This document shows positions 1-64,000 of a stretch of DNA of 64,000 nucleotides, one piece after another. The stretch is taken from NCBI GenBank assembly GCA_913053845.1, contig CAJXGD010000006.1, forward strand, positions 713 to 64,712, given 5' to 3'. The position numbers and the translations under genes are program-made. The DNA comes from an uncultured bacterium. GTDB taxonomy: Bacteria > Bipolaricaulota > Bipolaricaulia > RBG-16-55-9 > DRJF01. Each line of letters begins with the position of its first letter. Within the stretch, counting starts at the first letter, position 1. The notes under the pieces are model-generated. The model was given only the letters and a program-made list of their open reading frames with translations, was not told where the DNA came from and searched no databases.

Positions 1-31
1 TCAGCCCCCAGTCGAGAAAGGAGTTCAAGCC

Positions 32-1030
32 ATGAGCAGAGTCAGGCAGCAAACCCATAGTCGTGGGGAAGAGTCGTTTCGGGTCACCCTGGAGCAGAGC
101 GGGCTCCGGTTGCACCTCGCCCACCTGGCCCCCAAGACGACCGGACCGGTCGAGCAGCACCGAACGGTTCTCTATATCCACGGAGCCACCTTTCCGATTG
201 CCCTATCCATCGGCTTTCGCTTCGACGGCCACTCTTGGATGGACGATCTAGCGGAGGCAGGTTTCGATGTCTGGGGATTGGATTTCTTGGGCTACGGTGG
301 ATCCGATCGCTATCCGGAGATGGAGGCCCCTCCAGAGACCAATCCTCCCCTGGGAAAGGCGGCGGGGGCCGCGCGGCAGATCACCAAAGCGGTGGAGTTC
401 ATCGGCGAGCATCAAGGCACCCGGCATGTCTCTCTCCTAGCCCACTCCAGGGGTACACTGCCCGCCGGCCTCTATGCAACGACGCACCCCGAACGACTTG
501 ACCGGTTGGTCCTCTTTGGACCTGTCGCCCTCCGACGCCAAGAGCAGCCCCCCAAAGGGCAGCCACCTGCATATAAAGACGTGACCGTTGAAGAGCAATG
601 GCAACGCTTCACGGGCTATCTGCCTCCCGGCGAATCTCCTGTACTGGAGAAGCGCCATTTTGATCTTTGGGGCTTAGCCTACCTGGCCAGTGACCCGACC
701 GGCGAGGCCCGCATGCCGCCAAGCGTTCGGGTGCCGAATGGATTTGAGGCAGACTTCGCCGAGGCTTGGAGTGGTCATTTGGCCTATGACCCCGGGAAGG
801 TCCGGACGCCGACGCTCATAGTTCGCGGCGAGTGGGACAGCATCACCACGGATGCCGATGCGCGTTGGCTGTGGAAGGCTCTGGGCTCCGTCCCGCTCAA
901 GCGGGAGGTGCTCATCAGCCGAGGCACCCACGTCTGTCATCTCGAAGCGAGCCGCTTCCAGCTCTATCGTGAAGTGGAAACCTTCTTGAAAGGGAACGAC
1001 TTAGCCCAACCGAAAGGAGTGGCCCAATGA
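32..1030 (+). CDS. alpha/beta-fold hydrolase
   Basis: 332-aa ORF; HGxxF oxyanion-like segment near the N-terminus and a GHSRG nucleophile-elbow-like motif (AHSRGT); stop overlaps the next gene start (ATGA). Confidence 0.55.
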   Translation: MSRVRQQTHSRGEESFRVTLEQSGLRLHLAHLAPKTTGPVEQHRTVLYIHGATFPIALSIGFRFDGHSWMDDLAEAGFDVWGLDFLGYGGSDRYPEMEAPPETNPPLGKAAGAARQITKAVEFIGEHQGTRHVSLLAHSRGTLPAGLYATTHPERLDRLVLFGPVALRRQEQPPKGQPPAYKDVTVEEQWQRFTGYLPPGESPVLEKRHFDLWGLAYLASDPTGEARMPPSVRVPNGFEADFAEAWSGHLAYDPGKVRTPTLIVRGEWDSITTDADARWLWKALGSVPLKREVLISRGTHVCHLEASRFQLYREVETFLKGNDLAQPKGVAQ

Positions 1031-1869
1031 ATCAATACGAGAAGGCCATCGCATTCCGCGATCTCCATCAGGGTCCGCACGTCTTCATCTTGCCCAACGC
1101 CTGGGATGTCGCCAGCGCGCTGATCTTCGCTCAGGCCGGCTTCCCGGCGATCGGCACGACCAGTGCCGGTGTCGCAGCCACCTTGGGCTATCCCGATGGC
1201 GAACAGATCCACCTCAGCGAGCTGCTTCCCATCCTCAAGCGGATGGCGGAACGAGTGAATTTGCCGATCACCGCCGACATCGAAGCGGGTTACGGCCGTA
1301 CGATCACCGCAGTGGCCGAGAACGTCCGTGCGGTGATCGCCACCGGGGTTGTGGGCATCAATCTTGAAGATGCCCCCGGAGAGGAAGGACAACCACTGGT
1401 CACCCTTGCCCGCCAGGCGCGGGTGATCCGAGCCATCCGCCTGGTCGCCAAGGAGGTGAAGGTTCCGCTGGTCATCAATGCACGCACCGACGTATTTTGG
1501 CGGAAGGTGGGCGATCCCGACAATCAACTCACTCAGGCGGTAGAACGAGCCAACGCCTATCGCGAGGCCGGGGCGGACTGCCTGTTCCTCCCCGGCGTCA
1601 GTGACCGGGAGACGATTGCAAAGCTTGTGGACCAAATTCGCGGTCCAGTCAACATATTAGCCGGCCCAGGCGCCCCATCCATACCGGAGCTAGAACGTTT
1701 GGGGGTAGCCAGGGTAAGCGTGGGTTCCGGCCCCATTCGGGCTGCCTTGGCCCTAATGCGCGGCATAGCTCAGGAACTCCTCACAAAAGGAACCTATACC
1801 AGGCTGACTGAGGAGACCATCCCCTATGAGGAACTGGGCGAGCTGCTCGCCAGAGCCGGGGAGCTATAA
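1027..1869 (+). CDS. PEP mutase / isocitrate lyase superfamily enzyme (2-methylisocitrate lyase or carboxyvinyl-carboxyphosphonate phosphorylmutase-like)
   Basis: 280 aa; N-terminus FRDLHQGP..FILPNAWDVASALIFAQAGFPAIGTTSAG is typical of the PrpB/ICL-like TIM-barrel family. Confidence 0.65.
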   Translation: MNQYEKAIAFRDLHQGPHVFILPNAWDVASALIFAQAGFPAIGTTSAGVAATLGYPDGEQIHLSELLPILKRMAERVNLPITADIEAGYGRTITAVAENVRAVIATGVVGINLEDAPGEEGQPLVTLARQARVIRAIRLVAKEVKVPLVINARTDVFWRKVGDPDNQLTQAVERANAYREAGADCLFLPGVSDRETIAKLVDQIRGPVNILAGPGAPSIPELERLGVARVSVGSGPIRAALALMRGIAQELLTKGTYTRLTEETIPYEELGELLARAGEL

Positions 1870-2024
1870 TGGGTCAAGAGATTGTTACCAGGGCCGAGCA
1901 GCCAATCGGTGGAGATGAGAACCGCTCTCAAGCTGGTGCGGCGCATTCGCTTGGTGCTCTATCGCCCACAGGATCTCGAGCTTCACCGGTGAGTCTTGCG
2001 AGAACTCTGGGAAAAGCAAACTCT

Positions 2025-4085
2025 TCACGACGATAGCCCACCCTCCGCGGGCTTTACCCTCTGCGCCACCAGCTCTTCCACCAAACCAGCTTCCGGCTCA
2101 TAGGGCAGGGTGATCTGACCCCGCTCGCCGTTGGCCCGGTTCCAGGCGGCGGCCACCTCGATGGCATTGGGATTCCTGGCCCAGGCGCGCCGCGCCACCC
2201 CGCCCAGCACATCCCAGCTCAGCGCCTCCTCGATGATTCGGTCAACCCGCTCGCTGCCATCGAGCACCAGACCAAAGCCACTGTGGATCGCCTTGCCGAT
2301 CCCCACCCCGCCGCCGTTGCTCATCACTACCATGGTCATCCCCCGCGCGGCGTTCCCGGCGAAATTGTGCGCGGCCATCTCGGCCATCACGTTGGAGCCA
2401 TCCTTGATGTTGGCCGTCTCCCGAAAGGGCGAATCGGCCGAGCCGCAGTCATGATGATCCCGACCGATCATGATCGGTCCCACCTCGCCCCGGCGAACCA
2501 GCTCGTTGAACTTGAGCGCGATCTTCACCCGCAGCTCCGCGTCGGCATAGAGGATCCGTGCCTGCGAGCCCACCACCAGCCGATGGGAGTCGGCTTGGCG
2601 AATCCACTCATAGTTGTCCCGATCCTGAGGGCGCCTAGTGGGGTCAATGCACTCCAGCGCCGCCCCATCGGTCTTGAGCAGGTCCTCATGGGCCCCGGAG
2701 AGACAGACCCAGCGAAACGGTCCATAGCCGTAGTCAAAGCTGAGCGGGCCGATCAGATCCTCCACGTAGGAGGGAAAGATGAAGCCCTGGTTAATATCCC
2801 GACCGTTCTTGGCGATCTCTCGCACTCCCGCATCGAAGACCGCCTTCATGAAACTGTTGCCGTAGTCCCAAAAATGCGTCCCCCGTCCCACCATGGTGCG
2901 GATCAGCTCAAACTGCCGCTGCAGGGAACGATCAACTTGCCCTCTGAAGGCCGCGCGATCTCGCTGGAGCAGTTCTCGGCCCTCGGCAAAGCTCAGCCCT
3001 TGGGGGGTATAGCCGCCGTCGTAGACCGCATGACAGGAGGTCTGATCGGAGGCCAGCTCCACCTCGATCTGCTGCCGGGCCAGATATTGCCATAGGTCCA
3101 CGATATTGCCCTGATAGCCGATCGAGAGTGCCTCGCCTCGTTGTTGGCTCTCCCTCATCCAAGCGACCACCTGGGCCAGATCGGCGGAGGCCTTGCTCAG
3201 CCAGCCCTGTTCCAGCCGCTGCCGGAGCCGTGAGGGGTCCACCTCGGCGATCAGTCCCACGCCGCCGGCGATCTCAACCGCCTTCGCCTGAGCGCCTGAC
3301 ATCCCACCCAGGCCGGAGCTGACGAAGTTATGCCCCCGCAGGTCCTGTCCCGGCGGGACGCCCAAAAACAAGCGCCCGGCATTGAGGATGGTCAGGTAGG
3401 TACCATGCACTATCCCCTGAGGACCGATATACATCCAGCCCCCGGCGGTCATCTGCCCGTAGTTGGCCACCCCCAAGGCCGCTGCCCGGCGAAACCCCTC
3501 CGGATTGTCGCCCAGACCGACCATCAGGCCGTTGGTATTGATCACCCGCGGGCTCTGGGGCCGGGAGGGGAAAAGCCCCAGCGGATGGCCGGAGGCGATC
3601 ACCAGCGTCTGCTCAAGCGAGATCGCTTGCAAATAGGCCTTGATCAGGCGATATTGCATCCAGTTCTGGAAGACCTGCCCGCTCTCGCCGTAGGTGACCA
3701 GCTCATAGGGGTAGAGGGCGACCTCAAAATCCAGGTTATTCTCGATCATCAGTTGCAGGGCTCGCCCCTCCAGAGTCCGGCCCTGATACTCCTCTATGGG
3801 CCGGGCCTTGATCCGGCCGGCCGGCCGATAACGATAGCCATAGATTCTTCCCCGTGTGAGCAGCTCTTCTAGGAACTCCGGCGCCAACTGCTCGTGAAGC
3901 TCATTGGGTATATACCGCAGGGCGTTCTTGAGGGCGATGATCGTCTCTGGGGCAGATAGCTCGAACCCGCGATGGGGCGCCCGGCGGATTCCCGGCTCGA
4001 ACTTTGGCTCAGGGGGAAGCTCAGCGGACAAACCGATGACCAACCTCCCCGCTGCATCGCTGCTCATTTGAGTGCTCATCTTCAA
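2025..4085 (-). CDS. hutU: urocanate hydratase (long form)
   Basis: 686 aa; urocanase hallmark blocks (GGMSGAQ NAD-binding segment, GDNPEGF, IMIGRDHHDCGS..DSPFRETANI) conserved along the full length. Confidence 0.85.
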   Translation of the reverse strand: MKMSTQMSSDAAGRLVIGLSAELPPEPKFEPGIRRAPHRGFELSAPETIIALKNALRYIPNELHEQLAPEFLEELLTRGRIYGYRYRPAGRIKARPIEEYQGRTLEGRALQLMIENNLDFEVALYPYELVTYGESGQVFQNWMQYRLIKAYLQAISLEQTLVIASGHPLGLFPSRPQSPRVINTNGLMVGLGDNPEGFRRAAALGVANYGQMTAGGWMYIGPQGIVHGTYLTILNAGRLFLGVPPGQDLRGHNFVSSGLGGMSGAQAKAVEIAGGVGLIAEVDPSRLRQRLEQGWLSKASADLAQVVAWMRESQQRGEALSIGYQGNIVDLWQYLARQQIEVELASDQTSCHAVYDGGYTPQGLSFAEGRELLQRDRAAFRGQVDRSLQRQFELIRTMVGRGTHFWDYGNSFMKAVFDAGVREIAKNGRDINQGFIFPSYVEDLIGPLSFDYGYGPFRWVCLSGAHEDLLKTDGAALECIDPTRRPQDRDNYEWIRQADSHRLVVGSQARILYADAELRVKIALKFNELVRRGEVGPIMIGRDHHDCGSADSPFRETANIKDGSNVMAEMAAHNFAGNAARGMTMVVMSNGGGVGIGKAIHSGFGLVLDGSERVDRIIEEALSWDVLGGVARRAWARNPNAIEVAAAWNRANGERGQITLPYEPEAGLVEELVAQRVKPAEGGLSS

Positions 4086-4129
4086 TACCCCCCCTGTGGC
4101 TCAGCGCGACTCGCACAATTTCGTCTTAC

Positions 4130-4158
4130 TTGATCGGCCCTGGACCGCGACCTATAAT
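4130..4158 (+). promoter_or_regulatory. sigma70-like promoter (TTGATC-17 nt-TATAAT) upstream of the ABC transporter operon
   Basis: -35 TTGATC at 4130-4135, 17-nt spacer, perfect -10 TATAAT at 4153-4158; leaves a ~210-nt leader before the 4373 start (RBS AGGAGGA at -10). Confidence 0.35.
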
Positions 4159-4372
4159 TGAGCTTACTTCCGCCGGGGGGGTGTGGTCAAATGGCCGGTG
4201 ATCGCCTTTGTTAGCGCCGTACGATACTATCGCTTAGCTTGCTGGGGCCACATCGTCTGCCCTTTCCCCCAACGGACCCTCCTCTACAAAGATTCGCGCT
4301 GTAGCCGGCCGTCTGTCCTAAGCTAGCGACCGAGTTCAAACGGCAAATTTAACTTACCAGGAGGATCAAGTC

Positions 4373-5890
4373 ATGGTTCAATCGCTCTCAAGACGCACCT
4401 TTCTCAAGGGTTTGGCTGTCGGAGCCACAACGCTCGCCCTACCGGGCAGCCTCTGGCAGACCGGCCTTTCCCAGCCCAGCTCGCTGCTGGCGGTGGTCAA
4501 AGCCGGACCGGACACGATGGAACCCACCAGGGATAATGACCCCAACCTGCAAGTAGTGGCCAATATCTTCGACGGCCTGCTGCGCCGCGACCCGACAGGC
4601 AAGCTGCTCCCGGCGTTGGCCACCTCATTTAAGCGCACCGACCTGGACAAATGGGAGTTTACCCTACGGCAAGGGGTCAAGTTCCACAATGGCAACCCCT
4701 TCGATGCCCAGGACGTCAAGTTCAGCCTGGAGCGGCTCAAGGGGGACTTCTCGGAGTTCCAGTCCTTCGGCGGCGCGATCAAGCAGGTCCAAATTCTGAC
4801 TCCCTTCAAGGTGCAGGTGATCACAGACGGTCCGGTACCCTTCTTCGCCAACAACCTGCACCAGATTTTCATCCTCGACCAGGAGTCCAGCGCGACCCGC
4901 TCCGAGGCGGAGATCGCGCAAAAACCCATCGGCACCGGTGCCTATCGTTTCGAGCAGTGGGTCCAGGGATCGTTTGTGGACCTGGAGGCCAACCCGGACT
5001 ACTGGGACGGCGCAGCGACGATCAAGCGTGTGCGCCATCAGGTAGTACAAGACGACTCGACCCGTCTGGCGGCCCTGGAGAGTGGGGATGCCCAACTGGT
5101 GCAGAGCCTGCCGGTGCAGTTCGCTGATCGGGTCCGCGCCAACTCGGCCTTGAAACTGGTGGTGCGTGCCGGGCGGCAGGCGATCTTCTTCTCCCCTAAG
5201 GTGGTAGACTCGCCGCTGGCCGATCTGCGCGTGCGCCAGGCGCTCTACTACGCCATTGACACTCAGGCGATCATCAAGACGGTGCTCGGCGGCTTCGGCG
5301 CGCCGGCGGCGCAGGTGCCGGACCCGCCGACGGTGGGCTTCAATCCCGACATCAAGCGTCTGTCCTTTGACCCAGCGCGGGCGCGCGGGCTGCTCAGCGA
5401 GGCCGGTTTCCCCAATGGCTTTGATCTGACCGTCGATGTCACCAATGACCAGTTCGCCAACGACGTCGAGGTTGGCCAAGCGGTGGCGCAGTTCCTCAGC
5501 CGGGTGGGCATCCATGCCCAGGTGCGGGCCCGGCCCAGCTCGCTCTTCTTCAGTGACGTTGATGCCCACAAGTTGGACTTCTTCATCGTGGGCTGGTTCG
5601 ACGGTGCCTTCGACTTTGGGCGCACGGCCAAAGTGCTTTTGGTGACGGATGCCTACTTCAACGGCTCGCTCTACAGCAACGCTCAGTTCGACGCGCTGAT
5701 CAAGCAGAGCGACGCTATCGTCAATGCCCAGGAGCGGGCCAAGCTGCTCCAGCGGGCCAACAAGCTGGTCATGGACGATGTGGCTCTGGTGCCCTTGTAT
5801 TACGAAGCTCAGGTGTGGGGCACCGCCAGCGGTCTCCAGTTCCAACCGCGCTCGGATAGCTGGACGGTCTATCACGACCTCAGCTTCTAG
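4373..5890 (+). CDS. ABC transporter substrate-binding protein, family 5 (peptide/nickel, DppA/OppA-like), Tat signal
   Basis: 505 aa; N-terminal SRRTFLKGLAVGATTLALPG twin-arginine signal; SBP_bac_5-like composition; RBS upstream. Confidence 0.8.
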   Translation: MVQSLSRRTFLKGLAVGATTLALPGSLWQTGLSQPSSLLAVVKAGPDTMEPTRDNDPNLQVVANIFDGLLRRDPTGKLLPALATSFKRTDLDKWEFTLRQGVKFHNGNPFDAQDVKFSLERLKGDFSEFQSFGGAIKQVQILTPFKVQVITDGPVPFFANNLHQIFILDQESSATRSEAEIAQKPIGTGAYRFEQWVQGSFVDLEANPDYWDGAATIKRVRHQVVQDDSTRLAALESGDAQLVQSLPVQFADRVRANSALKLVVRAGRQAIFFSPKVVDSPLADLRVRQALYYAIDTQAIIKTVLGGFGAPAAQVPDPPTVGFNPDIKRLSFDPARARGLLSEAGFPNGFDLTVDVTNDQFANDVEVGQAVAQFLSRVGIHAQVRARPSSLFFSDVDAHKLDFFIVGWFDGAFDFGRTAKVLLVTDAYFNGSLYSNAQFDALIKQSDAIVNAQERAKLLQRANKLVMDDVALVPLYYEAQVWGTASGLQFQPRSDSWTVYHDLSF

Positions 5891-5954
5891 CCGGAACCGG
5901 GTAGGGGCGAGTGCTCACTCGCCTCTACCCCTTTCTGGACAGCTAGTCCGATAG

Positions 5955-6923
5955 ATGGCCGGTTATCTGCTGCGGCGGTTGCTGCAAAGCGTGGTGGTGC
6001 TCTTCAGCGTCTCGCTGATCTCCTTTGTGATCTTCCAGTACCTGGGTGATCCCATTCGCACCAACTACAATCCCCAGGAGCTGACCAGGCAGCGTGTGGT
6101 GCAACTGCGCCGGGAGCTGGGCCTGGACCAACCTTTTTATCTGCAATACGCACACTGGCTGGAGCGCGCGCTGCACGGGGACTTCGGCCTGTCCTATCGC
6201 CAGCGCCTGCCGGTGATGCGGCTCATCTTAGCGCGCGCCCCGGCCACGCTGGAGTTGGCGACGCTGGCGCTCTTCAGCGGCACATTATTGGGACTGCTGT
6301 TGGGAATCTGGTCCGCGCTGCACCCTCGTTCTTTGTCGGCCAAGAGCGCGATAGTCACCTCGCTGCTGGGCATCTCCACCCCTACCTTTGTGGTGGGCTT
6401 GCTCTTGATCCTGCTTTTTTCGGTGAGTTGGCACTGGTTGCCCCCCTTCGGTCGCGGCACCACAGTCAGTTTGGGGGCGTGGAGGAGTGGCCTGCTCACC
6501 CTCAGCGGTTGGCAGCACCTGATCATGCCGGTGATCACTCTGGGGCTCTTTCAGGTGGGGGTGATGGCCCGGCTTACCCGCAGCGGGATGCTGGAGGTAC
6601 TGGCCCAAGATTACGTCCGCACCGCCTGGGCCAAGGGGCTGAGCAGCACGCAGGTGGTGGGCAAACATGCCTTGCGCAACGTGCTCATCCCGGTGATCAC
6701 CGTCTTGGGGATGAGCTACGGGGAGTTGATCGCCTTCTCCATTGTGACCGAGTCAATCTTCCAATGGCCTGGCCTGGGGAATCTGCTGCTGCACGCGGTC
6801 TTCTCCAGCGACCAACCCATTGTGGTCGCCTATATCGTGTTGACCTCTTTGCTCATCTTGAGCCTCAATCTTGTGGTTGACCTGCTCTACGTGGCGCTCA
6901 ATCCTCGCATCCGTTATGGCTAA
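5955..6923 (+). CDS. ABC transporter permease (DppB/OppB-like)
   Basis: 322 aa polytopic membrane protein with the binding-protein-dependent transport inner-membrane-component layout; follows the SBP gene. Confidence 0.8.
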   Translation: MAGYLLRRLLQSVVVLFSVSLISFVIFQYLGDPIRTNYNPQELTRQRVVQLRRELGLDQPFYLQYAHWLERALHGDFGLSYRQRLPVMRLILARAPATLELATLALFSGTLLGLLLGIWSALHPRSLSAKSAIVTSLLGISTPTFVVGLLLILLFSVSWHWLPPFGRGTTVSLGAWRSGLLTLSGWQHLIMPVITLGLFQVGVMARLTRSGMLEVLAQDYVRTAWAKGLSSTQVVGKHALRNVLIPVITVLGMSYGELIAFSIVTESIFQWPGLGNLLLHAVFSSDQPIVVAYIVLTSLLILSLNLVVDLLYVALNPRIRYG

Positions 6924-7791
6924 ATCCCGGCAACAGGGCTCAGAGTGGTGGCAGAGCTTGAGCCGCAGCCCCTTGGCCCTGATCAGCGCCATCTTGATCC
7001 TGCTCTTGGGCTTAGCGGCGCTCTTTGCCCCTTGGCTCTCACCCCAAAACCCCTACGACCTGGCTACGCTCAACCTGAGCGATGCCTTCCAGCCACCGCT
7101 CTGGCTGCCCGGAGGTCACTGGCCCTACCTGCTGGGCACGGACAACCTGGGTCGCGGCATTCTGAGCACGATACTCTATGGCTTGCGCATCTCGTTCGTC
7201 GTGGGCCTCAGCGTGGTCCTGCTGGCAGGAGGGATGGGCATCGTCACCGGGCTTTGGGCCGGCTATCGCGGCGGCTGGCTCGATGCGCTGCTGATGCGCT
7301 TGGCCGACACCGTCTTCTCCTTTTCTACCACTCTGATGGCCATCCTGATCATGGGCTTGCTCAAGGCGCGCGGCGTGGGTGCGGTGGTCTTCGCCATTGC
7401 CATCACCGACTGGGTGCGCTATGCCCGCACGGCGCGCGGCAGCACGCTGACGCTCAAACCGGAGGAGTTCGTCAGCGCCGCTCAGGCGCTGGGTGCCGGT
7501 AGCTGGCGCATCCTCACCCGGCATATCCTGCCCAATGCCCTGCCGCCCTTACTGGTGATCGCTGCGGTGGATTTTGCCGTGGTGGTCATCCTGGAGGCGA
7601 CGCTGAGCTTCTTGGGGATAGGGGTGCCCATCACCCAGCCGTCGCTGGGGATGATGATCGCCATCGGCAGCAAATATCTCTACGCCGGGTATTGGTGGAT
7701 GATCGTCTTCCCCTGTGCGGTCTTGATCTTGCTCACCATGGCGGTCAACCTGCTGGGCGACTGGTTGCGCACCGAGCTGGACCCTCATTGA
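6916..7791 (+). CDS. ABC transporter permease (DppC/OppC-like)
   Basis: Start chosen at MAKSRQQ (ATG overlapping the previous stop; the ORF track begins earlier at 6871); polytopic permease ending ..LLGDWLRTELDPH. Confidence 0.75.
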   Translation: MAKSRQQGSEWWQSLSRSPLALISAILILLLGLAALFAPWLSPQNPYDLATLNLSDAFQPPLWLPGGHWPYLLGTDNLGRGILSTILYGLRISFVVGLSVVLLAGGMGIVTGLWAGYRGGWLDALLMRLADTVFSFSTTLMAILIMGLLKARGVGAVVFAIAITDWVRYARTARGSTLTLKPEEFVSAAQALGAGSWRILTRHILPNALPPLLVIAAVDFAVVVILEATLSFLGIGVPITQPSLGMMIAIGSKYLYAGYWWMIVFPCAVLILLTMAVNLLGDWLRTELDPH

Positions 7792-7848
7792 TCCCTGTGC
7801 GCCTCGACTTGATCTGGCCCACTTGCCGGGGTACATTTACATAGATAT

Positions 7849-8970
7849 ATGGCTCAACCGACCAAGGAGACGATTAAGGACTGGCAAGCGCACTGGCAAG
7901 ATGAGGGCGAATCGGCCTATCGCTATCGCACCCTGGCCTCGCTGGAGGGCGATGAGGCCCGCAGGAAGCTCTATCTGCGCCTGGCCGAGGTGGAACTGCG
8001 CCACCGGGCAGTATATGAGCGGCTCCTGCGCGAGCAGGGCGTCACGCTGGGGTCATTCCGGCCTAGGCGTTGGACGCGGATTCAAGGTTGGTTGGCCCGG
8101 CACGGGGGTGCGCAGACCGTCCTAGCGATAGGCATTCAGGATGAGATCAATGAAGTCAAAAGTTATCTCAATCAACATCAGTCTCGGGATGACTCACCTG
8201 CTGACTCCGATAGCACCGCCAGGCAGATCGCCCGCGATGAGGCGGCGCATGTGGAGCTACTCAAGCAGCTCTCCGGTGGTCAGGGCGAGCCTTGGCATCG
8301 CACCGCCTCCGGTGGGATGCTGCGCGATGTCATCTATGGCTTCAATGACGGGCTGACGGCCAATTTCGGCCTGATCATGGGCATGATCGGCGCGGCAACG
8401 CAGCCGGAGCTGGTGCTGCTGGCTGGCTTGGCCGGCCTGGTGGCCGACGCGCTCTCTATGGCCGGCTCCGGCTATCTGGCGGCCAAGAGCGAGCAGGAGG
8501 TCTACCAGCATGAGCTCCATCTGGAGCGGGGCGAGCTGGAGCTGATGCCGGAGCTAGAGCTAGAGGAGCTGGCCCTGCTCTATGAGGCGAACGGCATGCC
8601 ACCGGAGACGGCGCGCCTGGCCGCCTCGCACGTGATCAAGGACCCCCAGTTGGCGCTCAAAGAGATGGCTCGCCAGGAGCTGGGCATCTCCGGCGTGGCC
8701 AGCTCACCCCTGCGTGAGGCGCTCACCACCGGGATCGCCACCGCCATCGGGGCGCTGATTCCCCTGTCCTCCTTCTTCTTTATCGGCGGAGCGGCAGCGG
8801 TCTGGAGTGCCTTCGCCATCAGTATGATCTCCCACTTTGCCGTAGGGTCGGCGCGCAGCCTCTTCACCGGGCGCGGCATCTTCCGTAGCGGGCTGGACAT
8901 GTTCTTGATCGGCCTGGGCGTGGCCGTATCCGGCTATCTGGTCGGCTCGCTGATCACCGGGAAGCTATAA
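7849..8970 (+). CDS. membrane-bound ferritin-like / VIT1-CCC1 family iron transporter (MbfA-like: N-terminal ferritin-like/rubrerythrin domain fused to a VIT domain)
   Basis: 373 aa; N-terminal four-helix ferritin-like region with E..H pairs (EVELRHR, DEAAHVELL), C-terminal VIT1 signature FNDGLTANFGLIMGMIGA plus TM helices. Confidence 0.65.
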   Translation: MAQPTKETIKDWQAHWQDEGESAYRYRTLASLEGDEARRKLYLRLAEVELRHRAVYERLLREQGVTLGSFRPRRWTRIQGWLARHGGAQTVLAIGIQDEINEVKSYLNQHQSRDDSPADSDSTARQIARDEAAHVELLKQLSGGQGEPWHRTASGGMLRDVIYGFNDGLTANFGLIMGMIGAATQPELVLLAGLAGLVADALSMAGSGYLAAKSEQEVYQHELHLERGELELMPELELEELALLYEANGMPPETARLAASHVIKDPQLALKEMARQELGISGVASSPLREALTTGIATAIGALIPLSSFFFIGGAAAVWSAFAISMISHFAVGSARSLFTGRGIFRSGLDMFLIGLGVAVSGYLVGSLITGKL

Positions 8971-10155
8971 GCCGGCCCGGCGCAGATAGCCGGTCAGTCG
9001 GCCGAGCCCCGCGGCAAACCGATCCGGCGGGGTGAGCAAGCTCAGCACCAGCAAGGGCTCCTGGCTGAAATCGAAAAAGTAGCCGGGATATATGTAAACT
9101 CCTTCGTCATCCAAAAGCCCTAGGACCAACTCCTCCTCATCGCGCCCCGGTGGCAGGCGTAGCACAGCATACCAGCCGCCTTGCACTGGCAGCAGCCTCC
9201 AAGGGGCCGGGCCGCTCCTGCCGGCCAACTCTTTCAGCTTGGCCAGATTGCTCCGGAGCCGCTCGCGAATGGACCCTTGAATCGGCAGGCGTAGCTCCAG
9301 CAGGCGAGGGAGCGCCAGTTGCACCGGCGTGTTCACCGACAAGAACGTATCGGCGATGATCTCTAAGCGCCCCAACGCGGCCTGCAGCAGCTCCGGCGGG
9401 CCGGAGGCATAGATCCAGGAGAGCTTGAGCTGGGGCAAGCCCAGCGTCTTGGAAAGGCCATTCAGCCGAAAGAGCAGAGTCGGCGGCTCGGCCGGCCAGC
9501 AGGGGGGCTCGATCCGCTCATCCAGCGAGTAATCGGCGAATACTTCGTCAACTATCAACGCCAGACCGCGCTCGGCGCAGAGTGCCAAGAGAAAGTCCCG
9601 ATCGGCTGATGCTAGAAACGAACCGGTAGGATTGTTGGGGCTGACAGCCAGAATCGCCCGCGTGCGCTCTCCTAGCCCTGCCAGCAGGCTGGAGCGCTCG
9701 ATCCGCCAGCCCCTGGTAGCAGCCAGGGCATAGCTCACCGGCTTGAGATCGCAGATCTGAGCCAGAAAGTCGAAGAGGGGATAACCCGGCCGGGGCACCA
9801 GCAGCTCATCGCCCGGCTCGGCCAGCAGCCGAAAGAGATACGCATAGGCCTCGGAGGTGCTGGCCGTGAGCAATAGCTGCTCTGGCTTCACCTCTTCGCC
9901 CTTGGCTCCATAGTAGGAGGCAGCTATGGACTGGCGGGCCGCCGCCAGGCCGCGCGGGTCAGGCGAATAACGCAAAAGGGCCGGCGAGTTTAGCGCGGCA
10001 CGTATCTGAGCCTCTGGATAGGCCAGCCGGCAGCGGGTGGGATTCGACTCGGTCAGGTCGAGCAGGGGCAGACCCGCAGCCCGGCGGGCGCTCAAACGGC
10101 GCGCCAGCTCGTTGGGCTGGAGTTGCCAATCGGTGCGGCGGGCAAAGCTTTTCAA
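8965..10155 (-). CDS. class I/II PLP-dependent aminotransferase
   Basis: 396 aa; aminotransferase class I/II fold blocks (..LLTASTSEAYAYLFRLLAEPGDELLVPRPGYP.., SKTLGLPQLKLSW lysine region). Confidence 0.7.
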   Translation of the reverse strand: MKSFARRTDWQLQPNELARRLSARRAAGLPLLDLTESNPTRCRLAYPEAQIRAALNSPALLRYSPDPRGLAAARQSIAASYYGAKGEEVKPEQLLLTASTSEAYAYLFRLLAEPGDELLVPRPGYPLFDFLAQICDLKPVSYALAATRGWRIERSSLLAGLGERTRAILAVSPNNPTGSFLASADRDFLLALCAERGLALIVDEVFADYSLDERIEPPCWPAEPPTLLFRLNGLSKTLGLPQLKLSWIYASGPPELLQAALGRLEIIADTFLSVNTPVQLALPRLLELRLPIQGSIRERLRSNLAKLKELAGRSGPAPWRLLPVQGGWYAVLRLPPGRDEEELVLGLLDDEGVYIYPGYFFDFSQEPLLVLSLLTPPDRFAAGLGRLTGYLRRAGL

Positions 10156-10228
10156 CTTCAGTCTCCTCGCTTGGCAGGGCCGCTTGACCTTGGGTTTTTC
10201 AGGCGTTAAAGTTAGGCTAGCTAGGCGG

Positions 10229-10305
10229 ACGCCCGTAGCTCAGCTGGATAGAGCAGCGGTTTCCTAAACCGCAGGTCGGAGGTTCGAGTCCTCTCGGGCG
10301 TACCA
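10229..10305 (+). tRNA. tRNA-Arg (anticodon CCT), CCA encoded
   Basis: Manually folded cloverleaf: acceptor ACGCCCG/CGGGCGT, D arm GCTC..GAGC, anticodon stem GCGGT/ACCGC with loop TTCCTAA (U33, CCU, A37), T arm GGAGGTTCGAGTCCTCT, 3' ACCA. Confidence 0.85.
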
Positions 10306-10349
10306 GTAGGGGCAAAGCATTCATAGCTAGAAGCGGAACGTGAATGCTT
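10306..10349. repeat. palindromic element GTAGGGGCAAAGCATTCA..TGAATGCTTCGCCCCTAC (REP-like; member of the GTAGGGGC/GCCCCTAC family)
   Basis: 18-bp inverted repeat (one mismatch) with 17-nt loop immediately 3' of tRNA-Arg and 3' of the convergent peroxiredoxin gene; the same arm sequence recurs at 41285-41356. Confidence 0.5.
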
Positions 10350-10363
10350 CGCCCCTACGTTAT

Positions 10364-10951
10364 TTATTTGTAATGCTGCTCGAAGTAGCTGTGTGAGGCT
10401 TGCGGATCACCCTTCATCGTATCCTCGCCCGGATGCCAGTTGGCCGGACAGACTTCGCCGGTACGCTTGACCGTTTGGATCGCCTCCAGCAGGCGCAGCG
10501 TCTCGTCAATGCTGCGCCCGATGCCCAGGTTATTGATCGTCACCTGCTGCACGATGCCCTCATCGTCTATGATGAATAGGCCGCGCAGTGCTACCCCCTT
10601 GTCTGCGATGAGCACATCGTAATCCCGGGCCATCGTCCTCCGGAGGTCCGATAGATGAGGGAAAGGCACCCGGCCTATCCCACCTTCTTTGCGAGGGGTG
10701 TTCTGCCAAGCGAGATGCACATATTGGCTGTCCACCGAGACGGCCAGCACCTCGGTATTGAGTCGCTTGAACTCCTGATGACGATCGGCGAAGGCGATGA
10801 TCTCCGTGGGACAGACGAAGGTGAAATCCATCGGATAAAAGAAGACGATCAGATATTGGCCCCGGTAGTCTGAGAGCTTCACCCGTTGAAACTGACTATC
10901 TACTACGGCGTCCAATTCAAAATCGGGCGCCTTTTGACCGACTAGACTCAT
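10364..10951 (-). CDS. 2-Cys peroxiredoxin (AhpC/Prx1 family)
   Basis: FTFVCPTEI peroxidatic-Cys motif and EVCP resolving-Cys region; start set at [11 protein letters not shown] (the ORF track extends to 10996). Confidence 0.85.
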
Positions 10952-11073
10952 GGGAACCCCCTTTAATCTGTCAGTTGATCGAGGTGGTCGGCCCAACTAG
11001 CGTCTACCACCGCTGGCCGATAAAATAGCACTCCGAAGCATATCTTGCAAGCTGCAGATCCTGAGCACCGCCC

Positions 11074-12489
11074 ATGAAGCTGATCAAGCAAGCCAGAGAG
11101 ACGATCGAGCGCTACCGGATGCTCCGGCGAGGCGACCGGGTCCTGATCGCCCTCTCCGGCGGAGTTGACTCGCTGAGCCTGCTGGAGGTGCTGAGCGAGT
11201 TGCGCGCTGAGCTGGGGCTTTGGCTGGCGATCGCCCATCTCGATCACCAACTGCGACCCGGCTCGGCCCATGATGCGGAGCTCGTGAGGCAGATCGCTCA
11301 GCAGCACGGCCTGCCAGCCATCATCGAGGCGCAAAACGTGCCGGAGTATATTAACAGCCGGCACTGCTCGCCGGAGGAGGGCGCCCGCCAGGTGCGCTAT
11401 CGCTTCTTAGAACGGGCCATGCGGCAACTGGGGGCCAACCGGATCGCCCTGGGCCACAATCGAGACGATCAGGTGGAGACCTTCTTGCTGCGCCTGATCC
11501 GCGGCGCCGGCCCGGCGGGGCTGGCCGGGATGCCGCCGGTGCGCGGTCCCTTCATCCGCCCCCTGATCACCTGCTCCCGCGCAGATATCCTGGCCTTCGC
11601 TCGGCAGCGTCACCTGTCTTACTGCCAGGATCCCACCAACCGCGAGCTGGGACCCCTGCGCAACCGGGTGCGCCAGCAACTGCTGCCCCTGCTGGCCGGC
11701 TATAACCCCCAGATCCGGGAGACGCTCTGGCGCACTCAGCAGCTGCTCGGCCAGCTCGATCGTGATCTGGAAGCGCTGGCCCGACCCTTGCTGGCACGGG
11801 CTACTCTGGTCACGCGACCGGGGGAACTGCTCTTGGACAAGCAGGCCTTGGCTGAACAACCGGATAGCCTGAAGCTACAGACGTTGCGCGCTGCCCTGCG
11901 GCAGGTCCGAGGCGACCTGCGCGGCATCGAAGCGGTCCATCTGGAAGCGCTGCTCGCCGAGTTCAAGCGGCGGCGCTCCGGCGCCCAGATCGAGCTGCCC
12001 GGCGGTTGGCTGGGGGTCAACCGGGGAGCTAAATTCCTGCTGACCCGCGCCGCGCCCAGCGCCCCGGAGCCGCCCGATAGCGGCGAATATTCCTTGCGTG
12101 TGCCCGGCGAGACGGTGTTGCCAAGCCTGGGTTGGCGCTTCCGGACGACGCTGGACCGCCTGGACCATTCGGCGGCAGCCCTGCGATTCAGCGAGCCGGA
12201 GCGGCGTTTGGAAATCGCTCTGGATTACGCTAAGATTAAAAAACCCCTGGCGGTGCGGCTGCGCCGCCAGGGAGATCGGTTTCACCCCTTGGGAATGCAA
12301 GGGACGAAGAAATTGCAGGATTTTTTCGTCGATGAGAAGCTGCCACGGAGCGAGCGGGATCGGACTCCGCTGTTGGTTGATCGCAGCGGGATCGTCTGGG
12401 TGGTCGGCTGGCGCCTGGACGAGGCTTACAAACTCGAGGCGACTACCAGACAGGTCCTGCACATCCGGGCTGCGCTCCTGAGCGCTTGA
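11074..12489 (+). CDS. tilS: tRNA(Ile)-lysidine synthetase
   Basis: 471 aa; PP-loop SGGVDS near the N-terminus (RVLIALSGGVDSLSLL), TilS-length C-terminal substrate-binding region. Confidence 0.8.
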   Translation: MKLIKQARETIERYRMLRRGDRVLIALSGGVDSLSLLEVLSELRAELGLWLAIAHLDHQLRPGSAHDAELVRQIAQQHGLPAIIEAQNVPEYINSRHCSPEEGARQVRYRFLERAMRQLGANRIALGHNRDDQVETFLLRLIRGAGPAGLAGMPPVRGPFIRPLITCSRADILAFARQRHLSYCQDPTNRELGPLRNRVRQQLLPLLAGYNPQIRETLWRTQQLLGQLDRDLEALARPLLARATLVTRPGELLLDKQALAEQPDSLKLQTLRAALRQVRGDLRGIEAVHLEALLAEFKRRRSGAQIELPGGWLGVNRGAKFLLTRAAPSAPEPPDSGEYSLRVPGETVLPSLGWRFRTTLDRLDHSAAALRFSEPERRLEIALDYAKIKKPLAVRLRRQGDRFHPLGMQGTKKLQDFFVDEKLPRSERDRTPLLVDRSGIVWVVGWRLDEAYKLEATTRQVLHIRAALLSA

Positions 12490-12514
12490 GCTAACTTAAG
12501 CTAAGAGGTTCATT

Positions 12515-14158
12515 ATGATGATACTACAGACGATTATCGCTTTTTTTGTCGCGATCAGCTTTCTGGTCTTCATCCACGAGGGAGGACACTTCCTGGTGGC
12601 CAAATGGGTCGGCGTTTGGGTCCATCAGTTCGCCATCGGCTTCGGGCCGGCTTTCCTCCGCTGGCGGGGCCGGGAGACCGAATACTCGTTGCGCATCTTC
12701 CCTGCGGGCGGCTTCGTGCGCATGGCCGGCGATGAGGAACCGGCCGCCGGAGCCAAGAAAGGCTCTGAGCAAGAGCCGGCAGAAGAGCCAGCAGAGCCCC
12801 AGGTGCCTCCGGACCGACTCTTCTCCGCCAAGTCGCCCTGGCAACGCATGGCGATCATCGCCGCCGGGCCGACGATGAATATCATCGGTGCGGTGGTGAT
12901 GATCATCCTGCTGGCCGGTCTGGCCGGGGTGCCTAGCGTGCAGGTCGCCGGCTTCTCCGAGAACTCGCCCGCGGCGGCCGCAGCGATGCAGCCGGGGGAT
13001 ATAATCGTAGCCATCAACGGGCAGCAGATCTATTTCAGTCAACAGGTCAGCCAATTGATCCAGAGCGCCCAAGGCCGTCCACTGACCATCCAGGTGGCGC
13101 GCGGCGCGGAGCGCCGGCAGTTGACGGTCACGCCCTACTGGGACAAGGACCGCGGGCGCTATCTGATTGGCATACTGTTCAACGGCATCCTACTGAACCA
13201 GATCGGGCAACTGGCGACCGACGCGCCCTTGGCCCGGCAGGGCTTGCAGCGCGGCGATGTGATCCTCTCGGTCAACGGGCAACCGATTGATGACTGGTTC
13301 GAGTTTGCCCAGGGTCTGCGCGTGGCCTTGCAAGCCGGAGCAGCCCAGGCCCACCTGCGACTGCTGCGGGGCTCCCAGCTAGTGAAGCAAAGTTTGGACC
13401 TTTCCGCCGGGCCTGCCGATCTGGCTGGCTGGCTGAAGGGCGCCAATCCGGCGCTGATCTCGGTCTATCCCTCGGACAACGTGGTTCAAGAGATAGGTGC
13501 CAAATCGTTTCTGGCCCAACAGGGGCTGCAAAAGGGCGATCGCCTGCTGTCGGCCAATGGGGAGCCCTTGCACAACTTTGTAGACCTGATCTATGCCTTC
13601 GAGCGCACCGGCCAAACCGGGGGGCGGCTGGCGCTGAAGCTCCAGCGTGCAGGCGGCGAGCGGACGCTCCAGTTTAATATCCCTGACCGCAATCCTCAGG
13701 CGATCCTCAAGCTGCTAGGCGGGATGCAGTTGCAGTTGGCGCTGCGCAAACCCTCCGGCCTCTGGCAGAGTCTGGTGGTGGGCTTCCGCGAGACCTGGGA
13801 CATTCTGGTAACTTTCTATCAGGGGATGCGCTCCATCATCGTGGGTAAGACGCCGGCCAGCAAGGCGCTGAGCGGCCCGGTAGGAATAGCCAATATTCTC
13901 GGCAAGAGCCTGCAGCAAGGGCTGGTGAGCTTCCTCTTCCTGATCGCGCTGCTCAGCCTCAATTTGGGCATCATCAACCTGGTGCCCTTTCCGGCACTCG
14001 ACGGCAGCCGGATTCTCTTCATCTTCTACGAGCTGGTGCGCGGCAAGCCCATCCCGGCGGAGAAGGAAGGGTGGATACATGCGATAGGCTTCTTCGTGCT
14101 GATTGGCCTATTGCTGCTGATCACCTATAACGACATTTTGCGCCTGTTGGGCCAGTGA
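12515..14158 (+). CDS. rseP: RIP zinc metalloprotease (site-2 protease, RseP family) with PDZ domains
   Basis: 547 aa; HEGGH zinc motif in the first TM helix, two or more PDZ-like repeats in the middle, C-terminal LDG motif (PFPALDGSRIL). Confidence 0.8.
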   Translation: MMILQTIIAFFVAISFLVFIHEGGHFLVAKWVGVWVHQFAIGFGPAFLRWRGRETEYSLRIFPAGGFVRMAGDEEPAAGAKKGSEQEPAEEPAEPQVPPDRLFSAKSPWQRMAIIAAGPTMNIIGAVVMIILLAGLAGVPSVQVAGFSENSPAAAAAMQPGDIIVAINGQQIYFSQQVSQLIQSAQGRPLTIQVARGAERRQLTVTPYWDKDRGRYLIGILFNGILLNQIGQLATDAPLARQGLQRGDVILSVNGQPIDDWFEFAQGLRVALQAGAAQAHLRLLRGSQLVKQSLDLSAGPADLAGWLKGANPALISVYPSDNVVQEIGAKSFLAQQGLQKGDRLLSANGEPLHNFVDLIYAFERTGQTGGRLALKLQRAGGERTLQFNIPDRNPQAILKLLGGMQLQLALRKPSGLWQSLVVGFRETWDILVTFYQGMRSIIVGKTPASKALSGPVGIANILGKSLQQGLVSFLFLIALLSLNLGIINLVPFPALDGSRILFIFYELVRGKPIPAEKEGWIHAIGFFVLIGLLLLITYNDILRLLGQ

Positions 14159-14261
14159 AGCAGAGATCTGGAAATATCGTACAAGTTTAGCGTTCATCAG
14201 TCACGGGAATTCAACCTCCAGGGGTGACTGCTGGAGTTGAAGCGGTGGTAGCCTACCGGCG

Positions 14262-14624
14262 GTGGTAAGCACCTGCATCTTCGAGTTCATTCGGCAGAAT
14301 GTCAACCAAGATGCCGTTGATGTGATCTACTCTGACGAATGGGGCGGTTACCGGATGCTGAAGCGCTATATGCCTCATAGGATGATCCACCACCGCATCA
14401 CCTTCGTTGACGGTCCAATCCACACTAACACTATCGAGAGCTTTTGGTCGCTCCTGGAGCGTGGGATTGTTGGGGTGTTTCATCATATCTCTATCAAACA
14501 TCTTGATCGCTACCTCGCTGAGTTCTCTTGGCGGTTTGATAACCGCAAGGCTGAGGACATTCTCGATGCTATCATGTGCAACGTCGAAAGAAAGCACTCG
14601 GGATATGCAGAGCTAATCGCGTGA
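14262..14624 (+). pseudogene. IS1595-family (ISXO2-like) transposase, C-terminal fragment only
   Basis: 120 aa matching the C-terminal DDE_Tnp_IS1595 region (..HTNTIESFWSLLERGIVGVFHHISIKHLDRYLAEFSWRFDNRK..); the N-terminal ~200 aa of a full transposase are absent. Confidence 0.6.
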
Positions 14625-14885
14625 CTTGCTTGCTGCCCTAATACTGATGACGCCGACTAACGCCCCAATGATCAGTTCTACTGCGTTGGTGAGAACGATG
14701 ATTAGAGTGTTCTGGTTGGGAGTGGGACCCTTCCACCACTCATCCAATATGACAAGAAGGACGACGAGACCAACGGCGAGCCATTGCAGAAATCTAATTA
14801 CACTCTTAGCTTCTGGGGGAAGTGTCGGCTCGATGTCGGGACTCATATTGCTCTTTTGTATAGACTGTCGCGTGCTCATGATCAA
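14613..14885 (-). CDS. hypothetical small membrane protein
   Basis: 90 aa with two clear hydrophobic helices (LQWLAVGLVVLLVIL; LIIVLTNAVELIIGALVGVISI); competes with overlapping plus-strand ORF 14626-15072, which looks less protein-like. Confidence 0.3.
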   Translation of the reverse strand: MIMSTRQSIQKSNMSPDIEPTLPPEAKSVIRFLQWLAVGLVVLLVILDEWWKGPTPNQNTLIIVLTNAVELIIGALVGVISIRAASKSRD

Positions 14886-15239
14886 TAATGCTCTCAGTAT
14901 GAGGATACCGGAAAGAATGCCACCATATAAGCCCCATCATTTTCAGCATCTTAGCTATGGATATGAAGGGCCTAGCAATCACGGTATCGCCCTCTTGTCC
15001 CCTTGGGGAAGGCTTGGGGATGGGGTTCTGCAAGAGCGTGACCCGTCCATTGTAAGATGGTGGAGACTTTGAGAGTCCAGTCTCAATCTGATCGTATATT
15101 CCCATGAATGACGAGGCTTCATAGCAGATCCCCGACAAACTTGGAGAATCCGAAGCTGTGGTTAGTCCATCTCTTAGCAATGCAGTCCCATTTTTCATCT
15201 TGGCGGCGGTGCAGGTGGTGGCCCGCTATCCAGCAACCG

Positions 15240-15590
15240 CTAATGCTCCTCTTGATATTGGTTCCAATAGCTCTGAAGCACATCCATAATCTCTCGCATC
15301 GTTTGAACAGACACGTGGATTCGCGCGACACACTTGGCATCCACAGTAACATTGGGGTTCTCTCGAAGTATCTTGCGCTCCTCTGCGGTGCTCGCAAGTG
15401 GAGGATACAGCTCGAAGAACGAGAGAATGAAATCGGCATCGCTTGACTGAATAGCAAAATGCGTCGCGTATTTCCCTTCAAGACCATCAGGAAACACGAA
15501 TTCAATAGGCCTCATCACTTGAACAGCCTTCTTTTTCTGAACAACTTGGGAAGCTGTCCTTTCCTCTGCTGATTCAGCCATCCTAATCAC
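15240..15590 (-). CDS. DUF3467-family protein (hypothetical)
   Basis: 116 aa; blocks EGKYATHFAIQSSDADFILSFFELYP and AKCVARIHVSVQTMREIMDVLQSYWNQYQ match my recollection of the DUF3467 pattern (G.Y.N.A.I.HS.SEF.LDF ... A.V.SRI.LTP.HAKRLL.AL..NI.KYE). Confidence 0.45.
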   Translation of the reverse strand: MIRMAESAEERTASQVVQKKKAVQVMRPIEFVFPDGLEGKYATHFAIQSSDADFILSFFELYPPLASTAEERKILRENPNVTVDAKCVARIHVSVQTMREIMDVLQSYWNQYQEEH

Positions 15591-15598
15591 CTATAATT

Positions 15599-15628
15599 AG
15601 TATACTGCAGGCTGCTAGGCGTTGTCAA
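15599..15628 (-). promoter_or_regulatory. sigma70-like promoter (minus strand TTGACA-18-TATACT) for the DUF3467 gene; would give a leaderless or very short leader mRNA
   Basis: Plus-strand TGTCAA at 15623-15628 and AGTATA at 15599-15604. Confidence 0.3.
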
Positions 15629-15763
15629 TACGTACAAAGTTATGCCTCCCCTTCATAAACCTGACTAGCCCGACAGACATTCATCACCTCGCGCCTAGCA
15701 CGCTTGCAATCGGCGCTCCCGTGCGTCAAAAAGAATTTCCAAATCTCTGCTAAAATTGGGGCG

Positions 15764-15792
15764 TTGACAACTGGCCGGCTCGCGATTATCAT
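15764..15792 (+). promoter_or_regulatory. sigma70-like promoter for tRNA-Gln (TTGACA-17-TATCAT)
   Basis: Perfect -35 TTGACA at 15764-15769, 17-nt spacer, -10 TATCAT at 15787-15792, ~13 nt before the tRNA 5' end. Confidence 0.45.
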
Positions 15793-15805
15793 AAGGGCAG
15801 TTCAG

Positions 15806-15879
15806 TGGGAGATCGTCTAATGGCAGGACGACGGGTTCTGGTCCCGTTAGTGGGGGTTCGAATCCTCCTCTCCCAGCCA
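15806..15879 (+). tRNA. tRNA-Gln (anticodon CTG), CCA encoded
   Basis: Acceptor TGGGAGA/TCTCCCA (U1-A72 as in bacterial tRNA-Gln), anticodon stem ACGGG/CCCGT loop TTCTGGT (U33, CUG, G37), T arm GGGGGTTCGAATCCTCC, GCCA 3' end. Confidence 0.8.
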
Positions 15880-15890
15880 GAGTGATACTG

Positions 15891-17645
15891 ATGACCCAGT
15901 TAATCCAAGGAGAAGTCTTCGTCGTCGGTGATGACGTCAACACCGATGAGATCATCCCTGCCCACTACTGTACCACCACCGATTTAGACAGCCTGGGCAC
16001 CCACGCCCTGGAAGACCTGCACCCGAGCAAAAACCCCTCAGGTGAGCCCTTTCGCCCCGGACGGTATCGGCTGCTGATCGCCGGGGAGAACTTCGGCTGC
16101 GGCAGCTCGCGCGAGGTGGCCCCCATCGCCTTGGCCAAGGCTGGCATCGAGGTGATCTTGGCCAAATCGTTCGGCCGGATCTTCTATAATAACGCGATCA
16201 ATTGGGGCCTAGCCATCTCCCGCGCCCGCCACTTGGTCCCGGACGACGTCCGGACCGGCCAAACGGTCGAGATAGACTTGGATGATGAGACTTTCTGGCA
16301 GGATATGGCCCCTCTCCACCGCCAGATCATCCAGGCCGGGGGACTGACCGCCTTTAATAAGCAGGGCAAAGAGATCCATCAGCCCAGCGCCCCGCCGCGC
16401 CCCATGACCCTGGCAGAAAAGATCCTGGCCCGAGCGGCCGGGGTCCAGTATGTCCAGCCCGGGATGCTTCTCTCCGCCGAGGTGGATCGGGTGATCACCC
16501 ATGAGCTGACCCTGCCGGTCGCCGCCGAGCAGCTCTACCAGGCTTACGGAGCAGATTTTCGCGTTAAAGATACGGAGAAAATCCTGTTCGTCGCCGATCA
16601 CACCCTCCAGATTCCCCTGGTCCGCGACGATTGGGAATCCCAGCAGATGGTGCAAAAAGCCTTGGTCTTCGTCAAGGAGCAAAAGCTGCCCCACGCCTTC
16701 CTGCCCCCGGCGCCCTTCATCAGCCAGGGTATTTGTCACGTGCTCTTTCCGGAAAAAGGGCTCATCAGACCGGACACGCTGGTAGTGGGGACCGACTCGC
16801 ATAGCTGCACCTACGGAGCCTTTGGCTGCTTCGCCTTTGGCATCGGCAACACTGATTTAACCGAGATCATGGTCTCCGGCAAGCTCTTGGTGAACGTGCC
16901 GCAGACGGTTCAAGTGGAGCTCAGCGGCCGTCTGCCGCGCGGGGTCTACGCCAAAGATGTAATTTTATATATCCTAAGCGAAGTGGGACAGAACGGTTTT
17001 ACCAACTCGGTGGTGGAGTTCAGCGGACCGGCCTTGGAGTTCCTCAGCAGCGACGATCGCTCGACCATCGCCAACATGACGGTGGAAGGTGGGGCAAGTT
17101 GTGGGATCTTTCCCGTAGGCCGGTTGCGCTCCGACCCCGATGCCGTATATCTGAAAAAGCTTTCCTTCGATCTCGCTGGGCTGGTACCCTACGTGGCCCC
17201 GCCCTACAAGCCGGATAACGGGATGCCGCTGAGTGAGCTGGACCATCCGGTGAAGATAGACACGGCCTGGGTGGGTAGCTGCACCGGAGGCAAGCTGGAG
17301 GATGTGGCGGCGGCGGCAGCTGTGATGAGCGGCCGGCGAGTTGCATCCGGAGTGCGTTTCATACTCTCGCCGGCGACGATGGGCATCTGGGAGGAGGCCG
17401 GCCGCCGGGGCTATTCGCGCGAGCTGCTGGCCGCCGGAGTGCAACTCTTCCCCTCCTCCTGCGGGGCCTGCATCGCCATGGGTCCGGGGGCGCTCAGCGA
17501 TGAGCAGCAGGTGGGCGTCTTCGCCTCCAATCGCAACTTCAAGGGGCGCGCGGGCAAGGGGCGAGTTTACCTGGCTTCACCGGCCACGGTGGCCGCTTCG
17601 GCGATCGCCGGTGAGATCGCTGACCCGCGGCAGTATTTGGCTTAG
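15891..17645 (+). CDS. aconitase-family hydro-lyase with fused small (LeuD-like swivel, N-terminal) and large (LeuC-like, C-terminal) domains
   Basis: N-terminus VVGDDVNTDEIIP..GENFGCGSSRE (LeuD/swivel signature); C-terminal part with VGTDSHSCTYGAFG, VGSCTGGKLED and ASNRNFKGRAG Fe-S cluster-binding motifs of the LeuC/aconitase catalytic domain. Start taken at the ATG (MTQLIQ); an upstream GTG at 15882 is possible. Confidence 0.7.
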   Translation: MTQLIQGEVFVVGDDVNTDEIIPAHYCTTTDLDSLGTHALEDLHPSKNPSGEPFRPGRYRLLIAGENFGCGSSREVAPIALAKAGIEVILAKSFGRIFYNNAINWGLAISRARHLVPDDVRTGQTVEIDLDDETFWQDMAPLHRQIIQAGGLTAFNKQGKEIHQPSAPPRPMTLAEKILARAAGVQYVQPGMLLSAEVDRVITHELTLPVAAEQLYQAYGADFRVKDTEKILFVADHTLQIPLVRDDWESQQMVQKALVFVKEQKLPHAFLPPAPFISQGICHVLFPEKGLIRPDTLVVGTDSHSCTYGAFGCFAFGIGNTDLTEIMVSGKLLVNVPQTVQVELSGRLPRGVYAKDVILYILSEVGQNGFTNSVVEFSGPALEFLSSDDRSTIANMTVEGGASCGIFPVGRLRSDPDAVYLKKLSFDLAGLVPYVAPPYKPDNGMPLSELDHPVKIDTAWVGSCTGGKLEDVAAAAAVMSGRRVASGVRFILSPATMGIWEEAGRRGYSRELLAAGVQLFPSSCGACIAMGPGALSDEQQVGVFASNRNFKGRAGKGRVYLASPATVAASAIAGEIADPRQYLA

Positions 17646-17651
17646 GGCACC

Positions 17652-18140
17652 ATGCGCCTGGCAATCTATCCCGGCAGTTTCGATCCGATCACCAACGGCC
17701 ACCTCGACATCATTCGGCGGGCCCAGCGGCTCTTCGACCGGCTGATCGTGGCGGTGATGGCCAACCCCAGCAAGCATCCTCTCTTTACGCTGGAGGAGCG
17801 TCGCCGGTTGGTGGAGCGCTCGCTCCAAGAGAGGAACATACACGAGGTGGAGGTGATCGCCCGCGACTGTCTGCTAATTGGCCTGGCGCGGGAGCTGGGA
17901 GCGGCGGCGATCATCCGCGGCCTGCGCATCACCTCTGACTTCGAGAACGAGTTCCAGACGGCGCTGACCAACCGGGATTTGGACTCGAGCATCGAGAGCG
18001 TCTATCTGATGACCAACCGGGATTATTCATTCATCAGCTCCAGCATCGTCAAGGAGGTTAAGCGCTACGGCGCAGAGGTCTCGCGCTTCGTGCCGCAGGT
18101 CGTCGAGCGGGCGCTGGGAGAGAAGTTCCAAAAAGTTTAA
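17652..18140 (+). CDS. coaD: phosphopantetheine adenylyltransferase
   Basis: 162 aa; YPGSFDPITNGHLDII nucleotidyltransferase HxGH-class motif at the N-terminus. Confidence 0.85.
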   Translation: MRLAIYPGSFDPITNGHLDIIRRAQRLFDRLIVAVMANPSKHPLFTLEERRRLVERSLQERNIHEVEVIARDCLLIGLARELGAAAIIRGLRITSDFENEFQTALTNRDLDSSIESVYLMTNRDYSFISSSIVKEVKRYGAEVSRFVPQVVERALGEKFQKV

Positions 18141-18182
18141 TAGAGCGTTTCCTCTCCCAGGTAGATCAGCTAACCGGTGCTA

Positions 18183-19184
18183 TTACCAGCGCAGCACGAC
18201 CGCCCCATAGGTCACTCCGGCGCCAAAGGCGTTGAGTACAATCAGGTCCCCCGGCTTGATCCGCCCGTCGGCGACGGCCTCGCTGAGCGCCAGTGGGATC
18301 GAAGCGGTGGAGGTGTTGGCGTAGCGGTCAATGTTGACGATGATTTTGGCCATCGGGAGGCCATAGCGCTTGGCAAAGGCTTTGATGATGCGCAAGTTAG
18401 CCTGATGCGGTACCACCCAGTCCACTTCATCTTTGGAGCAGCCGGCGGCCGCCAATGCTTGGGTGGTGCTCTGCTCCATCATCTCTACCGCACTTTTGAA
18501 GACCCCTCCGCCGCTCATCTTGAGATAGTGCATGCCCTTGGCCAGGGTCTCCGGGCTGGCGGGATATTTGATGCCCCCACCGGGCATGTGCAGCAGATCC
18601 CATTTGGAGCTGTCGGCCGCCAGTGCAGAGGCTAAGATCCCACGTCCCTCCGGCATGAGCTCCACCACCGCTGCACCGGCGGCGTCGCCGAACAGCACGC
18701 AAGTAGAGCGATCGCTCCAGTCGGTAAAGCGCGAGAGCGCCTCGAGACCCACGACCAGCACTCGGCGGTACTGGCCGGCGGAGATCAGCCCGGCAGCCAC
18801 GCTGAGAGCGTAGATGAAGCCGGTGCAACCGGCGATCAGATCGAAGAAGGGCACCTTGCGCTCCATTTGTAACCCCTGGCAGATAAAAGCAGAAGAGCCG
18901 GGCACCGGCATCTCCGCCAAGTTGGTCGCGGTGATCAGCAGCTCGATCTCTTCCAGGCCGACTCCGGCCCGAGCGATGGCCTGCCGAGCCGCTCCCACAC
19001 CCAACTGGGCCGGGTCCTCATCTTTTCTGAGAATATGGCGCTCATGGATGCCGGTGCGGCTGACGATCCATTGGTCGGTGGTAGCTACCCGCTTTTCCAG
19101 ATCGGCATTGGTCAGGACCAGCTCCGGGACGGCCGCGCCGATGCCGGCTATGCCGGGACGCAGTGAGGGAGCAGCACGGCTCAC
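18183..19184 (-). CDS. fabH: 3-oxoacyl-ACP synthase III
   Basis: 333 aa; active-site Cys in AGCTGFIYAL, His in VPHQANLRII, Asn in NTSTASIP; directly downstream of plsX on the same strand. Confidence 0.85.
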   Translation of the reverse strand: MSRAAPSLRPGIAGIGAAVPELVLTNADLEKRVATTDQWIVSRTGIHERHILRKDEDPAQLGVGAARQAIARAGVGLEEIELLITATNLAEMPVPGSSAFICQGLQMERKVPFFDLIAGCTGFIYALSVAAGLISAGQYRRVLVVGLEALSRFTDWSDRSTCVLFGDAAGAAVVELMPEGRGILASALAADSSKWDLLHMPGGGIKYPASPETLAKGMHYLKMSGGGVFKSAVEMMEQSTTQALAAAGCSKDEVDWVVPHQANLRIIKAFAKRYGLPMAKIIVNIDRYANTSTASIPLALSEAVADGRIKPGDLIVLNAFGAGVTYGAVVLRW

Positions 19185-20236
19185 GAAGGGAGCTCCTCGC
19201 TGAGGGCTAGGCCCGCCGCCGAGCTTGGTGCGCCGAGGCCGCGCTCGATCTTGGCGATCAGCTCTGAACGAACCGAGTTGGCCGCCACGCCGATGGCGCT
19301 GCGAATCGCCTCGGCATCGGAGTTGCCATGGGCGATGATCACCACGCCGCGCACTCCCAAAAGCGGCGCGCCGCCGAAGCGGGCCGCGCTCAAGGAACGG
19401 CGGAAGTTTTTTAGAGCCGGCACCAGGATGAAAGCCCCCAGCCGGGCGAAGAAGTCGTGGCTGATGGCCTGTTTGAGGAACTTGACCGTGGCCGCCGCGC
19501 CGCCTTCATAGGCTTTGAGCAGCACGTTGCCCACGAAGCCGTCGCAGACCACCACGTCCACCGCGCCTTCCAGTATCTGGTGACCCTCCACGTTGCCGGC
19601 GAAGTTGCCCAATTGCTCCAATAAGAAAAATGTCTTGAGCGCCAGGACATTGCCCTTGCGACGCTCGGAGCCGATGTTGAGCAGCCCCACCTTGGGCTGG
19701 GCCACTCCCAGGATCTGACGGGCGTAGACGCAGCCCATCAGGGCGAACTGCCGCAGGTTCTCCGGGGCGCAGTCCACGTTGGCACCCACGTCGATCACCA
19801 GCACCTTCTTGCCCGTGATCGTGGGGATGATCGCCCCGATGCCCGGCCGGTCAATGCCCTTGATCCGCCCCAGCTTGAGCAGGGCTGCGGCCATCACCGC
19901 CCCGGTGTTGGCCGGGCTGACGAAGGCCTGGGCCTCGCCGTGGCGCAGGTACTCGATACCTCGCACCAGCGAGCTCTCCGGTTTGTGGCGCACCGCTTCA
20001 ATAGGCGAGTCGGCCATAGTGATGATTTGCGGTGCGTGAATGATGATATGGCGTTGCTTGGCCCGCAGGTGCCGTTGCTTGGCTCGCCGGCTTATCTCGC
20101 CCTCGATCAGGGCCCGATCGCCGGCGAAGATGACCTCCAGGCCCAGCCCTTCGGCGGCCTGGAGCCCACCGGCAATCAACTCGCTGGCCGGCCGATCGCC
20201 GCCCTGCACATCCAGGATGATTCTCATTTTTTCCAC
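19181..20236 (-). CDS. plsX: phosphate acyltransferase
   Basis: 351 aa; MRIILDVQGGDRPASELIAGG PlsX N-terminus and overall PlsX layout; classic plsX-fabH order; contains a 7-aa in-frame tandem duplication (RAKQRHL RAKQRHI). Confidence 0.85.
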   Translation of the reverse strand: MEKMRIILDVQGGDRPASELIAGGLQAAEGLGLEVIFAGDRALIEGEISRRAKQRHLRAKQRHIIIHAPQIITMADSPIEAVRHKPESSLVRGIEYLRHGEAQAFVSPANTGAVMAAALLKLGRIKGIDRPGIGAIIPTITGKKVLVIDVGANVDCAPENLRQFALMGCVYARQILGVAQPKVGLLNIGSERRKGNVLALKTFFLLEQLGNFAGNVEGHQILEGAVDVVVCDGFVGNVLLKAYEGGAAATVKFLKQAISHDFFARLGAFILVPALKNFRRSLSAARFGGAPLLGVRGVVIIAHGNSDAEAIRSAIGVAANSVRSELIAKIERGLGAPSSAAGLALSEELPS

Positions 20237-20264
20237 TGAGGGTCACCTCTTGAACCCCTGCTGC

Positions 20265-20351
20265 TGGTGCCGAGGGGGGGACTCGAACCCCCACGAGCGC
20301 TTGCCCACACGCCCCTCAAGCGTGCGCGTCTGCCTATTCCGCCACCTCGGC
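20265..20351 (-). tRNA. tRNA-Leu (anticodon GAG), type II with long variable arm, CCA encoded
   Basis: Reverse complement folds as acceptor GCCGAGG/CCTCGGC, anticodon stem CACGC/GCGTG loop TTGAGGG (GAG, G37), long variable arm, T arm GGGGGTTCGAGTCCCCC, ACCA end. Confidence 0.8.
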
Positions 20352-20400
20352 CCATCGCTGGGGCCGGCAAGGACAATTGAGCAATCAGCCGGCCGTTTTT

Positions 20401-20429
20401 ATCTTAGTCGCACCTCCTTCACCTGTCAA
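20401..20429 (-). promoter_or_regulatory. sigma70-like promoter for tRNA-Leu (minus strand TTGACA-17-TAAGAT)
   Basis: Plus-strand TGTCAA at 20424-20429 and ATCTTA at 20401-20406; overlaps the 3' end of the upstream GNAT gene. Confidence 0.35.
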
Positions 20430-20970
20430 GGCAGGGTGATGATTGAAAGCACTTCCTCATCAGATAAGCGTCCTCCCCCTGCTGATAATAGTAGCGAGGC
20501 AAGCGGGCGACGATCTGAAAGCCGAAGTTGCGGTAGAGCCGGAGTGCCGCCTCGTTGTTCACCCGCACCTCCAACTCCACGCAGCCGGCCCGGCGCTGCC
20601 GCAAATATGCCAGCCCCGTGCGCAGCAACACCCCCGCGATGCCCCGCCGCCGATAGCGGGGAGCGACCGCCAGGTTCAGCACGTGGCCATAGGGCTCTGC
20701 CCGCTTGCCCGCTCGACCTAGCCAACTTTGCAGTTGCTGCCGGAGCTGCTCCCAGGGACGGGGAGGCCGAAGACCGATGATGATATACCCCCGGATGACC
20801 TGGGCCTCCTCGTAGACGAAGAAGCTGCCTTGCTCCAAGCGGCGTCCGAGCAACTCCGCCGGCCAAGGTTGGGCGAAGCAAGCGGCCTCAATGGCCAAGA
20901 TTGCCTCTAGGTCTTGCTCGTCTCCGTAGCGGATATGCTTCGTCTGCGGCCGCTGGCCCGGATGCCCCAT
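20419..20970 (-). CDS. GNAT family N-acetyltransferase (RimI-like)
   Basis: Acetyl-CoA binding motif region (..VAPRYRRRGIAGVLL.., NNEAALRLYRNFGF); start set at MGHPG (the ORF track extends to 20997). Confidence 0.7.
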   Translation of the reverse strand: MGHPGQRPQTKHIRYGDEQDLEAILAIEAACFAQPWPAELLGRRLEQGSFFVYEEAQVIRGYIIIGLRPPRPWEQLRQQLQSWLGRAGKRAEPYGHVLNLAVAPRYRRRGIAGVLLRTGLAYLRQRRAGCVELEVRVNNEAALRLYRNFGFQIVARLPRYYYQQGEDAYLMRKCFQSSPCLDR

Positions 20971-21072
20971 AGGGTTCTCGATACCGCTGCTGCGCATCTT
21001 GCGATTATAACTTGGAGATGAGTTTGACCCAACTCTTGACCTTTTGCCACGCTTATGCTATGATAGCTTACC

Positions 21073-21615
21073 TTGCCTATGGAGATCAAAGTCGTCGAGA
21101 GACATAGAGAATGGGGCGCTGAGCTACGGGATTATGCTATCGCTAAGGTGCAACATTTGAGCCACTACTACGACGGGATCATCAACGTGGACATCGTCTT
21201 CGATCTCGAAGGTGAGCGGCAGAGTTGCGAGTTGATAGCTAACTTGGCCCGTAAGAAGATCATCAAGGCCCACGAGGAAGCGGACGAGATTTACGCTGCC
21301 ATTGACGGCGCGACGGCCAAGCTCAAACGCCAGTTGCGGCGCTATAAGGGTCGGCTGCGCGAGAACAAGCGCGGCCGAGGCCCGGTGGCGCTGACCGCAG
21401 AGCTGGGGCCGGAAGATGGGGTCACTGAGGTGGCGCCGCGCATCCTGCGCACTCCCTTGAGCTTGAGCAAACCGATGACCCCCGAAGAGGCCATCCTCAA
21501 GCTGGACTCTTCCCCACGGGCCTTCCTACTCTTCCTGGACGCCGAGCGTCAAAAACTCAGCGTGCTCTGGCGCGTGGACGACGAGCACTATGAGTTGATC
21601 GAACCGGAATATTAG
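21073..21615 (+). CDS. hpf: ribosome hibernation promoting factor, long form (RaiA/HPF)
   Basis: 180 aa; N-terminal sigma-54-modulation/YfiA fold block (IKVVERHREWGAELRDYAIAKVQHLSHYYDGIINVDIVF..) plus C-terminal dimerisation extension typical of long HPF. Confidence 0.8.
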   Translation: MPMEIKVVERHREWGAELRDYAIAKVQHLSHYYDGIINVDIVFDLEGERQSCELIANLARKKIIKAHEEADEIYAAIDGATAKLKRQLRRYKGRLRENKRGRGPVALTAELGPEDGVTEVAPRILRTPLSLSKPMTPEEAILKLDSSPRAFLLFLDAERQKLSVLWRVDDEHYELIEPEY

Positions 21616-21632
21616 CCTTAGGGAGGGATGGA

Positions 21633-22658
21633 ATGAGCAAGGCGGTTGCTCTCATTTCCGGCAGCTTGGCCAGTTTGGTGGCCGCCCGGCTGGTGCTGAA
21701 TGAGCCGGAGGTTTCCGCGGTCAAACTACTGCATTTCCGTTCTCCCTTCTTCCGCGATTACGAGCAGAGCAAAGATCTGGCCCGACGCTTTTTCCGCGAT
21801 TCTTTCCGCAGTCAGAGCGTCAAGAAAGACTTCAAAGAGCTGACCAATATCCCCGAGCAGGGCAGTTATACCATCAAGCATTGTTGCACCGGCTGCCGGC
21901 AACTGATGCTGCGTAAGGCCTGGCGTCATATGAAAAAAGTCGGGGCCGACTTTATCGTCAGCGGTGAGATCGTGGGCATGCGTGGCCTGGAGACCGCCGA
22001 TATCACCCAACTAACCGAGCAAGTCGGCCTGGCAGAACGGGTGATTCGCCCCCTCTCGGCGCAGTACTTGCCACCGACGCTGCCCGAGCGACAGGGCTGG
22101 GTCGATCGGGCTCACCTGTTGGACCTCACCGCCGAGGATCGGCAGTCCCGCCTGCCGCAGCTGGCCCGGCAGCTGGGCATAGATTGCCAAGGCTTCCCGG
22201 CGGAGCAACGCTGCAAATTGACCCATCCTCATTTCGGCAAACGGCTAGAAGACCTGCTGAAAGAAGAGTGTTTTACCATGAATACTCTGGAGCTCCTGGA
22301 GTTCCCCCGTTATTATAAGCGACCTCCCGATGTCAAGATCGTCTTGGGCTGTGATGACGAGGAGAAGCGTCGCTTGCAGAACTTCTTTCTCCCCGAGGAC
22401 CTGCGGCTCTACGTGCCGGCCCATCGCGGCCCGATGGCGCTGGTGCGCGCCAACTGGAAGTCCAAGAGCGAACCGGAGATCGTGGAGATCATCGAGCTAG
22501 CCGCGCGGATCACCGTTACTTATAGCCAGGCGAGCCACGCGCAGCGCATCCAGACCAACTATCGCTTCGAGAACTCCCAGCAGACCCATCGCATCAACGT
22601 CTCCCCCTTCCGCTCGGAAAGCGAGTTGGAGCAACACTGCTCCAAGCCCGATTGCTGA
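21633..22658 (+). CDS. MnmA-like PP-loop ATP pyrophosphatase homolog with degenerate PP-loop (SGSLAS instead of SGGxDS)
   Basis: 341 aa; block-wise resemblance to tRNA 2-thiouridylase MnmA (VALISGSLASLVAARL vs MnmA VGMSGGVDSSVAA; KVGADFIVSGEIV vs LGADYIATGHY; RQLGIDCQGF..RCKL vs the ICF catalytic-Cys region), but the PP-loop Gly and Asp are replaced. Confidence 0.45.
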   Translation: MSKAVALISGSLASLVAARLVLNEPEVSAVKLLHFRSPFFRDYEQSKDLARRFFRDSFRSQSVKKDFKELTNIPEQGSYTIKHCCTGCRQLMLRKAWRHMKKVGADFIVSGEIVGMRGLETADITQLTEQVGLAERVIRPLSAQYLPPTLPERQGWVDRAHLLDLTAEDRQSRLPQLARQLGIDCQGFPAEQRCKLTHPHFGKRLEDLLKEECFTMNTLELLEFPRYYKRPPDVKIVLGCDDEEKRRLQNFFLPEDLRLYVPAHRGPMALVRANWKSKSEPEIVEIIELAARITVTYSQASHAQRIQTNYRFENSQQTHRINVSPFRSESELEQHCSKPDC

Positions 22659-22689
22659 GCCGGCGCAGCCTGGTTCTGCGAGACTAAAG

Positions 22690-24687
22690 ATGACCACCCA
22701 TGCAGCCGAGGAGCAACTGGTCCAGGCGATCCTTGCCCCCCTGAACGAGGCGCAGCGGGCGGCGGTCACCTACCTCGAAGGGCCCCTGCTGGTGCTGGCC
22801 GGACCCGGCTCAGGCAAGACCAAAGTGATCACCCACCGCATTGCCTATCTGCTACGCTCCACCGGCGTTGCTCCAGAGCAGATCCTGGGAGTGACCTTCA
22901 CCAATAAGGCGGCCGAGGAGATGCGCACCCGCCTTCGCCCGCTGCTGGACACCGGTAGCCCGCTGCCCTGGATTCGGACTTTTCACGCCAGCGGCGCCCG
23001 GATTTTAAGGGCGCACATCGGAAAATTATCGCCTAAGTACAACTCGAACTTTACTATTCTCGATCAGGCCGATCAGCGTGAGGCGCTAAGCCGGACGATC
23101 AAAGCGCTGGATCTGTCCAGCGAAGAGGTCAAGCCGGCTATACTGGCCGGGCTGATCAACCGCGCCAAGGACGAATTGATCGGTCCGGAGGAGTTTCGCG
23201 TCAGGCGCGCCGAGCAACTGGCCCCTTTCACCCTGGACATCGCCGCGCGGGTCTATCAAAAATATCAGCGCCTACTCGAAGAGAGCAATGCGCTGGACTT
23301 CGCCGACCTGATTCGCCTGACGGTGAAGCTTTTCCAGACTGACCTGCAGCTCTTGGCCCGCTACCGGGAGCAGTTTCGCTATCTGTTGGTGGACGAATAT
23401 CAGGATATCAATCAGGGGCAATATCTGCTGGTGCGCCTGCTGGCCGAGCGTGACGAGAACCTCTGCGTGGTGGGCGATGAGGATCAGGCCATCTTCAGTT
23501 GGCGCGGCTCCGATCCGGCCTATATCCTGCGCTTCAAGCGTGACTTTCCCCGCACCCGCCAGATCGAGCTGGTGCAACACTACCGCTGGCCACAAGGGCA
23601 GCGCATCCTGCGCGCCGCCTCCCGCTTGATCGAGCATAACCACGGTCGGGTCAAGGGTGTGCGCCGCGAGGAGAGCTTCGGGCGTTTGGGCCTGCCGATC
23701 CGGCTCTATCCTGCCAGAGATGAGCGGGATGAGGCCGAGTTCGTGGCCCGTCAGATCGAGCACCTCTGGCGCAGCGAGGGCACGGAGTTGGGGCAGATCG
23801 CCGTGCTCTACCGGGTGAATACCCTCTCGCGCGTGCTGGAAGAGGCGCTGATCCGCTGGGGTATTCCCTATGAGGTGGTGCGCGGCCTGCGCTTCTACGA
23901 GCGCCTGGAGATCAAAGACCTGCTGGCCTACCTGCGCCTGCTGGTCAACCCCGCCGATGATATTAGCCTGCTGCGGGTGATCAATCGCCCCCGCCGGGGG
24001 ATCGGCCGGCAAACTATCCAAGCGTTGCAACGTTGCGCGGTCCAGCACGGGATCGGCCTGCTGGAGGGCCTGCGGCTCTTGGTCGGCCAACCGGAGGCCG
24101 CGGGGCTCAAGGCCGGCCCGCAGAAGCGGTTGGCCGCTTTTCTGGACTTGATCGGCGGGCTGCAACAGCTCGCCCGGCAGGCCTCTCCCGCGGAGCTGGC
24201 TCAGGCGGTGTTGGAGCGCAGCGGCTACTGGCGCGAGTTGGGCGACCGTTCCGCCGAGGCGGAGGAGCGGCGGGGTAACCTGCGGGAGTTTCTGGCCCAG
24301 TTGCAGGACTACCAGCAGCGCCGGGAGGGGGAGGCTAGCCTGCGTGACCTGCTAGAAGAGATCGCCCTGGTCTCCGAGAGCGACCATGAGGCCGGCGAGT
24401 CGGGGCAGGCGCTGCTGATGACCCTGCATGCTTCCAAGGGCCTGGAGTTCGAGCAGGTCTTCATTATCGGCCTGGAGGAGAACCTGCTGCCGCACGCCCG
24501 CTCGCTGGCCGAGGGCACGATAGAGGAGGAGCGACGACTCTGCTACGTGGGGATGACCCGCGCCCGGATGGGGTTGACGCTCAGCTACGCCAATCAGCGC
24601 TCGCTCTATGGCCAGGTGCTGCTGGGCGGCCACTCCCGCTTTCTGGAGGAGCTGCCGCCGGAGGACCTGGAGATCCTCAGCGCCTAG
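22690..24687 (+). CDS. ATP-dependent DNA helicase, UvrD/PcrA family
   Basis: 665 aa; Walker A LVLAGPGSGKTKVITHRIAYLL, helicase motifs II (VDEYQD) and VI (VGMTRAR) in order. Confidence 0.85.
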   Translation: MTTHAAEEQLVQAILAPLNEAQRAAVTYLEGPLLVLAGPGSGKTKVITHRIAYLLRSTGVAPEQILGVTFTNKAAEEMRTRLRPLLDTGSPLPWIRTFHASGARILRAHIGKLSPKYNSNFTILDQADQREALSRTIKALDLSSEEVKPAILAGLINRAKDELIGPEEFRVRRAEQLAPFTLDIAARVYQKYQRLLEESNALDFADLIRLTVKLFQTDLQLLARYREQFRYLLVDEYQDINQGQYLLVRLLAERDENLCVVGDEDQAIFSWRGSDPAYILRFKRDFPRTRQIELVQHYRWPQGQRILRAASRLIEHNHGRVKGVRREESFGRLGLPIRLYPARDERDEAEFVARQIEHLWRSEGTELGQIAVLYRVNTLSRVLEEALIRWGIPYEVVRGLRFYERLEIKDLLAYLRLLVNPADDISLLRVINRPRRGIGRQTIQALQRCAVQHGIGLLEGLRLLVGQPEAAGLKAGPQKRLAAFLDLIGGLQQLARQASPAELAQAVLERSGYWRELGDRSAEAEERRGNLREFLAQLQDYQQRREGEASLRDLLEEIALVSESDHEAGESGQALLMTLHASKGLEFEQVFIIGLEENLLPHARSLAEGTIEEERRLCYVGMTRARMGLTLSYANQRSLYGQVLLGGHSRFLEELPPEDLEILSA

Positions 24688-24698
24688 GTGCTGCTTCA

Positions 24699-24727
24699 TT
24701 GCTCTACGGCTCCCCTTCCGCTATAAT
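24699..24727 (+). promoter_or_regulatory. candidate sigma70-like promoter upstream of tatC (TTGCTC-17-TATAAT)
   Basis: Perfect -10 TATAAT at 24722-24727 with a weak -35 17 nt upstream. Confidence 0.3.
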
Positions 24728-24763
24728 CCAAAGCATCTTGAGAGTGAGTAGCGCTCCATCGCT

Positions 24764-25663
24764 ATGGCAGACGTGCAAATGACCCTGATCGAGCATCTCG
24801 ACGATCTACGCAGTCGACTCATTCGTGCCATCGTGGTCATCGCTCTTTTGGCGGTAGGCGCCTACATCTTTCGCAACGAGATCATGGCCGTGCTCACCAG
24901 GCCGCTCGGTCTGGGACCGTTGCTCCCAACTGTCGAGCTGACCCAGTTGATGAGCAAGATTCGCCAAATGTTGGCCGGTACGACCTGCAATGGGCAGCCC
25001 TGCTTCACCCAGCCGGAGATCCAGGCGCTGATTCAGGTCTCGCGGCGGTCATTTAGCGCCGCAACCGGCCTGATCTTCATCCATCCTGCCGAGGCCTTCT
25101 TCGGATATATCAAGCTCTCGCTCTATACCAGTGTGCTGGTCGGCGCGCCCTTCTGGCTCTATCAGCTGTGGAAGTTCGTCGTCCCCGCCCTCTATGCCAA
25201 GGAGAAGCGCTATGCCTTCGGCGCCGTGATCTCCGGCAGCGCGCTCTTCTATGGTGGCGCGGCCTTCTGTTACTTCGTCGTCTTGCCGGTCGCGCTTCGC
25301 TTCTTGATCTCGGTTGGCCAACCTTATCTGGAGCCGACCTTCACCTTGAACAACTATATCTCGTTTACCATGCTCTTCCTGATCGGCTTTGGCGCCAGTT
25401 TCGAGTTGCCCTTGAGCATGTTCGTCATAGTCAAGCTGGGGTTGGTGCAACGGCAGACGCTGTTTAGCAAGTGGCGCTATGCGATCGCAGGCGCCTTTCT
25501 GCTGGCCACCATGCTGCCCTCACCCGACATTTTCAGCCAGGTGGCGATGGGCAGCGCTTTGACGGTATTATATCTCCTGGGCCTCTTAGTGACCCGCTTC
25601 GCGGTCGGGCCGGAAGCCGGAGAGCTCACCGAAGGCGGCGCGGCGGATAGCCCAGAGAACTAA
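24764..25663 (+). CDS. tatC: twin-arginine translocase subunit TatC (with an extra periplasmic-loop insertion)
   Basis: 299 aa; LIEHLDDLRSRLIRAIVV TatC N-terminus, six predicted TM helices; ~50 aa longer than typical TatC because of an insertion after TM1. Confidence 0.8.
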   Translation: MADVQMTLIEHLDDLRSRLIRAIVVIALLAVGAYIFRNEIMAVLTRPLGLGPLLPTVELTQLMSKIRQMLAGTTCNGQPCFTQPEIQALIQVSRRSFSAATGLIFIHPAEAFFGYIKLSLYTSVLVGAPFWLYQLWKFVVPALYAKEKRYAFGAVISGSALFYGGAAFCYFVVLPVALRFLISVGQPYLEPTFTLNNYISFTMLFLIGFGASFELPLSMFVIVKLGLVQRQTLFSKWRYAIAGAFLLATMLPSPDIFSQVAMGSALTVLYLLGLLVTRFAVGPEAGELTEGGAADSPEN

Positions 25664-25678
25664 ATCAATCAGGAGGAA

Positions 25679-26257
25679 TTGTCTGTGGGCGTCAACGAAT
25701 TGGGACGAGGAAAGACGATCGAATGGCAAGGTGAGCTCTATTTTATCGAAGCCTATTCGCACATGAAGAAGGCCAAGGGTCGGCCGGTGGCCCAGACCAA
25801 GCTGCGCCATCTCGCGAGCGGCCGGGTGCTCTTCCACAACTTTACCGGTGCCGAGCCGCTCAAGATCGTGCGTTTGGAAGAACGGCTGTTGCAGTTCCTC
25901 TATCGTGCCGGTGAGCAGTTTCACTTCATGGACCGGCAAAGTTACGATCAGTTTGCACTCAGTCGCCCGGAGCTGCACGGCGTGGAGAACTATCTGCCTG
26001 AAAACATGGAATTGACCGGGCTTTATTATCAAAACCGGCTGCTTAAGCTGGAGCCGCCCTTACAGGTGGAGCTGAAGGTGACCCAGACCGAGCCTGGCGC
26101 GCGGGGGGACACGGTGAGCGGTGGGGAGAAGCCGGCCGTCTTGGAAACCGGTCTGGAGCTGCGGGTCCCGCTCTTCATCCGGCAAGGAGATTACATCTTG
26201 GTGGATACGCGCAGCGGAGCGTATCTCTCCCGGGTAGTCGGCCGCTCGGCCGACTAA
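25679..26257 (+). CDS. efp: elongation factor P
   Basis: 192 aa; EF-P domain order (KOW-like N-terminal domain with the modification-loop Lys region HMKKAKG, then two OB domains). Confidence 0.8.
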   Translation: MSVGVNELGRGKTIEWQGELYFIEAYSHMKKAKGRPVAQTKLRHLASGRVLFHNFTGAEPLKIVRLEERLLQFLYRAGEQFHFMDRQSYDQFALSRPELHGVENYLPENMELTGLYYQNRLLKLEPPLQVELKVTQTEPGARGDTVSGGEKPAVLETGLELRVPLFIRQGDYILVDTRSGAYLSRVVGRSAD

Positions 26258-26275
26258 GACCAGCGAAAGGAGCCG

Positions 26276-26665
26276 ATGCAGATGACCGAAATGCAGGATG
26301 TACAACCGTTACCGGTGGCAGGAGGTCAGATGAGCATTACTGAGCAGGTGATCGCCTCGATTGCCGGGATTGCGGCCACGCAGGTGGAGGGGCTGGCCGG
26401 GATGCGGGGGGGCATGACCGATGACCTGGTGGCCATCTTGGGCGAAGATCGTCAGCGCAAGGGGGTGTTAACCCAGCGAGGGGACGGCTCGGTGCAGTTG
26501 GCACTGAATGTCGTCGTGCAGTATGGCTACCCCATCCACGAGGTGGCCCGCCAGCTCCAAGCCAGGGTCAAGACCGAGGTGGAGGAGATGACCGGCCTGA
26601 CGGTCAGCGCGGTGGATGTCTACGTGCAAGACCTGCAATTGCCGCCGGGAGAAGAGCTCAAGTGA
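26276..26665 (+). CDS. Asp23/Gls24 family envelope stress protein
   Basis: 129 aa; IASIAGIAATQVEGLAGM Asp23 family N-terminal signature; an alternative start at MSITEQ is possible. Confidence 0.7.
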   Translation: MQMTEMQDVQPLPVAGGQMSITEQVIASIAGIAATQVEGLAGMRGGMTDDLVAILGEDRQRKGVLTQRGDGSVQLALNVVVQYGYPIHEVARQLQARVKTEVEEMTGLTVSAVDVYVQDLQLPPGEELK

Positions 26666-27321
26666 GCCGCTGGAACGCGCTGCTGCGCGGTGGGGGCTAT
26701 TTGATATCGCTGTTATATCTGCTGCTCATCGCCGCGGGTCTGCTCGGCCTGCGCTTCGGGGCGATCAGCCCGGCCGAGCTGCTGGCCCTCCTGCAGCGCC
26801 GCTGGGGTGTACTGGCGCTCTATATTTTGGCCGCTCTGGCGCTGGTGGGGGCAATATACTGCGCGCTGCGCTTCATCGGGCTCTATCGCCAGCGACGGCG
26901 GCTGATCGAATACCAGAGCACCCGGGGGCTGATCCAGATAGCTCCGCTGGCCCTGCGCGACTTCGCCCAGCAGTTTTTGGAGCGCGAGTTAGGTTTGACC
27001 CGCTGCCGGGTGCAACTGGAGCAGAGTGCCCAGGGCGGCCTGCGGCTGCGGGTCCAGGCTCAACTGCCGGCCTCCGGCAACCTGATGGAGCTGGGCGAGC
27101 AGATTCAAGCGCGGCTCAAGGAGCGGGTCGAGCAGCAGATCGGCATCACGGTGGACGAGGTGGCGGTCTTCGCCCCGCGCATCGGAGCGCCGGCGACCCA
27201 GGCCGAGTCCGAAGCTGTCCCGGCTGAACCAGGTGCTGACCTATCGGAGATAGCGGCACCTCCAGCCCCGAAGGGTGAAGATCAGCCGGAGGAAAATCAG
27301 GAGGAAACAGAGCGTGATTAA
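26662..27321 (+). CDS. Asp23-family membrane anchor protein (AmaP-like)
   Basis: 219 aa; N-terminal TM helices followed by an Asp23-like soluble region; follows the Asp23 gene with a 4-nt overlap. Confidence 0.5.
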   Translation: MSRWNALLRGGGYLISLLYLLLIAAGLLGLRFGAISPAELLALLQRRWGVLALYILAALALVGAIYCALRFIGLYRQRRRLIEYQSTRGLIQIAPLALRDFAQQFLERELGLTRCRVQLEQSAQGGLRLRVQAQLPASGNLMELGEQIQARLKERVEQQIGITVDEVAVFAPRIGAPATQAESEAVPAEPGADLSEIAAPPAPKGEDQPEENQEETERD

Positions 27322-27505
27322 ACTCTCTCCGGCGGTGCTAGGCGGCCTGATCGCGATGGCATTGGGGCTGGTGGGCCTATTCCTCGGCTGGGGCAAGCTG
27401 TTCATCTTGCTGGCTCTGGGACTGCTGGGTTATGGCGTGGGCAAGCTGCTCGAATCGGGCGAGCTGCGCGATAAACTGCGCGAGATCTTCTCGCTGTTCC
27501 GCTAG
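27314..27505 (+). CDS. DUF2273-like small integral membrane protein
   Basis: GTG start after a GGAGGA RBS; two TM helices (LGGLIAMALGLVGLFLGW, LFILLALGLLGYGVG); this family is typically found with Asp23 genes. Confidence 0.4.
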   Translation: MIKLSPAVLGGLIAMALGLVGLFLGWGKLFILLALGLLGYGVGKLLESGELRDKLREIFSLFR

Positions 27506-27506
27506 C

Positions 27507-27893
27507 ATGCTCAGCCGGCGCCGGGCGCGCGAAGCCATCTTGAAAATACTCTTTCAGCAGGATTTCCGACCACTGGATTATCGAGAACTGCTGGCCGGTC
27601 GCAATCTGGATGACTACGTGCCTCAAGTCTTAGCCGGGATCACCGAGCATCGCGGTGAGCTGGATGCGCTGATCGTGGCCCATACGCGGGGTTGGCGGCT
27701 GGAGCGGCTGCATAGCGTGGACCGCAATCTGCTGCGCTTGGCCATCTATGAGCTGCGCTATCGTCCTGATGTGCCGCCGCAGGTGGTGATCGACGAGGCG
27801 GTCGAGCTGGCCAAGAAGTACGGGGGGGAGCATTCCGGCAGCTTCGTCAATGGGATGCTGGACCGCATCTGGAAGGAAATACCCTCCGGCTGA
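27507..27893 (+). CDS. nusB: transcription antitermination factor NusB
   Basis: ARREAILKILFQQDF..NLLRLAIYEL..VVIDEAVELAKKYG NusB family blocks; start at the ATG immediately after the previous stop. Confidence 0.8.
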   Translation: MLSRRRAREAILKILFQQDFRPLDYRELLAGRNLDDYVPQVLAGITEHRGELDALIVAHTRGWRLERLHSVDRNLLRLAIYELRYRPDVPPQVVIDEAVELAKKYGGEHSGSFVNGMLDRIWKEIPSG

Positions 27894-28007
27894 GCGACCG
27901 TTGTCCCTTGAGCCTCAGACAAAGCGGCTAGGCGGCTCCGACAGGCTTCCTTGGGCCGGGGCAGGCCCTAGCCTACTCTGAGCTTAATAGTCATCTATCA
28001 GCCAAGC

Positions 28008-29303
28008 ATGAGCCAGGGAGGGTGCATGAAGTTAATGAAACATACTATGAGACTGCTAAAGCTAGGGAGAAAGGCGAGCTTGACGCTGGGGCTAGGTCTG
28101 CTGGCTGTGGTGCTGGCCGGTTGTGCGGCCTTCTTCGCTCAGGCGCCGATCGCGATCATCTCGGCCACACCGACCAGCGGTGAAGCCCCTCTATTGGTCG
28201 GTTTTGACGGCTCCGGCTCCTTCGACCCCAATACCAACGGGGTGCTCACCAAATACCAATGGGATTTCGGTGATGGCAGCGCCCTGGCCCTGGGAGTGAC
28301 TCAGAGCCACTCTTATAAAGCCAATGGGACCTTCATCGCCACCCTCAAAGTGACCAATAATTTCGGGAAAGTTGGGGTTGATCTGCTGCCGCTCACCGTA
28401 GGCAAGCCGAGCATCTTCTTCAGCAGTGATCGCGGCGGGAACTACAACATCTTTCGCATGGATACCAACGGGGGCAACCAAGCTCAGGTTACCAACTACG
28501 CTTCAAGAGACGCCCTCTGGCCGGCTCTGCTGCCCAATACGCGCGACCGCCTGGCCTACTCCCACGAGGTGCAAAACCCTGATCTTACCACTCGTTTCCA
28601 GCTCTTCACCTCCCAGGTTGATGGCACCTTGCCGGCCCAACTCACGACCCAATCGAGCTCCAACAGCATTCAACCCTCCTGGTCACCCAATGGGAGCAAG
28701 ATCGCCTTCGCCTCCGACCGGGACAAGGCCAGTTGCGGCTGCTGGGGGATTTATCTCATGAACTCCGACGGCACAGGAACGGTGACCCTACGGGTGCAAT
28801 CGGGGAGCAACAACTTCGCCCCGGCCATCTCGCCCGATGGGAAGAAGATCGCCTTCGCTTCCAACAGCTCCGGCAATTATGAGATATATACCATGGATTT
28901 GGATGGCACGGGCGTGGTCAACATCACTAATAATACGCACAATGACGGTGGACCGCAGCTCACCGACTCCGACGGCCTGCCGGGCGCTCCCTCGGCGGTG
29001 CCCTTCTCCGGGCCGAGTTGGTCCCCCGATGGCACCCAGATCGCCTTCACTTCCAATCGCGACGGACCGGACCTGGACGTCTTCATCATGAACGCCGACG
29101 GCACTAACGTCATTCAACTGACCTCGAGCAGCGCGGACGATTACGATCCCTTCTGGCTACCCGGCGGCGGCGAGGTGGCCTTCGTCTCCACCCTCTCCGG
29201 CGGCTCGCCGCAGCTCTGGAAGATCAACACTACTAGCCATGCTCAGGTGCAATTGACCTCAACCGGCACCAATCTCAACGCTGCCGGTGCGAAGAATCCG
29301 TAG
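28008..29303 (+). CDS. secreted lipoprotein with a PKD domain and TolB-like beta-propeller repeats
   Basis: Lipobox VVLAGC; PKD signature (ATPTSGEAPLLVGFDGSGSFDPN..YQWDFGDGS); repeated IFFSSDRGGNYNIF / IAFASDRD / IAFASNSSGNYEIY / IAFTSNRDGPDLDVF blades. Confidence 0.65.
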   Translation: MSQGGCMKLMKHTMRLLKLGRKASLTLGLGLLAVVLAGCAAFFAQAPIAIISATPTSGEAPLLVGFDGSGSFDPNTNGVLTKYQWDFGDGSALALGVTQSHSYKANGTFIATLKVTNNFGKVGVDLLPLTVGKPSIFFSSDRGGNYNIFRMDTNGGNQAQVTNYASRDALWPALLPNTRDRLAYSHEVQNPDLTTRFQLFTSQVDGTLPAQLTTQSSSNSIQPSWSPNGSKIAFASDRDKASCGCWGIYLMNSDGTGTVTLRVQSGSNNFAPAISPDGKKIAFASNSSGNYEIYTMDLDGTGVVNITNNTHNDGGPQLTDSDGLPGAPSAVPFSGPSWSPDGTQIAFTSNRDGPDLDVFIMNADGTNVIQLTSSSADDYDPFWLPGGGEVAFVSTLSGGSPQLWKINTTSHAQVQLTSTGTNLNAAGAKNP

Positions 29304-30894
29304 ACGGGCGTGAAGGCTTATCAGGTAGGGGCACGGCATGCCGTGCCCCTACGGTCATGATCCAGAGCCCGGCCACGCCCAGCAACCCCAGCGCCAGATA
29401 GATGAACCAATCGCCGTAACGCACATAGGGTGTCAAGTCAGCCCTCAACTGCACCTGGCCGCGCAACAGAGCGGCCTGAGCGACCGCACTACGCCTCACG
29501 ATGCGCCCACGCGGGCCGACGATGGCTGAGAGGCCGGTATTGGCGGCCTGAAGAAAATAGCGATCGGTCTCAATGGCCCGGTAGACCCCGAAAGCCAAAT
29601 GCTGCGGCAAGGCCCAGCTGCGCTTGAACCAGGCATCGTTGGTGATGGTCACCAGCAGGCCGGCACCGCGGCGCACCAGCGCTCGGCCGATGCGGGGAAA
29701 GATTGACTCGAAGCAAATGTCCACCCCCAGGCGTCCCCAGGGGGCCTCCAGGGGGCGAAAGCCGGCACCGCGCTTCAGCTCACCCAATCGCCCGATGGGT
29801 AGCCAGCGAGAAAAACCCAGCCGGTTGAACAGGCCGATTCCCGGAAAGTACTCGGTGCTAAAGGGCACCAGTTGCACTTTATCGTAAGTTCCCAGCAGCG
29901 TACCCCCGGAGGAGAGCAACGCGGCGGTATTATAAAATCCTGTGGGCCTGGCATCTATCGTCCCCAGCAGCAGGGCAGTGCGCCGCTCGCGAGCGTAGCG
30001 CTCGAAGTAACCCAAGATCAGCCGGTCATGCAGCACGTAAGTAGGCAGAATAGACTCCGGCAAGATGACCAGATCGGTTGACCCTACTGGGATTCGCGCC
30101 AGCAATTTCTGATATTGCGCCAAGAAATCGCTCAAGTAGGCCCGGTCGCCCCGCAGGCGCTGGGGGATGTTCGGCTGGATCAGCGCCACCCGCAGCGCCG
30201 GCTCCTGGGACAAGGGCCGGCCGAGGCGCGCGGCTCCCCAGCCCCAGACCAGGCCCAGCACGATCAGGGCCAGCGCCGGATAGCGCCAGCGGTGCCGGCT
30301 CAAGCCCAGATAGAGCAGATAATTTATTAGCAATATCAAGAAGGAGATGATCCAGATGCCACCGAGCGCCGCGGCCTGAATCAGCGGCAGCTCCCGGTAG
30401 GTCGCTTGGGCCAGTTGGCCCCAGGTGAAGCCGAAAGGCCCCAGGGCGCGCAGGAACTCCAGTAGAGTCCAGAGGGCCGGTGCGATTAAGACCATCGCCC
30501 AAACGGGCAATCTCCGGTTAAACCAAGCATAAAAACTGCCGAAGGCACCCCAATAGAGGGCCAGATAGCCCACCAGCAGGAGATAGCCGGGGATGATCAG
30601 CAGGCCAGCCCAGTCCCAGAGGGTGTAGAGCCAGTATAGTAAGAAGGCGAAGAAGCAGGCTCCGGCGACGGCACCCAACTGAAGGCCGCGCCGCGGCCTC
30701 TGGCCCTGCAGGGCGAAGCAAAGCGGGACAAGCGCGACCCAGCTTAAGAAACCCAGCCCTGGGCCGGGCATGCTCAGCGCACCCAGCACCCCGGAGAGAC
30801 CGGCCAACAGCCAGGGCAGCACACTCATGCTGAAGGTCGCGGCTCTTCGGCCCGGTGGGGCGCTCGGCCGTGTGAGGGGGTCCTCAACGCTCAT
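29275..30894 (-). CDS. lnt: apolipoprotein N-acyltransferase
   Basis: 539 aa; N-terminal polytopic region plus C-terminal CN-hydrolase domain with catalytic E (ILPESI), K and C (VDICFESIF). Confidence 0.8.
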   Translation of the reverse strand: MSVEDPLTRPSAPPGRRAATFSMSVLPWLLAGLSGVLGALSMPGPGLGFLSWVALVPLCFALQGQRPRRGLQLGAVAGACFFAFLLYWLYTLWDWAGLLIIPGYLLLVGYLALYWGAFGSFYAWFNRRLPVWAMVLIAPALWTLLEFLRALGPFGFTWGQLAQATYRELPLIQAAALGGIWIISFLILLINYLLYLGLSRHRWRYPALALIVLGLVWGWGAARLGRPLSQEPALRVALIQPNIPQRLRGDRAYLSDFLAQYQKLLARIPVGSTDLVILPESILPTYVLHDRLILGYFERYARERRTALLLGTIDARPTGFYNTAALLSSGGTLLGTYDKVQLVPFSTEYFPGIGLFNRLGFSRWLPIGRLGELKRGAGFRPLEAPWGRLGVDICFESIFPRIGRALVRRGAGLLVTITNDAWFKRSWALPQHLAFGVYRAIETDRYFLQAANTGLSAIVGPRGRIVRRSAVAQAALLRGQVQLRADLTPYVRYGDWFIYLALGLLGVAGLWIMTVGARHAVPLPDKPSRPSTDSSHRQR

Positions 30895-30941
30895 GCGCCC
30901 ATGCTAGCGCAGCCGGGCCGGCGCAAGCAAGCAGGTGGGCT

Positions 30942-32267
30942 CTAACTCTGCCGGCTCAGCCAGATAATGCGCCGCAGCACTTCTAAGTGGTTGAGCAGAG
31001 CCAGGGTTACTAGGGTGAAAAACGGCAAATTGAGCAACGCGCCCAAGGAGAGCAGCAACAGGCGCAGGTCGCGACCCAATCTCAAGGGCCGTCGGCCTTG
31101 CTCTAGGCGTTTCTTGAGGAATTGATCGTACTTATCGGCCGTATAACTGTTGAGCAGCACCCCAGAGAGAGCGGCCAGCGCCCAGAGCCAGCTAGCGGCC
31201 GATGGTGCAATCAGCCAGAGATGATAGCTCAGGCCGCCGATGAGCAGGCCATCGGCGTAGCGGTCGAGCACCGCATCCAACCAGCCGCCGAACTCGCTGG
31301 CCTGGAACTTGAGCCGAGCGATCTCGCCGTCGCAGCCGTCGCTGATCGAGGCTATCTGGGCCAAGAGGCCGCCAGCGGCCAAGGCGGCGTAGCCCGGTAG
31401 GGCCATGAGCAGCGCACCCAACAGGGCCAGCCCGAAGGAGAGCAGCGAAAGATGATTGGGCCGCAGTCGTCTAGATCGAACCAGCCAGCGGCTCAGTTGC
31501 AGGGAGAACGGTCGATTGAGATAACGGGAGACCGGCCCATCGGTCGGCTTCTTGAGTTGATCCAGCAGCGCGGCTTCGGCGGCGCGCAAGGCCTGAGGCG
31601 TGTCCACATCGAGCCAGAAGCGGCCCTTGACCTCCAGGGCCTTGGCGCGTCCGGCCTGGGCCAAGCGTCGCACGCCGGCCGAGAGCGATCCATCCTCCGG
31701 CAGCGTTGCAGCCAGCGCCGGGAATATCCGGGGCGAACAGAGGAAGATGCCAGTATCAAAAGCATCATAGCTCGGCAACTCCTTGCCGATATCAACGATG
31801 CGGTCGCCCTGGAGTCGCACCTTGGTCGCGTCGTCCAGGTCGCAGTATCCTGCCGGCGCGCGGTCCACCGCCAGCAGCAGGTCCGCGCCGTCGAGCGAAG
31901 CGGCCTCGAGCTCGGTGATAATCTGGGGATCGAAGAGATGATCGCCCATCAGCAACAAGAAAGGCTCTTCCAGCAGGTCTTGGGCGGCCAAGACGGAGCT
32001 GCCGTTGCCCTGCTGCCAGTGGGGGTTTGCCAGATAATGCAGTTGCACGCCCCAGCGCCGGCCATCCCCCAAGGCCTGCCGGAGCCCGGCACCCTGGTAA
32101 CCGGTGACCAGGTAGAAGTCACGCAGACCCGCTTGCCTGGCCGTGCGGATCACTCGCTCGATCAGCGGCAGGCCCAGCAGGCGGGCCAGCGGTTTGCTCT
32201 GTGCTTTAGCCCGCAACCTCCGCCCGGCCCCAGCGGCTAGGACCAAGCACTTCGTCGCTCTCTTCAT
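30942..32267 (-). CDS. bifunctional CTP:inositol-1-phosphate cytidylyltransferase / di-myo-inositol-1,3'-phosphate-1'-phosphate synthase (IPCT/DIPPS)
   Basis: N-terminal sugar-phosphate nucleotidyltransferase fold (CLVLAAGAGRRL..KPLARLLGLPLIERVI); C-terminal membrane domain with CDP-alcohol phosphotransferase motif DGEIARx8GGWLDAVLD; adjacent to the MIPS gene. Confidence 0.75.
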   Translation of the reverse strand: MKRATKCLVLAAGAGRRLRAKAQSKPLARLLGLPLIERVIRTARQAGLRDFYLVTGYQGAGLRQALGDGRRWGVQLHYLANPHWQQGNGSSVLAAQDLLEEPFLLLMGDHLFDPQIITELEAASLDGADLLLAVDRAPAGYCDLDDATKVRLQGDRIVDIGKELPSYDAFDTGIFLCSPRIFPALAATLPEDGSLSAGVRRLAQAGRAKALEVKGRFWLDVDTPQALRAAEAALLDQLKKPTDGPVSRYLNRPFSLQLSRWLVRSRRLRPNHLSLLSFGLALLGALLMALPGYAALAAGGLLAQIASISDGCDGEIARLKFQASEFGGWLDAVLDRYADGLLIGGLSYHLWLIAPSAASWLWALAALSGVLLNSYTADKYDQFLKKRLEQGRRPLRLGRDLRLLLLSLGALLNLPFFTLVTLALLNHLEVLRRIIWLSRQS

Positions 32268-33366
32268 CGGCCAGTTCTCCCATGATGAAGCGCTCGACCA
32301 GCTCCTTGGCCCGGTGGTCCGGCAACTGGAGTGGCGGGTGCTTCATGAAATAGGCTGCAGGTCCCTCGAGGGCACCACCGATCCCCCGCTCCAGGGCCAG
32401 CTTGATCACCCGGATGGCGTCGATGACGATGCCCGCCGAGTTGGGCGAATCCTCCACGCTGAGCCGCAGCTCCAGGTTCATGGGGACGTCGCCGAAGAGC
32501 CGCCCTTCCATGCGGATGAAGGCGATCTTATTGTCCTTCTGCCACGGCACGTAGTCGCTGGGGCCGATGTGAATATCCTCGGCCGGCAGCTGCTGGGCCA
32601 GGACCGATTGCACCGCCTCGGTCTTGGAGATCTTCTTCGACTGCAGGCGCTGGCGGTCGAGCATATTGAGGAAATCGGTGTTTCCTCCGGTATTGAGCTG
32701 ATAGGTACGGTCGAGCTGCACCCCGCGATCGGCGAAGAGCTGACCGAGCAGCCGGTGGGTGATGGTCGCCCCCAGCTGGGACTTGACGTCGTCACCGATG
32801 ATCGGCAGACCGACTTGGCGGAAGCGTGCCTCCCAGGCGGGGTCGGAGGCGATGAAGACCGGCATGCAGTTGATGAAGGCCACCCCAGCTTTCAGGGCGC
32901 ATTCGGCGTAGAAGCGCACGGCCTTCTCCGAGCCCACCGGCAGGTAGTTCACCAAGATCTCGGCGCCGGAGCGCCGCAGCTCCCGGACGATCTGGGCCTG
33001 GCCGGGTTCCGGCTCGTCGGCCGGCAAGAAAGTTCGTGAGTCGTCATAGTCAGCCATGTGCGGAGAGACCCCGTCGAGCACCTGTCCCATCCGCACCGTC
33101 ACCCCGCTGGGGGGAAGATCAGGAGAAAAAACAGTAGTACAATTGGGCGGCGCAAAGACAGCTTCGCTCAGGTCCCGACCGACCTTGCGCGCGTCTATGT
33201 CGAAGGCGGCCAGCACCTCGATATCCGAGGGCAGATAGCCACCCAACTCCCAATGCATCAGGCCGATGGCCCCTTCGGGGTTCTTGTGGCGATAGTAATG
33301 GATGCCTTGGACTAAGGCACTGGCACAGTTGCCCACACCACAGAGGGCAATCTTGATCTTATCCAT
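32206..33366 (-). CDS. ino1: myo-inositol-1-phosphate synthase (archaeal/thermophile type)
   Basis: Rossmann N-terminus MDKIKIALCGVGNCASALVQG, conserved NAD/catalytic blocks (..TGGNTDFLNML.., SKKISKTEAV..); start set at MDKIK (the ORF track extends to 33399). Confidence 0.8.
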   Translation of the reverse strand: MDKIKIALCGVGNCASALVQGIHYYRHKNPEGAIGLMHWELGGYLPSDIEVLAAFDIDARKVGRDLSEAVFAPPNCTTVFSPDLPPSGVTVRMGQVLDGVSPHMADYDDSRTFLPADEPEPGQAQIVRELRRSGAEILVNYLPVGSEKAVRFYAECALKAGVAFINCMPVFIASDPAWEARFRQVGLPIIGDDVKSQLGATITHRLLGQLFADRGVQLDRTYQLNTGGNTDFLNMLDRQRLQSKKISKTEAVQSVLAQQLPAEDIHIGPSDYVPWQKDNKIAFIRMEGRLFGDVPMNLELRLSVEDSPNSAGIVIDAIRVIKLALERGIGGALEGPAAYFMKHPPLQLPDHRAKELVERFIMGELADEESDEVLGPSRWGRAEVAG

Positions 33367-33468
33367 TGATCTTCTCCTTTCGTCATTTGAGCAACACAAA
33401 TCTCCCCAGACACATTCCCTAGCGTCTGGGTATGCACCCAGCTTCCCGCGCGACCGTCTAAGGTTCAG

Positions 33469-33760
33469 GTGGTTGTGAGATTAACCAGAATGACACGGCC
33501 TAACTTCACTATAATACCTTGGCAGGAGCGTGTCAAGCCTGCCAAGCTGTCGTTGGGGAGCCGGGCGATCTACAAGCTGGTCAAGCACCTATTGGGCGAG
33601 CAGCGCTATGAGGGCAACCTCGCACAGCAATCCCTCAAGGGTAGGCCCATGCTTGACGGTTAATCATGACTTGCTATAATGACGCCGAGCGGCTTTCCGT
33701 GGACCCTGCCATGCGGCACGTGGTGGGCGGCAGGGCCAAGGAGCGGAATGGCGGAAAATT
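33469..33760 (+). pseudogene. possible IS5-family transposase N-terminal remnant (frameshifted, truncated)
   Basis: Two frames carry fragments resembling the IS5 transposase N-terminus (TIIPWQERVKP..GNL in one frame; AERLSVDPAMRH in the next), recalled from the IS5 pattern ILPWQ...ARLSLDSALPD; no DDE domain follows. Confidence 0.25.
33653..33680 (+). promoter_or_regulatory. candidate sigma70-like promoter (TTGACG-16-TATAAT) directed toward the DUF211 and VIT-like gene pair
   Basis: -35 at 33653-33658, -10 TATAAT at 33675-33680. Confidence 0.3.
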
Positions 33761-33837
33761 GGCGATAAAGCGCACTAAAACACAGGGAAACTATTAGGTA
33801 GCCACACTCTGAGATATTTAGTCAGGGGGTTAATCCT

Positions 33838-34176
33838 ATGCAATACGGCTTTAAAAAACAAAAAAGTGATCCTGAAACTGGGAACACCTCAATGAATATC
33901 CGTCGCCTTGTACTTGATGTGGACAAAAGCTTTTCTCTCCCCTCGCTTCTGGACATCGCCAGGAGTATAGACACGGTCGCCGGGGTAGAGGCCTTTAATA
34001 TCACGGTTGAGGAGATAGATATGGAGACGGTGGGCACCGTCATAACGGTCGAGGGCAACAACATCGATTATGCCGGTCTGGTAAAGGCCATCGATGCAAC
34101 TGGCGCGGTAGTGCATTCAGTTGATGAACTGGTAATTGGAAGTCACATGGTCGAATTTGTCAGGCGCCATCGGTGA
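33838..34176 (+). CDS. DUF211-family protein (hypothetical)
   Basis: 112 aa; IRRLVLDVDK..AGVEAFNITVEEIDMETVGTVITVEGNNIDYAGLVKAIDATGAVVHSVDELVIG fits my recollection of the DUF211 pattern (RRLVLDVLKPH..VEGV..V.V.EVD..TE...ITVEG..ID...I...IE..G..IHSIDEVV.G). Confidence 0.45.
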   Translation: MQYGFKKQKSDPETGNTSMNIRRLVLDVDKSFSLPSLLDIARSIDTVAGVEAFNITVEEIDMETVGTVITVEGNNIDYAGLVKAIDATGAVVHSVDELVIGSHMVEFVRRHR

Positions 34177-34700
34177 GAAACTACCTCTTATTCCCCCTGT
34201 CAGTCGGGCTCGCGGACGGAATCATTACTGCGCTGATACTTACGGCGGGAGAGATCCTGCATGTCGGGGGCCATATCGGTTTCGGTCTGGCCCTTCGCAT
34301 CGCTGTTGGAGTGGCTCTCCCGAGCGTCTTTACCTTCTTCGTTGCTAACTATGCCAGGCTCCGCCGGGAGTTGGTACATGCCTCGAGGGAGCTCAACTTG
34401 GACTCCCCCATGCACTTGATAGATAGCCACCTGGGCCGAATCATCGTCCGTAAAGCGCTTATAGTGACCTCGGTCGGAGCTGTCTCCGGCTTTGCCGGTG
34501 CCCTCTTACCACTCCTGGTCAGCGTTCTGATACCGAGTCCCGCGTGGCTCACGATCGCTGCAGCTATCCTGGCATTAGGCGTCTTCGGGGCGAGTCTTGC
34601 AATCTCCGTGCGTGGAAATCCTGTATATTGGATGGTTGCTCTAGTGCTTGCAGGGGCACTGGTCACGATTATTGGCAGTGTACTTCACATCGTGAGATAG
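34173..34700 (+). CDS. small polytopic membrane protein, VIT1/CCC1-like (putative Fe/Mn transporter)
   Basis: 175 aa, ~5 TM helices; N-terminal LSVGLADGIITALILTAG resembles the VIT motif FNDGLTANFGLIMG of the MbfA-like protein at 7849; 4-nt overlap with the DUF211 gene. Confidence 0.35.
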   Translation: MRNYLLFPLSVGLADGIITALILTAGEILHVGGHIGFGLALRIAVGVALPSVFTFFVANYARLRRELVHASRELNLDSPMHLIDSHLGRIIVRKALIVTSVGAVSGFAGALLPLLVSVLIPSPAWLTIAAAILALGVFGASLAISVRGNPVYWMVALVLAGALVTIIGSVLHIVR

Positions 34701-34743
34701 TGTCTGCAAGGTGATTGTAGAGAGGTTAAGAGGCGATCCGATC

Positions 34744-34999
34744 ATGCGCATCCGTGTTCAGCTTATAGCGCAACAACTGCCCTCTGAAGAAGTACGCGTT
34801 GCTGCATGGCGCCTGGCCTGCCTGCTCCGATTTGACATTGAGTCTCGACCAGGCCTATATTGCGCGTAGAGGGGGCAAGATCTACAAGCTGATCACGCTG
34901 GGTCATGAGGCAGGCTTGGGGAAGAAGAACTCGATGGGCTTTGGAATGGTGGAGGTGGTTTTAGCCCAGCAAGGAGGGAGAGCGAATGGCAAGCGCTAA
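34744..34999 (+). pseudogene. possible cas6 relic (N-terminal ~40 codons and C-terminal glycine-rich-loop fragment in different frames)
   Basis: Frame 1: MRIRVQLIAQQLPSEEV.. (Cas6-like N-terminus) ending at an in-frame stop; overlapping frame 2 ends ..ITLGHEAGLGKKNSMGFGMVEVV, matching the Cas6 G-rich loop consensus GhGxxxxxGhG near the C-terminus. No CRISPR array in the window. Confidence 0.3.
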
Positions 35000-36395
35000 A
35001 CAGGCCCGGATGGTCAAGGCGGTGGAACGAGCAATGCGCCGGGTGGGCCGCCAGGTGCTCCAGGGAGCGGCCTGGGAGGGCTGCATGAAGATGTGGCGGG
35101 ATTTCAGCGACCAGACCGACATCAGCCGCACGCGCAAACCCGAGGCCTGGGCCGCGGCGCTGGCCTATACCTACGAGCGGATGCGGCTGGGACTGACCAG
35201 TCAGGAGGAGGTGGCCCGCACCTTTAAGGTCTCAGCCATCACCGTAAGCCAGAAGTACCGTCAGATCACCGAGACGCTCAAGCTGCTGTTGCTCGATCCG
35301 CGCTACATCCCCGCGGCGATGCGCAGCCGGATTCGGCGTGAGGAGGGACCCGTACCGGAGGATCTGCCGCTCAGGGAAGCTCCACCCTGGGGCGGATGGG
35401 GCTGGCAACCGCCGATTGATTCTTTCGAGGAGTGGTTGGCAGAGCTAGAGACTGGACCATTGCGTCGAGCGCAGGACTGGGTCTATCAGGGGTGGGACTC
35501 CTGCGATGACCTGGAAGAGGCCGAGCGTTGCTTCCGCGAGGCGCTGCGGCTGGATCCTACTCTGGCCGATGCGCATAACGGCCTGGCCGAGGTGGCGCTG
35601 ACCGGCGATCATCTCGCTGCGGCTGAGGCCCATTTCCGGCGGGCTTATAGCCTGGCTCGCGAGGCGTTGGGGAGCGAATCCCCGCAAGCATGCCACTGGT
35701 GGGGGGAGTTGGAGACACGGCCCTATATGCGGGCACGGGAGGGGCTGGCCCGGGTCTACTGGAGCGAAGAGCGCTATCGGGAAGCGATCGCCGAATATGA
35801 AGCGCTCTTGCACCTGAACCCCAATGATAATCAGGGAGCGCGCTATCTCATCGGTAGCCTGTATCAGCTTGCCGGCGATCTGGAGGGCGCTTTGTGCGCC
35901 TATCAACAGTATGAGCAGGACTACCCTGATGACACGGGCGATCCGCAGCAGACCTTTTGTTGGGGTCTGGCGCTCCATGAAGCGGAGCGCTACGCAGAAG
36001 CGATCAGCCGCTGGCGTCAGGCGATCTTCCAGAATATCTACATTGCGCCGCTGCTGCTGGCAGAACAGCCGCCGCAGGAGGATATTTGGCTGTTCACCGA
36101 TCTGGCTTGGCCGGCTTACGCGGAGGACTATCTCGCAAATTATGGCGAGTTGTGGGAGCGGGCACCACGAGCGCTGGAGCGTTTACGCCGCCTGTGGCAT
36201 GATAAAGAGCTGCAAGCGGAGCTGAAGCGCTGGTTGGCCTTGGGAGAGCGATTGCAGGAATTGTCGGATGCTGTGCGGCAGTCAGACGATGAGAATTCTC
36301 CTCGCAGGCAAGAGTGGAAACGCCTGAGTGCCGAGCAGCGTAAGATCGAAGAACGCGCTGCCAGTAAGGAATTACTGCGGCGGGTAGGGAGATGA
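34986..36395 (+). CDS. TPR-repeat protein with N-terminal HTH-like segment
   Basis: 469 aa; HTH-like TSQEEVARTFKVSAITVSQKYRQI, then several TPR-like helical repeats (..AEAHFRRAYSLA.., ..YREAIAEYEALLHLNPNDNQGARYLIGSLYQLAGDLEGAL..). Confidence 0.55.
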   Translation: MASAKQARMVKAVERAMRRVGRQVLQGAAWEGCMKMWRDFSDQTDISRTRKPEAWAAALAYTYERMRLGLTSQEEVARTFKVSAITVSQKYRQITETLKLLLLDPRYIPAAMRSRIRREEGPVPEDLPLREAPPWGGWGWQPPIDSFEEWLAELETGPLRRAQDWVYQGWDSCDDLEEAERCFREALRLDPTLADAHNGLAEVALTGDHLAAAEAHFRRAYSLAREALGSESPQACHWWGELETRPYMRAREGLARVYWSEERYREAIAEYEALLHLNPNDNQGARYLIGSLYQLAGDLEGALCAYQQYEQDYPDDTGDPQQTFCWGLALHEAERYAEAISRWRQAIFQNIYIAPLLLAEQPPQEDIWLFTDLAWPAYAEDYLANYGELWERAPRALERLRRLWHDKELQAELKRWLALGERLQELSDAVRQSDDENSPRRQEWKRLSAEQRKIEERAASKELLRRVGR

Positions 36396-36405
36396 ACCCG
36401 GTCTA

Positions 36406-36461
36406 GGTCCTGATTTGACATCAGGGTTGAGCTGAAGGACCATATCCTATAAGGTTGCACT
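36406..36461. repeat. direct repeat DR-L flanking the HEPN/MNT cassette
   Basis: ~56 bp; core TCAGGGTTGAGCTGAAGGACCATATCCTAT is 31/32 identical to the copy at 37363-37392; ends 1 nt before the MNT start codon. Confidence 0.6.
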
Positions 36462-36926
36462 ATGGACATCGAAGCCCTCGCAGCCAAATTACACCCCGTC
36501 CTATCTACCCGGCCGGAAGTGCGACTGGCCTATCTATTCGGCTCGGCTGCCCAGGGCCGCACAAAAAATAAGCTCAGCGATCTTGATATCGCCGTGCTGG
36601 TGGACGAGGACTATTACGAAGCTCACAAGGGAGGCTTTGCCTATGAAGCGGATTTGATCAACGATCTAGTCCAGGCACTGCGAATGAACAGGATAGACCT
36701 CGTCCTGCTGCACAAATCTCCACCCCTGCTGGCTCACGAGGTCATCCGCAAGGGCCGGTTGCTCTTCTGTCGCGACGCTCACGAGCGTGTCATCTTTGAG
36801 GTGGAGGTTATGAAGCGCTACTTGGATACCCAGCCGCTACGTCAGATCAAGCGCCAGTATCTCTACGAACGCATCGAGCGCGGCGCATTCAGCGAGGTGA
36901 AGCTACCATTGTCAACCGAGAGGTAA
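36462..36926 (+). CDS. minimal nucleotidyltransferase (MNT/MntA-like antitoxin of a HepT/MntA-type TA pair)
   Basis: 154 aa; GS..x9-13..DxD pol-beta NTase motif (LFGSAAQG..LSDLDIAVLVD). Confidence 0.75.
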   Translation: MDIEALAAKLHPVLSTRPEVRLAYLFGSAAQGRTKNKLSDLDIAVLVDEDYYEAHKGGFAYEADLINDLVQALRMNRIDLVLLHKSPPLLAHEVIRKGRLLFCRDAHERVIFEVEVMKRYLDTQPLRQIKRQYLYERIERGAFSEVKLPLSTER

Positions 36927-36958
36927 TCGAGGCGCACCTGGGGAACATAGCGCTTCAT

Positions 36959-37336
36959 GTGGCCCATCTGAAGTCCTTGCGTACTCGTTCTCTGGTGGAA
37001 TTCTCGCGGGATTGGCTAGCCTTTTACGCTGCCGAACGAGGCATCCAAATTGCCGTGCAGAATCTGTTGGACATTGGTGCGCATATCCTGGCCGATTTTG
37101 GGGATTCACAATGGGACGAATACAAGCAAATCCCGGTGGAGCTGGCCCGCTATGGCGTGGTTCCTCAGGAGTACGTAGAACGAGCTCAGCGGATGGCCGG
37201 AATGCGTAACCTGTTGGTCCATCAGTACACCGAAATTGACGTAGATCAAGTCTATGAGGTGCTCAAGAACCATCTGGATGACTTCGACCGCTTTGCTGCT
37301 TATGTTAAGGCCTACTTGGATCGGTCACCACCTTGA
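36959..37336 (+). CDS. HEPN-domain protein (HepT/DUF86-like toxin)
   Basis: 125 aa from a GTG start (the reading frame is open from 36902, so the true start may overlap the MNT stop); Rx4-6H motif RNLLVHQY near the C-terminus. Confidence 0.75.
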   Translation: MAHLKSLRTRSLVEFSRDWLAFYAAERGIQIAVQNLLDIGAHILADFGDSQWDEYKQIPVELARYGVVPQEYVERAQRMAGMRNLLVHQYTEIDVDQVYEVLKNHLDDFDRFAAYVKAYLDRSPP

Positions 37337-37346
37337 GCCTACCCTG

Positions 37347-37404
37347 GGTTCCGATTTCGATCTCAGGGTTGAGCTGAAGGATCATATCCTATGAGAGTTG
37401 CAGT
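37347..37404. repeat. direct repeat DR-R flanking the HEPN/MNT cassette
   Basis: Second copy (~85% identical over ~56 bp) beginning 11 nt after the HEPN stop and abutting the stop codon of the convergent FG-GAP gene. Confidence 0.6.
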
Positions 37405-39060
37405 TCAAAGATCGTTGGTAAACAGGGTGATCTCATCCGTGCCGAAGCCGATGACCGCCAAGTCCGGGAAACCCTCGCGGTCGAAATCTCCCAGCGCAAT
37501 GCCCGCCGGAGTGCCTCCGGCATGAAGCAGCTTGCGCCCACCGGCCAGAAATTCCCCGCTCGCATCGCCTAGCAGCACCGCCAGCGTGTCGTTGCCCCCG
37601 TTGGCCGTCACCAGGTCAAGCTGCCCATCACCGTTCAGATCGGCACTGGCCACCGCACGGACCTGTGAGCCCACCGGGATGATCACCCGCTGGTTAAAAT
37701 GGCCGCCGGGAGCACCGTGCAAGATGGTCAGATCGCCATCGGCAGAGTCGGCCACCGCCAAGTCCAGCCACCCATCGTGGTTGAAGTCGCCGGCAGCCAA
37801 CGCGGCCGGCCCACGGCCCACCGCCGTCTCCAGCGGCGCGGCAAAGTCGCCCCGACCGTCACCGATCAAGATGGCTACCGTATCGCCGAAGAAGTCGGCC
37901 ACGGCCAAATCCAGTCGCCCATCACCGTTGAAGTCGCCTGAGAGCAGCGCACTGGGCCAGCGGCCGGCCGGGGCATAGCGGGCCGGGGCGAAGCCACCTT
38001 GCCCATCTCCCAGCAGCAACCCGATGCGATTCTGCGGGGCATCGGCCACGGCCAGATCGAGATGGCCATCGTCGTTGAAGTCCCCCCAGCTCAGCGCCGA
38101 GACCGCTCCGGCCACCGGGAAATAGCGCAGTGGCTGAAAGCGCCCGGCCCCGCTGCCTAGCGCCAGGGAAATTTCTCCGGTCTCGAAGCTGCCGCTGGCC
38201 AGGTCCGGCAAACCGTCCTCATTGAAATCGGCCACTACCAGCGAAGAGGGCGCGTGGCGCACCGGGATATTGCCGATCTGGCTGAAGCGGCCATCGGGTT
38301 GCTGGATCAGCACCGAGATGTCGTTGCTGGCGATATTGGCCACTGCCAGGTCGAGTCGCCCGTCGCCGTCCAGATCGGCGCTGACCACTGCCACCGGCGA
38401 GCGACCCACCGGCTGGACCAGTTTCTCGCTGAAGCCGAGCGCCTGAATCTCCACCACGGCGCGATCGCTCAGGTCGGCCGCGCCGGTGACCGTCAGTGTG
38501 GCCCGGTAGCGCCCCCCACGGGCGTAACGGTGGCTCACTCGCATACCGTCGGCTCCACTGCCATCGCCAAACCCCCAATGATAGCCGATGATAACCCCGG
38601 CGTTGGGGCCGTCGGCCGGCCCCAGGGAACCGGAGCCGTCGAAGGTGACCGTCAGGGGCGCCCAGCCCCCGGTGGGACTGGCGATCAGCAGCGCCCGGGG
38701 CACCAGGTCTCCCACGGTGATGGTCAGCGCGGCCGCCCCGCTGCGCCCCCGATCGTCGCTGACCAGCAGGCGCACCCGATAGCGGCCCTTGCGGTTATAA
38801 CTGTGGATCACCTGGGAGCCTTGCGCTTGGCTACCATCGCCCAAACTCCATTGATAGCGCACCAGGGTTGCTCCGGCCGTGCCGCTCACCGAGGCTGAGC
38901 CGTCCAGATGCACCACCAGCGGCGGGGGCCCGCTGATCGGCGAGGCCTTGATCACCGCCAGCGGTGCCCCTGGCGGGCCCATCAGGCCACAGCCGCTCAA
39001 TACCAGCACCAGGCTGGCGCAGATGAGCATCAGTTTGAGCCAATTGGCAGCTTGTTTCAC
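37405..39060 (-). CDS. secreted lipoprotein with two PKD domains and FG-GAP/VCBS (integrin-alpha-like) repeats
   Basis: Lipobox LVLSGC; two PKD signatures (PLVVHLDGSASV..YQWSLGDGS; PLTVTFDGSGS..YHWGFGDGS); seven or more repeats of DFNxDGxLDLAVA. Confidence 0.7.
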   Translation of the reverse strand: MKQAANWLKLMLICASLVLVLSGCGLMGPPGAPLAVIKASPISGPPPLVVHLDGSASVSGTAGATLVRYQWSLGDGSQAQGSQVIHSYNRKGRYRVRLLVSDDRGRSGAAALTITVGDLVPRALLIASPTGGWAPLTVTFDGSGSLGPADGPNAGVIIGYHWGFGDGSGADGMRVSHRYARGGRYRATLTVTGAADLSDRAVVEIQALGFSEKLVQPVGRSPVAVVSADLDGDGRLDLAVANIASNDISVLIQQPDGRFSQIGNIPVRHAPSSLVVADFNEDGLPDLASGSFETGEISLALGSGAGRFQPLRYFPVAGAVSALSWGDFNDDGHLDLAVADAPQNRIGLLLGDGQGGFAPARYAPAGRWPSALLSGDFNGDGRLDLAVADFFGDTVAILIGDGRGDFAAPLETAVGRGPAALAAGDFNHDGWLDLAVADSADGDLTILHGAPGGHFNQRVIIPVGSQVRAVASADLNGDGQLDLVTANGGNDTLAVLLGDASGEFLAGGRKLLHAGGTPAGIALGDFDREGFPDLAVIGFGTDEITLFTNDL

Positions 39061-39128
39061 CGCTCACTCCCCGTGACTCGATTATGCCTATGATAATGAT
39101 TGATCGTCCCGGTGGCAATTCAACCCTC

Positions 39129-41339
39129 TCAGCGCCTGACTGCCAGCTTCTGCACCCCGCTGCTGACCGTCTGCCCCTGGGCGGTGTCAACCGTGACCAG
39201 ATAGAGATAGACCCCCGTGGCCACCGGGGCGCCCAGCCGATCCTGCTCTGACCAGACCAGCGCTCGCCTGATCGTGGCGCTGAAGCTGAAGACCACCCGC
39301 CCGGCCAGGTCGAATACCTGCAAGTGCCAGCCCCTCCCAGCCGCGCCGGGGGCCATAAGCGCCGACCAGAGATATCCTGAGGCCCGGCGCTGCGGTCTGA
39401 GCGCGGCCAGCTCGGCCCGCAGGGTTCGGCCCTGGCCGACCACTATCAGGCTGTCCCCCTCGACCGGCCGGCCATTGATCGTGCCCTTTAAGCGGTAGCG
39501 TCCTGGCTTGATCTCCGAGGAGAGCACCAGCGCGTAACGCAGCCAGATCGTCCGGCCCGGCGCGGCGGCCGGCCAACTCCAGGCCGAGCTTCCGGGGTCA
39601 AACTCTCCCCCGCCATTGTCCAGCGGCACGATGCGAAAACCCGCAGGCGGCTTCTCCTGCAGTCGCAGGCCGCCGAAGCGCCCCAGTGGCATTTGCAAAT
39701 TGATCGAGACGACCAGTCGCTCGCCAGGTCGGACAGCGGAGCCCGTATGCTGAACGTGACGTGCGGCGCTGGGCCAACCTAGGATCAAGTCTAGCTCGCC
39801 GGCCCCATAGGTGACGTCGGGACCGGGCGGGCCCAGATCGGTGGCGTCCCCGCGCAGAGCGGCCTTCAGTTGGGCGGTGCTCCAGCCGGGATGCTGCGAG
39901 AGCAGCAGTGCGGCCGCTCCGGCCACGTGCGGCGCGGCCGCCGAGGTCCCCAAGAAACCGCCGAATCTATTAGAGAAGAAAAGATTGTCTACCCCATCGG
40001 GTCCGACTAAATCCGGCTTGATGCGCCCATCGAAGGTGGGCCCCAGGGCGCTGAAGCTCTCCTGAGGGCCGCTGGACCAGCGCTCGCGATTGACCGCTCC
40101 CACGGCCAGCGTGCAGCTGCAGTCGGCCGGAGCGACGAGGCTGCCGTGGGGTATGGGCTTCTCAAAATATGCTCCCGACTCGATCTGAAAGAGCCGCAGC
40201 CACATCGGCCGCGTGGCCCAGTGGGCGCGGACCCGCACGAAATAGACACCGGGATGGTCAGCCACATATTGCAGCTCCTCGCGTGGTGGCTGGGTCCCCG
40301 TCTGGCGATTCTGAGAGCTGGCCAGCACCTTGCCACGGGCATCGGTGAGATAGAGATCGTAATCCTGATCGGTCGTCGGCCAGTCGTTCCAGACCAGCAC
40401 CAGGTCAATCAGGCCGCCAAGCGGCACTTTCAGCGCTAGCGACTGCTTCCCCAGGGCGAACTCGGCCCAACCGTCGTGGTTGCTGTCGCGGAAGCGGCCT
40501 ATCCAGTGCGCCTGTGCTTGATTGCCCGCCGCGTTGACCCAAAGGATCCCCGCGGCACGAGCTCGACGCGCTATCTCATTGATCAAACCCGTCCCGTCGT
40601 CGAAATCGGTATCGAACCAACCGAGCGAGCAATTGATCACCCGAACACCTAGCCGAATCGCATCATCCACGGCGTTCTCTAAGTCAACCTCATCGCCGAT
40701 CTTCATCAGATATAGCTGAGCACGCGGGGCCATCTCATGGACGATCTCGGCCACGGCGCTGCCATGCTCGCCGCCGGTCAGCAGTCCTTTGCCGGTATAG
40801 TCTTTTTTGAAGACGATCGCGCCGGCCGCCAGCACCCGGTGCTTCACCGCCCAGTAGAGCCCGGAGAAGCCGGCATCTATGATGGCTACCTTGACCCCTT
40901 GACCTTGGAAACCCTGGCTCTGGAAGAGCAGGCCACCGGTGGGCAGCAGCCCTTGGCTGAGCTGCAACTGACCCAGCGGCGCCCAGCGGTAGGGCCGACG
41001 GATATATCTGATGCCGGGGACACGGGTGGCGATCTCATTCAAGCGATCCAGCGGCAGGCGGGCGCGCAGCAGGTCGGATGAGCGCGCCTCGATCTGGGCG
41101 CCCAACTCTCGCAAGGCCGCTTGATCTATCGCGCCGCTCGCGCCTCCCAGGGGTTCGATGATCGCCGTGACAGAAGCACCCGGCCGGCTTGTGGCAGCCA
41201 GCCGGGCCAGCGAGCTCTCCAATTTGCCGCTCGGCGGAGGAGGGCCGGCTAAAGCGATGAAGGAGAGCGCAGCAAAGAGCAGCAGTAGGGGCGAAGCATT
41301 CGCAAGCCAAGAACGGCGTATCTTCTTGAATGCTTGCAC
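39129..41339 (-). CDS. subtilisin-like serine peptidase (S8) with T9SS-type C-terminal sorting-domain-like tail
   Basis: 736 aa; catalytic D (VAIIDAGF), H (HGSAVAEIV), S (GTSAAAPHVAGAAALL); C-terminal ~80 aa LQVFDLAGRVV..GVYLYLVTV..GQTVSSGVQKLAVRR shared with the three downstream paralogs; GTG start. Confidence 0.8.
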   Translation of the reverse strand: MQAFKKIRRSWLANASPLLLLFAALSFIALAGPPPPSGKLESSLARLAATSRPGASVTAIIEPLGGASGAIDQAALRELGAQIEARSSDLLRARLPLDRLNEIATRVPGIRYIRRPYRWAPLGQLQLSQGLLPTGGLLFQSQGFQGQGVKVAIIDAGFSGLYWAVKHRVLAAGAIVFKKDYTGKGLLTGGEHGSAVAEIVHEMAPRAQLYLMKIGDEVDLENAVDDAIRLGVRVINCSLGWFDTDFDDGTGLINEIARRARAAGILWVNAAGNQAQAHWIGRFRDSNHDGWAEFALGKQSLALKVPLGGLIDLVLVWNDWPTTDQDYDLYLTDARGKVLASSQNRQTGTQPPREELQYVADHPGVYFVRVRAHWATRPMWLRLFQIESGAYFEKPIPHGSLVAPADCSCTLAVGAVNRERWSSGPQESFSALGPTFDGRIKPDLVGPDGVDNLFFSNRFGGFLGTSAAAPHVAGAAALLLSQHPGWSTAQLKAALRGDATDLGPPGPDVTYGAGELDLILGWPSAARHVQHTGSAVRPGERLVVSINLQMPLGRFGGLRLQEKPPAGFRIVPLDNGGGEFDPGSSAWSWPAAAPGRTIWLRYALVLSSEIKPGRYRLKGTINGRPVEGDSLIVVGQGRTLRAELAALRPQRRASGYLWSALMAPGAAGRGWHLQVFDLAGRVVFSFSATIRRALVWSEQDRLGAPVATGVYLYLVTVDTAQGQTVSSGVQKLAVRR

Positions 41340-41356
41340 GAATGCTTCGCCCCTAC
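41285..41356. repeat. perfect 19-bp inverted repeat (AGTAGGGGCGAAGCATTCG / CGAATGCTTCGCCCCTACT) spanning the S8 gene start
   Basis: Arms at 41285-41303 (inside the signal-peptide codons) and 41338-41356 (start codon, RBS region and 3' end of the upstream gene), with a ~34-nt loop; same arm sequence as the element at 10306-10349. Confidence 0.5.
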
Positions 41357-41358
41357 TC

Positions 41359-43113
41359 TTATCTGAGGACGACCAGCTTTTTGACCCGACTGCTGAAGCT
41401 CTGTCCGTCCGCGCCCCGGACCGTCACGATATAGAGATAAACCCCGTTGGCCAGCGGCCGACCGGAGCGATCCAGCGGCCGGAAACGCAACCGGTTGCCG
41501 CTCCCTTGTAGGTCTGCGAGGGGACGGCCGTTCAGGCTGAAGAGCTGTAGCCTGACGTCGGCGATCCCCGCTCCTCGGACCTGCAATTCCGCCCGGCCAC
41601 CTGACAGCGAGCGCAGGCCGATGGAGCTTATCGCTAGAGGTGCCGCTGCCGCTGTGGGCTCTCTCATCATGCTCTGGCTGACTCCCAGGAAGCGGAGCAG
41701 GTCGCCCCAGAGGCCACCTACTGCCAGACTGGGCGGGCCGGGGGGCAGAAGCGAATTGTCCCAGCGGTTACGGTCCAGACCGGCGCTGAATAGCTTGCAA
41801 CTACCGGCCACTTTGACCCAGTAGCCCTTAAAATCATTGAGCGGCTCGCTGGGATCAATCGGCGCGTACTTGCTGCCATCGTACCACCAGGGCCCCGATT
41901 GCAGTTGACAGCCGCGAAAGATCGAGCCAATACGATTCCAGCTCTTGGAGGAGGAGATCAGATTCCAACCCTGATGCAACTCCAGATCCTGACGGACATT
42001 GGTGCCGGTCGCCTGCAGGGTGCAGGCGTTATCCACCTTGAGCCAATAACCCTTGGCCGGCTCCAGCTTGTTGGCCTGGATATAGCGGCTGCCGGTCCAC
42101 TCCCAAGGGCCGCTGGCGAACTGACAGGTGCCCTTCAGATCAGCCGGTGCAATGGTGCCCACCGGTGAGGAGATCATGTTCCAGCCGGCGTCGAGCCGCA
42201 AGATCAAGCCGGAGATCGGCACTGGAGGAGGCGGCGGCGCACCGGAGGTGGGCGGGCCGGACTCGCTGATGATGCTAAAACTGTCGGTGAGTGGGCGGTC
42301 ACTCAGGAAATTCGAGCCACAGTTGATCGGGATATCCCGTTGGCAAGGGCCGTTCTCTTTCAAAGGCGTATCGTCGGCCACCGCCAGCCGCAGCGAGACG
42401 TTAATCCGGCCGGCTGGAGCGTTGGAGCCGATGTCCACAGTGAAGTAGAGCAGCAGCGGCGTCGTCTCGCCACCCAGGCCGGCGGCGTAGACCGGCTGTA
42501 GGTTTTGGCTGGTCATGATCCAATCTTGCTGGCGCCCGAAGCGGGCGACGGCCTGCCCATTGCTGTTGGTAAATTGAACCGGCACCCGGGCTATCAGCTC
42601 GTTGGCCTGGAAGAGGATGCCATCTCCACCTCCACTAAAAGGAGGGAGAGGGAAGCCATCGGTGTAGACACGCAAAGTCTTGAGTGCCTTGGCGCCCGGT
42701 CCGCTAAAGGTGATCACCCCGCCCTTGATGCCGGTGGCCAGGCCATCGGCTCCGCCGGTCTTGGCCGGCTTGGGCGTGCAGCCTAAGATCGCCAAGCCGC
42801 CGGAGATGGCCATCGGCGTGCCCGGCAGAGAAGGGACGATCTTAGCGGTAGTATTATTCAGCACTCCGCCGTCACAGATGCCCACCACAATGGCCAGCGC
42901 CTCATCGGTGCCCGGGTTGATCTGTCGCGCTTGATCCCGTGTCAGCAGGTTGGTCAGGTGAATCACCTGGATGTCGCTCTCCGCTAGGCCGCTGCCGGCC
43001 AGATAGCCTGGTAAAGGCGCCGCTGAGGCCCTCCCGCCGCCGGTCCCAAATCCCACCAGCAGCAGGACGGACGACAGCAGCGCCACCAGAACAGTCCGCA
43101 TGCTATACTTCAT
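41359..43113 (-). CDS. secreted repeat protein, paralog 1 (shared N-terminal domain, 2 Trp/Cys-rich modules, T9SS-type CTD-like tail)
   Basis: 584 aa; signal peptide; N-terminal domain ~65% similar to paralog 2; two modules of the form GWNMISSPV..C..GPWEW.G..Y..A..LEPAKGYWLKV..C; CTD ..GVYLYIVTVRGADGQSFSSRVKKLVVLR. Confidence 0.6.
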   Translation of the reverse strand: MKYSMRTVLVALLSSVLLLVGFGTGGGRASAAPLPGYLAGSGLAESDIQVIHLTNLLTRDQARQINPGTDEALAIVVGICDGGVLNNTTAKIVPSLPGTPMAISGGLAILGCTPKPAKTGGADGLATGIKGGVITFSGPGAKALKTLRVYTDGFPLPPFSGGGDGILFQANELIARVPVQFTNSNGQAVARFGRQQDWIMTSQNLQPVYAAGLGGETTPLLLYFTVDIGSNAPAGRINVSLRLAVADDTPLKENGPCQRDIPINCGSNFLSDRPLTDSFSIISESGPPTSGAPPPPPVPISGLILRLDAGWNMISSPVGTIAPADLKGTCQFASGPWEWTGSRYIQANKLEPAKGYWLKVDNACTLQATGTNVRQDLELHQGWNLISSSKSWNRIGSIFRGCQLQSGPWWYDGSKYAPIDPSEPLNDFKGYWVKVAGSCKLFSAGLDRNRWDNSLLPPGPPSLAVGGLWGDLLRFLGVSQSMMREPTAAAAPLAISSIGLRSLSGGRAELQVRGAGIADVRLQLFSLNGRPLADLQGSGNRLRFRPLDRSGRPLANGVYLYIVTVRGADGQSFSSRVKKLVVLR

Positions 43114-43199
43114 GTTGACCTCCCCTTGGATTCATGTTGAGGGATAAATGCCTCGCAGCTTCTTTATACCTCAACCGGATAAGGGGAGGCACGACGGTC

Positions 43200-45425
43200 C
43201 TAACGTAATAGTAGGAGTTTCCGCACCTCGCTGCTGGTCGCCTGTCCGTCCGCGCCCTTGACCGTCACGATATAGAGATAGACCCCGTTGGCCAAGGGTC
43301 GCCCCTGCCGGCCGAGGGTGGCCAGATGCAACCGGTTGCCTCTCCCGCGCGCCTGGGCGACCAACGTGCCGGCCAGATCATAGAGGCGCAGCTCACTGTG
43401 CCCGATGCCTCTGCCAAGCACCTGCAGCTCAAGGCCTGACCCTACCTGACTGAGCCGAACGCCTTCCAGACGCAAGGGCACAGCCTGCTGTGCTATAGAG
43501 CTGAATTCAGAGGCCGGTGCTGCGCCCTTGCCGGACAGTCCTTGGCTGTTCACGTTGCAGCCCTGGCTCACCTTGGCCCAGTAGCCCTTAAAGCCGTTTA
43601 GCGGCGTGCCAGGGGCGATCTGCTTATACTGCTTGCCATTCCACCACCAGGGACCGGAGAGCAGCGTGCAGCCGCCGGTATTGAGCTGGTTCCAGCTCCC
43701 GGAAGATGAGATCAGATTCCAGCCGGGGCTCAGGGCCAGGCTCTGGGGAAAGCTCCCTGACGAAGGTGGAGTTTGCAGGGTGCAAGGCACTCCAACCTTG
43801 ACCCAATAGCCCTTAGCCGACTCCAGGGTAGATGCTTGCTCGTAACGGGTTCCGGTCCACCACCAGGGGCCGCTGCTGAAGAGACAGTCGCCCTGCACTG
43901 CCGAGAGGGGCACCGAGCGGATCGGAGAGGAGATCATGTTCCAGCCGACATGTAATTTGAGCGTGGGGCTCAAGCCGCCGGGAGGGGCGGGGGGTTGCGA
44001 TTGTAGGGGCGAAGCATTTTCAACTGGCAGCCGGGGTATGGGGTTGAGCTCAGGGACCCATGCTGCGCCCTTATCTTGCCCCTGCGCGCTCTGGCTGCTG
44101 ACGCTGCAACCGGCCCCGACCTTGACCCAATAGCCCTTGAAATCCTCCATGGAGGTGCCGGAAGCCACCTGCTGGTACCGGGTGCCGTCGTACCACCAGG
44201 GACCGGAGAGCAGCGTGCAGCCACCGGTATTAAGCTGGTTCCAACTCCCAGATGACGAGATCAAATTCCAGCCGCCGACCAAGCTTAGACTCTGCGGGGC
44301 GTTGCTGCCTGAGGCCTGCATGGTGCAAGCTCCGGCCACTTGGACCCAATAGCCCTTGGCCGGCTCGATGGTGCCCGCCTGCTGGTAGCTGGAGCCGCTC
44401 CACCACCAGGGGCCACCGGTGACGCTGCAGTTGCCTTGCAGCGAGCTGAGCGGCACCGAGCCCACCGGCGAGGAGATCATGTTCCAGCCGGCGTGCAGAC
44501 TCAATGAGAGCCCTCCGCCTGGCGGCGCCGGCGGCGGGGTTCCGCCACCTGGAGCGGCCCCGCCGACGATCTCGAAGCTGTTCATCTCCGGGCCGCTCTT
44601 CATGAAGTTCGAGCCACAGTTGATTCCTAACAACAGGAACCGAGCACAGATGCCGCCGGCTCCTTGCGCGGTATCATCGCCGGCGCCAACTCCCAAGGCG
44701 ACGTTGACACGGCCGCTGGTGGCATCTTGCCCGATGTCCACGGTGAAGTAAAGTAACTCCGGTCGCGTCTGACCGTTTACCCCAAATGCAACGACGGGTG
44801 CGCCGTTGCGGGCGGAGAGGATCTGCTCTTGAGTGCGACCGAACTGGGCGATCGCCTCGCCGGTGCCCGTATTGAACCGGGCGGTCACCTGTTGGATCAG
44901 CTCCGCCGGCTCAAAGAGCCGCCCATTGCCGCCGCCCTTGTAGGGACCTACCGGTGGCAGGACCGGGGCATCCACATACATACGCACGGTGCGAATGAAC
45001 CTGGCTCCCGGTCCGCTGAAGACGAGAATCGCGCTGTTGACTCCGGTGGCTAGCCCGTCCGAGCCACCTGTCAAGGCGCCTCCTGAGGGTATGCAGGGAA
45101 TGGCTGCCAGGCCGCCGGCGATGGTCGCGGTGGCTCCGGCGACCGGCACCAGCAGGGTGGCGCTGGTGTTGGCCAGTACGCCCCCGTCGCAGATGCCGAC
45201 CATGATGGCCAGCACCCCGCTGGTGCCAGGTGTGATCTGGGTACCGCGATTTCGGGTGAGCAGTCCGGAGATATGAATCGTCTGAATGTCGGACTCGGCG
45301 TTGCCGCTGCCGTTGGAGAGATTCGGAATGGGTGAGGCCCCGGCAGTTGCAGCCGGACCGAATGAGGTAATGATTAGTGCCAATACTACGAAGGCTAAGC
45401 TGAACGCCTTGAGTTTGAGATTCAT
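43200..45425 (-). CDS. secreted repeat protein, paralog 2 (4 Trp/Cys-rich modules, T9SS-type CTD-like tail)
   Basis: 741 aa; signal peptide; the same N-terminal domain as paralog 1; four modules (two near-identical pairs separated by Pro/Gly linkers); CTD ..GVYLYIVTVKGADGQATSSEVRKLLLLR. Confidence 0.6.
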   Translation of the reverse strand: MNLKLKAFSLAFVVLALIITSFGPAATAGASPIPNLSNGSGNAESDIQTIHISGLLTRNRGTQITPGTSGVLAIMVGICDGGVLANTSATLLVPVAGATATIAGGLAAIPCIPSGGALTGGSDGLATGVNSAILVFSGPGARFIRTVRMYVDAPVLPPVGPYKGGGNGRLFEPAELIQQVTARFNTGTGEAIAQFGRTQEQILSARNGAPVVAFGVNGQTRPELLYFTVDIGQDATSGRVNVALGVGAGDDTAQGAGGICARFLLLGINCGSNFMKSGPEMNSFEIVGGAAPGGGTPPPAPPGGGLSLSLHAGWNMISSPVGSVPLSSLQGNCSVTGGPWWWSGSSYQQAGTIEPAKGYWVQVAGACTMQASGSNAPQSLSLVGGWNLISSSGSWNQLNTGGCTLLSGPWWYDGTRYQQVASGTSMEDFKGYWVKVGAGCSVSSQSAQGQDKGAAWVPELNPIPRLPVENASPLQSQPPAPPGGLSPTLKLHVGWNMISSPIRSVPLSAVQGDCLFSSGPWWWTGTRYEQASTLESAKGYWVKVGVPCTLQTPPSSGSFPQSLALSPGWNLISSSGSWNQLNTGGCTLLSGPWWWNGKQYKQIAPGTPLNGFKGYWAKVSQGCNVNSQGLSGKGAAPASEFSSIAQQAVPLRLEGVRLSQVGSGLELQVLGRGIGHSELRLYDLAGTLVAQARGRGNRLHLATLGRQGRPLANGVYLYIVTVKGADGQATSSEVRKLLLLR

Positions 45426-45448
45426 CTATGTTCCCCCTTGATTATACG

Positions 45449-45565
45449 CCGGGGATTGAAATCCCCGGCTACGGTGAGGCATAAAACCCCTACGGGGTTC
45501 CAGGTCGTGAACCCTCGTGAGAGGGTTTCCCTGACGTCACGTAGCCGGGAAATTCATTTCCCGGT
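45449..45565. repeat. structured intergenic element, copy A (four hairpins plus a closing long-range helix)
   Basis: Hairpins CCGGGGA-TTGAAA-TCCCCGG, CCCC-TA-GGGG, AACCCTC-GTGA-GAGGGTT, CCGGGAAA-TTCA-TTTCCCGG; CCGGCTACG pairs with the distal CGTAGCCGG; ~80% identical to copy B at 61361-61474 with compensatory changes. Confidence 0.45.
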
Positions 45566-45568
45566 CTC

Positions 45569-47197
45569 CTATCGCAGCACGACCAGCTTCTTGACCTCAC
45601 TGGTGATCATTTGTCCGTCCGCGCTCTTGACAGTCACGATGTAGAGATAGACACCATTGGCCAGCGGTCGTCCCTCGCGACTCAAAGCCATCAGGCGCAG
45701 CCGGTTCCCTGTCCCTTGGGCCTGCACGATCAACCGGCCGGCCAGAGTGTAGAGACGCAGCTCGGTGCTCTCGATGGCGCTGCCAGCCACTTGCAAGCGG
45801 ATGCTGGAACCCTGAGCGCTCAAGCGCACGCTTTGCAATTGCAAGGGTGCGGCGCCGGCTGAGGGAGGCCTGGGGAACCCTCCAAATGCAGGGGGCATGC
45901 CGTTACTCCTCTCCTGAACCACCGCCGACTGGCTGCTCACGGTACAACCGCCGCCCACTTTCGCCCAATAACCCTTGAAGCCCTCCATCGGCGTGGCAGG
46001 AGGCACCTGCTGATACCGCGTGCCATCGTACCACCAGGGGCCGGAGAGCAAGGTGCAGCCTCCAGTGTTCATCTGGTTCCAGCTCCCGGATGAAGATATC
46101 AGGTTCCAGCCGCTCACCAAGCTCAGGCTCTGCGGAGATGAGCTGCCGCCCGCCTGCATGGTGCAAGGGCTACCCACTTTGACCCAGTAGCCTTTGGCCG
46201 GCTCCAATACAGAAGCCAACTGATAGGCGGTACCATTCCACTCCCAGGGGCCGCCGCTGAAGGAGCAGTTGCCCTGCAGTGAAGAGATAGGTGAGGAGCT
46301 GACCGGGGTGGAGATCATGTTCCAACCGGCGTGCAAGCTCAGTGAGAGTCCACCTGCGCCCGGCGGAGGTGGCGGAGCCCCGCCACCCGATCCACCACCA
46401 GGCGCGGTTCCACCGATGATGTGCAGCGTGATATTACTCCCTTGCGGATTGGCCGAGGCGCCGAAGCTGTCGCTCACCCGCGCCCCGCCTACCGGTCCGC
46501 CTCCGGCCAGCGCTCCGGGGATGTCGCCGGCCACCGCTTCCAGTTGTAGGGCAAAGTCCGAGCCGCTCACCGGGTTGGGTCCAATCTTGACCACGGCCAA
46601 CAGCGAGACGGCACAGAAGTTAGCCCCTGCCACCCCCACCGTCCTGCACAATGTTCCTCCTCCCACCGAAGTGAGCGTAAAGACTGGACTGGCCCCACCG
46701 TTGGAGAAGAGCGCCTTGCCGGCGTCCAAATCGGCACCGGTGTAGGTTCTGCCCACCGGCAGGTCAATGCCGGGGTCGAAGCGTCCGTTGAAGTTGCTGT
46801 CCTGATAGATGGTCATCTCTTGGATATCGGCATCGCGGGCGTTGGTAATGGTCGTGGTGATCAGCGCGCCCATCACGTTGAGCGGCCACATACTCCCTGG
46901 GGTACAGTTGCCTGATGCCACGACGCCGGTGTGGGCCACGTAGTCATTGGCCAGCACCCAGGCGCCGGCCACCGCCGTGCTATTGGGACTGACGGTGAGC
47001 GAAGAGGGTATGCCGGTGGTGGTGAACTGATCGGTGGCCAGCACTGCGCCGGTGGGACAGCCGCTGGCGGGGACGAGCCCCGGCAAGCTGAGGTAGGCCG
47101 AGCCGTTCACCCCCAACAGGAAGGTCGCCAGCAGTCCAACCAGCAAAGCAGCCATCGGCCATCTCAGTCGGGAACGGTCTATCATCTTGAGCCTCAT
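45569..47197 (-). CDS. secreted repeat protein, paralog 3 (distinct N-terminal domain, 2 Trp/Cys-rich modules, T9SS-type CTD-like tail)
   Basis: Start set at MRLKMIDRSRLRWPMAALLVGLL (signal peptide; the ORF track extends to 47290); different N-terminal domain but the same module pair and CTD ..GVYLYIVTVKSADGQMITSEVKKLVVLR. Confidence 0.6.
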   Translation of the reverse strand: MRLKMIDRSRLRWPMAALLVGLLATFLLGVNGSAYLSLPGLVPASGCPTGAVLATDQFTTTGIPSSLTVSPNSTAVAGAWVLANDYVAHTGVVASGNCTPGSMWPLNVMGALITTTITNARDADIQEMTIYQDSNFNGRFDPGIDLPVGRTYTGADLDAGKALFSNGGASPVFTLTSVGGGTLCRTVGVAGANFCAVSLLAVVKIGPNPVSGSDFALQLEAVAGDIPGALAGGGPVGGARVSDSFGASANPQGSNITLHIIGGTAPGGGSGGGAPPPPPGAGGLSLSLHAGWNMISTPVSSSPISSLQGNCSFSGGPWEWNGTAYQLASVLEPAKGYWVKVGSPCTMQAGGSSSPQSLSLVSGWNLISSSGSWNQMNTGGCTLLSGPWWYDGTRYQQVPPATPMEGFKGYWAKVGGGCTVSSQSAVVQERSNGMPPAFGGFPRPPSAGAAPLQLQSVRLSAQGSSIRLQVAGSAIESTELRLYTLAGRLIVQAQGTGNRLRLMALSREGRPLANGVYLYIVTVKSADGQMITSEVKKLVVLR

Positions 47198-47319
47198 ATC
47201 TGCCTCCTTTGCGTAGAGTTGATGATCACGAGATTCGGCATGGAGCATTCTAGCAGAGAGATGGGGAGAGGACCAAATAGCTAAAATCAAGAGCAGAGGC
47301 TACCTATGCGGTGCCCCGC

Positions 47320-47349
47320 TTGACCCTGCTCCGGGATTTCCACTATACT
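47320..47349 (+). promoter_or_regulatory. candidate sigma70-like promoter (TTGACC-18-TATACT) for the tRNA-binding protein gene
   Basis: -35 at 47320-47325, -10 at 47344-47349. Confidence 0.3.
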
Positions 47350-47421
47350 GCGCTTGTCCCGCCGCCGCCCGGCGGCGCGCGAAGGAGGTCCGGTCAAAGT
47401 CAAATACCTTGGCAATTCCTC

Positions 47422-47769
47422 ATGGATGAACCAGAGACAGCGCCGCAGATAAGCTACGCAGAGTTCGCTAGGCTGGATATTCGCATGGGCCAGATACTCG
47501 CTGCCGAGCAGGTCCCCAACACCGACCGACTCCTGAGGCTGGAGGTCAAGATCGGCGACCAAACCCGCCAACTGGTCGCGGGGATCGCCGCGGCATACCG
47601 ACCGGAAGAGGTGATCGGCCAGACTATACCGATATTGGCAAATTTAGCACCCCGGGTGATCCGGGGCATAGAGAGCCAGGGGATGATCCTCTGCCCCCGC
47701 GACGAGAACGATCTGCCGGTGCTGCTCATCCCCGAGCGCCCGGTGCCTGCCGGCGCGGCGGTCAAATAG
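47422..47769 (+). CDS. tRNA-binding domain protein (CsaA / MetG-C-terminal / EMAP-like)
   Basis: 115 aa from MDEPE; F..LDIRVG.I-like block FARLDIRMGQILAAE and ..KIGDQTRQLVAGIA.. typical of the tRNA_bind OB fold. Confidence 0.6.
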   Translation: MDEPETAPQISYAEFARLDIRMGQILAAEQVPNTDRLLRLEVKIGDQTRQLVAGIAAAYRPEEVIGQTIPILANLAPRVIRGIESQGMILCPRDENDLPVLLIPERPVPAGAAVK

Positions 47770-47795
47770 CAGCCTTCGTCCCCTAGCCCCCGCCT

Positions 47796-48710
47796 ATGAA
47801 GCGCCGAGATCTTTTCCGCCTAGCTGCCGGATCGTTGCTGCTCTGGCCCGCTTGGCTCCTGTCTGGCTGCTCAGACCAACGGAGCCGGCTGGAGTTGCTC
47901 TATGCCGCCAGTCTGATCCGCCTGATCGAGCAGGAGTTGGGTCCGGCTTTCGCGCGTCAGACCGGGATAAAGCTTGAGGGCGAGGCGCGCGGCTCGCTGG
48001 CCGCTGCCCGGTTGGTTCAAGACGGCTCCCGCCGCCCTGACCTGCTGATCGTGGCCGATCCCCGGGTGCTGCAGACGGTCTTGACTGCCGCCCAGGTCCC
48101 GCGGTACGCTCTCTTCGCCGCCAACTCCATGGTCATCACCTATCGGCCGGGCTCGGCCTATGCACTGGCCATAAAAGCGGGACGCAGTTGGTATCAGGCC
48201 CTCCAAGCGCCAGGGCTGAGGCTGGGGCGCTCCGACCCGGAGCTGGATCCTTTGGGCTATCGAGCGCTGCTGGTGCTGCAGTTGGCCCAGCGCTACTATC
48301 GGCAGCCGGGGCTGCTGCGCAAGATTATCAAGCCGGATCAGCTCTATCCGGAAGCACAGTTGATGGCCCAACTGGAGAGCGGCCAACTGGATGCGGCTTT
48401 TGTCTATCGCAACATGAGCAGCGATCATCACCTGCCCTTCAGCGCCTTGCCCCCGGAGATAGATCTCTCCGACCCGGCCCGGCAGGCCGAATATCGCCAG
48501 GCAGCTTATACCGACCGGCAGGGCGTGATCCATCGCGGCGCGCCGATCATCTATGCCGCCGCGCCACTGGCCAAAGCACCCCACCCGCAGGCCGCCAGGC
48601 GCTTCACCGACTTCTTGGGCTCGGAGCCGGCGCAAAAGATCATGACCCAGAATGGCTTTCTCGTCTGGCCGGACTTCCCACTTTGGCGGAGCTGGGGCGA
48701 GTTCTCCTGA
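47796..48710 (+). CDS. molybdate/tungstate ABC transporter substrate-binding lipoprotein (ModA/WtpA-like)
   Basis: 304 aa; lipobox LLSGCS; type-1 periplasmic binding-protein fold; followed by a matching permease and ATPase. Confidence 0.65.
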   Translation: MKRRDLFRLAAGSLLLWPAWLLSGCSDQRSRLELLYAASLIRLIEQELGPAFARQTGIKLEGEARGSLAAARLVQDGSRRPDLLIVADPRVLQTVLTAAQVPRYALFAANSMVITYRPGSAYALAIKAGRSWYQALQAPGLRLGRSDPELDPLGYRALLVLQLAQRYYRQPGLLRKIIKPDQLYPEAQLMAQLESGQLDAAFVYRNMSSDHHLPFSALPPEIDLSDPARQAEYRQAAYTDRQGVIHRGAPIIYAAAPLAKAPHPQAARRFTDFLGSEPAQKIMTQNGFLVWPDFPLWRSWGEFS

Positions 48711-49501
48711 TGAGAGTCTTTTTCCACGAGCGCTGGCCCGCTCTGGCCCTGGGTGCATTGCTCCTGGGCTACTATCTCTACCCCTTGGCGGCCATGCTGG
48801 CTGCCACCTCTCCTGCAGAAATTCTAGCCGCGCTGGGCGATCCCCAGACCCTGAGCGCCCTGTGGGTCTCTTTGGCCACGGCCACGGTGACCACGCTTTT
48901 GGCTCTGCTCTTGGGTGTGCCGCTCGCCTGGTGGCTGGCGCGGGCGCCGCTGCCGGGCAGGCGCCTGCTGGAGGCGCTGATCCTCCTGCCGCTGGTCTTG
49001 CCGCCCACCGTGGGAGGTGTAGCCCTCTTGCAGGTCTTCGGGGCTAGCAGCAGCTTGGGTCGGGCCGGGGCCTCGTTGGGCCTGCCGCTGACCCGCTCCT
49101 ATCTGGCAATAGTGCTGGCGCAGCTCTTCGTCGCCTCGCCCCTGCTGATCATCACCGCTCAGGCAGCTTTTTCCCAAGTAGATCGCCGCTTGGAGCAGGC
49201 CTCGCGCACGCTGGGAGTGGGCCCCTGGCAGACCTTTTTTCGGGTGACGCTGCCGCTGGCGCGCGCAGGGATACTGGCCGGCGCGCTGCTCACCTGGGCA
49301 CGGGCGCTGGGCGAGTTCGGCGCGACCCTGATGATGGCCTACAACCCACGCACCATGCCGGTCCAGACCTGGGTGGATTACTTGAGCCGGGGCCTGAGCA
49401 GCGCTCTGCCCCTGGCAGTGATCATTCTGGCCATCGCCCTGATCGCCGTCCTGAGCCTGCGTGCGCTGGCCGGCAAGGAAGCGCGTCAACATGAGCGCTG
49501 A
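48710..49501 (+). CDS. molybdate/tungstate ABC transporter permease
   Basis: ATG overlaps the SBP stop; EAA-loop region ..ASRTLGVGPWQTFFRVTLPLARAG.. typical of ModB/CysTW-type permeases. The 48188 start in the ORF track is an out-of-frame overlap with the SBP gene. Confidence 0.75.
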   Translation: MRVFFHERWPALALGALLLGYYLYPLAAMLAATSPAEILAALGDPQTLSALWVSLATATVTTLLALLLGVPLAWWLARAPLPGRRLLEALILLPLVLPPTVGGVALLQVFGASSSLGRAGASLGLPLTRSYLAIVLAQLFVASPLLIITAQAAFSQVDRRLEQASRTLGVGPWQTFFRVTLPLARAGILAGALLTWARALGEFGATLMMAYNPRTMPVQTWVDYLSRGLSSALPLAVIILAIALIAVLSLRALAGKEARQHER

Positions 49502-50534
49502 GCTGGAAATCTGCAGCTTGACCAAGCGCTTCCCCAGCTTTGTCCTCGGTCCGCTTGACCTGAGCCTGGGAGCTGGGATCAGCGTCCTGTTGGGACCTTC
49601 AGGCGCGGGGAAGAGCACGCTGATTCAACTGATCGCCGGTCTGCTCGCGTCTGACGCCGGGCAAATCAGCTTGGGAGGACGGGCAATCGAGAAACTACCA
49701 CCGGAGCGGCGGCAGGTGGGGTTGGTTTTTCAGGATGGGGCGCTCTTTCCCCATCTGTCGGTGCGGGATAATATCGCGTATGGTGCGCGCACCCCATACG
49801 CTCCTATCGTCGAGCTCCTGGATATCGAGCAGCTATTGGCGCGACGGGTGCAGGGGCTGAGCGGCGGCGAGCGCCGTTTGGTGGCTCTGGCCCGCGCGCT
49901 GGTCACCCAGCCGCAGGTATTGCTGCTCGATGAGCCCTTCTCCAGCTTGGACACGCCGGCCAAGCGACGGCTGGCCGGCCGGCTGCGCCGCACGCTCGTC
50001 GCCCTCGACATCCCGATCATCTACGTCACGCACGACCACGAGGAGGCGCGCCGCATGGCCGACCGGCTGATCATCCTGCGTCAGGGCCAGGTGGTACAAT
50101 CTGGCGCCTTCCCAGAGGTTTTCGCCCATCCGGCCACCGCGTTTGTCGCCGAGTTCGTGGGCATCGAGAATGTGCTGAGTGGCCGGGTGCGCTTCGTCGA
50201 GGCCGGGCTGTTGCATGTCGAAGTAGGTCAGGTGTTGGTGCAGATCGCCGGCGAGGCTCGACCGGGCCAAGGGGTGGCGCTGGTGCTTCATCCGGAAGAG
50301 GTAACTTTGCACTTGGAGAGAGGTGCGCCTTCCAGCGCGCGTAACCTGCTGGCCGGGGTGATCCGCGAGCTGCTCCCTTCAGGCCGCTCCACCTGGCTGG
50401 TCCAACTGGACTGCGGCTTCGAGCTGGCGGCTCAGGTGACCGAGCGCTCGCGCCAGGAGCTCAACTTGACGGTCGGCAAGCGCGTCTATGCGGCCTTCAA
50501 GGCCACCGCGCCGCTGGTGGTGCCGCGCGACTGA
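49491..50534 (+). CDS. molybdate/tungstate ABC transporter ATP-binding protein with C-terminal TOBE/Mop domain
   Basis: Walker A GPSGAGKST, signature LSGGERR, Walker B LLLDEPFS; C-terminal ~120 aa regulatory TOBE-like domain. Confidence 0.8.
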   Translation: MSAELEICSLTKRFPSFVLGPLDLSLGAGISVLLGPSGAGKSTLIQLIAGLLASDAGQISLGGRAIEKLPPERRQVGLVFQDGALFPHLSVRDNIAYGARTPYAPIVELLDIEQLLARRVQGLSGGERRLVALARALVTQPQVLLLDEPFSSLDTPAKRRLAGRLRRTLVALDIPIIYVTHDHEEARRMADRLIILRQGQVVQSGAFPEVFAHPATAFVAEFVGIENVLSGRVRFVEAGLLHVEVGQVLVQIAGEARPGQGVALVLHPEEVTLHLERGAPSSARNLLAGVIRELLPSGRSTWLVQLDCGFELAAQVTERSRQELNLTVGKRVYAAFKATAPLVVPRD

Positions 50535-50536
50535 GA

Positions 50537-51148
50537 CTAGATCAGCTCCAACTCTTTGAGCACCTGGAGCAGCGGGGGCAAGGGCTGCTGCCACAGCCAG
50601 TCCAAGCACAGCTCCAGTCCGGTCAGCACCGACGAGCTATACCGGCCTTGCTCCGTCTTCCGGCGATCATAGCGCCCATCGTCCCCCAAAAGATAGAAGT
50701 CGGCACGGTGCTCTTCAGGATCGAGCAGCCAATATTCGCGCACCCCTCCCGCCTCATACTCGGCGAACTTGGCCCCGCGGTCGCGCAGGCGGCTTTCAGG
50801 AGAGACGATCTCGACCGCCAGATCCGCCGGACCCTCCAGATAAGTGGGCTGGAGCCGCTCCAGGTGCTCTTGAGCAATAAAGAGCAGATCGGGCTCGCGG
50901 CCGCGTCGCTGCTCACCCAGGTGCATCTGGAAGGGCGCTGAACGCACCGCCCCCAACTGTCGTATCTCGGCGTAGAGCCGCAGTATAACGGCCAGAAAAC
51001 CGGACAGATCTTGATGCCGATCGGATGCCGGCGTCAATACGACCACCTCCCCATCTACCCATTCGGCCCAGCTGTCCTCGCTGCAGCGCTCGAGAAACTG
51101 GGCGTAGCTCAGTTGTGTTTGTGTTCTAATCTGGGTACTTTGCGTCAT
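50537..51148 (-). CDS. Uma2 (DUF820) family putative endonuclease
   Basis: 203 aa; Uma2-typical blocks (..PDLLFIAQEHLERL.., ADLAVEIVSPES.., KFAEYEAGGVREYWLLDP..). Confidence 0.7.
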   Translation of the reverse strand: MTQSTQIRTQTQLSYAQFLERCSEDSWAEWVDGEVVVLTPASDRHQDLSGFLAVILRLYAEIRQLGAVRSAPFQMHLGEQRRGREPDLLFIAQEHLERLQPTYLEGPADLAVEIVSPESRLRDRGAKFAEYEAGGVREYWLLDPEEHRADFYLLGDDGRYDRRKTEQGRYSSSVLTGLELCLDWLWQQPLPPLLQVLKELELI

Positions 51149-51166
51149 ATATGCTCACCTCCTAAC

Positions 51167-53029
51167 TCAAGCTGGCCGGCGACGGACCCACTCGAAAGCC
51201 GTCCAGCCGACCAGGAGGAGCAGCACCACCAGCAGAACGGTCAGCGAGTCGCGGCTGCCCAGTGGCTGCCCTGCCTCGGAGCTCTGGCCGGTACTCTGGA
51301 GCGTTTTGACCTGCTGGCTGAGCGCAGTTAATTGGGTCTTGGAGCGCTTTTGCTCCTGAGTCAGTTGGCCGGAGAGTGCCTGCACTTGCCGTTGCAGCGC
51401 GGCCAGTTGGCCAGAGAGCACCTCCACTTGCCGTTGCAGCGGTTGCAGCGCGGCCAGTTGACTAGAGAGCGCCTGCTGGGTTTGCAGTTGCTCTTGCAAG
51501 CTCTCTTCGAGCTGTGTCAGCCGCTCCGGCAGCTTTTGCTCAGCCAGACCCTGTAAGGCGGCCAACTGTCGGCGCATGACCTGCAGTGCGATGCTGTCGC
51601 TTTGGGGAAAGCCCCAACTAGGCCTGGAAAACTCCTGGCCCTGCCAGCGGCCGATCCAGTTCAGCCGGGCGGCCAGATAGAGCGCGCCGCCGCTGACAAA
51701 GCGCCGGTTGACCGGTTGCCAACGGCCGCTTGTGGGGTCAAACCGCACCGAGGCCGTGAAGACCGGCGCGCGACCGAACTTGCTGACGATGGCCCCCGAG
51801 GGGCTCTGAGGACGGGCGGCCTGCAGGGCGCCGTTGAAGAATTTGGCATACTGGCTCTGAACCTTGGCTCTGTCCTGCTTATTCAGTTCTGCCAGATGGA
51901 TGATCGCGTTGAAGGCGCCGACCGCATCGCCCAGCTCTTGGACCGAATAGAGATAAACGGGTGCATCGCCCGCGCGGGAGGCGAATAGCTCAGCTTGGGG
52001 GTCCCAGAGCTTTTGCAGCCCCTTCCACTGCCGCAGCGCCTCCAGGAGCACCGTCCGCTCACCGCTAAGCCGATAAACGCTGAGCAGCGCGGTCACCGCC
52101 TCGGCCTGCGCTGACCAGTCGCCCTGAGCCGAGCTGAGCCGGGGCAGCATCTCGCGGATGAGCTGCAATACCGGCCTGATCTCCTGGGGGCTGCTCAGCG
52201 TGGCGGCATAGGAGACCAGCGCCTCGACCCCCAGGCCGGCCTCGCGGGGGCTTAGCTCAGAGGCCCGGCGCAGCAGCCCCTGGCCGCCGCTCAGAGCGCT
52301 AAAGAGCTGCCGGGCCATTTGCCGGGCTTGCTCAGGCGAGACCAGGATGTTCCCACCCGGCGGGCTGGCGGTGGCCAGCTTGGACCAGGCCCAGAGCAGG
52401 GTGATCTGATCCAGCGGCAGAAAAGCACGATCCACGATGGCCCCGCCGCGCCAGCCGTGAAAATACAGGCCAGTCTGGGGATCGCGCAGGTTGGTCTGAG
52501 CGAAGAGCGTCCCCAGTAGGGCCAGCCGCCCCAAGAGCCGGCCCTCCCAGCTTTGTACTGCCCGGCGCTGGACGTCCGGTGCGGGCTCTCGCTCGAAACG
52601 CTTGACCCAAGCCAGCTCGTTGATGATGGCCCAGGCCAGCGCTTGCGGGCTGACCGTGCGGTCCATCTTCGCCGGGTCCCAATGTAGGGTCTGGGCATTG
52701 ACTGGCTCAGGCTGTTGAACGTAAGCGGGATCCCCCGAAGCGTAAGGTGCCTGCACCAGAAAGGCGTTGCGCCACGGTGGTCTGTTCAAGCCGGCCTGGC
52801 GCAGCAGCGCGGCAGCCGCCGGGGCGGGCAGGCGAAAAGCCACGCCCATACCGGACTGCAGCGTCAAGGCCAGGAGGTTATCCAGTGCCGCTTGGGCCGA
52901 ATCCTCTTGAGCGCTCTGCCAGGAGCTCTGCTGCGACTCTAGGGAGAGCGCCGGCAGGGCCGATGAGCTTAACAGTGCTATCAGCACCGTCACCATCACC
53001 AATGAGCGCACGGCTATCTTGGCTCGCAC
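51167..53029 (-). CDS. membrane-anchored protein with large N-terminal domain, coiled-coil heptad repeats and C-terminal TM anchor (hypothetical)
   Basis: 620 aa; signal-like N-terminus; ~100 aa of LAALQ..LSGQLAALQRQVQALSGQL repeats; C-terminal LTVLLVVLLLLVGWTAFEWVRRRPA. Confidence 0.5.
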   Translation of the reverse strand: MRAKIAVRSLVMVTVLIALLSSSALPALSLESQQSSWQSAQEDSAQAALDNLLALTLQSGMGVAFRLPAPAAAALLRQAGLNRPPWRNAFLVQAPYASGDPAYVQQPEPVNAQTLHWDPAKMDRTVSPQALAWAIINELAWVKRFEREPAPDVQRRAVQSWEGRLLGRLALLGTLFAQTNLRDPQTGLYFHGWRGGAIVDRAFLPLDQITLLWAWSKLATASPPGGNILVSPEQARQMARQLFSALSGGQGLLRRASELSPREAGLGVEALVSYAATLSSPQEIRPVLQLIREMLPRLSSAQGDWSAQAEAVTALLSVYRLSGERTVLLEALRQWKGLQKLWDPQAELFASRAGDAPVYLYSVQELGDAVGAFNAIIHLAELNKQDRAKVQSQYAKFFNGALQAARPQSPSGAIVSKFGRAPVFTASVRFDPTSGRWQPVNRRFVSGGALYLAARLNWIGRWQGQEFSRPSWGFPQSDSIALQVMRRQLAALQGLAEQKLPERLTQLEESLQEQLQTQQALSSQLAALQPLQRQVEVLSGQLAALQRQVQALSGQLTQEQKRSKTQLTALSQQVKTLQSTGQSSEAGQPLGSRDSLTVLLVVLLLLVGWTAFEWVRRRPA

Positions 53030-53131
53030 AACTGACCAGCCCCCTTAGCTGAATGCTCTTGATCAGAGTAATAACTTAAACTCCCCTTGTCAATCGGGCG
53101 CAGCCCGCCGGCCCCTGCCGGTCCTCTGGGG

Positions 53132-53161
53132 TTGACAGGGGACTCGCCCCTCAGTTATGAT
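53132..53161 (+). promoter_or_regulatory. sigma70-like promoter for tRNA-Lys (TTGACA-18-TATGAT)
   Basis: Perfect -35 at 53132-53137, -10 at 53156-53161, ~10 nt before the tRNA 5' end. Confidence 0.4.
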
Positions 53162-53171
53162 AGGGTCGCTG

Positions 53172-53248
53172 GGGTCGCTAGCTCAATTTGGTAGAGCATC
53201 CGGCTCTTAACCGGAGGGTTGTAGGTTCAAGTCCTACGCGACCCACCA
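53172..53248 (+). tRNA. tRNA-Lys (anticodon CTT), CCA encoded
   Basis: Acceptor GGGTCGC/GCGACCC, D arm GCTC..GAGC, anticodon stem TCCGG/CCGGA loop CTCTTAA (CUU, A37), T arm GTAGGTTCAAGTCCTAC, ACCA end. Confidence 0.85.
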
Positions 53249-53252
53249 CCGC

Positions 53253-53471
53253 TCAGTGACGATAGACGATGCGACCGCGGCTGAGGTCATGAGGCGAGAG
53301 CTCGACGGTGACGCGATCCCCTACCAAAATACGAATGCGATAACGGCGGACCTTCCCTGAAGAATAACACAAGATCTCTGGGCCTTCGTCCAACTGCACC
53401 CGATACATCAGGTGATTCAGCGCGTTGACCACCTTTCCCTGACGGATGACCAGCTCTTCCTGTTTGGGCAC
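53253..53471 (-). CDS. infA: translation initiation factor IF-1
   Basis: 72 aa; S1-like OB fold sequence VIRQGKVVNALNHLMYRVQLDEGPEILCYSSGKVRRYRIRILVGDRVTVELSPHDLSRGRIVYR. Confidence 0.85.
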   Translation of the reverse strand: MPKQEELVIRQGKVVNALNHLMYRVQLDEGPEILCYSSGKVRRYRIRILVGDRVTVELSPHDLSRGRIVYRH

Positions 53472-53578
53472 TATGCTATCACCTCCTCCTCTATTGATAA
53501 ATCGGTTGAAAATAGCTTTATCTCAGCGGGATACTCCCTATGGTAATGATCTGGCAAGGGCGCGTCAAGCAAGCAAGA

Positions 53579-54319
53579 TCACTTCTGCAGTATCTGGGAG
53601 AGAAACAGCTTGGTGCGATCGTGCTGGGGGTCGGTGAAGAAGTGCTCTGGCGTGCCGATCTCCACGATCTGTCCCTCATCGAAGAAGATCATCCGATCGG
53701 CCGCCTGGCGGGCGAAGCCCATCTCATGGGTGACCACCACCATGGTCATGCCGCTCTCGGCCAGCTCGACGATCACATCCAGCACCTCTTTGATCATCTC
53801 CGGATCGAGCGCGCTGGTCGGCTCATCGAAGAGCATGATCTTGGGCTGCATCGCCAGGGCGCGGGCGATGGCCACCCGCTGCTGCTGGCCTCCGGAGAGC
53901 TGGCCGGGGAATTTATCGGCCTGTTCAGGTATGCCCACCCGCTCCAGCAGGGCGCGGGCGATCTTCTCCGCCTTGGACTTCTTCCACTTACGCACCCAGA
54001 TCGGGGCTAAGGTGACATTTTGCAGCACGCTCAGATGGGGGAAGAGATTGAACTGTTGGAAGACCATCCCGATCTCGCGGCGAATGGCTTCGATATTCTT
54101 CAGATCGTGGGAGAGCTCGATGCCATCAACCACTATGCGCCCGCGCTGGTGTTCTTCCAAGCGATTGATCGTACGGATGAAAGTAGATTTGCCGGAGCCT
54201 GAGGGCCCGCAGATGACCACCACTTCGCCGTGCTCAACCGTCATATTGATCCCCCGTAGCGCGTGGAAATCCCCAAACCATTTATGGACATCTTCCGCGA
54301 TGATCATCGGTTCACCCAT
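53579..54319 (-). CDS. amino-acid ABC transporter ATP-binding protein (GlnQ/AapP-like)
   Basis: Walker [11 protein letters not shown]-loop, signature [15 protein letters not shown], Walker [13 protein letters not shown]-loop. Confidence 0.85.
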
Positions 54320-54373
54320 CAGCCTACCTCACTTTCAGTTGCTCCCGATTTTAGCGGCTTATCCGGCAAAGGT

Positions 54374-55591
54374 CTAGCGCTCCCCCACGCCCAAGTTCTT
54401 CTCGATTCTGCGGCTGATATAGGAGAGCGAATAACAAAAGATCCAAAAGATAAAGCCAATAAAGATGTAGAGCTCAAAGATCGTTCCCCGCCACTGCAAG
54501 TTGCCCAGCACGCTATCTACCATGCCTAATAGCTCTAAGATGGCGATGAAGCCAAAGAGAGTGGTGTCCTTAAAGAGCGAGATGAGCTGCCCCACGATCG
54601 CCGGGATGACCGCCCGCAAGGCTTGGGGCAGGACGATCAACAGGGTGGTGAGCATCCTACCCAGGCCCACGGCATAGGCCGCTTCGAATTGACCCTGGGG
54701 AATGGCCTGCAAGCCACCGCGCACGTTTTCAGCCATGTAAGCCGCGGAGAAGGCGGTGATGGTCATCATGGCCCGGATCACGATGTCCGGCCTAAAGGTA
54801 GTGGGCACCAATAAGGGCAGCATATTGCTGGCCATGAAGAGTAGGGTGATCAGAGGCACACCGCGAATCAGCTCGATATAAAGTGTGCTGACCAGCCGCA
54901 CCGCCGGCAGGCTGCTGCGCCGGCCCAGGGCCAAGAGGATGCCAATGGGCAGCGAAAGGGTGATTCCCACCACCGCGCCCAGCAGGTTGAGCATGAAACC
55001 CCATTTGTTCCATCCTCCCACATTGTGCGCTTCTCCCACGACGGGCAAGAAGAGACCTCCCTTGAGTAGGACGAGGGTGAGGGGGAAAGAGAGCAGCCAA
55101 AGGCTGATCTCCAGCCACCTGCTCGTGCGGCTCTGCCGGGTCAGCCGTCCCAAACCGAAGCCGACCAGAGTGGAGAGCGCTGTGGCGAGAATCCAAAGAC
55201 GGGTGGCCCATGCGAACGGCAAGAGGGCCAGCAGCACCGTCGCCGCAGCCACCATCAGCGCAATCTGCAAAATAAGACCCCGGTGCAGTCCACCGCTGAA
55301 GCCCAGAAACAAGGCAACCATGTATAACGTCGCCCAAATGCGCCAGAGTTGGTCCAGAGGATATGTGCCTACGAAGAGCAGTTTCAGGTTGGCCGGGATG
55401 ACCGCCCAATGCGCTTCAGTCAACGCCCAATGGCCGAACAAAACGGCGAGCAAGAGGGCGATGGCCAAGCTCCCCACCGTCAAGAGCGTGTTGTACCAGG
55501 TGCTAAATAGGTTTTCCTTCAACCAACGAAGCGGACCGCTGCGGATCACCGGGGGGCGATCTATCTCTATCGTTGTAGCCGAACGGCTCAT
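54374..55591 (-). CDS. amino-acid ABC transporter permease (long AapM-like)
   Basis: 405 aa polytopic; polar-amino-acid permease (HisM/GlnP) C-terminal core with EAA-like loop (..AYMAENVRGGLQAIPQGQFEAAYAVGL..). Confidence 0.75.
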   Translation of the reverse strand: MSRSATTIEIDRPPVIRSGPLRWLKENLFSTWYNTLLTVGSLAIALLLAVLFGHWALTEAHWAVIPANLKLLFVGTYPLDQLWRIWATLYMVALFLGFSGGLHRGLILQIALMVAAATVLLALLPFAWATRLWILATALSTLVGFGLGRLTRQSRTSRWLEISLWLLSFPLTLVLLKGGLFLPVVGEAHNVGGWNKWGFMLNLLGAVVGITLSLPIGILLALGRRSSLPAVRLVSTLYIELIRGVPLITLLFMASNMLPLLVPTTFRPDIVIRAMMTITAFSAAYMAENVRGGLQAIPQGQFEAAYAVGLGRMLTTLLIVLPQALRAVIPAIVGQLISLFKDTTLFGFIAILELLGMVDSVLGNLQWRGTIFELYIFIGFIFWIFCYSLSYISRRIEKNLGVGER

Positions 55592-55592
55592 C

Positions 55593-56750
55593 TCAATGCT
55601 CCACCAAGCTGATGCGCCGGTTATAGTAGTTCATGAACAAGGAGGTGAGCAGGCTCATGATCAGATAGCTTCCCATGATCATCAGGAGCACCTCCACCAC
55701 GCGTCCCGTCTGATTGAAAATCGTCTCCCCGATGTTGACCAGGTCGTAGTAGCCGATCAAGATGGCCAAACTGGAGTTCTTGGTCAGATTTAGGTACTGG
55801 CTGGTGAGTGGGGGAATAATCACCCGCAGCGCCTGGGGCAGGATGACCAGGCGCAGGATCATGCCGGAGCTGAAACCGGCCGCTTTGGCCGCTTCGGTTT
55901 GGCCCTTGTCCACCGACTGGATGCCTGCCCGCACGATCTCGGCGATGAAGGCACCTGTATAGGTGACCAAGCCTACGAAGAGGGCGAAGAAAGAGGCGGA
56001 AAACTCAATCCCTCCTGAGAAATTATATCTGCCGAGCAGCGGAATATCCCAGCGCAGGGGAGCCGCTGAGCTGAGAAACCAACCGAGGGTCGCGATGGCG
56101 ATAAAGCTTGCCAGTGCCCAACCGAGGGGGAATCCTGGCCGACCCACCCGTTTGAGTTGCATGCGCCGGAAAAGGTAGCTGGCGCTGGCGACGATTAGCC
56201 CCACGATCAGAAACCATCCCCAGCGCTGGAACGAAGCGGTGGGGAGCAGCCAGGGCAGGTCGAGGCCGCGCTTGTTGATATAGATGAACCCCGGTAAGGC
56301 GATGCTGTTTTTGACCAGCGGGAAGGCAGAGAGGAAGACCGCAAAATACCAGAAGAACAGTTGCACCAAGAGGGGAATGTTGCGAATCGTCTCGACGTAG
56401 AAGCCGGCCAGCTTGCGGATCAGCCAGTTGCCGGACAGTCTGGAGATCCCAATGACCGTTCCCACCAGGGTGGCAAAGACGATGCCCACCAGCACCACCC
56501 GCAGGGTATTGACCACTCCGACCAAGAAGGCGTAGCCATTGGTGTCGGTGGAGGTATATTTGATCCCTTCTGAGATGGGAAATCCCGCGGTATTATTGAG
56601 GAAGCCAAACCCGATCTTCAGCCCGATGGCCTGTAAATTGCTCTCAAGGTTGTGGTAGAGCCACCCCAGGCCGGCGGCGACCAGTGCCAAAAAGACCACT
56701 TGACCAATGACCCTCAGCACCCGCACATCACGCAGGAAGGCGGGGATCAA
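55593..56750 (-). CDS. amino-acid ABC transporter permease (AapQ-like)
   Basis: 385 aa polytopic; EAA-like loop ..AFIAEIVRAGIQSVDKGQTEAAKAAGF.. Confidence 0.75.
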   Translation of the reverse strand: MIPAFLRDVRVLRVIGQVVFLALVAAGLGWLYHNLESNLQAIGLKIGFGFLNNTAGFPISEGIKYTSTDTNGYAFLVGVVNTLRVVLVGIVFATLVGTVIGISRLSGNWLIRKLAGFYVETIRNIPLLVQLFFWYFAVFLSAFPLVKNSIALPGFIYINKRGLDLPWLLPTASFQRWGWFLIVGLIVASASYLFRRMQLKRVGRPGFPLGWALASFIAIATLGWFLSSAAPLRWDIPLLGRYNFSGGIEFSASFFALFVGLVTYTGAFIAEIVRAGIQSVDKGQTEAAKAAGFSSGMILRLVILPQALRVIIPPLTSQYLNLTKNSSLAILIGYYDLVNIGETIFNQTGRVVEVLLMIMGSYLIMSLLTSLFMNYYNRRISLVEH

Positions 56751-57205
56751 GGTTTGTCCTTTCCCGGATTATTCCACTGATCCACGGAGATGGGCTCAAA
56801 TTGAGCGTTCAGCAGTTCGCCGGGGTCGGGGCTGCAATTACGGTTGCGATCGTACCAATAGCCTAAGAGATGCTTGGCCTTGACAAACGACCCGCTGGTG
56901 GCGAGGCCTTCTCTGATGTTGCCAAAGCTGGCGACCAGGTAGCGGACGCGTAGCAGCGGGCACTTTTCCTGACCGTACCAAGCCTCTAGGAAGGTCCGCG
57001 ACTGATCGGAAGCCGGTGAGAGGATCACCAGGCGGTATTGAGCGAGCTGAGAATAATCCAAGGCGGGGAGTTTGCCGCTGGAGTTGAAAGTGGAGCGAGA
57101 CAGGTTATAATAGAACCACCCTGCACCTAGTACAACCAGCAACAAGAGGAGCAACAAGCCGATAGCTCTCAAGCCATGCGCATTCTGAAAGCGGGCAAAC
57201 ATCAA
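56747..57205 (-). CDS. hypothetical membrane-anchored protein inserted in the amino-acid ABC operon
   Basis: 152 aa; N-terminal TM anchor (AIGLLLLLLLVVLGAGWFYY) then a soluble ~110-aa region with no family I recognise; 4-nt overlap with the downstream permease. Confidence 0.4.
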   Translation of the reverse strand: MMFARFQNAHGLRAIGLLLLLLLVVLGAGWFYYNLSRSTFNSSGKLPALDYSQLAQYRLVILSPASDQSRTFLEAWYGQEKCPLLRVRYLVASFGNIREGLATSGSFVKAKHLLGYWYDRNRNCSPDPGELLNAQFEPISVDQWNNPGKDKP

Positions 57206-57306
57206 GATATCTCCTTGGCTAGCAGCGATGAAAAAGGAGCACAGCCTGAATCAACCAGGCTGTGCTCCCCTGTTCATTGGTCAGCTGACTAATGCGGCTG
57301 TGGCTA

Positions 57307-58338
57307 CTATCTCCAAGCGGGAGCGTAGAGCAAGCCGCCGTTCTTGAAGCTGGCGTTCAAGCTGCCGGCGCGAGGGATCGCTAGCCCGTTGGGTCCCAGG
57401 TTTCGCGTGTAGATCTCGCCGTAATTCCCTACCGCTTCGATGGCCTTAACCGCCCAATCCTCATTGAGGCCCAGCTTGGCGCCCAGGCCGCCTTCCTTCC
57501 CCAGGAAGCGCAGGATCGAGGGATTATCGCTCTGGAAGCTGGAGACGTTGGCTTGGGTGATCCCCTTCTCCTCAGCGAAGAAGGTGGCGAAGACGGTCCA
57601 CTTGACGACGTCGAACCACTTGTCGTCACCTTGGCGGGTCAAGGGCCCCAAGGGCTCCTTGGAGATCGTCTCCGGCAGGATGGTCAGGTTGCTGGGATCT
57701 TTGGAGATGGTGCGCAGCGAGGCCAGCTGAGACTTATCGCTGGTGTAGGCATCGCAGCCCCCATCGTCGAAGGTGCCGAAGGCTGCCTCAGTCTTGGCGA
57801 AGACCTTGGTCTTCAGGGTGAGACCGGCCTCGCGAAAGGCATCGGCCAGGTTGCCCTCGGTGGTCGTCCCGGAGGTCACACAGATGGTCGCGCCGTTCAA
57901 ATCCTTGAGGGATTTGATATTGTCGCTCTTGCGGACCAGGAAGCCTTGCCCGTCGTAAAAGGTCGTCGGCGCAAAGATGGCCCCGAGCGCTTGAGAGTCG
58001 CGGGTGAGCGTCCAGGTGGTATTGCGGATCAAAACGTCAATCTGACTGGTCTGCAGGGCGGTGAAGCGCTCACCGGCGGTCAGGGGAACGAAGTCAATGT
58101 CATTCCCAGGATCCAGGCCGATGGCGGCCGCCAACGCCTTGCAATAGTCGACGTCGAATCCACTGAATTGCCCAGTGGCCGAATCAAGGAAACCGAAGCC
58201 GGGAAGCGTAGAATTGACCCCACAGATCAGCTTACCTCGGGTCTGGACGTCAGAGAGGGTGTCGGCACTGGCAATGAGCGGCAGCACTACCGCCACAACC
58301 AATAGAACAACACCGAGGACCTTCAAGATGCTACGCAT
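57307..58338 (-). CDS. general amino-acid ABC transporter substrate-binding protein (AapJ-like)
   Basis: 343 aa; signal peptide; type-2 SBP (family 3) fold blocks (..LICGVNSTLPGFGFLD.., ..DVLIRNTTWTLTRD..). Confidence 0.8.
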   Translation of the reverse strand: MRSILKVLGVVLLVVAVVLPLIASADTLSDVQTRGKLICGVNSTLPGFGFLDSATGQFSGFDVDYCKALAAAIGLDPGNDIDFVPLTAGERFTALQTSQIDVLIRNTTWTLTRDSQALGAIFAPTTFYDGQGFLVRKSDNIKSLKDLNGATICVTSGTTTEGNLADAFREAGLTLKTKVFAKTEAAFGTFDDGGCDAYTSDKSQLASLRTISKDPSNLTILPETISKEPLGPLTRQGDDKWFDVVKWTVFATFFAEEKGITQANVSSFQSDNPSILRFLGKEGGLGAKLGLNEDWAVKAIEAVGNYGEIYTRNLGPNGLAIPRAGSLNASFKNGGLLYAPAWR

Positions 58339-58461
58339 GTCTCTACCTCCTGTTTTCTGATTCTTCTAATATACCAGAAGAATCTATGCTTGTCAAACCC
58401 AAAGGAGTTGGCACGCCAAGAGATCGTTACCAGGGGGAGACTGTAGGGGCGTATGGCCATA

Positions 58462-58685
58462 CCACTGGTCACAACTTAAGGCATTAAATGGTGATTTCAA
58501 GGCGTTTTCCCCACAGCTCCTTCTCCCTCAGGGAGAAGGTTGGGATGAGGGTGTGCAAGCCGTTTGCTTCACCCAACAGGACCAACCCTCACCCCGACCC
58601 TCTCCCAAACATGGGAGAGGGAGCAAGCACACGCCGCTAAAATGATGTTCCCAACGGGATAAACACCCTTAAGTTGTGACCAGTG
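58462..58685. repeat. MITE-like element: ~185-bp structured core bounded by 19-20-bp terminal inverted repeats (CCACTGGTCACAACTTAAGG .. CCTTAAGTTGTGACCAGTG)
   Basis: Terminal inverted repeats at 58462-58481 and 58667-58685; internal hairpins CCCTCAGGGAGAAGG and CCCTCTCCCAAACATGGGAGAGGG; no coding capacity. Confidence 0.4.
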
Positions 58686-58699
58686 CTCAGGGCGTCCAG

Positions 58700-58933
58700 C
58701 TAAAATCCTGGGGTTATTTTCTCTAATCGTTCGGCAATCCATACTTTAATGATTGATTGGCGGGTGACTCCTAGGCGTTTTGCTTCTCTATCCAGTGATT
58801 GGATCATCCAAAGGGGGAAGTCTACATTGACCCGCTTTTGTTCCTGGGCGGGTCGGCGTGCCTTGGAAAGATCCAAATGCTTGGAGATATCCTGTCCTTC
58901 ATCGAATGCACGATCGAACTCTTCAGCCTTCAT
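58700..58933 (-). CDS. CopG/ribbon-helix-helix DNA-binding protein (BrnA-like antitoxin; no cognate toxin found)
   Basis: 77 aa from MKAEEFDRAF (the ORF track extends upstream to 59191); C-terminal block VNVDFPLWMIQSLDREAKRLGVTRQSIIKVWIAERLE is the BrnA/CopG RHH signature. Confidence 0.55.
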   Translation of the reverse strand: MKAEEFDRAFDEGQDISKHLDLSKARRPAQEQKRVNVDFPLWMIQSLDREAKRLGVTRQSIIKVWIAERLEKITPGF

Positions 58934-59022
58934 AAAGATAGACCTCCTCCCTACGAGATCGCCTGACGGAGATGATGCGCACCCCTCTCTGTTTCGCGGA
59001 AGGGACGAGGGAGGGGTCTTCT

Positions 59023-59517
59023 CTACCCCCCCGGCGCGCAGGGCACCACCGCGCTCAAGTGCCACCCTGCCCCATACTCGAAGCGATTGGCCAGATTGCC
59101 TTTGGCATCGTAGAGATAGGCCGAATCGCCGTTGGAGTCGCACCAGACGTACCTGAGCGTCCAAAAGAGGTCGGGCGTCTTGCCTTGGCATTTGGTGCTC
59201 GAATGGCCCAGCGCCTCCGGCCCGGAATGCACTCGAATCATCTGCTGGCTCTTGAGCACACAGTCCTGCGGGAACCGATAGGCGATGCCTATCGTCTTAT
59301 TCGGCCGATGCGCCCAGAGCGTCCAGCCGGAGATATCCACCGGCTTGTCGCCCTGGTTGGCGATCGAGACCATCTCGTCTCGGCTGTACTGGCGAATGGT
59401 CACCACGCGCACCGCGTAGTGAGGCGCGTTCTTCTCCTGCGGCTTGGGTCCCAGCAGGAACCAACTGCCCAGGGTGATGGCCAGCAGCACAAGGGCGAGA
59501 ACTAATATTTTGGTCAT
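59023..59517 (-). CDS. secreted lamin-tail-domain (LTD) protein
   Basis: 164 aa; signal/TM N-terminus; LTD-like block EMVSIANQGDKPVDISGWTLWA..YRFPQDCVLKSQQMIRVHSG. Confidence 0.5.
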   Translation of the reverse strand: MTKILVLALVLLAITLGSWFLLGPKPQEKNAPHYAVRVVTIRQYSRDEMVSIANQGDKPVDISGWTLWAHRPNKTIGIAYRFPQDCVLKSQQMIRVHSGPEALGHSSTKCQGKTPDLFWTLRYVWCDSNGDSAYLYDAKGNLANRFEYGAGWHLSAVVPCAPGG

Positions 59518-59533
59518 AGACCCTCCTTAAGCC

Positions 59534-61147
59534 TTACGGCCCCTTGGTGATCGTGGCCGTATATATATTCTGGTTGCGGCAGCCTTGGGTGAGCGTCTCC
59601 AGCTTCTTCGGATCGCAAGGCGGATTGGTCACCGGCTGCGGCTTGACGTCCCGATTGTCCGTCCAGATGACATGGGTCTTCCCTCCAGCCGAAGCGATCG
59701 AGATGTAGTCGCCGATGAAGGGCACCCGGCCCCCGCCAAACATCTTCAAGTTAGGGTCGAAAGAGCGATCTGTGACCCGGATGCTCTCAGATGCCGGGAA
59801 GTGGACCGGGCAGCCGACGGGCGCCTCGGCATAATAAACGTCCAAACGCCTCATCAAGGGGTTCTTGGGCGAGAATTGCGGATCGTTGCGGCTGTCATAC
59901 CAGGCGACCTTGACCAGGCCGTCGGCCACGGTCACCGTGGGCATGACCTGGTAGCCGGTCGTTGCCGGAGCCACCACTGCCGGCTTGCTCCAGCGCAGGC
60001 CCTGATCGGCCGAGCAGGAGATGACTATCTGGGAACCCTGGTCGGTCAGCTTCTCATCCCAGACGATATAAACGTTCTGGCCATCGGAGGCGGCGCTGGG
60101 GAAGCTGCGATGACGAAAACCCGGCGGCACGGTGGCATCCTCGAACACCTGATCGAAGGGCCGGATCTTCTGAATGGGAAAGACCGCCAAGAATGACCGT
60201 CCTGCGTCATTGGAAACGGACATGCTGATGCTCTCCCGCTGGTCGCCGGCCAGCTCCTGGCAGCCCTTAAAGCTGCGTACGAAATCGCAGATATTCTGGT
60301 CGCGCCAGAAGAGATAAACGTTGCCCTTGGCGTCGGTGGTAATGGTGCAACCTCGCGCCTCGGCGGGGAAACCGGCCAGGCTGGTCTTGGGAGCCAGGAC
60401 CACCTGAGGGGGTGAAAAGGTCTTGCCGTGATCGGTGGAGCGACTGAAGAGGATGACCGCCGGACTGCGTGTCCAGCCAACATAGATGTTCCCGTCGCTC
60501 GGGCCGCCGGAGTTGTCAATGGCCATACAGGGCTTGTCGCTGAAGGCGGTGGTCGGCTCGAGGGTCACCAGAGCAGTCCCCATATATTTGGCGCCATGAT
60601 CGGCGTAGCGGGCGACGATCACCCCTTCTTTGGAGGAGTTGCCGTAGCCGAAATTGGCCGGGATGATCAGGCCCAGATAGAAAGCGTTGCCCTGACTGTC
60701 GAAGGCCAGGACGGGATCACTCATGCCCTGGAAGCCATGAGCCGGCGAGTCGCGGCCTTCAGATGAGATGTCTCCCGGGTAGCCGGGGACGAAGCTGTTG
60801 TTCCAAGTCTTGCCTCCGTCGGTCGAGCGATAGTAGCCCATCCAGACGGTGTATTTGAAGGACCGTGATAATTCCAAGCGATAGTCATTGGCACCGGCAA
60901 CCAAGATATTGGGGTTGGTGGGATCAACGGCGATGGTGGGCTCGTTCTGCGGAAGATTATTGCAATCGAAATTGGGGCCGAAACCGGTATGACAAGGCTG
61001 ATCGTTGTTGTCATGGATAACCTTGATATTGGGACCTACGATCAAAGCACTGCTGCCACCATATAGAGGGGCACTGCCGAGCCCCAGGCTAACGGCAGTG
61101 ATCAAGAGGACCAGCGTCAGCCAGCGCCAACTGGAGATATGTTGCAT
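59534..61147 (-). CDS. secreted BNR/Asp-box repeat protein (sialidase-like beta-propeller)
   Basis: 537 aa; signal peptide; Asp-box motifs STDGGKTW, STDHGKTF, SNDAGRSF, SADQGLRWS spaced ~60-100 aa apart. Confidence 0.7.
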   Translation of the reverse strand: MQHISSWRWLTLVLLITAVSLGLGSAPLYGGSSALIVGPNIKVIHDNNDQPCHTGFGPNFDCNNLPQNEPTIAVDPTNPNILVAGANDYRLELSRSFKYTVWMGYYRSTDGGKTWNNSFVPGYPGDISSEGRDSPAHGFQGMSDPVLAFDSQGNAFYLGLIIPANFGYGNSSKEGVIVARYADHGAKYMGTALVTLEPTTAFSDKPCMAIDNSGGPSDGNIYVGWTRSPAVILFSRSTDHGKTFSPPQVVLAPKTSLAGFPAEARGCTITTDAKGNVYLFWRDQNICDFVRSFKGCQELAGDQRESISMSVSNDAGRSFLAVFPIQKIRPFDQVFEDATVPPGFRHRSFPSAASDGQNVYIVWDEKLTDQGSQIVISCSADQGLRWSKPAVVAPATTGYQVMPTVTVADGLVKVAWYDSRNDPQFSPKNPLMRRLDVYYAEAPVGCPVHFPASESIRVTDRSFDPNLKMFGGGRVPFIGDYISIASAGGKTHVIWTDNRDVKPQPVTNPPCDPKKLETLTQGCRNQNIYTATITKGP

Positions 61148-61232
61148 AGCAGGATGCCTCCTTTGCTCTTCTGCGTGATGCTATACCGATGTACATTGAT
61201 CATATCGCATGTTTTTTGTAGGGGCAACCCCC

Positions 61233-61303
61233 CGTGGTTGCCCTGAATCCTGGGCGAGCGCCCTGGGCAGGCACAGGGGCCTGCCCCTACAAATTGGGTT
61301 CAC
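61233..61303. repeat. composite palindromic element bounded by GTAGGGGC .. GCCCCTAC with internal hairpins
   Basis: GGGCAACC-CCCCGT-GGTTGCCC and GGCAGG..CCTGCC hairpins; GCCCTGAATCCTGGGC occurs twice within 100 bp; related copies at 63880-63962 show compensatory changes (CAGCC/GGCTG vs CAACC/GGTTG). Confidence 0.4.
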
Positions 61304-61360
61304 CATGTCCCATTCGTTGTGGGGGCGAATCTTGTATTCGCCCTGAATCCTGGGCTAACA

Positions 61361-61474
61361 CCGGGGATTAAAATCCCCGGCTACGGTAAGGCAGAAAACC
61401 CCTACGGGGTTCCGGCCGTTAACCCTCAAAGAGGGTTTCCCAGCTTTTCGGTAGCCGGGAGATTTATCTCCCGG
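61361..61474. repeat. structured intergenic element, copy B (same four-hairpin architecture as 45449-45565)
   Basis: CCGGGGA-TTAAAA-TCCCCGG, CCCC-TA-GGGG, AACCCTC-AAA-GAGGGTT, CCGGGAGAT-TTA-TCTCCCGG; the fourth stem differs from copy A by compensatory pairs (GAAA/TTTC vs GAGAT/ATCTC). Confidence 0.45.
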
Positions 61475-61493
61475 TTCATTTAACCGTCCCTCA

Positions 61494-61533
61494 CACAAAA
61501 ACAAAAGCCCCGGATCGTACCCGATCCGGGGCT
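61494..61533 (-). terminator. Rho-independent terminator of the 61554-62897 gene
   Basis: Minus-strand stem AGCCCCGGATCG-GGTA-CGATCCGGGGCT followed by TTTGTTTTTGTG, 20 nt after the stop codon. Confidence 0.6.
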
Positions 61534-61553
61534 TGTCATGCACGTTTGAATGG

Positions 61554-62897
61554 TTAGAAGTTGATGCCGGCGCCGAAGACACCCTCCCACGCTGGGACGG
61601 CCGTCACGTCAGCAGTAAGGTTGACCGCGCCCGCCGTGGCGGTGACGATGAACTCCAAGCCACTTAGGGTAACGGTGCCAGACCCTGACAAGGTAGTCAC
61701 CGTCTCGAAGGTCACGCCGGAGCGCTGTACCGATAGATCGGCTGACAAGCTGGTCAGGCCGGTACCACGAGCGGCATTAGCTGTAAGCGTCAGCGAAGCC
61801 GGATTGCTATCCGGATTGAGCGTAGTAGCCAACGTGACGCTTGTGGTGGTCGGCGTCAACGTCGAGTTGAAGTTCTGGACGATGGTCAAGCCACCACTGG
61901 AGAGCGTCAGGCTGACACCGCTGAAGAGCTGCTCCGTGATGTTGGTGGACGTCAGAGTTGCGCTCACTGCGCCCAGTGCCGTGTTGAAGCTCAGGCTGGT
62001 CATTGAGGAGAACGGGCTAGCCGCTAGACCCGTGCAAGCGTCGGGGTTGAAGCGGAATTCCAGGTACTCGTTCACGTTGACCGGACCGACCGGGATGCCC
62101 TCGACCTGGATCTTCTCTACCGCGAAGGTCAGTGGTACACCAGCTGCACCAGCCTCAGCGCAGACCACGCCTGGGAAGGTGTGATGCTTGATGATGTTGT
62201 ACCCCTGCGGATCCATGCCGATGCCGGTGATGTTGCGCACGGTGATCCCGCTGACCGTCTGGCCTTCAATCGTGATGGTGTCGCCGAAGTTGAAGGTCTG
62301 TGAGGCAGCCAGGTAGATTGCCGGTTGCGCTGCTGACGGGCTGGGGAAGCTCGTGTCCTCCAAGATCGCCAGGTTGGTCAAGGTGATTCCGGCGATGGAG
62401 ATGGAGGCCGAGACCCGCTTCTTGACGAAGAGCAGGCTAGAACTGCCGTCGCTGTTCGTAGGAATGAGGGTGTAGACCGTCTGCGAGTGGGTCTGGGTAC
62501 CGGCAGTATTATGGATTAGCAGTGTATCGCTGCCGAAGGGCATCGCGAAGACGAACTGGTCGGTGATGTTCAGCGCGCCCAGGGTCGCCTGCAGGTTGGT
62601 GATGACATCTTCCAGACCGGTGAAGCCGGCATGAGCGTGGAACCCCAGCGTCAGACCGCTGATCGTCCAGTTGATGTTCATCTCGGTCACGAAGTCGGTC
62701 TTGGTCATCGTCTTCTCACAGTTAAAAGTTGTGTTTTCTGAGCCGGGGAAGCTTACGAACGGTAGAGCACCACAAGCGATGGGCTCGACGGTGACGCTAG
62801 CGTTGAAGTTTCCGGTGACGTCGGCCCTGGTCACGAAGGACGCAAAGCCTACAGCAAGAATGAGCGCGAGTGCGACTGAGAGAATCTTCCTAGACAT
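61554..62897 (-). CDS. beta-rich secreted protein with outer-membrane-protein-type C-terminal signature (Omp-beta/porin-like, hypothetical)
   Basis: 447 aa; signal peptide; Thr/Ser/Gly-rich alternating pattern; C-terminus ..VFGAGINF (terminal Phe, hydrophobics at -1,-3,-5,-7); AAGGAGG RBS; downstream of the SLH gene on the same strand. Confidence 0.45.
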   Translation of the reverse strand: MSRKILSVALALILAVGFASFVTRADVTGNFNASVTVEPIACGALPFVSFPGSENTTFNCEKTMTKTDFVTEMNINWTISGLTLGFHAHAGFTGLEDVITNLQATLGALNITDQFVFAMPFGSDTLLIHNTAGTQTHSQTVYTLIPTNSDGSSSLLFVKKRVSASISIAGITLTNLAILEDTSFPSPSAAQPAIYLAASQTFNFGDTITIEGQTVSGITVRNITGIGMDPQGYNIIKHHTFPGVVCAEAGAAGVPLTFAVEKIQVEGIPVGPVNVNEYLEFRFNPDACTGLAASPFSSMTSLSFNTALGAVSATLTSTNITEQLFSGVSLTLSSGGLTIVQNFNSTLTPTTTSVTLATTLNPDSNPASLTLTANAARGTGLTSLSADLSVQRSGVTFETVTTLSGSGTVTLSGLEFIVTATAGAVNLTADVTAVPAWEGVFGAGINF

Positions 62898-63023
62898 TGA
62901 GGAGAACCTCCTTTAGAGTTTTGGATCTAGGTGTTGCCGCCTGTGCACAGAGAACGCTTTAGACCCTTATGTAATACCCATCACCTCCGTTTCCGTAGTC
63001 TTGCTGACCAGCATTATAACACA

Positions 63024-63755
63024 TTACCGCATCGTTGCCAAGGCTATGCCGATGATCCCGAAGATCAGTCCCACGATCGAGATGATGAAATTCCCGTTGG
63101 CTTGCCGCTTAACCCCTTCGAGCTGCTGCTCGGAGGTCGTAGAGGATCGCACCTGGAACTTGCTGATCTTGCTCTGCATCTGGCGGATGGTTTGCTCTTG
63201 CTGGTCCAGCCGCCGCTGCATGGCCTGGATCAGGCCCGACTGGCTCTGCAAGTTCTTGATCTGACTGACCAGCTCGGGGTTGGTGCCCGTCTTGGCCTGG
63301 ATGGCCGCCACCGTGCCCTTGAGCTGATCGAGCTGGCCGTTGCTCTTCTGCTGTTGGTCCGAGACCTGGAAGAGCAGGTTCTGCAGGGCCTTGATGTCCT
63401 GCGGCGAGACCTGACTGGGAGCGGGGGCAGAGGCCTTTTGACTCACCTGACCGCCGGTGTTTTTGAAGATATAACGAACGGTGCGGGCGACCATGGTGGC
63501 CGCCTGATAGCGGGTGAGCGGTTTATTGCCATTGAAGCGTCCGCCGGGCAGGCCGGTGATGATCCCGCGCTCGACCAGATATTTGATGTCGGCGGCAGCC
63601 CAATGGCCGGCCGGCAGGTCCACGAAGAGTGTGCTCGATTTGGCGGCAGATGTGTTCTGCGGCTGATGCACCGGTCCGTCGGCGACGCCGATCGCGCCCA
63701 GCCCCCAGACCAACAGCCCCCCTACGAGGATGATGGCAAAGATTCTGGCCTTCAT
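63024..63755 (-). CDS. SLH-domain / coiled-coil / C-terminal TM anchor protein (Omp-alpha-like envelope tether)
   Basis: 243 aa; signal peptide; SLH motif FVDLPAGHWAAADIKYLVERGIITG..RYQAATMVAR; ~100 aa Gln-rich coiled coil; C-terminal IISIVGLIFGIIGIALATM helix. Confidence 0.7.
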   Translation of the reverse strand: MKARIFAIILVGGLLVWGLGAIGVADGPVHQPQNTSAAKSSTLFVDLPAGHWAAADIKYLVERGIITGLPGGRFNGNKPLTRYQAATMVARTVRYIFKNTGGQVSQKASAPAPSQVSPQDIKALQNLLFQVSDQQQKSNGQLDQLKGTVAAIQAKTGTNPELVSQIKNLQSQSGLIQAMQRRLDQQEQTIRQMQSKISKFQVRSSTTSEQQLEGVKRQANGNFIISIVGLIFGIIGIALATMR

Positions 63756-63879
63756 AACTTATCAATCTCCCTTCCCGCGTGATGGGTATTACCTTCGGAA
63801 TGGTAGGTGCGGAGGGCGGGCAGGGTCAAGGGCGGTTGTCCCTTGGAGGGTTGACACGTGTACGGGTTGACCCGGTCCT

Positions 63880-63962
63880 CAGGGCGACCACGTAGGGTCG
63901 CCCCTACATTGTTTACGGTGGTTGTGTTTTTCTGTAGGGGCAGCCCTATGTGGCTGCCCTGC
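63880..63962. repeat. palindromic elements of the GTAGGGGC/GCCCCTAC family upstream of the SLH gene
   Basis: GGGCGACC-ACGTAG-GGTCGCCC followed by CCCTACA, then TGTAGGGGCAGCC-CTATGT-GGCTGCCCTG; co-varies with the 61233-61262 copy. Confidence 0.35.
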
Positions 63963-64000
63963 CATCTAGCGTCGTCACGGCACACTCCCCAAATACCCGT

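What the first reader, a model, noticed from the sequence alone, without database searches (positions are those of the whole stretch)
37405..47290. Six-gene secreted-protein locus unified by a shared T9SS-type C-terminal sorting-domain-like tail, including an S8 subtilase
The S8 peptidase (39129-41339) and the three repeat proteins all end in the same ~70-80-aa tail (..L.L.D..GR.V........L....L.......GVYLY(I/L)VTV......S...(K/R)KL(V/L)..R). This matches the Por_Secre_tail / T9SS type-A CTD pattern (G.Y......G......KK(L/I)(I/V)K) and equally the FlgD-Ig-like C-terminal domains used outside Bacteroidetes. An FG-GAP/PKD lipoprotein sits at the 3' end of the same strand block. Co-located protease plus substrates sharing one sorting signal suggests a dedicated secretion, processing and attachment module. 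The window contains no T9SS core genes (porK/L/M/N, sov), so the export route is open.
Basis: partly seen in the sequence, partly recalled or inferred. Interest (0 to 1): 0.6.

Follow-up and report, generated by a model that had tools for sequence, protein, structure and literature searches.

The report
T9SS-like sorting tails outside Bacteroidota
Four neighbouring secreted proteins of an uncultured Fraserbacteria bacterium, one of them a subtilisin-type protease, end in the same small folded tail related to the type IX secretion sorting domain of Bacteroidota; relatives encode the matching PorV-like outer-membrane barrel right next to such genes, in a lineage not known to have this secretion system.

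Summary
The minus-strand block has five genes, not six. Four products (an S8 peptidase and three repeat proteins) end in one ~80-aa tail; the FG-GAP/PKD lipoprotein does not.

The tail is a divergent member of the T9SS C-terminal domain (CTD)/FlgD-Ig beta-sandwich superfamily:
- A tail profile finds the CTDs of PorU (E 1.4e-5) and PorZ in the PDB.
- The AlphaFold model (pLDDT 93) superposes on solved T9SS CTDs at about 2 Å.
- The functionally important Gly and Lys motifs are conserved.
- All four window tails nevertheless score below the curated cut-offs: TIGR04183 14-22 vs 23 bits, CHU_C 12-20 vs 27. PF18962 and FlgD_ig give no hit.

The window comes from Candidatus Fraserbacteria, a sister lineage of Thermotogae outside the FCB group. 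In Fraserbacteria, Bipolaricaulota and Acetothermia the tail is strictly C-terminal (126 of 131 cases) and sits on many unrelated passenger proteins.

The main new result concerns the relatives. They encode PorV/PorQ-family outer-membrane barrels directly downstream of tail genes (17 of 17), one of them inside the syntenic island of the nearest relative. The window has none, and no translocon or motor genes could be searched for.

Most likely this is a T9SS-like sorting/anchoring signal. The claim of a dedicated protease module is only partly supported.

The parts
37405..39060 (-). Lipoprotein with 2 PKD domains and a 7-repeat FG-GAP (integrin-like) beta-propeller. It has no tail.
   Evidence: PF13517 at 206 bits, PF18911 at 108 bits and PF01839 at 104 bits. 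Lipobox LSGC at residues 21-24 and seven D[FL]N.DG..DL loops. Full-length orthologs lie next to the S8 ortholog in L001, L084 and L086.
39129..41339 (-). Secreted S8 (subtilisin-family) peptidase. Order of parts: signal peptide, propeptide-like region, catalytic domain with a PPC-like insert, an Ig-like domain, then the tail.
   Evidence: PF00082 at 109 bits. Motifs around the catalytic residues are present: IIDAGF at 153, HGSAV at 192, NCSLG at 236, GTSAAAPH at 464. More than 100 full-length homologs at 43-66% identity, some named Candidatus Bipolaricaulia or Acetothermia.
40200..40442 (-). PPC-like beta-sandwich insert within the S8 catalytic domain (about residues 300-380).
   Evidence: PF04151 at 24.3 bits and TIGR04183 at 20.7 bits on this segment alone. 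This explains the two-stretch 28.5-bit TIGR04183 total for the whole S8 protein.
39129..39368 (-). Tail of the S8 peptidase (last ~79 aa; the most divergent copy).
   Evidence: Tail HMM 83.8 bits. TIGR04183 16.8, CHU_C 20.2 and the PorU CTD part 22.9 bits.
41359..43113 (-). R1: signal peptide, N-domain B, Pro-rich linker, 2 Cys-containing GWN[ML]IS...KGYWVKV repeats, tail.
   Evidence: AF2 model m6a72a44c5e7b: N-domain mostly pLDDT >85, tail >90. No Pfam family.
41359..41610 (-). Tail of R1.
   Evidence: Tail HMM 112.7 bits. TIGR04183 14.4 and CHU_C 11.6 bits.
41779..42210 (-). Repeat pair of R1 (GWNMISSP... and GWNLISSS... units).
43200..45425 (-). R2: signal peptide, N-domain B, 4 repeats (two pairs), tail.
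   Evidence: N-domain 49% identical to that of R1.
43200..43451 (-). Tail of R2.
   Evidence: Tail HMM 105.7 bits. TIGR04183 18.2 and CHU_C 19.5 bits.
45569..47197 (-). R3: signal peptide, N-domain A (unrelated to B), 2 repeats, tail. The start is taken as the ATG of P0011; the longest ORF reaches 47290.
45569..45823 (-). Tail of R3.
   Evidence: Tail HMM 115.4 bits. TIGR04183 21.6 and CHU_C 18.4 bits. AF2 model of this tail has pLDDT 92.9.

Best explanation
This is a five-gene cell-surface protein locus of a Candidatus Fraserbacteria bacterium. Four products are exported by Sec signal peptides and end in a divergent T9SS-type C-terminal domain (CTD) of the PorU/PorZ-like subtype.

**Shown**
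- The tail is a compact Ig-like beta-sandwich.
- It is homologous to T9SS CTDs and keeps their two functional motifs.
- It is strictly C-terminal.
- In Fraserbacteria, Bipolaricaulota and Acetothermia it is attached to many unrelated passenger proteins.
- In these lineages PorV/PorQ-family outer-membrane beta-barrel genes lie directly downstream of a subset of tail genes.

**Inferred**
- The tail is a sorting and anchoring signal that docks the passenger on a PorV/PorQ-like barrel in the toga-like outer membrane.
- The window's four tail genes are 'orphans' served by a barrel encoded elsewhere in the genome, as orphan type B cargo are in Flavobacterium johnsoniae.
- The S8 peptidase is itself a surface-anchored cargo, working with its conserved FG-GAP/PKD lipoprotein neighbour. 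The repeat proteins are surface or adhesin-like proteins of unknown activity.

**Not established:** how the passengers cross the outer membrane.
For: **Shared tail.** Four ORFs carry it and no others in the window do.

**Homology**
- Tail profile against the PDB: PorU CTD E 1.4e-5, PorZ CTD E 4.5e-4. With the 115-sequence profile: PorZ 5.5e-5, PorU 2.4e-4, FspA CTD 0.015.
- All four tails hit TIGR04183 and the CTD parts of the PorU and/or PorZ models, all below cut-off.
- Of 115 tails from these lineages, 46 match the PorU CTD, 32 TIGR04183 and 17 PorZ at E<=6e-5.

**Fold**
- The tail model (pLDDT 92.9) gives TM 0.76 to the PorU CTD.

**Motifs.** G30 is invariant and lies in the loop before the fourth strand. 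K80 is nearly invariant and lies in the last strand. These correspond to motif Lβ3β4 and motif C-t., shown to be needed for secretion in PMC11285876.

**Position**
- 126 of 131 tail matches end within 3 residues of the ORF end.
- The single-stretch hits among 1.84 billion representative proteins show the same.

**Spread.** 258 confirmed relatives from one peptide pattern. The best 80 are almost all Fraserbacteria, Bipolaricaulota or Acetothermia genomes assembled from metagenomes (MAGs).

**Partner barrel**
- L004:2729-3637 lies inside the syntenic island of the nearest relative. It scores 94.2 bits against the PorV/PorQ family model NF033709 (cut-off 90).
- Nine further barrels from these lineages score 51-88 bits, E 1e-13 to 1e-25.
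- Their profile finds F. johnsoniae PorV at E 2e-16.
- All 17 such ORFs in the genome loci directly follow a tail ORF on the same strand.
- The known analogue is the cognate shuttle gene directly downstream of type B CTD genes (PMC12618676).
Against: - No window tail reaches the curated cut-off of TIGR04183 or CHU_C, and PF18962 and PF13860 give no hit.
- The window has no PorV-like gene and no other T9SS gene among the ORFs scanned.
- The translocon (SprA/Sov), the motor and ring proteins (PorK/L/M/N) and a PorU-type sortase could not be searched for in any genome of these lineages.
- T9SS is reported only from the FCB superphylum/Bacteroidota (PMC11205867, PMC4793230). Fraserbacteria are placed in Terrabacteria beside Thermotogae (bioRxiv 10.1101/2021.05.31.446380).
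- The fold is generic. FN3, FlgD and CopC domains score almost as well.
- Related domains occur as 5-33 internal tandem copies in giant proteins.
- Most barrels from these lineages fall below the 90-bit cut-off, and none reaches the PorV or PorQ equivalog scores.
Confidence: 0.55

Rival explanations
1. The tail is only a generic Ig-like (FlgD-Ig/FN3-type) structural, spacer or adhesion module spread by domain shuffling. It has no role in sorting. The proteins are ordinary Sec-exported envelope proteins, and the neighbouring barrels are unrelated FadL-type transporters.
For: - All curated CTD models are below threshold on the window tails.
- 24 of 115 tails from these lineages hit FlgD_ig.
- FlgD, FN3 and CopC are among the best fold matches.
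- The C5a-peptidase Fn3-like domain shares the W..G..ANG.Y.Y core.
- About 20 giant proteins carry 5-33 internal copies of a related domain.
- In L078 the domain lies near the N-terminus.
Against: - The position is strictly C-terminal in 126 of 131 cases and on very diverse passengers.
- The final K-L-V-V-L-R strand and the loop glycine are conserved, and these are the two motifs needed for T9SS export (PMC11285876).
- Stand-alone proteins made only of a signal peptide and the tail exist.
- All 17 PorV-like genes sit directly downstream of tail genes.
- The barrels match PorV at E 2e-16, against 2e-3 for TodX.
Confidence: 0.22
2. The organism has a complete canonical T9SS elsewhere in its genome (SprA/Sov translocon, PorK/L/M/N, PorU/PorV/PorQ/PorZ attachment complex). 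The four proteins are ordinary type A cargo whose tails are cleaved and replaced by a lipid or LPS anchor.
For: - Homology of the tail to CTDs.
- PorV/PorQ-family barrels in relatives.
- Sec signal peptides on all cargo.
Against: - Published surveys find T9SS only in the FCB superphylum/Bacteroidota (PMC4793230, PMC11205867).
- No literature links Bipolaricaulota or Acetothermia to T9SS.
- No core gene was seen in the window or among the neighbours scanned in the fetched loci.
- The tails are closest to the PorU and PorZ CTDs, which are the ones not cleaved in P. gingivalis (PMC11285876).
- The barrels from these lineages are far below the PorV and PorQ equivalog scores.
Confidence: 0.12
3. 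The locus is a self-contained processing module. The tail-bearing S8 peptidase is the dedicated enzyme that matures or removes the tails of the adjacent repeat proteins, as a functional analogue of PorU. The FG-GAP beta-propeller lipoprotein is its partner, as an analogue of PorZ.
For: - An array of tail proteins followed by the S8 peptidase and the FG-GAP protein is conserved in GCA_973788475.1.
- An array of A/B-domain tail proteins plus the S8 ortholog lies on one Acetothermia contig (L074 and L026).
- The S8/FG-GAP pair is conserved in L084 and L086 with the gene order inverted.
- In L081 an S8-tail gene is directly followed by a PorV-like gene, as porU is by porV (the porU-porV adjacency is from my own knowledge).
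- The S8 ortholog is widely conserved at full length.
Against: - In L084, L086 and L085 the S8 ortholog has no tail protein directly beside it.
- S8 peptidases are among the commonest T9SS cargo classes (PMC11205867), so a tail-bearing subtilase is expected as plain cargo.
- PorU is a cysteine peptidase, and only its CTD matches here.
- There is no biochemical evidence.
Confidence: 0.15

Closest known systems
T9SS type A C-terminal sorting domain (TIGR04183 / PF18962), especially the uncleaved CTDs of P. gingivalis PorU and PorZ
   Same: - Extreme C-terminal position on Sec-exported proteins.
- ~80-aa Ig-like beta-sandwich that superposes at about 2 Å on solved CTDs.
- Conserved loop glycine and last-strand lysine.
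- The W..G..(A/S)NG.Y.Y segment that PorU and PorZ also have.
- Attached to proteases and adhesin-like passengers.
- PorV/PorQ-family barrels are encoded in the same lineages.
(PMC11285876)
   Different: - The window tails score below the curated cut-offs.
- The host is a Fraserbacteria bacterium (Terrabacteria, sister of Thermotogae), not a member of the FCB superphylum.
- No translocon, motor or sortase genes have been identified.
- Whether the tail is cleaved is unknown.
T9SS type B CTD (CHU_C, PF13585 / TIGR04131) with its cognate PorP/SprF shuttle gene immediately downstream
   Same: - CHU_C is the commonest Pfam match of the tail family (61 of 115 at E<=1e-3).
- The gene order 'tail gene, then outer-membrane barrel gene directly downstream', together with 'orphan' tail genes that lack a barrel, mirrors F. 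johnsoniae (PMC12618676).
   Different: - The barrels here belong to the PorV/PorQ family (NF033709); no PorP/SprF model was listed for them.
- CHU_C scores on the window tails are 11.6-20.2 bits against a cut-off of 27.
- The window has no barrel gene.
FlgD Ig-like domain (PF13860) and the Fn3-like domains of C5a peptidase and cell-envelope proteinases
   Same: Same beta-sandwich fold and the same W.G.D..G..v.nG.Y core.
   Different: - Those domains are internal and have no sorting role.
- The window tails give no PF13860 hit.
- They end in the conserved K-L-V-V-L-R strand at the very C-terminus.
Secreted subtilases with C-terminal sorting or anchor domains (for example the KLIKK peptidases of Tannerella forsythia such as mirolase)
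   Same: An S8 catalytic domain followed by a CTD that ends in a lysine-containing last strand. The mirolase CTD is a top structural match (PMC11285876).
   Different: The lineage is different. The S8 here has a PPC-like insert and an additional Ig-like domain. Its conserved neighbour is an FG-GAP/PKD lipoprotein.

Membership tests
T9SS type A CTD (TIGR04183 / PF18962) | The domain lies at the extreme C-terminus of the protein. | tested here: met
   All four window tails end at the stop codon. 126 of 131 matches in related loci end within 3 residues of the ORF end. Single-stretch hits in 1.84 billion representative proteins are nearly all C-terminal.
T9SS type A CTD (TIGR04183 / PF18962) | The score reaches the curated model cut-off (TIGR04183 23 bits; PF18962 27 bits). 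| tested here: not met
   Tails scanned alone score 16.8, 14.4, 18.2 and 21.6 bits against TIGR04183, with no PF18962 hit. The whole S8 protein reaches 28.5 bits only by adding the PPC-like insert. In the wider family, 32 of 115 tails reach E<=6e-5.
T9SS type A CTD (TIGR04183 / PF18962) | Compact Ig-like 3+4 beta-sandwich that superposes on solved CTDs. | tested here: met
T9SS type A CTD (TIGR04183 / PF18962) | Conserved glycine of motif Lβ3β4 and conserved lysine in the last strand (motif C-t.). | tested here: met
   G30 is invariant and K80 nearly invariant in the 25-sequence alignment. They align with the PorU sequences 'DFTGRLV' and 'KKMIVV'. The motifs are as defined in PMC11285876.
T9SS type A CTD (TIGR04183 / PF18962) | N-terminal Sec signal peptide on the same protein. 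| tested here: met
   By inspection of the N-termini. No signal-peptide predictor was available.
T9SS (whole system) | PorV/PorQ-family outer-membrane shuttle or anchor barrel encoded in the genome. | tested here: inconclusive
The syntenic island of the nearest relative has one that passes NF033709 (94.2 vs 90 bits). At least 10 MAGs of these lineages have divergent ones next to tail genes.
T9SS (whole system) | SprA/Sov translocon, PorK/L/M/N ring and motor, PorU sortase. | not testable with these tools
   Only the window and stretches of up to 10 kb either side of matches could be read. Nothing of the kind appeared among the window ORFs and neighbours scanned. One 1485-aa ORF after a PorV-like gene (L121) has no PDB relative.
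T9SS (whole system) | The host belongs to the FCB superphylum/Bacteroidota. | tested here: not met
   Window proteins are identical or nearly identical to NCBI entries of Candidatus Fraserbacteria bacterium (taxonomy). Fraserbacteria are placed beside Thermotogae and Bipolaricaulota in Terrabacteria (bioRxiv 10.1101/2021.05.31.446380).
T9SS type B CTD (CHU_C, PF13585) | The score reaches the gathering cut-off (27 bits). | tested here: not met
   20.2, 11.6, 19.5 and 18.4 bits. In the wider family, 61 of 115 tails match at E<=1e-3.
T9SS type B CTD (CHU_C, PF13585) | Cognate shuttle barrel gene directly downstream of the cargo gene. | tested here: not met
   No barrel gene follows any of the four window genes. 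In relatives, 17 of 17 PorV-like ORFs follow a tail ORF, but they are PorV/PorQ-type.
FlgD Ig-like domain (PF13860) | Match to the Pfam model. | tested here: not met
   No hit at E<=10 for the four window tails. 24 of 115 family members hit at E<=1e-3. FlgD structures are fold matches with TM 0.56-0.66.
Peptidase S8 (subtilase) | Pfam PF00082 above cut-off, with the Asp/His/Ser catalytic motifs. | tested here: met
   109.2 bits against a cut-off of 21.8. Motifs found: IIDAGF at 153, HGSAV at 192, NCSLG at 236, GTSAAAPH at 464.
PorU (T9SS sortase, NF033707) | Full-length match including the gingipain-like cysteine peptidase domain. | tested here: not met
   Only profile positions ~1025-1095 (the CTD) match, at 13-23 bits against a cut-off of 420.
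FG-GAP / PKD repeat proteins | Pfam FG-GAP_3 / FG-GAP and PKD above cut-off. | tested here: met
   PF13517 at 205.8 bits, PF01839 at 103.7 bits, PF18911 at 107.7 bits.

The most novel reading that the evidence does not exclude
Fraserbacteria, Bipolaricaulota and Acetothermia are diderm Terrabacteria with a toga-like outer membrane, lying outside the FCB group. They may possess a reduced or ancestral CTD-dependent surface-sorting pathway. In it, PorU/PorZ-type tails dock on PorV/PorQ-family barrels without the canonical SprA/PorKLMN machinery. The conserved tail-bearing S8 peptidase would serve as the processing enzyme (a functional analogue of PorU), and its FG-GAP beta-propeller lipoprotein neighbour as its partner (a functional analogue of PorZ). 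That would make the attachment half of the T9SS older and more widespread than the secretion system itself.
Probability: 0.15. Interest if true: 0.8.

Novelty: new variant of a known kind. Interest (0 to 1): 0.5.

Why it matters
T9SS and its CTD signal are treated as a hallmark of Bacteroidota and the FCB superphylum (PMC4793230, PMC11205867).

Here a CTD-like tail is used on a large scale in a lineage beside Thermotogae. It is strictly C-terminal, sits on many passenger types, and is genetically coupled to PorV/PorQ-like barrels.

If it is functional, three things follow:
- It gives a handle on how proteins are sorted to the poorly understood toga-like outer envelope of uncultured Terrabacteria.
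- It bears on the origin of the T9SS attachment complex.
- It offers a practical marker, the tail HMM, for predicting the surface proteome of these uncultured lineages (proteases, adhesin-like repeat proteins).

For the window alone the result is more modest. It holds four orphan cargo-like genes, with no machinery in view.

Tried and rejected
- **Source contig look-ups.** Exact look-ups of P0011 and of two other window proteins found nothing. Only an 11.7 kb near-identical contig was found, so the rest of the source genome could not be read.
- **Foldseek on the full-length R1 model.** This gave only low-TM multi-domain Ig/FN3 matches. The tail had to be modelled alone.
- **Third word-indexed protein search, with the tail profile.** It returned only 24 short proteins and no useful names.
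- **Neighbours of the conserved tail-only mini-protein.** I looked for machinery and found housekeeping genes (ETF, TsaB, RibF, ABC transporter) plus a CARDB protein.
- **Unknown genes beside the S8 ortholog in L084 and L086 (130, 357 and 486 aa).** No family hits.
- **1485-aa ORF after a PorV-like gene (L121), a possible translocon.** No PDB relative.
- **Recent duplication or gene conversion as the cause of the shared tail.** Rejected: DNA identity is 62-72%.
- **Promoter and terminator scan.** It did not define an operon.
- **Literature searches linking Bipolaricaulota, Acetothermia, Fraserbacteria or Thermotogae with T9SS or PorV.** Nothing relevant was found.
- **Contamination as the source of the PorV-like genes.** Rejected for L004/L001: the barrel lies on the same 184 kb contig, inside the island orthologous to the window locus.

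Full report
**1. What is in the sequence**

Five ORFs lie head to tail on the minus strand between 37405 and 47290.

| Gene | Coordinates | Length | Content |
|---|---|---|---|
| FG-GAP/PKD lipoprotein | 37405-39060 | 551 aa | 2 PKD domains, FG-GAP repeats, no tail |
| S8 peptidase | 39129-41339 | 736 aa | subtilase plus tail |
| R1 | 41359-43113 | 584 aa | N-domain B, 2 repeats, tail |
| R2 | 43200-45425 | 741 aa | N-domain B, 4 repeats, tail |
| R3 | 45569-47290 | 573 aa | N-domain A, 2 repeats, tail |

- The gaps between genes are 19-143 nt, and both flanks are plus-strand genes. Downstream is a nucleotidyltransferase/HepT-like pair. Upstream are a putative tRNA-binding protein and an ABC transporter, by my reading. 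There is no sixth gene.
- R3 probably starts at the ATG at 47197, which gives the 542-aa database protein P0011.
- Pfam confirms the subtilase (PF00082, 109 bits). It also confirms two PKD domains plus FG-GAP repeats in the lipoprotein, and finds nothing in R1-R3.
- The S8 peptidase has the Asp, His, Asn and Ser motifs. The lipoprotein has a lipobox and seven calcium-loop-like D[FL]N.DG..DL repeats, consistent with a seven-bladed propeller.
- R1 and R2 share N-domain B (49% identity). R3 has an unrelated N-domain A. All three have pairs of ~60-aa Cys-containing repeats (GWN[ML]IS...GPWW..G..Y...KGYWVKV).

**2. The shared tail is real**

- The last ~80 residues of the S8 peptidase, R1, R2 and R3 align along their whole length.
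- An HMM of the tail scores these four ORFs at 84-115 bits and nothing else in the six-frame translation of the window.
- DNA identity between the tails is only 62-72%. The similarity is therefore kept at the protein level and is not a recent copy.

**3. What the tail is**

*Curated models.*
- Scanned alone, the tails score 14.4-21.6 bits against TIGR04183 (cut-off 23) and 11.6-20.2 bits against CHU_C (cut-off 27).
- They match the C-terminal ~70 positions of the PorU and/or PorZ models.
- They do not hit PF18962 or FlgD_ig.
- The 28.5-bit TIGR04183 total for the S8 protein comes from adding a PPC-like insert at residues ~320-372.
- By the letter of the curated thresholds, the window tails are not members.

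*Profile and structure evidence for homology.*
- A 25-sequence tail profile finds the PorU CTD (6za2, residues 1084-1154 of 1156, E 1.4e-5) and the PorZ CTD (5m11, E 4.5e-4) as best PDB matches.
- A 115-sequence profile finds PorZ, PorU and the FspA CTD.
- Of 115 tails from related genomes, 46 hit the PorU CTD, 32 TIGR04183 and 17 PorZ at E<=6e-5. In Pfam, 61 hit CHU_C, 24 FlgD_ig and 15 Por_Secre_tail at E<=1e-3.
- The AlphaFold model of the tail (pLDDT 92.9) is a beta-sandwich with TM 0.76 to the PorU CTD.

*Motifs.*
- The most conserved positions of the family are a glycine in the loop before the fourth strand, the NG.YLY strand, and a lysine in the last strand (K-L-V-V-L-R).
- The glycine and the lysine correspond to the two motifs shown by mutagenesis to be needed for T9SS export (PMC11285876).
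- The W..G..ANG segment aligns with the same segment of PorU and PorZ. PMC11285876 describes an extra hairpin in their CTDs in that part of the domain. Those CTDs are not removed after secretion.

**4. Organism and spread**

- The window's proteins are identical or nearly identical to NCBI entries of Candidatus Fraserbacteria bacterium. There they are named 'hypothetical protein' or 'PKD domain-containing protein' (taxonomy).
- Fraserbacteria and Bipolaricaulota are reported as sister phyla of Thermotogae in Terrabacteria, with an Ompα/Ompβ-type outer-membrane tether (bioRxiv 10.1101/2021.05.31.446380).
- The window also encodes Lnt and di-myo-inositol-phosphate synthesis genes.
- A scan of one genome per species with the motif [PM][LV]ANG[VT]YLY gave 258 confirmed relatives. 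The best 80 are almost all Fraserbacteria, Bipolaricaulota or Acetothermia MAGs, often with several loci per genome. Weaker matches are in Ignavibacteria and Bacteroidota.
- In these loci the tail ends within 3 residues of the ORF end in 126 of 131 cases. It sits on proteins of 85 to about 1750 aa.
- Against 1.84 billion representative proteins the profile finds 6784 proteins at E<=1e-3 and 1445 at E<=1e-10. Single-copy matches are nearly all C-terminal. About 20 giant proteins carry many internal copies of a related domain.

**5. The partner barrel**

- The nearest relative with a long contig (GCA_973788475.1) has a larger syntenic island. In aa lengths it reads 1269, 302, 899, 537 (R3 ortholog), 470, 575 (R2), 364, 322, 582 (R1), 766 (S8), 549 (FG-GAP/PKD). 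Nine of the eleven products carry the tail.
- The 302-aa product has no tail. It is a PorV/PorQ-family protein: NF033709 at 94.2 bits against a cut-off of 90, E 1e-26, covering nearly the whole model.
- Nine further barrels from MAGs of these lineages score 51-88 bits. An Ignavibacteria control scores 310 bits.
- Their profile finds F. johnsoniae PorV at E 2e-16, and the next family (TodX) only at 2e-3.
- All 17 such ORFs in the genome loci lie directly downstream of a tail-bearing ORF on the same strand. In L081 that upstream gene is an S8-tail homolog (330 bits).
- A metagenome scan found 497 relatives of the barrel. Of 72 barrels with enough upstream sequence, 21 follow a CTD-like gene by HMM. 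About 24 more do so by eye, with a subtype ending ...VFINR.
- This is the arrangement known for type B CTD cargo and their cognate PorP/SprF shuttle genes, where 'orphan' cargo share a shuttle encoded elsewhere (PMC12618676).
- The window itself has no PorV-like ORF.

**6. The protease and its neighbours**

- The S8 ortholog is conserved at full length in many genomes: the 120 homologs listed are at 43-96% identity, more than 100 of them at 43-66%.
- Arrays of A/B-domain tail proteins lie beside it in the window, in GCA_973788475.1, and on one Acetothermia contig (L074 plus L026).
- A full-length ortholog of the FG-GAP/PKD lipoprotein lies next to the S8 ortholog in two more distant Fraserbacteria loci, with the gene order inverted.
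- In a Bipolaricaulia locus the S8 gene stands alone among housekeeping genes.
- The S8/FG-GAP pair is therefore the most stable linkage. The link to the repeat proteins recurs but is not universal.

**7. Interpretation**

- *Shown:* the homology, the fold, the motif conservation, the strict C-terminal position, the lineage-wide use, and the genetic coupling to PorV/PorQ-like barrels.
- *Inferred:* the tail directs or anchors Sec-exported proteins to such a barrel in the outer envelope. The window's four genes are orphan cargo. The S8 peptidase is a surface-anchored enzyme.
- *Unknown:* the route across the outer membrane, whether the tail is cleaved, what domains A and B and the repeats do, and whether the S8 peptidase acts on its neighbours.
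- Surveys place T9SS only in the FCB superphylum/Bacteroidota (PMC4793230, PMC11205867). I found no paper linking these lineages to T9SS.
- I put 0.55 on the sorting/anchoring reading, 0.22 on a generic Ig-like module, about 0.12 on a complete canonical T9SS, and about 0.15 on the S8 peptidase as a dedicated processing enzyme. The last overlaps with the first.

**8. Verdict**

The item is a new variant of a known kind: a CTD plus PorV-like module in a non-FCB lineage. In this window it is represented only by four cargo-like genes and a conserved lipoprotein neighbour.

Noticed in passing
window 14160-15800: Low-GC stretch (GC 0.505 in the 14001-16000 window, against about 0.62 elsewhere) with no long ORF. 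The ORF at 14262-14624 reads like the C-terminal part of an IS1595-type transposase (my reading of the sequence). It lies just upstream of tRNA-Gln at 15806-15879. Probably a remnant of an insertion next to a tRNA gene.
   Followed up: partly
window 36462-37336: A nucleotidyltransferase plus HepT-like (HEPN) pair, i.e. a toxin-antitoxin-type module, lies directly downstream of the locus on the other strand. It has the same position in the near-identical 11.7 kb contig L087.
   Followed up: partly
window 29275-33399: Apolipoprotein N-acyltransferase (Lnt, 29275-30894). Next to it are a nucleotidyltransferase/CDP-alcohol phosphatidyltransferase fusion (30942-32267) and myo-inositol-1-phosphate synthase (32206-33399). 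Together these look like a di-myo-inositol-phosphate pathway, an osmolyte typical of hyperthermophiles (the pathway assignment is from my own knowledge).
   Followed up: no
window 28008-29303: Another probable exported protein with a PKD domain and PD40 beta-propeller repeats, but without the tail.
   Followed up: no
window 51167-53029 and 61554-62897: Two sizeable ORFs (620 and 447 aa) with no Pfam or NCBIfam family. The first has only weak coiled-coil-type matches near its C-terminus.
   Followed up: partly
L061, L068, L071, L072, L073, L076, L080, L082 (e.g. L068:5956-6258): A conserved ORF of about 80-100 aa made only of a signal peptide and the tail. Its start overlaps the end of an upstream ~440-aa CARDB protein that has no tail. 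The same housekeeping neighbourhood surrounds it in eight Bipolaricaulota/Fraserbacteria genomes. It resembles the CTD-only protein PorA of P. gingivalis, or a cargo split from its tail.
   Followed up: partly
L091-L113 (metagenome loci), e.g. L113:3259-7367 and 8013-12148: A distinct subtype of cassette. A ~1000-1200-aa protein ending ...W.G....ANG.Y.YV...DGTNTF.GKG.VFINR is directly followed by a PorV-like barrel. The cassette is duplicated in tandem in L113.
   Followed up: partly
L081:9035-12216 (minus strand): An S8-tail peptidase gene is immediately followed by a PorV-like barrel gene, the same order as porU-porV in P. gingivalis (the P. gingivalis gene order is from my own knowledge).
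   Followed up: partly
L121:3409-7863: A 1485-aa ORF directly after a tail gene and a PorV-like gene. It ends in a beta-signal-like ...GLKASF and has no PDB sequence relative. It could be another outer-membrane component.
   Followed up: partly
L078:5839-7263: A rare exception to the C-terminal rule. The tail domain lies directly after the signal peptide of a 475-aa protein. The rest of that protein looks like a tail-fibre / S74-type intramolecular-chaperone protein, by my reading.
   Followed up: no
P0195, P0201, P0282 and about 20 others: Giant proteins (up to 4886 aa) with 5-33 internal tandem copies of a domain matching the core of the tail profile. The fold is therefore also used as an ordinary repeat module.
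   Followed up: no
P0018-P0020, P0023-P0033: In relatives, N-domains A and B are combined with dockerin/EF-hand-like segments (D.NGNG.IDD.E...W) in place of the GWN[ML]IS repeats. The passenger architecture is modular.
   Followed up: no

Follow-up and report, generated by a model that had tools for sequence, protein, structure and literature searches.

A probable RayT-type REP palindrome over the start of an S8 protease gene in an uncultured Bipolaricaulota bacterium

The window, a stretch of DNA of 64,000 nt, contains an S8 (subtilisin-family) protease gene with a long and perfect inverted repeat lying across its start. The question raised by this locus is whether such a hairpin has been built for the control of the protease, a role that the original prediction considered, or whether it belongs to a repeat that is found at many other places and has landed here, with consequences that follow from its position.

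The inverted repeat and the protease start

The protease ORF (39129..41339, minus strand) encodes 736 amino acids and its homologs carry PF00082. A repeat search places the two arms at 41284-41302 (AGTAGGGGCGAAGCATTCG) and 41339-41357 (CGAATGCTTCGCCCCTACT), each of them 19 nt long, 100% complementary and 36 nt apart, and thus the sequences and the complementarity of the predicted 19-bp repeat stand, with coordinates that had been one base off. This pair is the only perfect inverted repeat of at least 18 nt within 150 nt in the window, and by our own estimate (64000 x 150 x 4^-19) about 3e-5 such pairs are expected by chance. In the mRNA sense, on the minus strand, the 5' arm (AGTAGGGGCGAAGCATTCG, 41339..41357) begins 2 nt past the stop codon of the upstream gene and ends on the G of GTG, and the 3' arm (CGAATGCTTCGCCCCTACT, 41284..41302) encodes A-N-A-S-P-L-L of the annotated N-terminus, as had been predicted. 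The interior (41303..41338, minus strand) encodes QAFKKIRRSWL and is itself self-complementary, pairing through GCAAGC/GCUUGC and CAAGAA/UUCUUG around a 9-nt loop, and each arm alone contains at most a mini-hairpin of 4-5 bp (GCGAA-GCA-TTCGC).

Taken as a unit (41285..41356, given without strand like the other palindromes below), the element is 72 nt long and consists of GTAG plus GGGCGAAGCATTCG, the 36-nt interior, and CGAATGCTTCGCCC plus CTAC. Each strand reads 5'-GTAG followed by the hairpin, with GGG/CCC at the stem base. On each strand GTAG abuts the stem foot (at 41285 and at 41356, respectively), which is the mark of a REP, and the three G-C pairs at the stem base together with the 3' CTAC (GTAG-GGGC...GCCC-CTAC) agree with the definition of a double foot in PMC6006769. 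Folded as RNA, the 72 nt are predicted to form one long hairpin with a minimum free energy of -53.4 kcal/mol (z -6.4 against shuffled controls), and folded as DNA, either strand reaches about -31 kcal/mol (z -8.6 to -9.8). Predictions for the whole-element RNA hairpin range from about -48 to -53 kcal/mol, with a perfect outer helix of 18-19 bp.

The co-directional gene upstream (41359..43113, minus strand) encodes a secreted protein of 584 amino acids without a Pfam family, a paralog of the product of 43200..45425, and its TAA stop (41359..41361, minus strand) is located 2 nt before the hairpin foot. The gap between this gene and the protease GTG (41337..41339, minus strand) is indeed 19 nt, but of the start codon, said to be covered by the second arm, only the first G lies inside the 19-nt arm, and the TG falls into a 2-nt internal loop between the outer and inner helices. 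The stem does embed the start codon of the protease, as was claimed, and it is the only one available, since no canonical start other than this GTG lies in frame ahead of the signal peptide's hydrophobic core; the next in-frame ATG, GTG or TTG is a TTG at codon 40, past the signal peptide. A canonical Shine-Dalgarno site is absent, an SD-like AGGGG that belongs to the REP foot lies 10 nt before the GTG, and the neighbouring genes have GGGGAG(G) Shine-Dalgarno sequences 6-7 nt before their starts. At the level of sequence, the element supplies the protease with its only usable GTG, its SD-like AGGGG and its first 18 codons, and these codons would give the signal peptide its positively charged n-region. 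In the model of the polycistronic mRNA, the SD-like site, the GTG and these 18 codons would all be enclosed in a hairpin of about -50 kcal/mol.

A dispersed family tied to RayT genes

At least 120 loci carry the 16-mer GTAGGGGCGAAGCATT, in genomes of roughly nine phyla, its hosts being Cyanobacteria, Chloroflexi, Brocadia, Armatimonadetes, Calditrichia, Latescibacterota, Deltaproteobacteria, Acidobacteria and one Lachnospiraceae MAG, and the dispersed GTAGGGGC...GCCCCTAC palindrome family that had been postulated from a few copies is supported and far larger than guessed. The genome of the window does not figure among these loci. The arm family may resemble the small dispersed repeats reported from Nostoc (attributed to Elhai, 2008). 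Family elements combine conserved terminal inverted repeats of 16-22 nt with a variable interior and a small, uniform size: 136 of the 148 16-mer arms have a partner, the paired unit mostly measures 69-75 nt, a mode with which the 72 nt at the protease agree, and complementarity ends at the feet in 102 of 117 members. Most elements (84/121) lie outside any ORF of at least 150 amino acids. Interiors are shared among the Brocadia copies and, separately, between the copies at loci L002 and L054, whole units with a common interior being found in Brocadia and in an Elainellales MAG, and a metagenome scan with the interior of the protease copy, GCATTCAAGAAGATNCNCCGTTCTTGGC, gave 0 matches. A literature search with two 13-mers returned no paper, and the 8-mers GTAGGGGC and GCCCCTAC matched unrelated eukaryotic primers only. 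Furthermore, Rfam at gathering thresholds found four tRNAs only in the whole window and no family that matches the element.

The link between the arms and RayT was found by a motif scan, an all-against-all BLAST of the ORFs from the 120 loci having revealed no recurrent gene. In a Chloroflexi MAG (L021), the ORF at 6463-7026 matches Pfam Y1_Tnp with 31.8 bits (cut-off 23) and the NCBIfam REP-associated tyrosine transposase with an E of 3.8e-19. The NCBIfam RayT scores, 69 and 62.5 bits, lie under the curated cut-off of 80. The L021 RayT contains a 69-nt element (6734-6802) in frame between its HuH and Y motifs, and a second copy lies 3 nt past its stop. Similarly, RayT P0155 on a 5.37-Mb Armatimonadetes chromosome (L134) carries a 72-nt in-frame element (3305-3376) with another copy 115 nt upstream, and the same chromosome has further dispersed copies (L011, L013, L069 and L079). 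Both arm-encoded peptides, 20-22 residues apart, are found in 48 of the 120 best RayT homologs, and many RayT homologs bear the JGI label 'REP element-mobilizing transposase RayT'; among PDB sequences, phmmer found nothing at E <= 0.01 for the L021 RayT. Neither the 64-kb window nor the fragments of the relatives contain a RayT-like ORF (HuH...Y(I/V)xxNP), which is expected if the RayT gene is single-copy. A HUH-like string at 17855 was rejected as a RayT on account of its non-ORF context.

Double-foot long REPs go with TnpA_REP subclass 2.4, or RAYT group 4 (Quentin et al. 2018, PMC6006769; Bertels et al. 2017, PMC5581495). The REPs of subclass 2.4 have three G-C pairs at the stem base and a double foot GT[AG]G...C[TC]AC, they occur in frame within tnpA_REP, and their hosts are Cyanobacteria and scattered phyla (PMC6006769). 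The present family shares with them the GTAG at the foot, the G-C base, the CTAC end, the copies within and beside RayT genes, and a host range of Cyanobacteria, Chloroflexi and scattered phyla. It differs in its long interior (about 36 nt), in a unit held tightly at 69-75 nt, in a window where no RayT was found, and in having as host a relative of the Bipolaricaulota (Acetothermia), a group that the surveys of PMC6006769 and PMC5581495 do not name; the exact arm GGGGCGAAGCATT is absent from the searchable text of both. Taken together, the palindrome at 41285-41356 is probably a double-foot long REP of the RayT/TnpA_REP subclass 2.4 type, a passenger with local consequences, and we read it as a passenger rather than a purpose-built regulator. 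The kind of element is already known, being a GTAG-tagged REP that is spread by RayT and is present in many bacterial phyla.

The GTAG-tagged REP super-family comprises 24 families (Di Nocera, De Gregorio and Rocco 2013, PMC3733652), which lie just downstream of ORFs, typically less than 20 bp from ORF ends, between co-directional or convergent genes, and which may overlap ORF N-termini, although many of those in annotated N-termini are probably extragenic (PMC3733652). The palindromes of the window resemble them in the tag and stem-loop, in the presence of several families in one genome, in head-head and tail-tail dimers, in their location past ORF ends, in the overlap of ORF ends and in the in-frame insertion in genes. 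In contrast to the families described there, whose stems measure 6-13 bp and whose loops mostly have 2-15 nt, the element at the protease has an outer stem of 18-19 bp and an interior of 36 nt, and its arm sequence is absent from the supplements of PMC3733652. REPINs and BIMEs of Pseudomonas and E. coli (RAYT groups 2 and 3) likewise consist of two inverted GTAG halves that form one long hairpin, and are non-autonomous and RayT-dependent, as is proposed here; however, their halves are REP hairpins in themselves, whereas the arms of this family hold a mini-hairpin at most. REPINs are copied whole, and the interiors shared among whole units in Brocadia and in the Elainellales MAG are as expected from this, unlike the two same-arm copies in the window, which differ inside. 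Rickettsia palindromic elements (RPE) are also read in frame as protein, as is predicted for the N-terminal 18 residues of the protease, but their sequences are unrelated and no RayT is known for them.

The window itself is rich in such palindromes. GTAGGGGC occurs 13 times against 2.06 expected (0 of 100 shuffles reach 13), the 18-mer arm, at most 3 mismatches being allowed, 5 times where 0.08 are expected, and GTAG hairpins with an 8-bp stem 22 times against 8.1 +/- 2.9 in simulations, with several sub-families among them. About ten GTAG-hairpin loci of several sub-types can be distinguished in the 64 kb, mostly at gene ends, with the exact arm type of the protease element making up only 2.5 copies, the interiors of which differ, so that whole-unit copying is without support there. 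The predicted copy behind tRNA-Arg exists, with near-identical arms, and spans 10306-10358 rather than 10306-10349; it is a 53-nt double-foot REP directly 3' of the CCA end of tRNA-Arg(CCT), with the same arms (1-2 mismatches; 18 nt, 94% complementary) around a different, 17-nt interior. A single arm (GTAGGGGCGAAGCATTTT, 44003..44020, plus strand) lies inside the 741-aa gene 43200..45425 (minus strand), where it encodes ENASPLQ in an inter-module linker, and is also found in the relative L121 with one change.

Shorter forms include a perfect 28-nt double-foot REP (GTAGGGGCACGGCATGCCGTGCCCCTAC, 29325..29352), through which the 3' end of an lnt-like ORF reads (VGARHAVPL), and another of 28 nt with one mismatch at 5901..5928, 11 nt past the stop of the gene 4373..5890. 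The copies that had been placed at 61233 and 63880 were found as well (61218-61290 and 63880-63961), but belong to another sub-type made of paired short GTAG hairpins: 61218..61290 is an inverted dimer of short REPs (GTAG-GGGCnnCC-N6-GGnnGCCC) with the GTAG ends outside, and 63882..63959 is one of the same short type with the GTAG ends inside. A second REP family, GTAG-CCGGGGATTTnAATCCCCGG, is present as a dimer at 45449..45564, in the next intergenic junction of the gene cluster that holds the protease, and a further dimer of this GTAG-CCGGGG family lies at 61361..61474. Gene ends precede the copies at 5901, 10306 (the tRNA) and 63882. REP-encoded peptides are thus predicted in the 741-aa protein, at the C-terminus of Lnt and, as VGA..LRPY, in orthologous proteases.

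The same junction in related genomes

The relative L121, with a protease of 96% amino-acid identity, has the element, and four orthologous loci of 63-66% protein identity carry at the same junction a GTAG double-foot palindrome that is shorter and of a different type, encoding the VGA..LRPY just mentioned. Protease orthologs of about 50% identity have a plain junction of 5-40 nt and no hairpin. A filled-versus-empty pair of sites was not found among these relatives, L121 being filled and the more distant ones having a different REP or none. The sole arm substitution between the window and L121 gives a U.G wobble in the mRNA sense, a single event that is compatible with a constraint on the RNA, and the inner stem is broken in L121 without a compensating change. 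Within the first 18 codons L121 differs at four, each time non-synonymously; of the 74 differences elsewhere, 27 are non-synonymous (Fisher p = 0.022), and the rest of the 736-aa ORF is intact, with mostly synonymous changes. The orthologs L122 and L128 also require a start upstream of their REP. Precise excision of 41285-41356 would recreate 'TAA G ATG CTG CTC...', and the in-frame ATG of this string is real; it was judged probably coincidental, since the resulting signal peptide would have 13 residues and no n-region, and the junctions of the relatives hold either a REP or a longer N-terminus.

Possible consequences for the protease and its neighbour

The action of E. coli TnpA_REP on hairpins with a GTAG foot is established. 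By extension from that enzyme, the elements of this family would form hairpins of single-stranded DNA, each with GTAG as guide tetranucleotide at its foot, which RayT would recognise, cut and rejoin, and this cutting and rejoining would lead to the spread and persistence of such hairpins in intergenic DNA. One copy would have landed 2 nt past the stop of the secreted-protein gene, reaching into the 5' end of the protease. Free ribosomes could then hardly initiate at the hairpin-locked GTG, while ribosomes that end the upstream ORF would unwind the 5' arm and start again 19 nt further on, and the protease would probably be made mainly in this way. Unfolding of an initiation-site hairpin by a terminating ribosome is a basis of translational coupling in examples from RNA phages and operons. 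The present junction has the same layout, with a stop 2 nt before the helix that masks the next initiation region and a start 19 nt downstream of that stop, but the helix comes from a mobile repeat and is much stronger than is typical. The gate that had been predicted would be a reasonable consequence of where the copy landed, and probably its most likely effect.

A purpose for the gate is another matter. RNA thermometers of the ROSE or fourU type mask the SD or start codon with weak, imperfect pairing that melts at 37-42 C, and a perfect 18-19-bp helix of about -48 to -53 kcal/mol would not be expected to melt at physiological temperatures, which makes the suggested thermosensor implausible. 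More generally, that a dedicated cis-regulatory RNA (translational gate, thermometer or RNase III site) evolved for the protease operon seems very unlikely: the SD-like sequence and start codon embedded in the stem, the GTAG palindrome at the same junction in relatives of 63-66% identity and the preserved U.G pair of L121 speak for it, but the arms recur at the family's many loci beside unrelated neighbours, behind a tRNA in the window and inside RayT genes, the orthologs of about 50% identity do without a hairpin, and the inner stem of L121 is broken and uncompensated. The same arms beside unrelated genes and tied to RayT mean that the hairpin is not protease-specific, and a riboswitch for this gene likewise finds no support. 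A middle course, in which co-option has turned a selfish REP into the functional 5' end of the protease gene, with synthesis strictly dependent on translation of the upstream paralog and with selection behind the persistence at the junction, has a rather low but real probability; the GTAG palindromes in the four orthologous loci could reflect selection for a hairpin rather than a neutral passenger. Conversely, the element could be inert, its encoded N-terminus untranslated and the protease starting elsewhere or decaying. The uniformly non-synonymous differences in the first 18 codons, the lack of a canonical Shine-Dalgarno site and the many REPs in annotated N-termini that are probably extragenic point in this direction, but no alternative in-frame ATG, GTG or TTG precedes the hydrophobic core, the remaining ORF is conserved at 96% amino-acid identity, and the starts of L122 and L128, too, would have to lie upstream of their REP, so this reading is improbable.

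The hairpin may also act mainly on the upstream gene, as a terminator or attenuator, as a stabiliser of its 3' end against exonucleases, or as a brake on termination. E. coli REPs stabilise upstream mRNA, and REPs that lie no more than about 15 nt from a stop codon reportedly lower the expression of the upstream gene (a finding attributed to Liang, Rudd and Deutscher, 2015); similarly, the present hairpin may delay termination of the upstream ORF or shield its 3' end. The foot 2 nt from the TAA, the window copies that follow gene ends and the usual spacing of GTAG REPs, less than 20 bp downstream of ORFs (PMC3733652), agree with such a role. A terminator, which the original prediction had also considered, is contradicted by the scans: no Rho-independent terminator was found in 40900-41800, where the stem is followed by GCUGCUCUUUGC and no U-tract, and neither promoter nor terminator was found around 41285-41356, so that the protease, which has no promoter-like site of its own in the scan and overlaps the element, requires read-through for its expression. 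As the main action of the hairpin, an effect on the upstream gene is a tentative option, and it does not exclude the REP explanation, with which it is compatible. The origin of the element as a MITE, which a DDE transposase would move by way of the inverted repeats at its ends, fits the conserved 16-22-nt ends, the variable interior and the small, uniform size, but direct repeats of 2-8 nt, such as target-site duplications would leave, flank 117 elements no more often than chance predicts, neither a DDE transposase nor any other gene is recurrently linked, the linked gene, where found, is an HUH-Y1 RayT, and 72 nt is at the low end of the 70-300 bp of bacterial MITEs (PMC3733652); it is extremely improbable.

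The reading of 41285-41356 as a RayT-dependent REP bears on how similar loci are approached. Where a hairpin of this kind lies at a gene start in an uncultured lineage, the first reading should be that of a REP copy and not of a riboregulator, and care is needed in annotation where ORF starts or ends cross REPs, as at the protease N-terminus, the Lnt C-terminus and the ENASPLQ linker. A RayT-dependent repeat over a start codon offers a compact natural case for the question of translational coupling imposed by REPs. Furthermore, the exact conservation of a 16-nt arm over roughly nine phyla, together with its presence within a RayT gene, may interest studies on the co-evolution and transfer of REPs and RAYTs.

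A REP spanning the protease start codon

A repeat search of the window recovers two 19-nt arms, 41284-41302 and 41339-41357, which are 100% complementary, are spaced by 36 nt and have no second perfect inverted repeat of such size beside them in the window. The original prediction of a perfect 19-bp inverted repeat at the protease start holds for its existence, length and complementarity; its coordinates were off by one base. Allowing 3 mismatches at most, the window contains five matches to the 18-mer arm where 0.08 would be expected; for GTAGGGGC the count is 13, compared to an expectation of 2.06, and 0 of 100 shuffles reached it. In mRNA sense, the 72-nt element runs from 41356 down to 41285 as GTAGGGGCGAAGCATTC-GTG-CAAGCATTCAAGAAGATACGCCGTTCTTGGCTTG-CGAATGCTTCGCCCCTAC. 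Its interior is self-complementary as well, so that the entire unit forms one long hairpin, with a predicted minimum free energy of -53.4 kcal/mol as RNA (centroid -48.4, z -6.4) and about -31 kcal/mol as single-stranded DNA on both strands (z -8.6 to -9.8). AAGCATTC is present twice, 5 nt apart, at the arm end and in the interior (41322-41345, mRNA sense GAAGCATTCGTGCAAGCATTCAAG), which suggests a small slippage duplication within the 41285-41356 copy.

All genes around the element lie on the minus strand. The 584-aa product of the upstream gene ends in ...VVLR, followed by TAA at 41361-41359, and the element starts 2 nt past this stop codon and contains the sole start of the next gene, the GTG at 41339-41337 (minus strand) with which the 736-aa S8 protease ORF begins. 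The next in-frame ATG, GTG or TTG comes only at codon 40, already past the hydrophobic core LLLLFAALSFIALA, so the element encodes the first 18 residues of the protease (MQAFKKIRRSWLANASPL), among them the basic n-region of its signal peptide. Other genes of the cluster have a Shine-Dalgarno sequence GGGGAG(G) 6-7 nt ahead of their starts; the only similar site of the protease is AGGGG from the foot of the element, with the GTG 10 nt further.

A dispersed family and its link to RayT transposases

When GTAG sequences adjoining an 8-bp stem were counted, the window gave 22, in four groups, compared to 8.1 +/- 2.9 in simulations. One group consists of double-foot palindromes GTAGGGGC...GCCCCTAC (5901-5928, 10306-10358, 29325-29352 and 41285-41356), another of short hairpins arranged as inverted dimers, GTAG-GGGCnnCC-N6-GGnnGCCC (61218-61290 and 63882-63959), and a third of inverted dimers of a second REP family, GTAG-CCGGGGATTTnAATCCCCGG (45449-45564 and 61361-61474), one of which occupies the next intergenic junction of the protease gene cluster; the fourth is a single arm within a gene (44003-44020). 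These hairpins together follow the published grammar of REPs, namely GTAG plus a hairpin, several families per genome, head-head or tail-tail dimers, and positions just after gene ends (PMC3733652).

Several copies touch other genes. The single arm, GTAGGGGCGAAGCATTTT, at 44003-44020 within the 741-aa gene 43200..45425 (minus strand) is read as ENASPLQ in a linker joining two repeated modules of this secreted protein, and is also found, with one substitution, in the 96%-identity relative L121. In the region 10229-10358, the REP at 10306 begins directly after the encoded CCA of tRNA-Arg(CCT), is followed by a T-rich stretch, and may be a terminator or processing hairpin for the tRNA transcript. 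The perfect 28-nt REP at 29325-29352 directly follows the last transmembrane helix of an Lnt-like protein (ORF 29275..30894, minus strand) where it encodes VGARHAVPL. Beyond it come ~16 further codons of this ORF, which shares 29 nt with the convergent gene 28008..29303 and whose annotated C-terminus the REP has probably lengthened.

The dispersed palindrome family proposed earlier is borne out and is far bigger than supposed, as the 16-mer GTAGGGGCGAAGCATT occurs at at least 120 loci elsewhere (one genome per species). Hosts among the matches listed are Cyanobacteria, Chloroflexi, Brocadia (Planctomycetes), Armatimonadetes, Calditrichia, Latescibacterota, Deltaproteobacteria, Thermoanaerobaculia and one Lachnospiraceae MAG. 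Among these matches, 136 of 148 arms are paired with a second, inverted arm, the unit mostly measures 69-75 nt (72 nt in the window), complementarity ends at the GTAG/CTAC feet, 84 of 121 elements lie outside every stop-to-stop ORF of at least 150 aa, and no recurrent neighbour gene was found. The 30-36-nt interior differs between lineages; Brocadia copies share theirs, and so do the copies of one Elainellales MAG. An identical 16-mer across roughly nine phyla (L001-L120), with a lineage-specific interior and constant length, suggests either that one REP-RayT system has spread between phyla or that recognition by RayT imposes a very strong constraint.

Scanning all retrieved loci for the motif HuH...YIxxNP yielded a single ORF, in the Chloroflexi MAG locus L021, which matches Pfam Y1_Tnp (PF01797) at 31.8 bits (cut-off 23) and has 'REP-associated tyrosine transposase' as its best NCBIfam match (E 3.8e-19; 69 bits, under the cut-off of 80). 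Between HuH and Y the ORF carries the element in frame, in a 69-nt copy (6734-6802), and a second copy (7029-7097) lies 3 nt past the transposase stop. The protein has >5000 homologs, many carrying the JGI name 'REP element-mobilizing transposase RayT', and 48 of the best 120 contain both arm-encoded peptides, GEAF/GEAL/GAKH ... NASP, 20-22 residues apart. The gene of homolog P0155, on a 5.37-Mb Armatimonadetes chromosome, likewise holds a 72-nt in-frame copy (L134 3305-3376), with another copy upstream and dispersed copies on the chromosome (L011, L013, L069, L079). These in-frame copies (L021, L134, P0121-P0240) indicate that the transposase gene holds a copy of its own substrate. For TnpA_REP subclass 2.4 (RAYT group 4), published accounts describe long REPs whose stem has three G-C pairs at its bottom, 'double foot' forms GT[AG]G...C[TC]AC and REPs inserted in-frame in the transposase gene (PMC6006769), with hosts in Cyanobacteria and scattered phyla (PMC6006769; PMC5581495). 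Our element and the linked RayT genes fit this description, which identifies the element as a double-foot REP with GTAG feet that belongs to the RayT group-4 type. By analogy with TnpA_REP of E. coli, a RayT would have placed the element and would maintain it by acting on its hairpin in single-stranded form.

History of the protease junction

The protease homologs tentatively point to a Bipolaricaulota (Acetothermia) relative, as these names appear only at 43-49% identity. L121 (96% protein identity) has the same 72-nt element at the junction; L122, L128, L125 and L126 (63-66%) have a shorter 27-nt double-foot REP, GTAGGGGCGT-N7-ACGCCCCTAC; L129, L131 and L132 (about 50%) have a plain 5-40-nt junction without a GTAG hairpin. 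The short REP is located within the N-terminal coding region (M-x-IARVGA..LRPY) in L122 and L128, and 8-24 nt upstream of the start in L125 and L126. Judged from this comparison, the junction is REP-occupied in one clade, with the long type holding the site in the window's lineage, and the hairpin is in general not needed by the protease. The long type may have arisen there by replacement, expansion or independent insertion. Elsewhere in the window, GTAGGGGCGTATGGCCATAC (58443-58462) resembles a decayed form of the 27-nt type GTAGGGGCGTATGnnCTACGCCCCTAC of the L125 and L126 junction.

The cluster (37405-47290, minus strand) encodes three or four secreted proteins without a Pfam family. The products of 43200..45425 and 41359..43113 have common N-terminal modules and a C-terminal tail (...NGVYLYIVTV...KKLVVLR), and are followed by the S8 protease, with a tail of similar kind, and a PKD/FG-GAP protein; synteny of the latter pair is kept down to about 50% identity.

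Possible consequences for translation

The L121 and window elements differ by four substitutions (68/72 nt identical), compared to 96.2% identity for the protease gene and 94.8% for the whole aligned segment (~5.9 kb). Three are interior, one of them disrupting an inner pair without compensation, and the fourth, in the 3' arm, leaves a U.G wobble when read as mRNA. All 4 codon changes in codons 1-18 are non-synonymous, versus 27/74 elsewhere in the gene (one-sided Fisher test, p = 0.022); the REP-encoded stretch therefore evolves under little protein-level constraint, as would suit a signal-peptide n-region that tolerates change or a stretch that is not translated. The latter would make the element an inert passenger with a mis-annotated protease start, which we regard as improbable; translation from the GTG is favoured, because no alternative start codon could give a signal peptide. 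Independent initiation may be blocked by the helix in the polycistronic RNA, with the protease made by ribosomes re-initiating after the TAA, a reading for and against which we are evenly divided. Ribosomes terminating at the TAA would by then have opened the 5' arm over about half its length, and re-initiation 19 nt downstream would yield the protease.

It is also conceivable, if rather doubtful, that the hairpin acts chiefly on the upstream gene by protecting its 3' end or slowing termination, which is compatible with translational coupling. The element has no match among Rfam families, a scan found no promoter-like or terminator-like site around it, and a dedicated thermosensor or riboregulator seems quite unlikely. 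No target-site duplication was found around the elements among the matches listed, and we consider a MITE extremely improbable. The gate, thermosensor, RNase III site or terminator suggested in the original prediction is not supported as the reason for the element's existence. A REP with its RayT is of a known kind, and what is new here is a copy in a poorly studied lineage, with the mildly interesting local twist that the REP supplies a start codon and the n-region of a signal peptide.

Follow-up and report, generated by a model that had tools for sequence, protein, structure and literature searches.

The tandem repeats of streptococcal alpha C/Rib, enterococcal Esp, staphylococcal Bap and Aap/SasG, and yeast FLO/ALS are identical and prone to recombination. 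In surface proteins of this kind, the repeats typically share ca. 95 to 100% DNA identity over whole units, and the number of repeats varies between strains. Concerted evolution, or segmental gene conversion, is known among outer-surface paralogs such as Helicobacter babA/babB and Neisseria opa.

We compared these systems with a locus in a 64-kb stretch of DNA (the window) from an uncultivated Candidatus Fraserbacteria bacterium, where three tandem genes (P1, P2, and P3) encode what are, from their sequences, putative secreted or surface proteins. The genes carry two, four, and two copies of a protein module, as an earlier note on this DNA had correctly counted. In contrast to alpha C/Rib, Esp, Bap, Aap/SasG, and FLO/ALS, the repeated units here are 68% identical with a longest exact match of 31 bp, no strain variation was seen, and one pair of modules is the rule in the family. 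Over the whole unit, the two units of P2 share 67.8% of their nucleotides (62 to 64% of their amino acids) rather than ca. 95% or more, and repeat number did not differ between close strains in the few assemblies compared (the window, contigs L004 and L021, and P0184).

The locus resembles babA/babB and opa in that unrelated N-domains are followed by homologous 3' modules in its tandem paralogs, in that the module region of one paralog in a related genome (genome A) has been replaced by that of another, and in that a 3' part in lineage C is joined to the N-domain of another paralog. Unlike in babA/babB and opa, the events here are old and rare, there are no silent cassettes, and a strain-specific tract has no donor among the local paralogs. 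No silent truncated cassettes of the pilE/pilS, vlsE, or msp2 type of gene conversion system were found in the 64-kb window. A diversity-generating retroelement target, whose repeat pair would differ only at template adenines, was rejected because five of seven coding-strand mismatches between 81-bp repeat copies are T/C, which is the wrong pattern; this reading is also countered by the presence of the repeats in every relative as homologous protein modules. The repeats are probably the conserved coding cores of an old module, with the four-module P2 a fusion of an X2-type gene and a short paralog, and with rare swaps among the paralogs.

Three tandem paralogs built from a common module

All three paralogs, with their a-b units and the P2 linker and CTD, are on the minus strand. 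P1 (X1 type, 584 amino acids; 41359..43113), delimited like P2 by its ORF and translation, consists of a signal peptide, an X-type N-domain, a Pro-rich linker, one pair of modules designated a and b, and a C-terminal domain (CTD). Its modules start at amino acids 310 and 382, its a-b unit spans 41773..42210, and its orthologs are P0006 and P0007. P2 (X2 type, 741 amino acids; 43200..45425) has an X-type N-domain, unit 1 (a1 and b1; 44076..44513), a linker (43971..44075) that would contain a fusion junction, unit 2 (a2 and b2; 43527..43970), and a CTD. The nearest relative of unit 1 is the P3 unit (78% amino acid and 76% nucleotide identity). Unit 2 has 59 to 66% amino acid identity with every other unit; its a module has residues diagnostic of stand-alone short genes in relatives, and its b module is of the X2/Y type. 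P3 (Y type; 45569..47197) has a Y-type N-domain unrelated to the X type, one a-b pair (45914..46351), and a CTD. The mechanical ORF of P3 extends to 47290, and P0011 is identical from the start MRLKMIDRS, which gives a protein of 542 amino acids. P1, P2, and P3 are all complete ORFs with a start codon, a signal-peptide-like N terminus, and a CTD.

The module comprises ca. 72 residues, is a Cys-containing beta module, and follows the pattern GWNxIS ... C ... GPWW ... KGYWVKV ... C. It occurs in a-b pairs, with eight copies over the three neighboring genes and none elsewhere in the 64-kb window. The P2 CTD (LANGVYLYIVTV...; 43200..43460) is common to P1 (41359-41619), P3 (45569-45829), and an S8 peptidase (39129-39389). 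The gene for this peptidase (39129..41339, minus strand) adjoins the paralog cluster and is its conserved neighbor in all related loci.

The repeats are conserved coding cores

An 81-bp repeat is present in the core of b2 (copy A, 43644..43724, antisense of GWNLISSSGSWNQLNTGGCTLLSGPWW), the core of b1 (copy B, 44193..44273), and the core of the P3 b module (copy C, 46031..46111). The regular expression of the earlier note fits copies A and B (43644-43724 and 44193-44273) without a mismatch. Copies A and B agree at 74/81 positions (91%), A and C at 69/81 (85%), and B and C at 67/81 (83%), with the longest exact match between A and B (43643-43673 and 44192-44222). A second repeat family, in the core of the a modules (GWNMISS), has copies in P1 (42160..42204), a2 (43920..43964), a1 (44463..44507), and P3 (46301..46345). 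Its recurrence at four sites, also reported in the earlier note, was confirmed: GAGGAGATCATGTTCCAGCC is exact at 42167, 43927, and 44470, and the fourth copy, at ca. 46308, has two mismatches. The exact core of this family is 20 to 25 bp, the 25-bp run being shared by the P1 and a1 copies (42167 and 44470). The small antisense ORFs that accompany this family (for example 44419-44751, 42128-42448, and 46269-46745, with 'EEIMFQPA' in common) were dismissed because they simply represent GWNMIS-coding DNA read in reverse in a genome of 62% GC.

These repeats are not due to chance, because repeated 20-mers occur at 44 positions of the 64-kb window, every one of them within 41300-47350. The recurrence of the 81-bp stretch thus stands. 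The description of the repeats as near-identical does not, because whole module pairs are 60 to 74% identical at the DNA level, and copies outside the conserved cores are 60 to 76% identical. A self dot plot, which the earlier note had suggested as a check, did reveal matches at the DNA level, with merged segments 76 to 81% identical, but in a 60-nt sliding comparison identity never exceeded 93% over 60 nt or more.

The similarity of the DNA in the cores reflects an invariant protein sequence: the 81-bp stretch encodes 27 identical residues (GWNLISSSGSWNQLNTGGCTLLSGPWW), including four Trp, which has a single codon. Where amino acids are identical, the same codon is used in 53 to 58% of cases, compared with the 41% expected from codon usage alone. 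The repeats are old paralogous copies with synonymous sites near saturation and have not been recently homogenized.

No difference in module number among the compared assemblies

The in-frame spacing of ca. 540 bp claimed for the repeats within P2 proved accurate; the b modules are 549 bp apart and the a modules 543 bp, both multiples of 3. The earlier note had proposed that such repeats are active substrates of homologous recombination that currently adds and removes pairs, which would explain both the 2/4/2 module counts and length variation among strains. The geometry is right, in that a crossover at 549 bp removes exactly one pair, as the note had supposed, but the substrates for it are poor (31 bp exact, units at 68%). 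A 31-bp exact block within 81 bp at 91% is of barely minimal length for RecA-type recombination. An in-frame loss of 549 bp could therefore occur, though it should be infrequent, and no such variant of P2 was seen in the compared assemblies.

Two further observations are in keeping with active recombination. Among conspecific strains, unit 1 of P2 is the hot spot for single-nucleotide polymorphisms (4.8 variable sites per 100 bp), and orthologs of different species do differ in module complement: X2 genes have four modules here and two in genomes A and B, and Y genes have two here and at least three in lineage C. However, conspecific contigs align with the window without gaps (L004, 99.59% over 11,753 bp; L021, 99.18% over 6,103 bp), and P0184, from a lineage at ca. 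90% identity, has the same order of unit 1 b module, linker, unit 2, and CTD as P2. Thus, P2 does not change in length among three conspecific assemblies (the window, L004, and L021) and the ca. 90% lineage, the three near-complete conspecific assemblies being consensus sequences in which low-frequency length variants within populations would stay hidden. P0002/L003, which alone looked like a length variant, was rejected as such: this scaffold is made up of three pieces, an unrelated stretch, a piece at 90%, and a piece at 97% identity to the window, and its internal duplication is missing from the independent contig behind P0184. The near-saturation of synonymous sites between units 1 and 2 and the correspondence of unit 2 to a separate gene in relatives also argue against active recombination. 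Furthermore, exactly two modules, or one pair, are present in 164 of 173 family proteins, and therefore arrays do not expand. We consider it very unlikely that the repeats are actively changing module number; the variation that the earlier note expected was not encountered, and the locus carries little weight as a recombination hot spot, with diverged repeats and no module-number variation seen.

It is extremely unlikely that the repeats or the four-module structure come from collapsed or chimeric assembly of paralogs. Two Logan contigs do start at 43672, within the 31-bp repeat, L004 ends 206 bp upstream of P2, and L003 is chimeric, but the same gap-free P2 is present in three independent assemblies, and P0184 covers the region from the unit 1 b module to the stop codon.

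Origin of the four-module gene

The repeats do not explain the 2/4/2 counts, since the second pair of P2 corresponds to a stand-alone short gene in four related genomes. This gene consists of a signal peptide, one module pair, and a CTD, and its position in relatives is exactly that of the second pair of P2 here. It lies directly upstream of the P1 ortholog in L001, L006, L049, and L050 (gaps of 59 to 111 bp), and the 3' end of P2 is 86 bp upstream of P1. The best homologs of the P2 linker plus unit 2 are the short genes P0036, P0177, P0178, P0180, and P0181. Within the linker, 'AAWVPELNPIPRLPVENASPLQSQ' is colinear with the X2/Y linker that follows module b, up to the first CTD strand, and 'PPAPPGGLSPTLKLH' matches the mature N terminus of the short genes. 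The match of linker, a2 module, and syntenic position to the stand-alone short gene points to a gene fusion.

Thus, the most likely origin of the four-module gene is an old fusion of two genes, rather than an internal duplication through these repeats, as judged from gene order and sequence similarity. A deletion would have joined an X2-type gene, contributing the N-domain and pair 1, to a downstream short paralog, contributing pair 2 and the CTD, and would have taken out the X2 CTD and the signal peptide of the short gene. As in other fusions by deletion of adjacent tandem paralogs, what is one gene here is represented by two complete neighboring genes in relatives, and the P2 linker keeps the post-module linker of the upstream gene and the mature N terminus of the downstream gene. 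The difference is that the junction is in a Pro-rich linker, not in the homologous modules, and no DNA-level homology could be demonstrated at the junction at such divergence. Some evidence runs counter to fusion. Unit 2 as a whole resembles the short genes (54 to 66% amino acid identity) no more clearly than it does X2/Y units (59 to 66%), so that its short-gene signal is limited to the a module, the linker before it, and synteny. In addition, the P2 CTD is nearest to the P3 CTD in the window (66%), with short-gene CTDs at 51 to 60%.

An ancient intragenic tandem duplication of unit 1 into unit 2, followed by divergence, with the short genes elsewhere being products of fission, would account for the homology of the two units throughout, the 91% identity of the b cores over 81 bp, and the X2/Y-type diagnostic residues of the unit 2 b module. 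However, fission would require a CTD and stop codon to arise de novo in the upstream half and a start codon and signal peptide in the downstream half, and would have to apply in four genomes in which both halves are complete. It would also leave the P2 linker, in which the whole linker following module b is preserved as far as a remnant of the first CTD strand, and the match of the a2 module and its Pro-rich leader to the mature N termini of short genes to be accounted for. We therefore regard duplication and fission as unlikely, with the choice between fusion and fission settled by parsimony alone. The 2/4/2 pattern, which looks like slippage, is better explained by fusion of neighboring paralogs, a caution for the reading of dot plots.

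Exchange between paralogs

The sequences of related lineages indicate that, over evolutionary time, genes have on occasion exchanged module regions through homologous recombination or gene conversion among paralogous modules. The X2 gene of genome A has a Y-type module pair; at the DNA level, its unit has 87% identity to that genome's own Y unit (78% same codon) but only 76% to its X2 ortholog in genome B (63% same codon). The Y-type gene of lineage C (L002) is like P3 of the window at 80 to 96% through module b, and past module b is like the P2 linker and second pair at 84 to 89%; L002 may be a chimera, being a k141 contig from short reads that is cut by an Illumina adapter. The exchange events are rare and old, with 13 to 16% DNA divergence since. 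The Fraserbacteria tandem paralogs thus provide evidence for exchange of 3' module regions over evolutionary time.

It is conceivable, though we lean against it, that the 81-bp patch is a relic of gene conversion in which the 5' half of an X2/Y-type b module was copied into the former short gene's b module, before or after fusion. Unit 2 is a mosaic, its a module being of the short type and its b module having X2/Y-type residues, and 16 of the 23 degenerate codons in the patch are identical, compared with ca. 41% expected. A GENECONV-like run test of units 1 and 2 of P2 found nine consecutive agreeing variable sites (P = 0.04, uncorrected for six pairs), which is not significant after correction. 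Strong amino acid constraint alone yields most of the identity. Furthermore, the stand-alone short gene P0177 of genome E has the same mosaic, and therefore P2 unit 1 need not be involved.

Within P2 unit 1, a divergent tract specific to the window (44113..44337) has 17 substitutions, mostly synonymous, when compared with two mutually concordant conspecific assemblies, and overlaps copy B. P2 unit 2, the P3 and P1 b modules, L002, and L003 were all rejected as donors of this tract. In its 13-site core (44223-44289), the window allele has no more matching sites with the paralogs within the window (P2 unit 2, P3, and P1) than the alternative allele has. A broader reading, which we consider rather unlikely, is that the locus is a surface-protein gene set shuffled by recombination, in which N-domains (X and Y), module pairs, and CTDs are exchanged between tandem paralogs and strains, and that this exchange diversifies the ligand-binding module pair of a large undescribed extracellular domain family. 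The conversion in genome A, the P3/P2 recombinant of lineage C, and the 225-bp window-specific tract are consistent with such shuffling.

The C-terminal domain and the wider module family

The CTD is a beta domain of ca. 85 residues found on several putative secreted proteins, including a protease. It resembles type IX secretion system (T9SS) sorting domains in its weak matches to Por_Secre_tail (TIGR04183), CHU_C (PF13585), and the C termini of PorU and PorZ. Scores with TIGR04183 were 13.5 bits for P2 and 17.6 bits for P3, short of the cutoff of 23, and those with CHU_C were 14 to 16 bits, short of the cutoff of 27; all C-terminal matches were thus at 13 to 18 bits against curated cutoffs of 23 to 27, unlike true T9SS CTDs. 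In PDB, a CTD profile matched the PorU C terminus with an E value of only 0.036. The CTD may therefore be called T9SS-CTD-like only weakly.

The GWN...GYWVKV module had no match in Pfam, NCBIfam, or solved structures (PDB), and searching the literature on Fraserbacteria gave no information on these proteins. Metagenome scans found no relative with P2 peptide patterns and only relatives at 55% identity or less with the module profile; a genome scan found only distant module carriers at 25 to 46%. The a-b pair, having no family model or structural relative, could be curated as a new domain family. The module is widespread, with 5439 clusters, and a-b pairs occur in PKD, He_PIG, S-layer, and peptidase contexts in CPR, DPANN, Ignavibacteria, Calditrichia, and others.

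Organization of the paralog locus

Three genes lie in tandem on the minus strand between positions 41359 and 47290: P1 (41359-43113, an ORF of 584 aa), P2 (43200-45425, an ORF of 741 aa), and P3 (45569-47197, 542 aa when started at MRLKMIDRS; the mechanical ORF reaches 47290). The window derives from a Candidatus Fraserbacteria bacterium: NCBI gives this name to a protein of DRJF01000011.1 (GCA_011052375.1), a contig that matches the window at 99.2% identity. Each product has a hydrophobic, signal-peptide-like N terminus, an N-domain, a Pro-rich linker, modules of ~72 residues, and, at its end, a C-terminal domain (CTD) of ~85 residues (...LANGVYLYIVTV...). The same CTD is found in the adjoining S8 peptidase (39129-41339); it scored below the curated cut-offs of the T9SS-CTD models and is T9SS-CTD-like only weakly. 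An N-domain of type X is common to P1 and P2 (X1 and X2, respectively), and that of P3 is of an unrelated type, Y. Modules of type a follow the pattern GWNMISSP..C..GPWWW..KGYWVKV..C and those of type b GWNLISSSGSWNQ.NTGGCTLLSGPWWYDG..KGYWVKV..C. Their order is a-b in P1, a-b-a-b in P2, and a-b in P3, and thus the earlier note was right in counting two, four, and two modules.

The a-b modules match no model of Pfam or NCBIfam, and the PDB yielded no relative of the pair. A profile of the four units in the window matched 5439 cluster representatives at E <=1e-3 among 1.84 billion proteins. Carriers include Nanohaloarchaea, Parcubacteria, Aenigmatarchaeota, Ignavibacteriales, Calditrichia, and others, and some of the distant ones checked also have PKD, He_PIG, S-layer, or peptidase M64 domains. 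The a-b pair, a large family that lacks a model, is a candidate new domain family. Exactly two modules were present in 164 of the 173 family proteins in hand, and four only in the P2 cluster and two others, which indicates that the pair is the canonical unit and that arrays do not expand.

A further set of proteins (P0008, P0009, P0010, and P0018-P0033; L001 2180-3586 and L006 4540-5952) retains the CTD and an N-domain of type X or Y+X but carries a calcium-binding/dockerin-like segment ('DVDHNDKIDDPEIV...') in place of the GWN pair. Judged from these sequences, whole middle domains appear to be interchangeable in this paralog family.

Identity and age of the repeats

The ~80-bp stretch that the earlier note had reported in three copies was located at 43644-43724 and 44193-44273, where the pattern matched exactly, and at 46031-46111. 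The 81-bp copies agree pairwise at 74/81, 69/81, and 67/81 positions, with an uninterrupted match of at most 31 bp (43643-43673 = 44192-44222). The second repeat family has a 20- to 25-bp exact core at 42167, 43927, and 44470 and, as had been proposed, a fourth copy, near 46308, with two mismatches. Within P2, the spacings, given as ~540 bp in the earlier note, measured 549 bp and 543 bp and preserve the reading frame. Chance is excluded, because every repeated 20-mer of the 64-kb window falls within the paralog locus.

The repeats represent the conserved cores that paralogous protein modules share. Four Trp are among the 27 residues encoded by the 81-bp stretch; the two P2 copies are identical in protein sequence, and the P3 copy differs by one residue (L/M). 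The description "near-identical" is overstated, the similarity being local: a 60-nt sliding comparison peaked at 93%, merged segments are 76-81% identical, and whole a-b units are only 60-74% identical in DNA. Where amino acids are identical, the same codon was used at 53-58% of positions, versus 41% expected from codon usage. In a GENECONV-like permutation test, the comparison of the two P2 units gave p=0.04 before correction for six pairs, and the other pairs were not significant. The repeats are thus old and have diverged as coding sequence around a core under strong constraint. RecA-dependent recombination has a minimal efficient processing segment of roughly 20-30 bp, and its frequency drops steeply with divergence, from which recombination between the 31-bp blocks is expected to be rare. 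The feature is real but ordinary: the repeats have diverged and belong to a family of surface-protein paralogs that recombination and fusion reshuffle occasionally.

Origin of the four-module gene

A search with P2 returned 35 hits, a small, mosaic family. P2 comprises unit 1 (44076-44513), a linker (43971-44075), and unit 2 (43527-43970), and with the linker plus unit 2 as the query the best hits were stand-alone short genes (P0036, 322 aa; P0177, 317 aa; P0178, 288 aa; P0179, 305 aa; P0180, 364 aa). Their products begin with a signal peptide and a leader such as 'QPPEPPGAFGPTLQLHAGWN', which are followed by a single a-b pair and a CTD. Four relatives, genomes A (L001), A' (L050), B (L006), and E (L049), have a short gene directly upstream of the P1 ortholog, which is followed by the S8 peptidase; the gap between short gene and P1 ortholog is 59-111 bp (L050, L006, and L049). 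The window has the 3' end of P2 at this position, 86 bp upstream of P1. Relatives therefore have separate short genes at the unit-2 position, and the X2 orthologs of genomes A and B (P0003 and P0004) have one pair only and their own CTD.

The first part of the P2 linker ('SQSAQGQDKGAAWVPELNPIPRLPVENASPLQSQ') aligns colinearly with the linker that follows module b in X2 and Y genes, up to the first CTD strand ('...PPGPPTESAPLTLR'), and the second part ('PPAPPGGLSPTLKLH') matches the mature N terminus encoded by the short genes. In unit 2, the short-gene diagnostic residues PT, R, GDC, and WWWTGTRYE occur in the a module; the b module is X2/Y-like, as is also the case in the stand-alone P0177. 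From these features we infer that P2 probably arose when an X2 gene fused with the short paralog downstream of it. By this reading, a deletion would have joined the two genes, with one end at the beginning of the X2 CTD and the other in the signal-peptide cleavage region of the short gene. Two caveats apply: over its whole length unit 2 stands at much the same distance (54-66%) from every other unit, and the CTD most similar to that of P2 is the P3 one. The opposite polarity, fission of a four-module gene into an X2 gene and a short gene, is less parsimonious because it requires the gain of a CTD and a stop codon in one product plus a start codon and a signal peptide in the other. Fusion, with the short genes holding the unit-2 position in relatives, would account for the 2/4/2 counts, which the earlier note had attributed to recombination through the repeats.

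Exchange between paralogs in related lineages

Exchange between paralogs has occurred in relatives. The unit of the X2 gene of genome A is 87% identical in DNA to that of the Y gene of the same genome (78% same codons). With the units of genome B, the values are 83% and 67% for Y and only 76% and 63% for X2, which is its positional ortholog. The X2 and Y genes of genome A are 83.8% identical over their 3' 860 nt, and orthologs are 74-77% identical. The X2 gene of A therefore took over the module region of its Y paralog. The Y-type gene of lineage C, P0015 (L002), follows P3 at 80-96% to the end of module b; downstream are a poorly conserved stretch and then the P2 pre-a2 leader and a2 module at 84-89%. 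This switch from P3-like to P2-like sequence indicates that the module complement changed between sister lineages just past module b. The L002 junction may be an assembly chimera because the contig (k141_776870, ENA ERZ27249683) is from a k141 short-read assembly and ends in an Illumina adapter (2262-2311; AGATCGGAAGAGCGTCGTGTAGGGAAAGAGTGT...), which introduces a false stop codon in P0015. Paralogous modules thus do recombine, as had been proposed, but on the time scale of differences between species.

Variation among strains

Two conspecific assemblies cover P2. L004 (VAOU01008773.1), which ends 206 bp upstream of P2, aligns with the window at 99.59% identity over 11,753 bp, and L021 does so at 99.18% over 6,103 bp; neither alignment has a gap. 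P0184, on a Logan contig of a lineage ~90% identical, has the order u1b-linker-u2a-u2b-CTD found in the window. The assemblies available show no present length variation, contrary to the suggestion that the family is actively varying.

P0002, on scaffold L003, was considered as a length variant and rejected. L003 1-2312 consists of an unrelated Lumazine_bd_2 gene, a 90%-identical piece, and a 97%-identical piece that repeats 345 bp of the preceding one; P0184 contradicts this internal duplication, and L003 was therefore treated as a scaffold chimera. Two Logan contigs from different sequencing runs (L051 and L052) both start at 43672, within the 31-bp exact repeat. Logan contigs are built with k=31, and we interpret the shared start as a de Bruijn graph break at a repeat of about k length, which shows that both repeat copies are present in the samples behind these contigs.

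Variable sites among the three strains are clustered, with 4.8 per 100 bp in P2 unit 1, none in P2 unit 2 or the CTDs, and <=1.4 per 100 bp in other regions. Seventeen window-unique sites, at which L004 and L021 agree, lie within 44113-44337. These 17 changes are mostly synonymous, and eight of them create an A on the plus strand. Over the entire P2, the window and L004 differ in 25 codons, 21 of them synonymously. Such a pattern is more consistent with import of a diverged homologous tract than with local mutation. A comparison with the local paralogs and with the related contigs L002 and L003 revealed no donor; in the 13-site core (44223-44289), the window allele matches P2 unit 2, P3 b, and P1 b no better than the alternative allele does. 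Other clusters are window-unique (39426-39446), L021-unique (39268-39345 and 45063-45180), or L004-unique (44469-44568), the two at 39 kb being within or beside the part of the S8 peptidase gene that encodes the CTD, at its 3' end. These strain-specific clusters suggest short recombination imports across the locus, and the 44113-44337 tract accordingly looks like ordinary population recombination.

Other observations in the window

L051 (99.9% identical; 9791-9896) apparently lacks ~111 bp of the window (33763-33873), with a 9-nt overlap at the junction, which appears to be a small indel polymorphism between strains. The GC content of 14001-16000, just before a tRNA (15806-15876), is 0.505 versus ~0.62 elsewhere, and this segment may be foreign or noncoding DNA. 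Precomputed Pfam hits on L004 (8296-9170) place a HepT-like/nucleotidyltransferase (MNT-type) pair at ~36462-37336, downstream of a PKD/FG-GAP gene.
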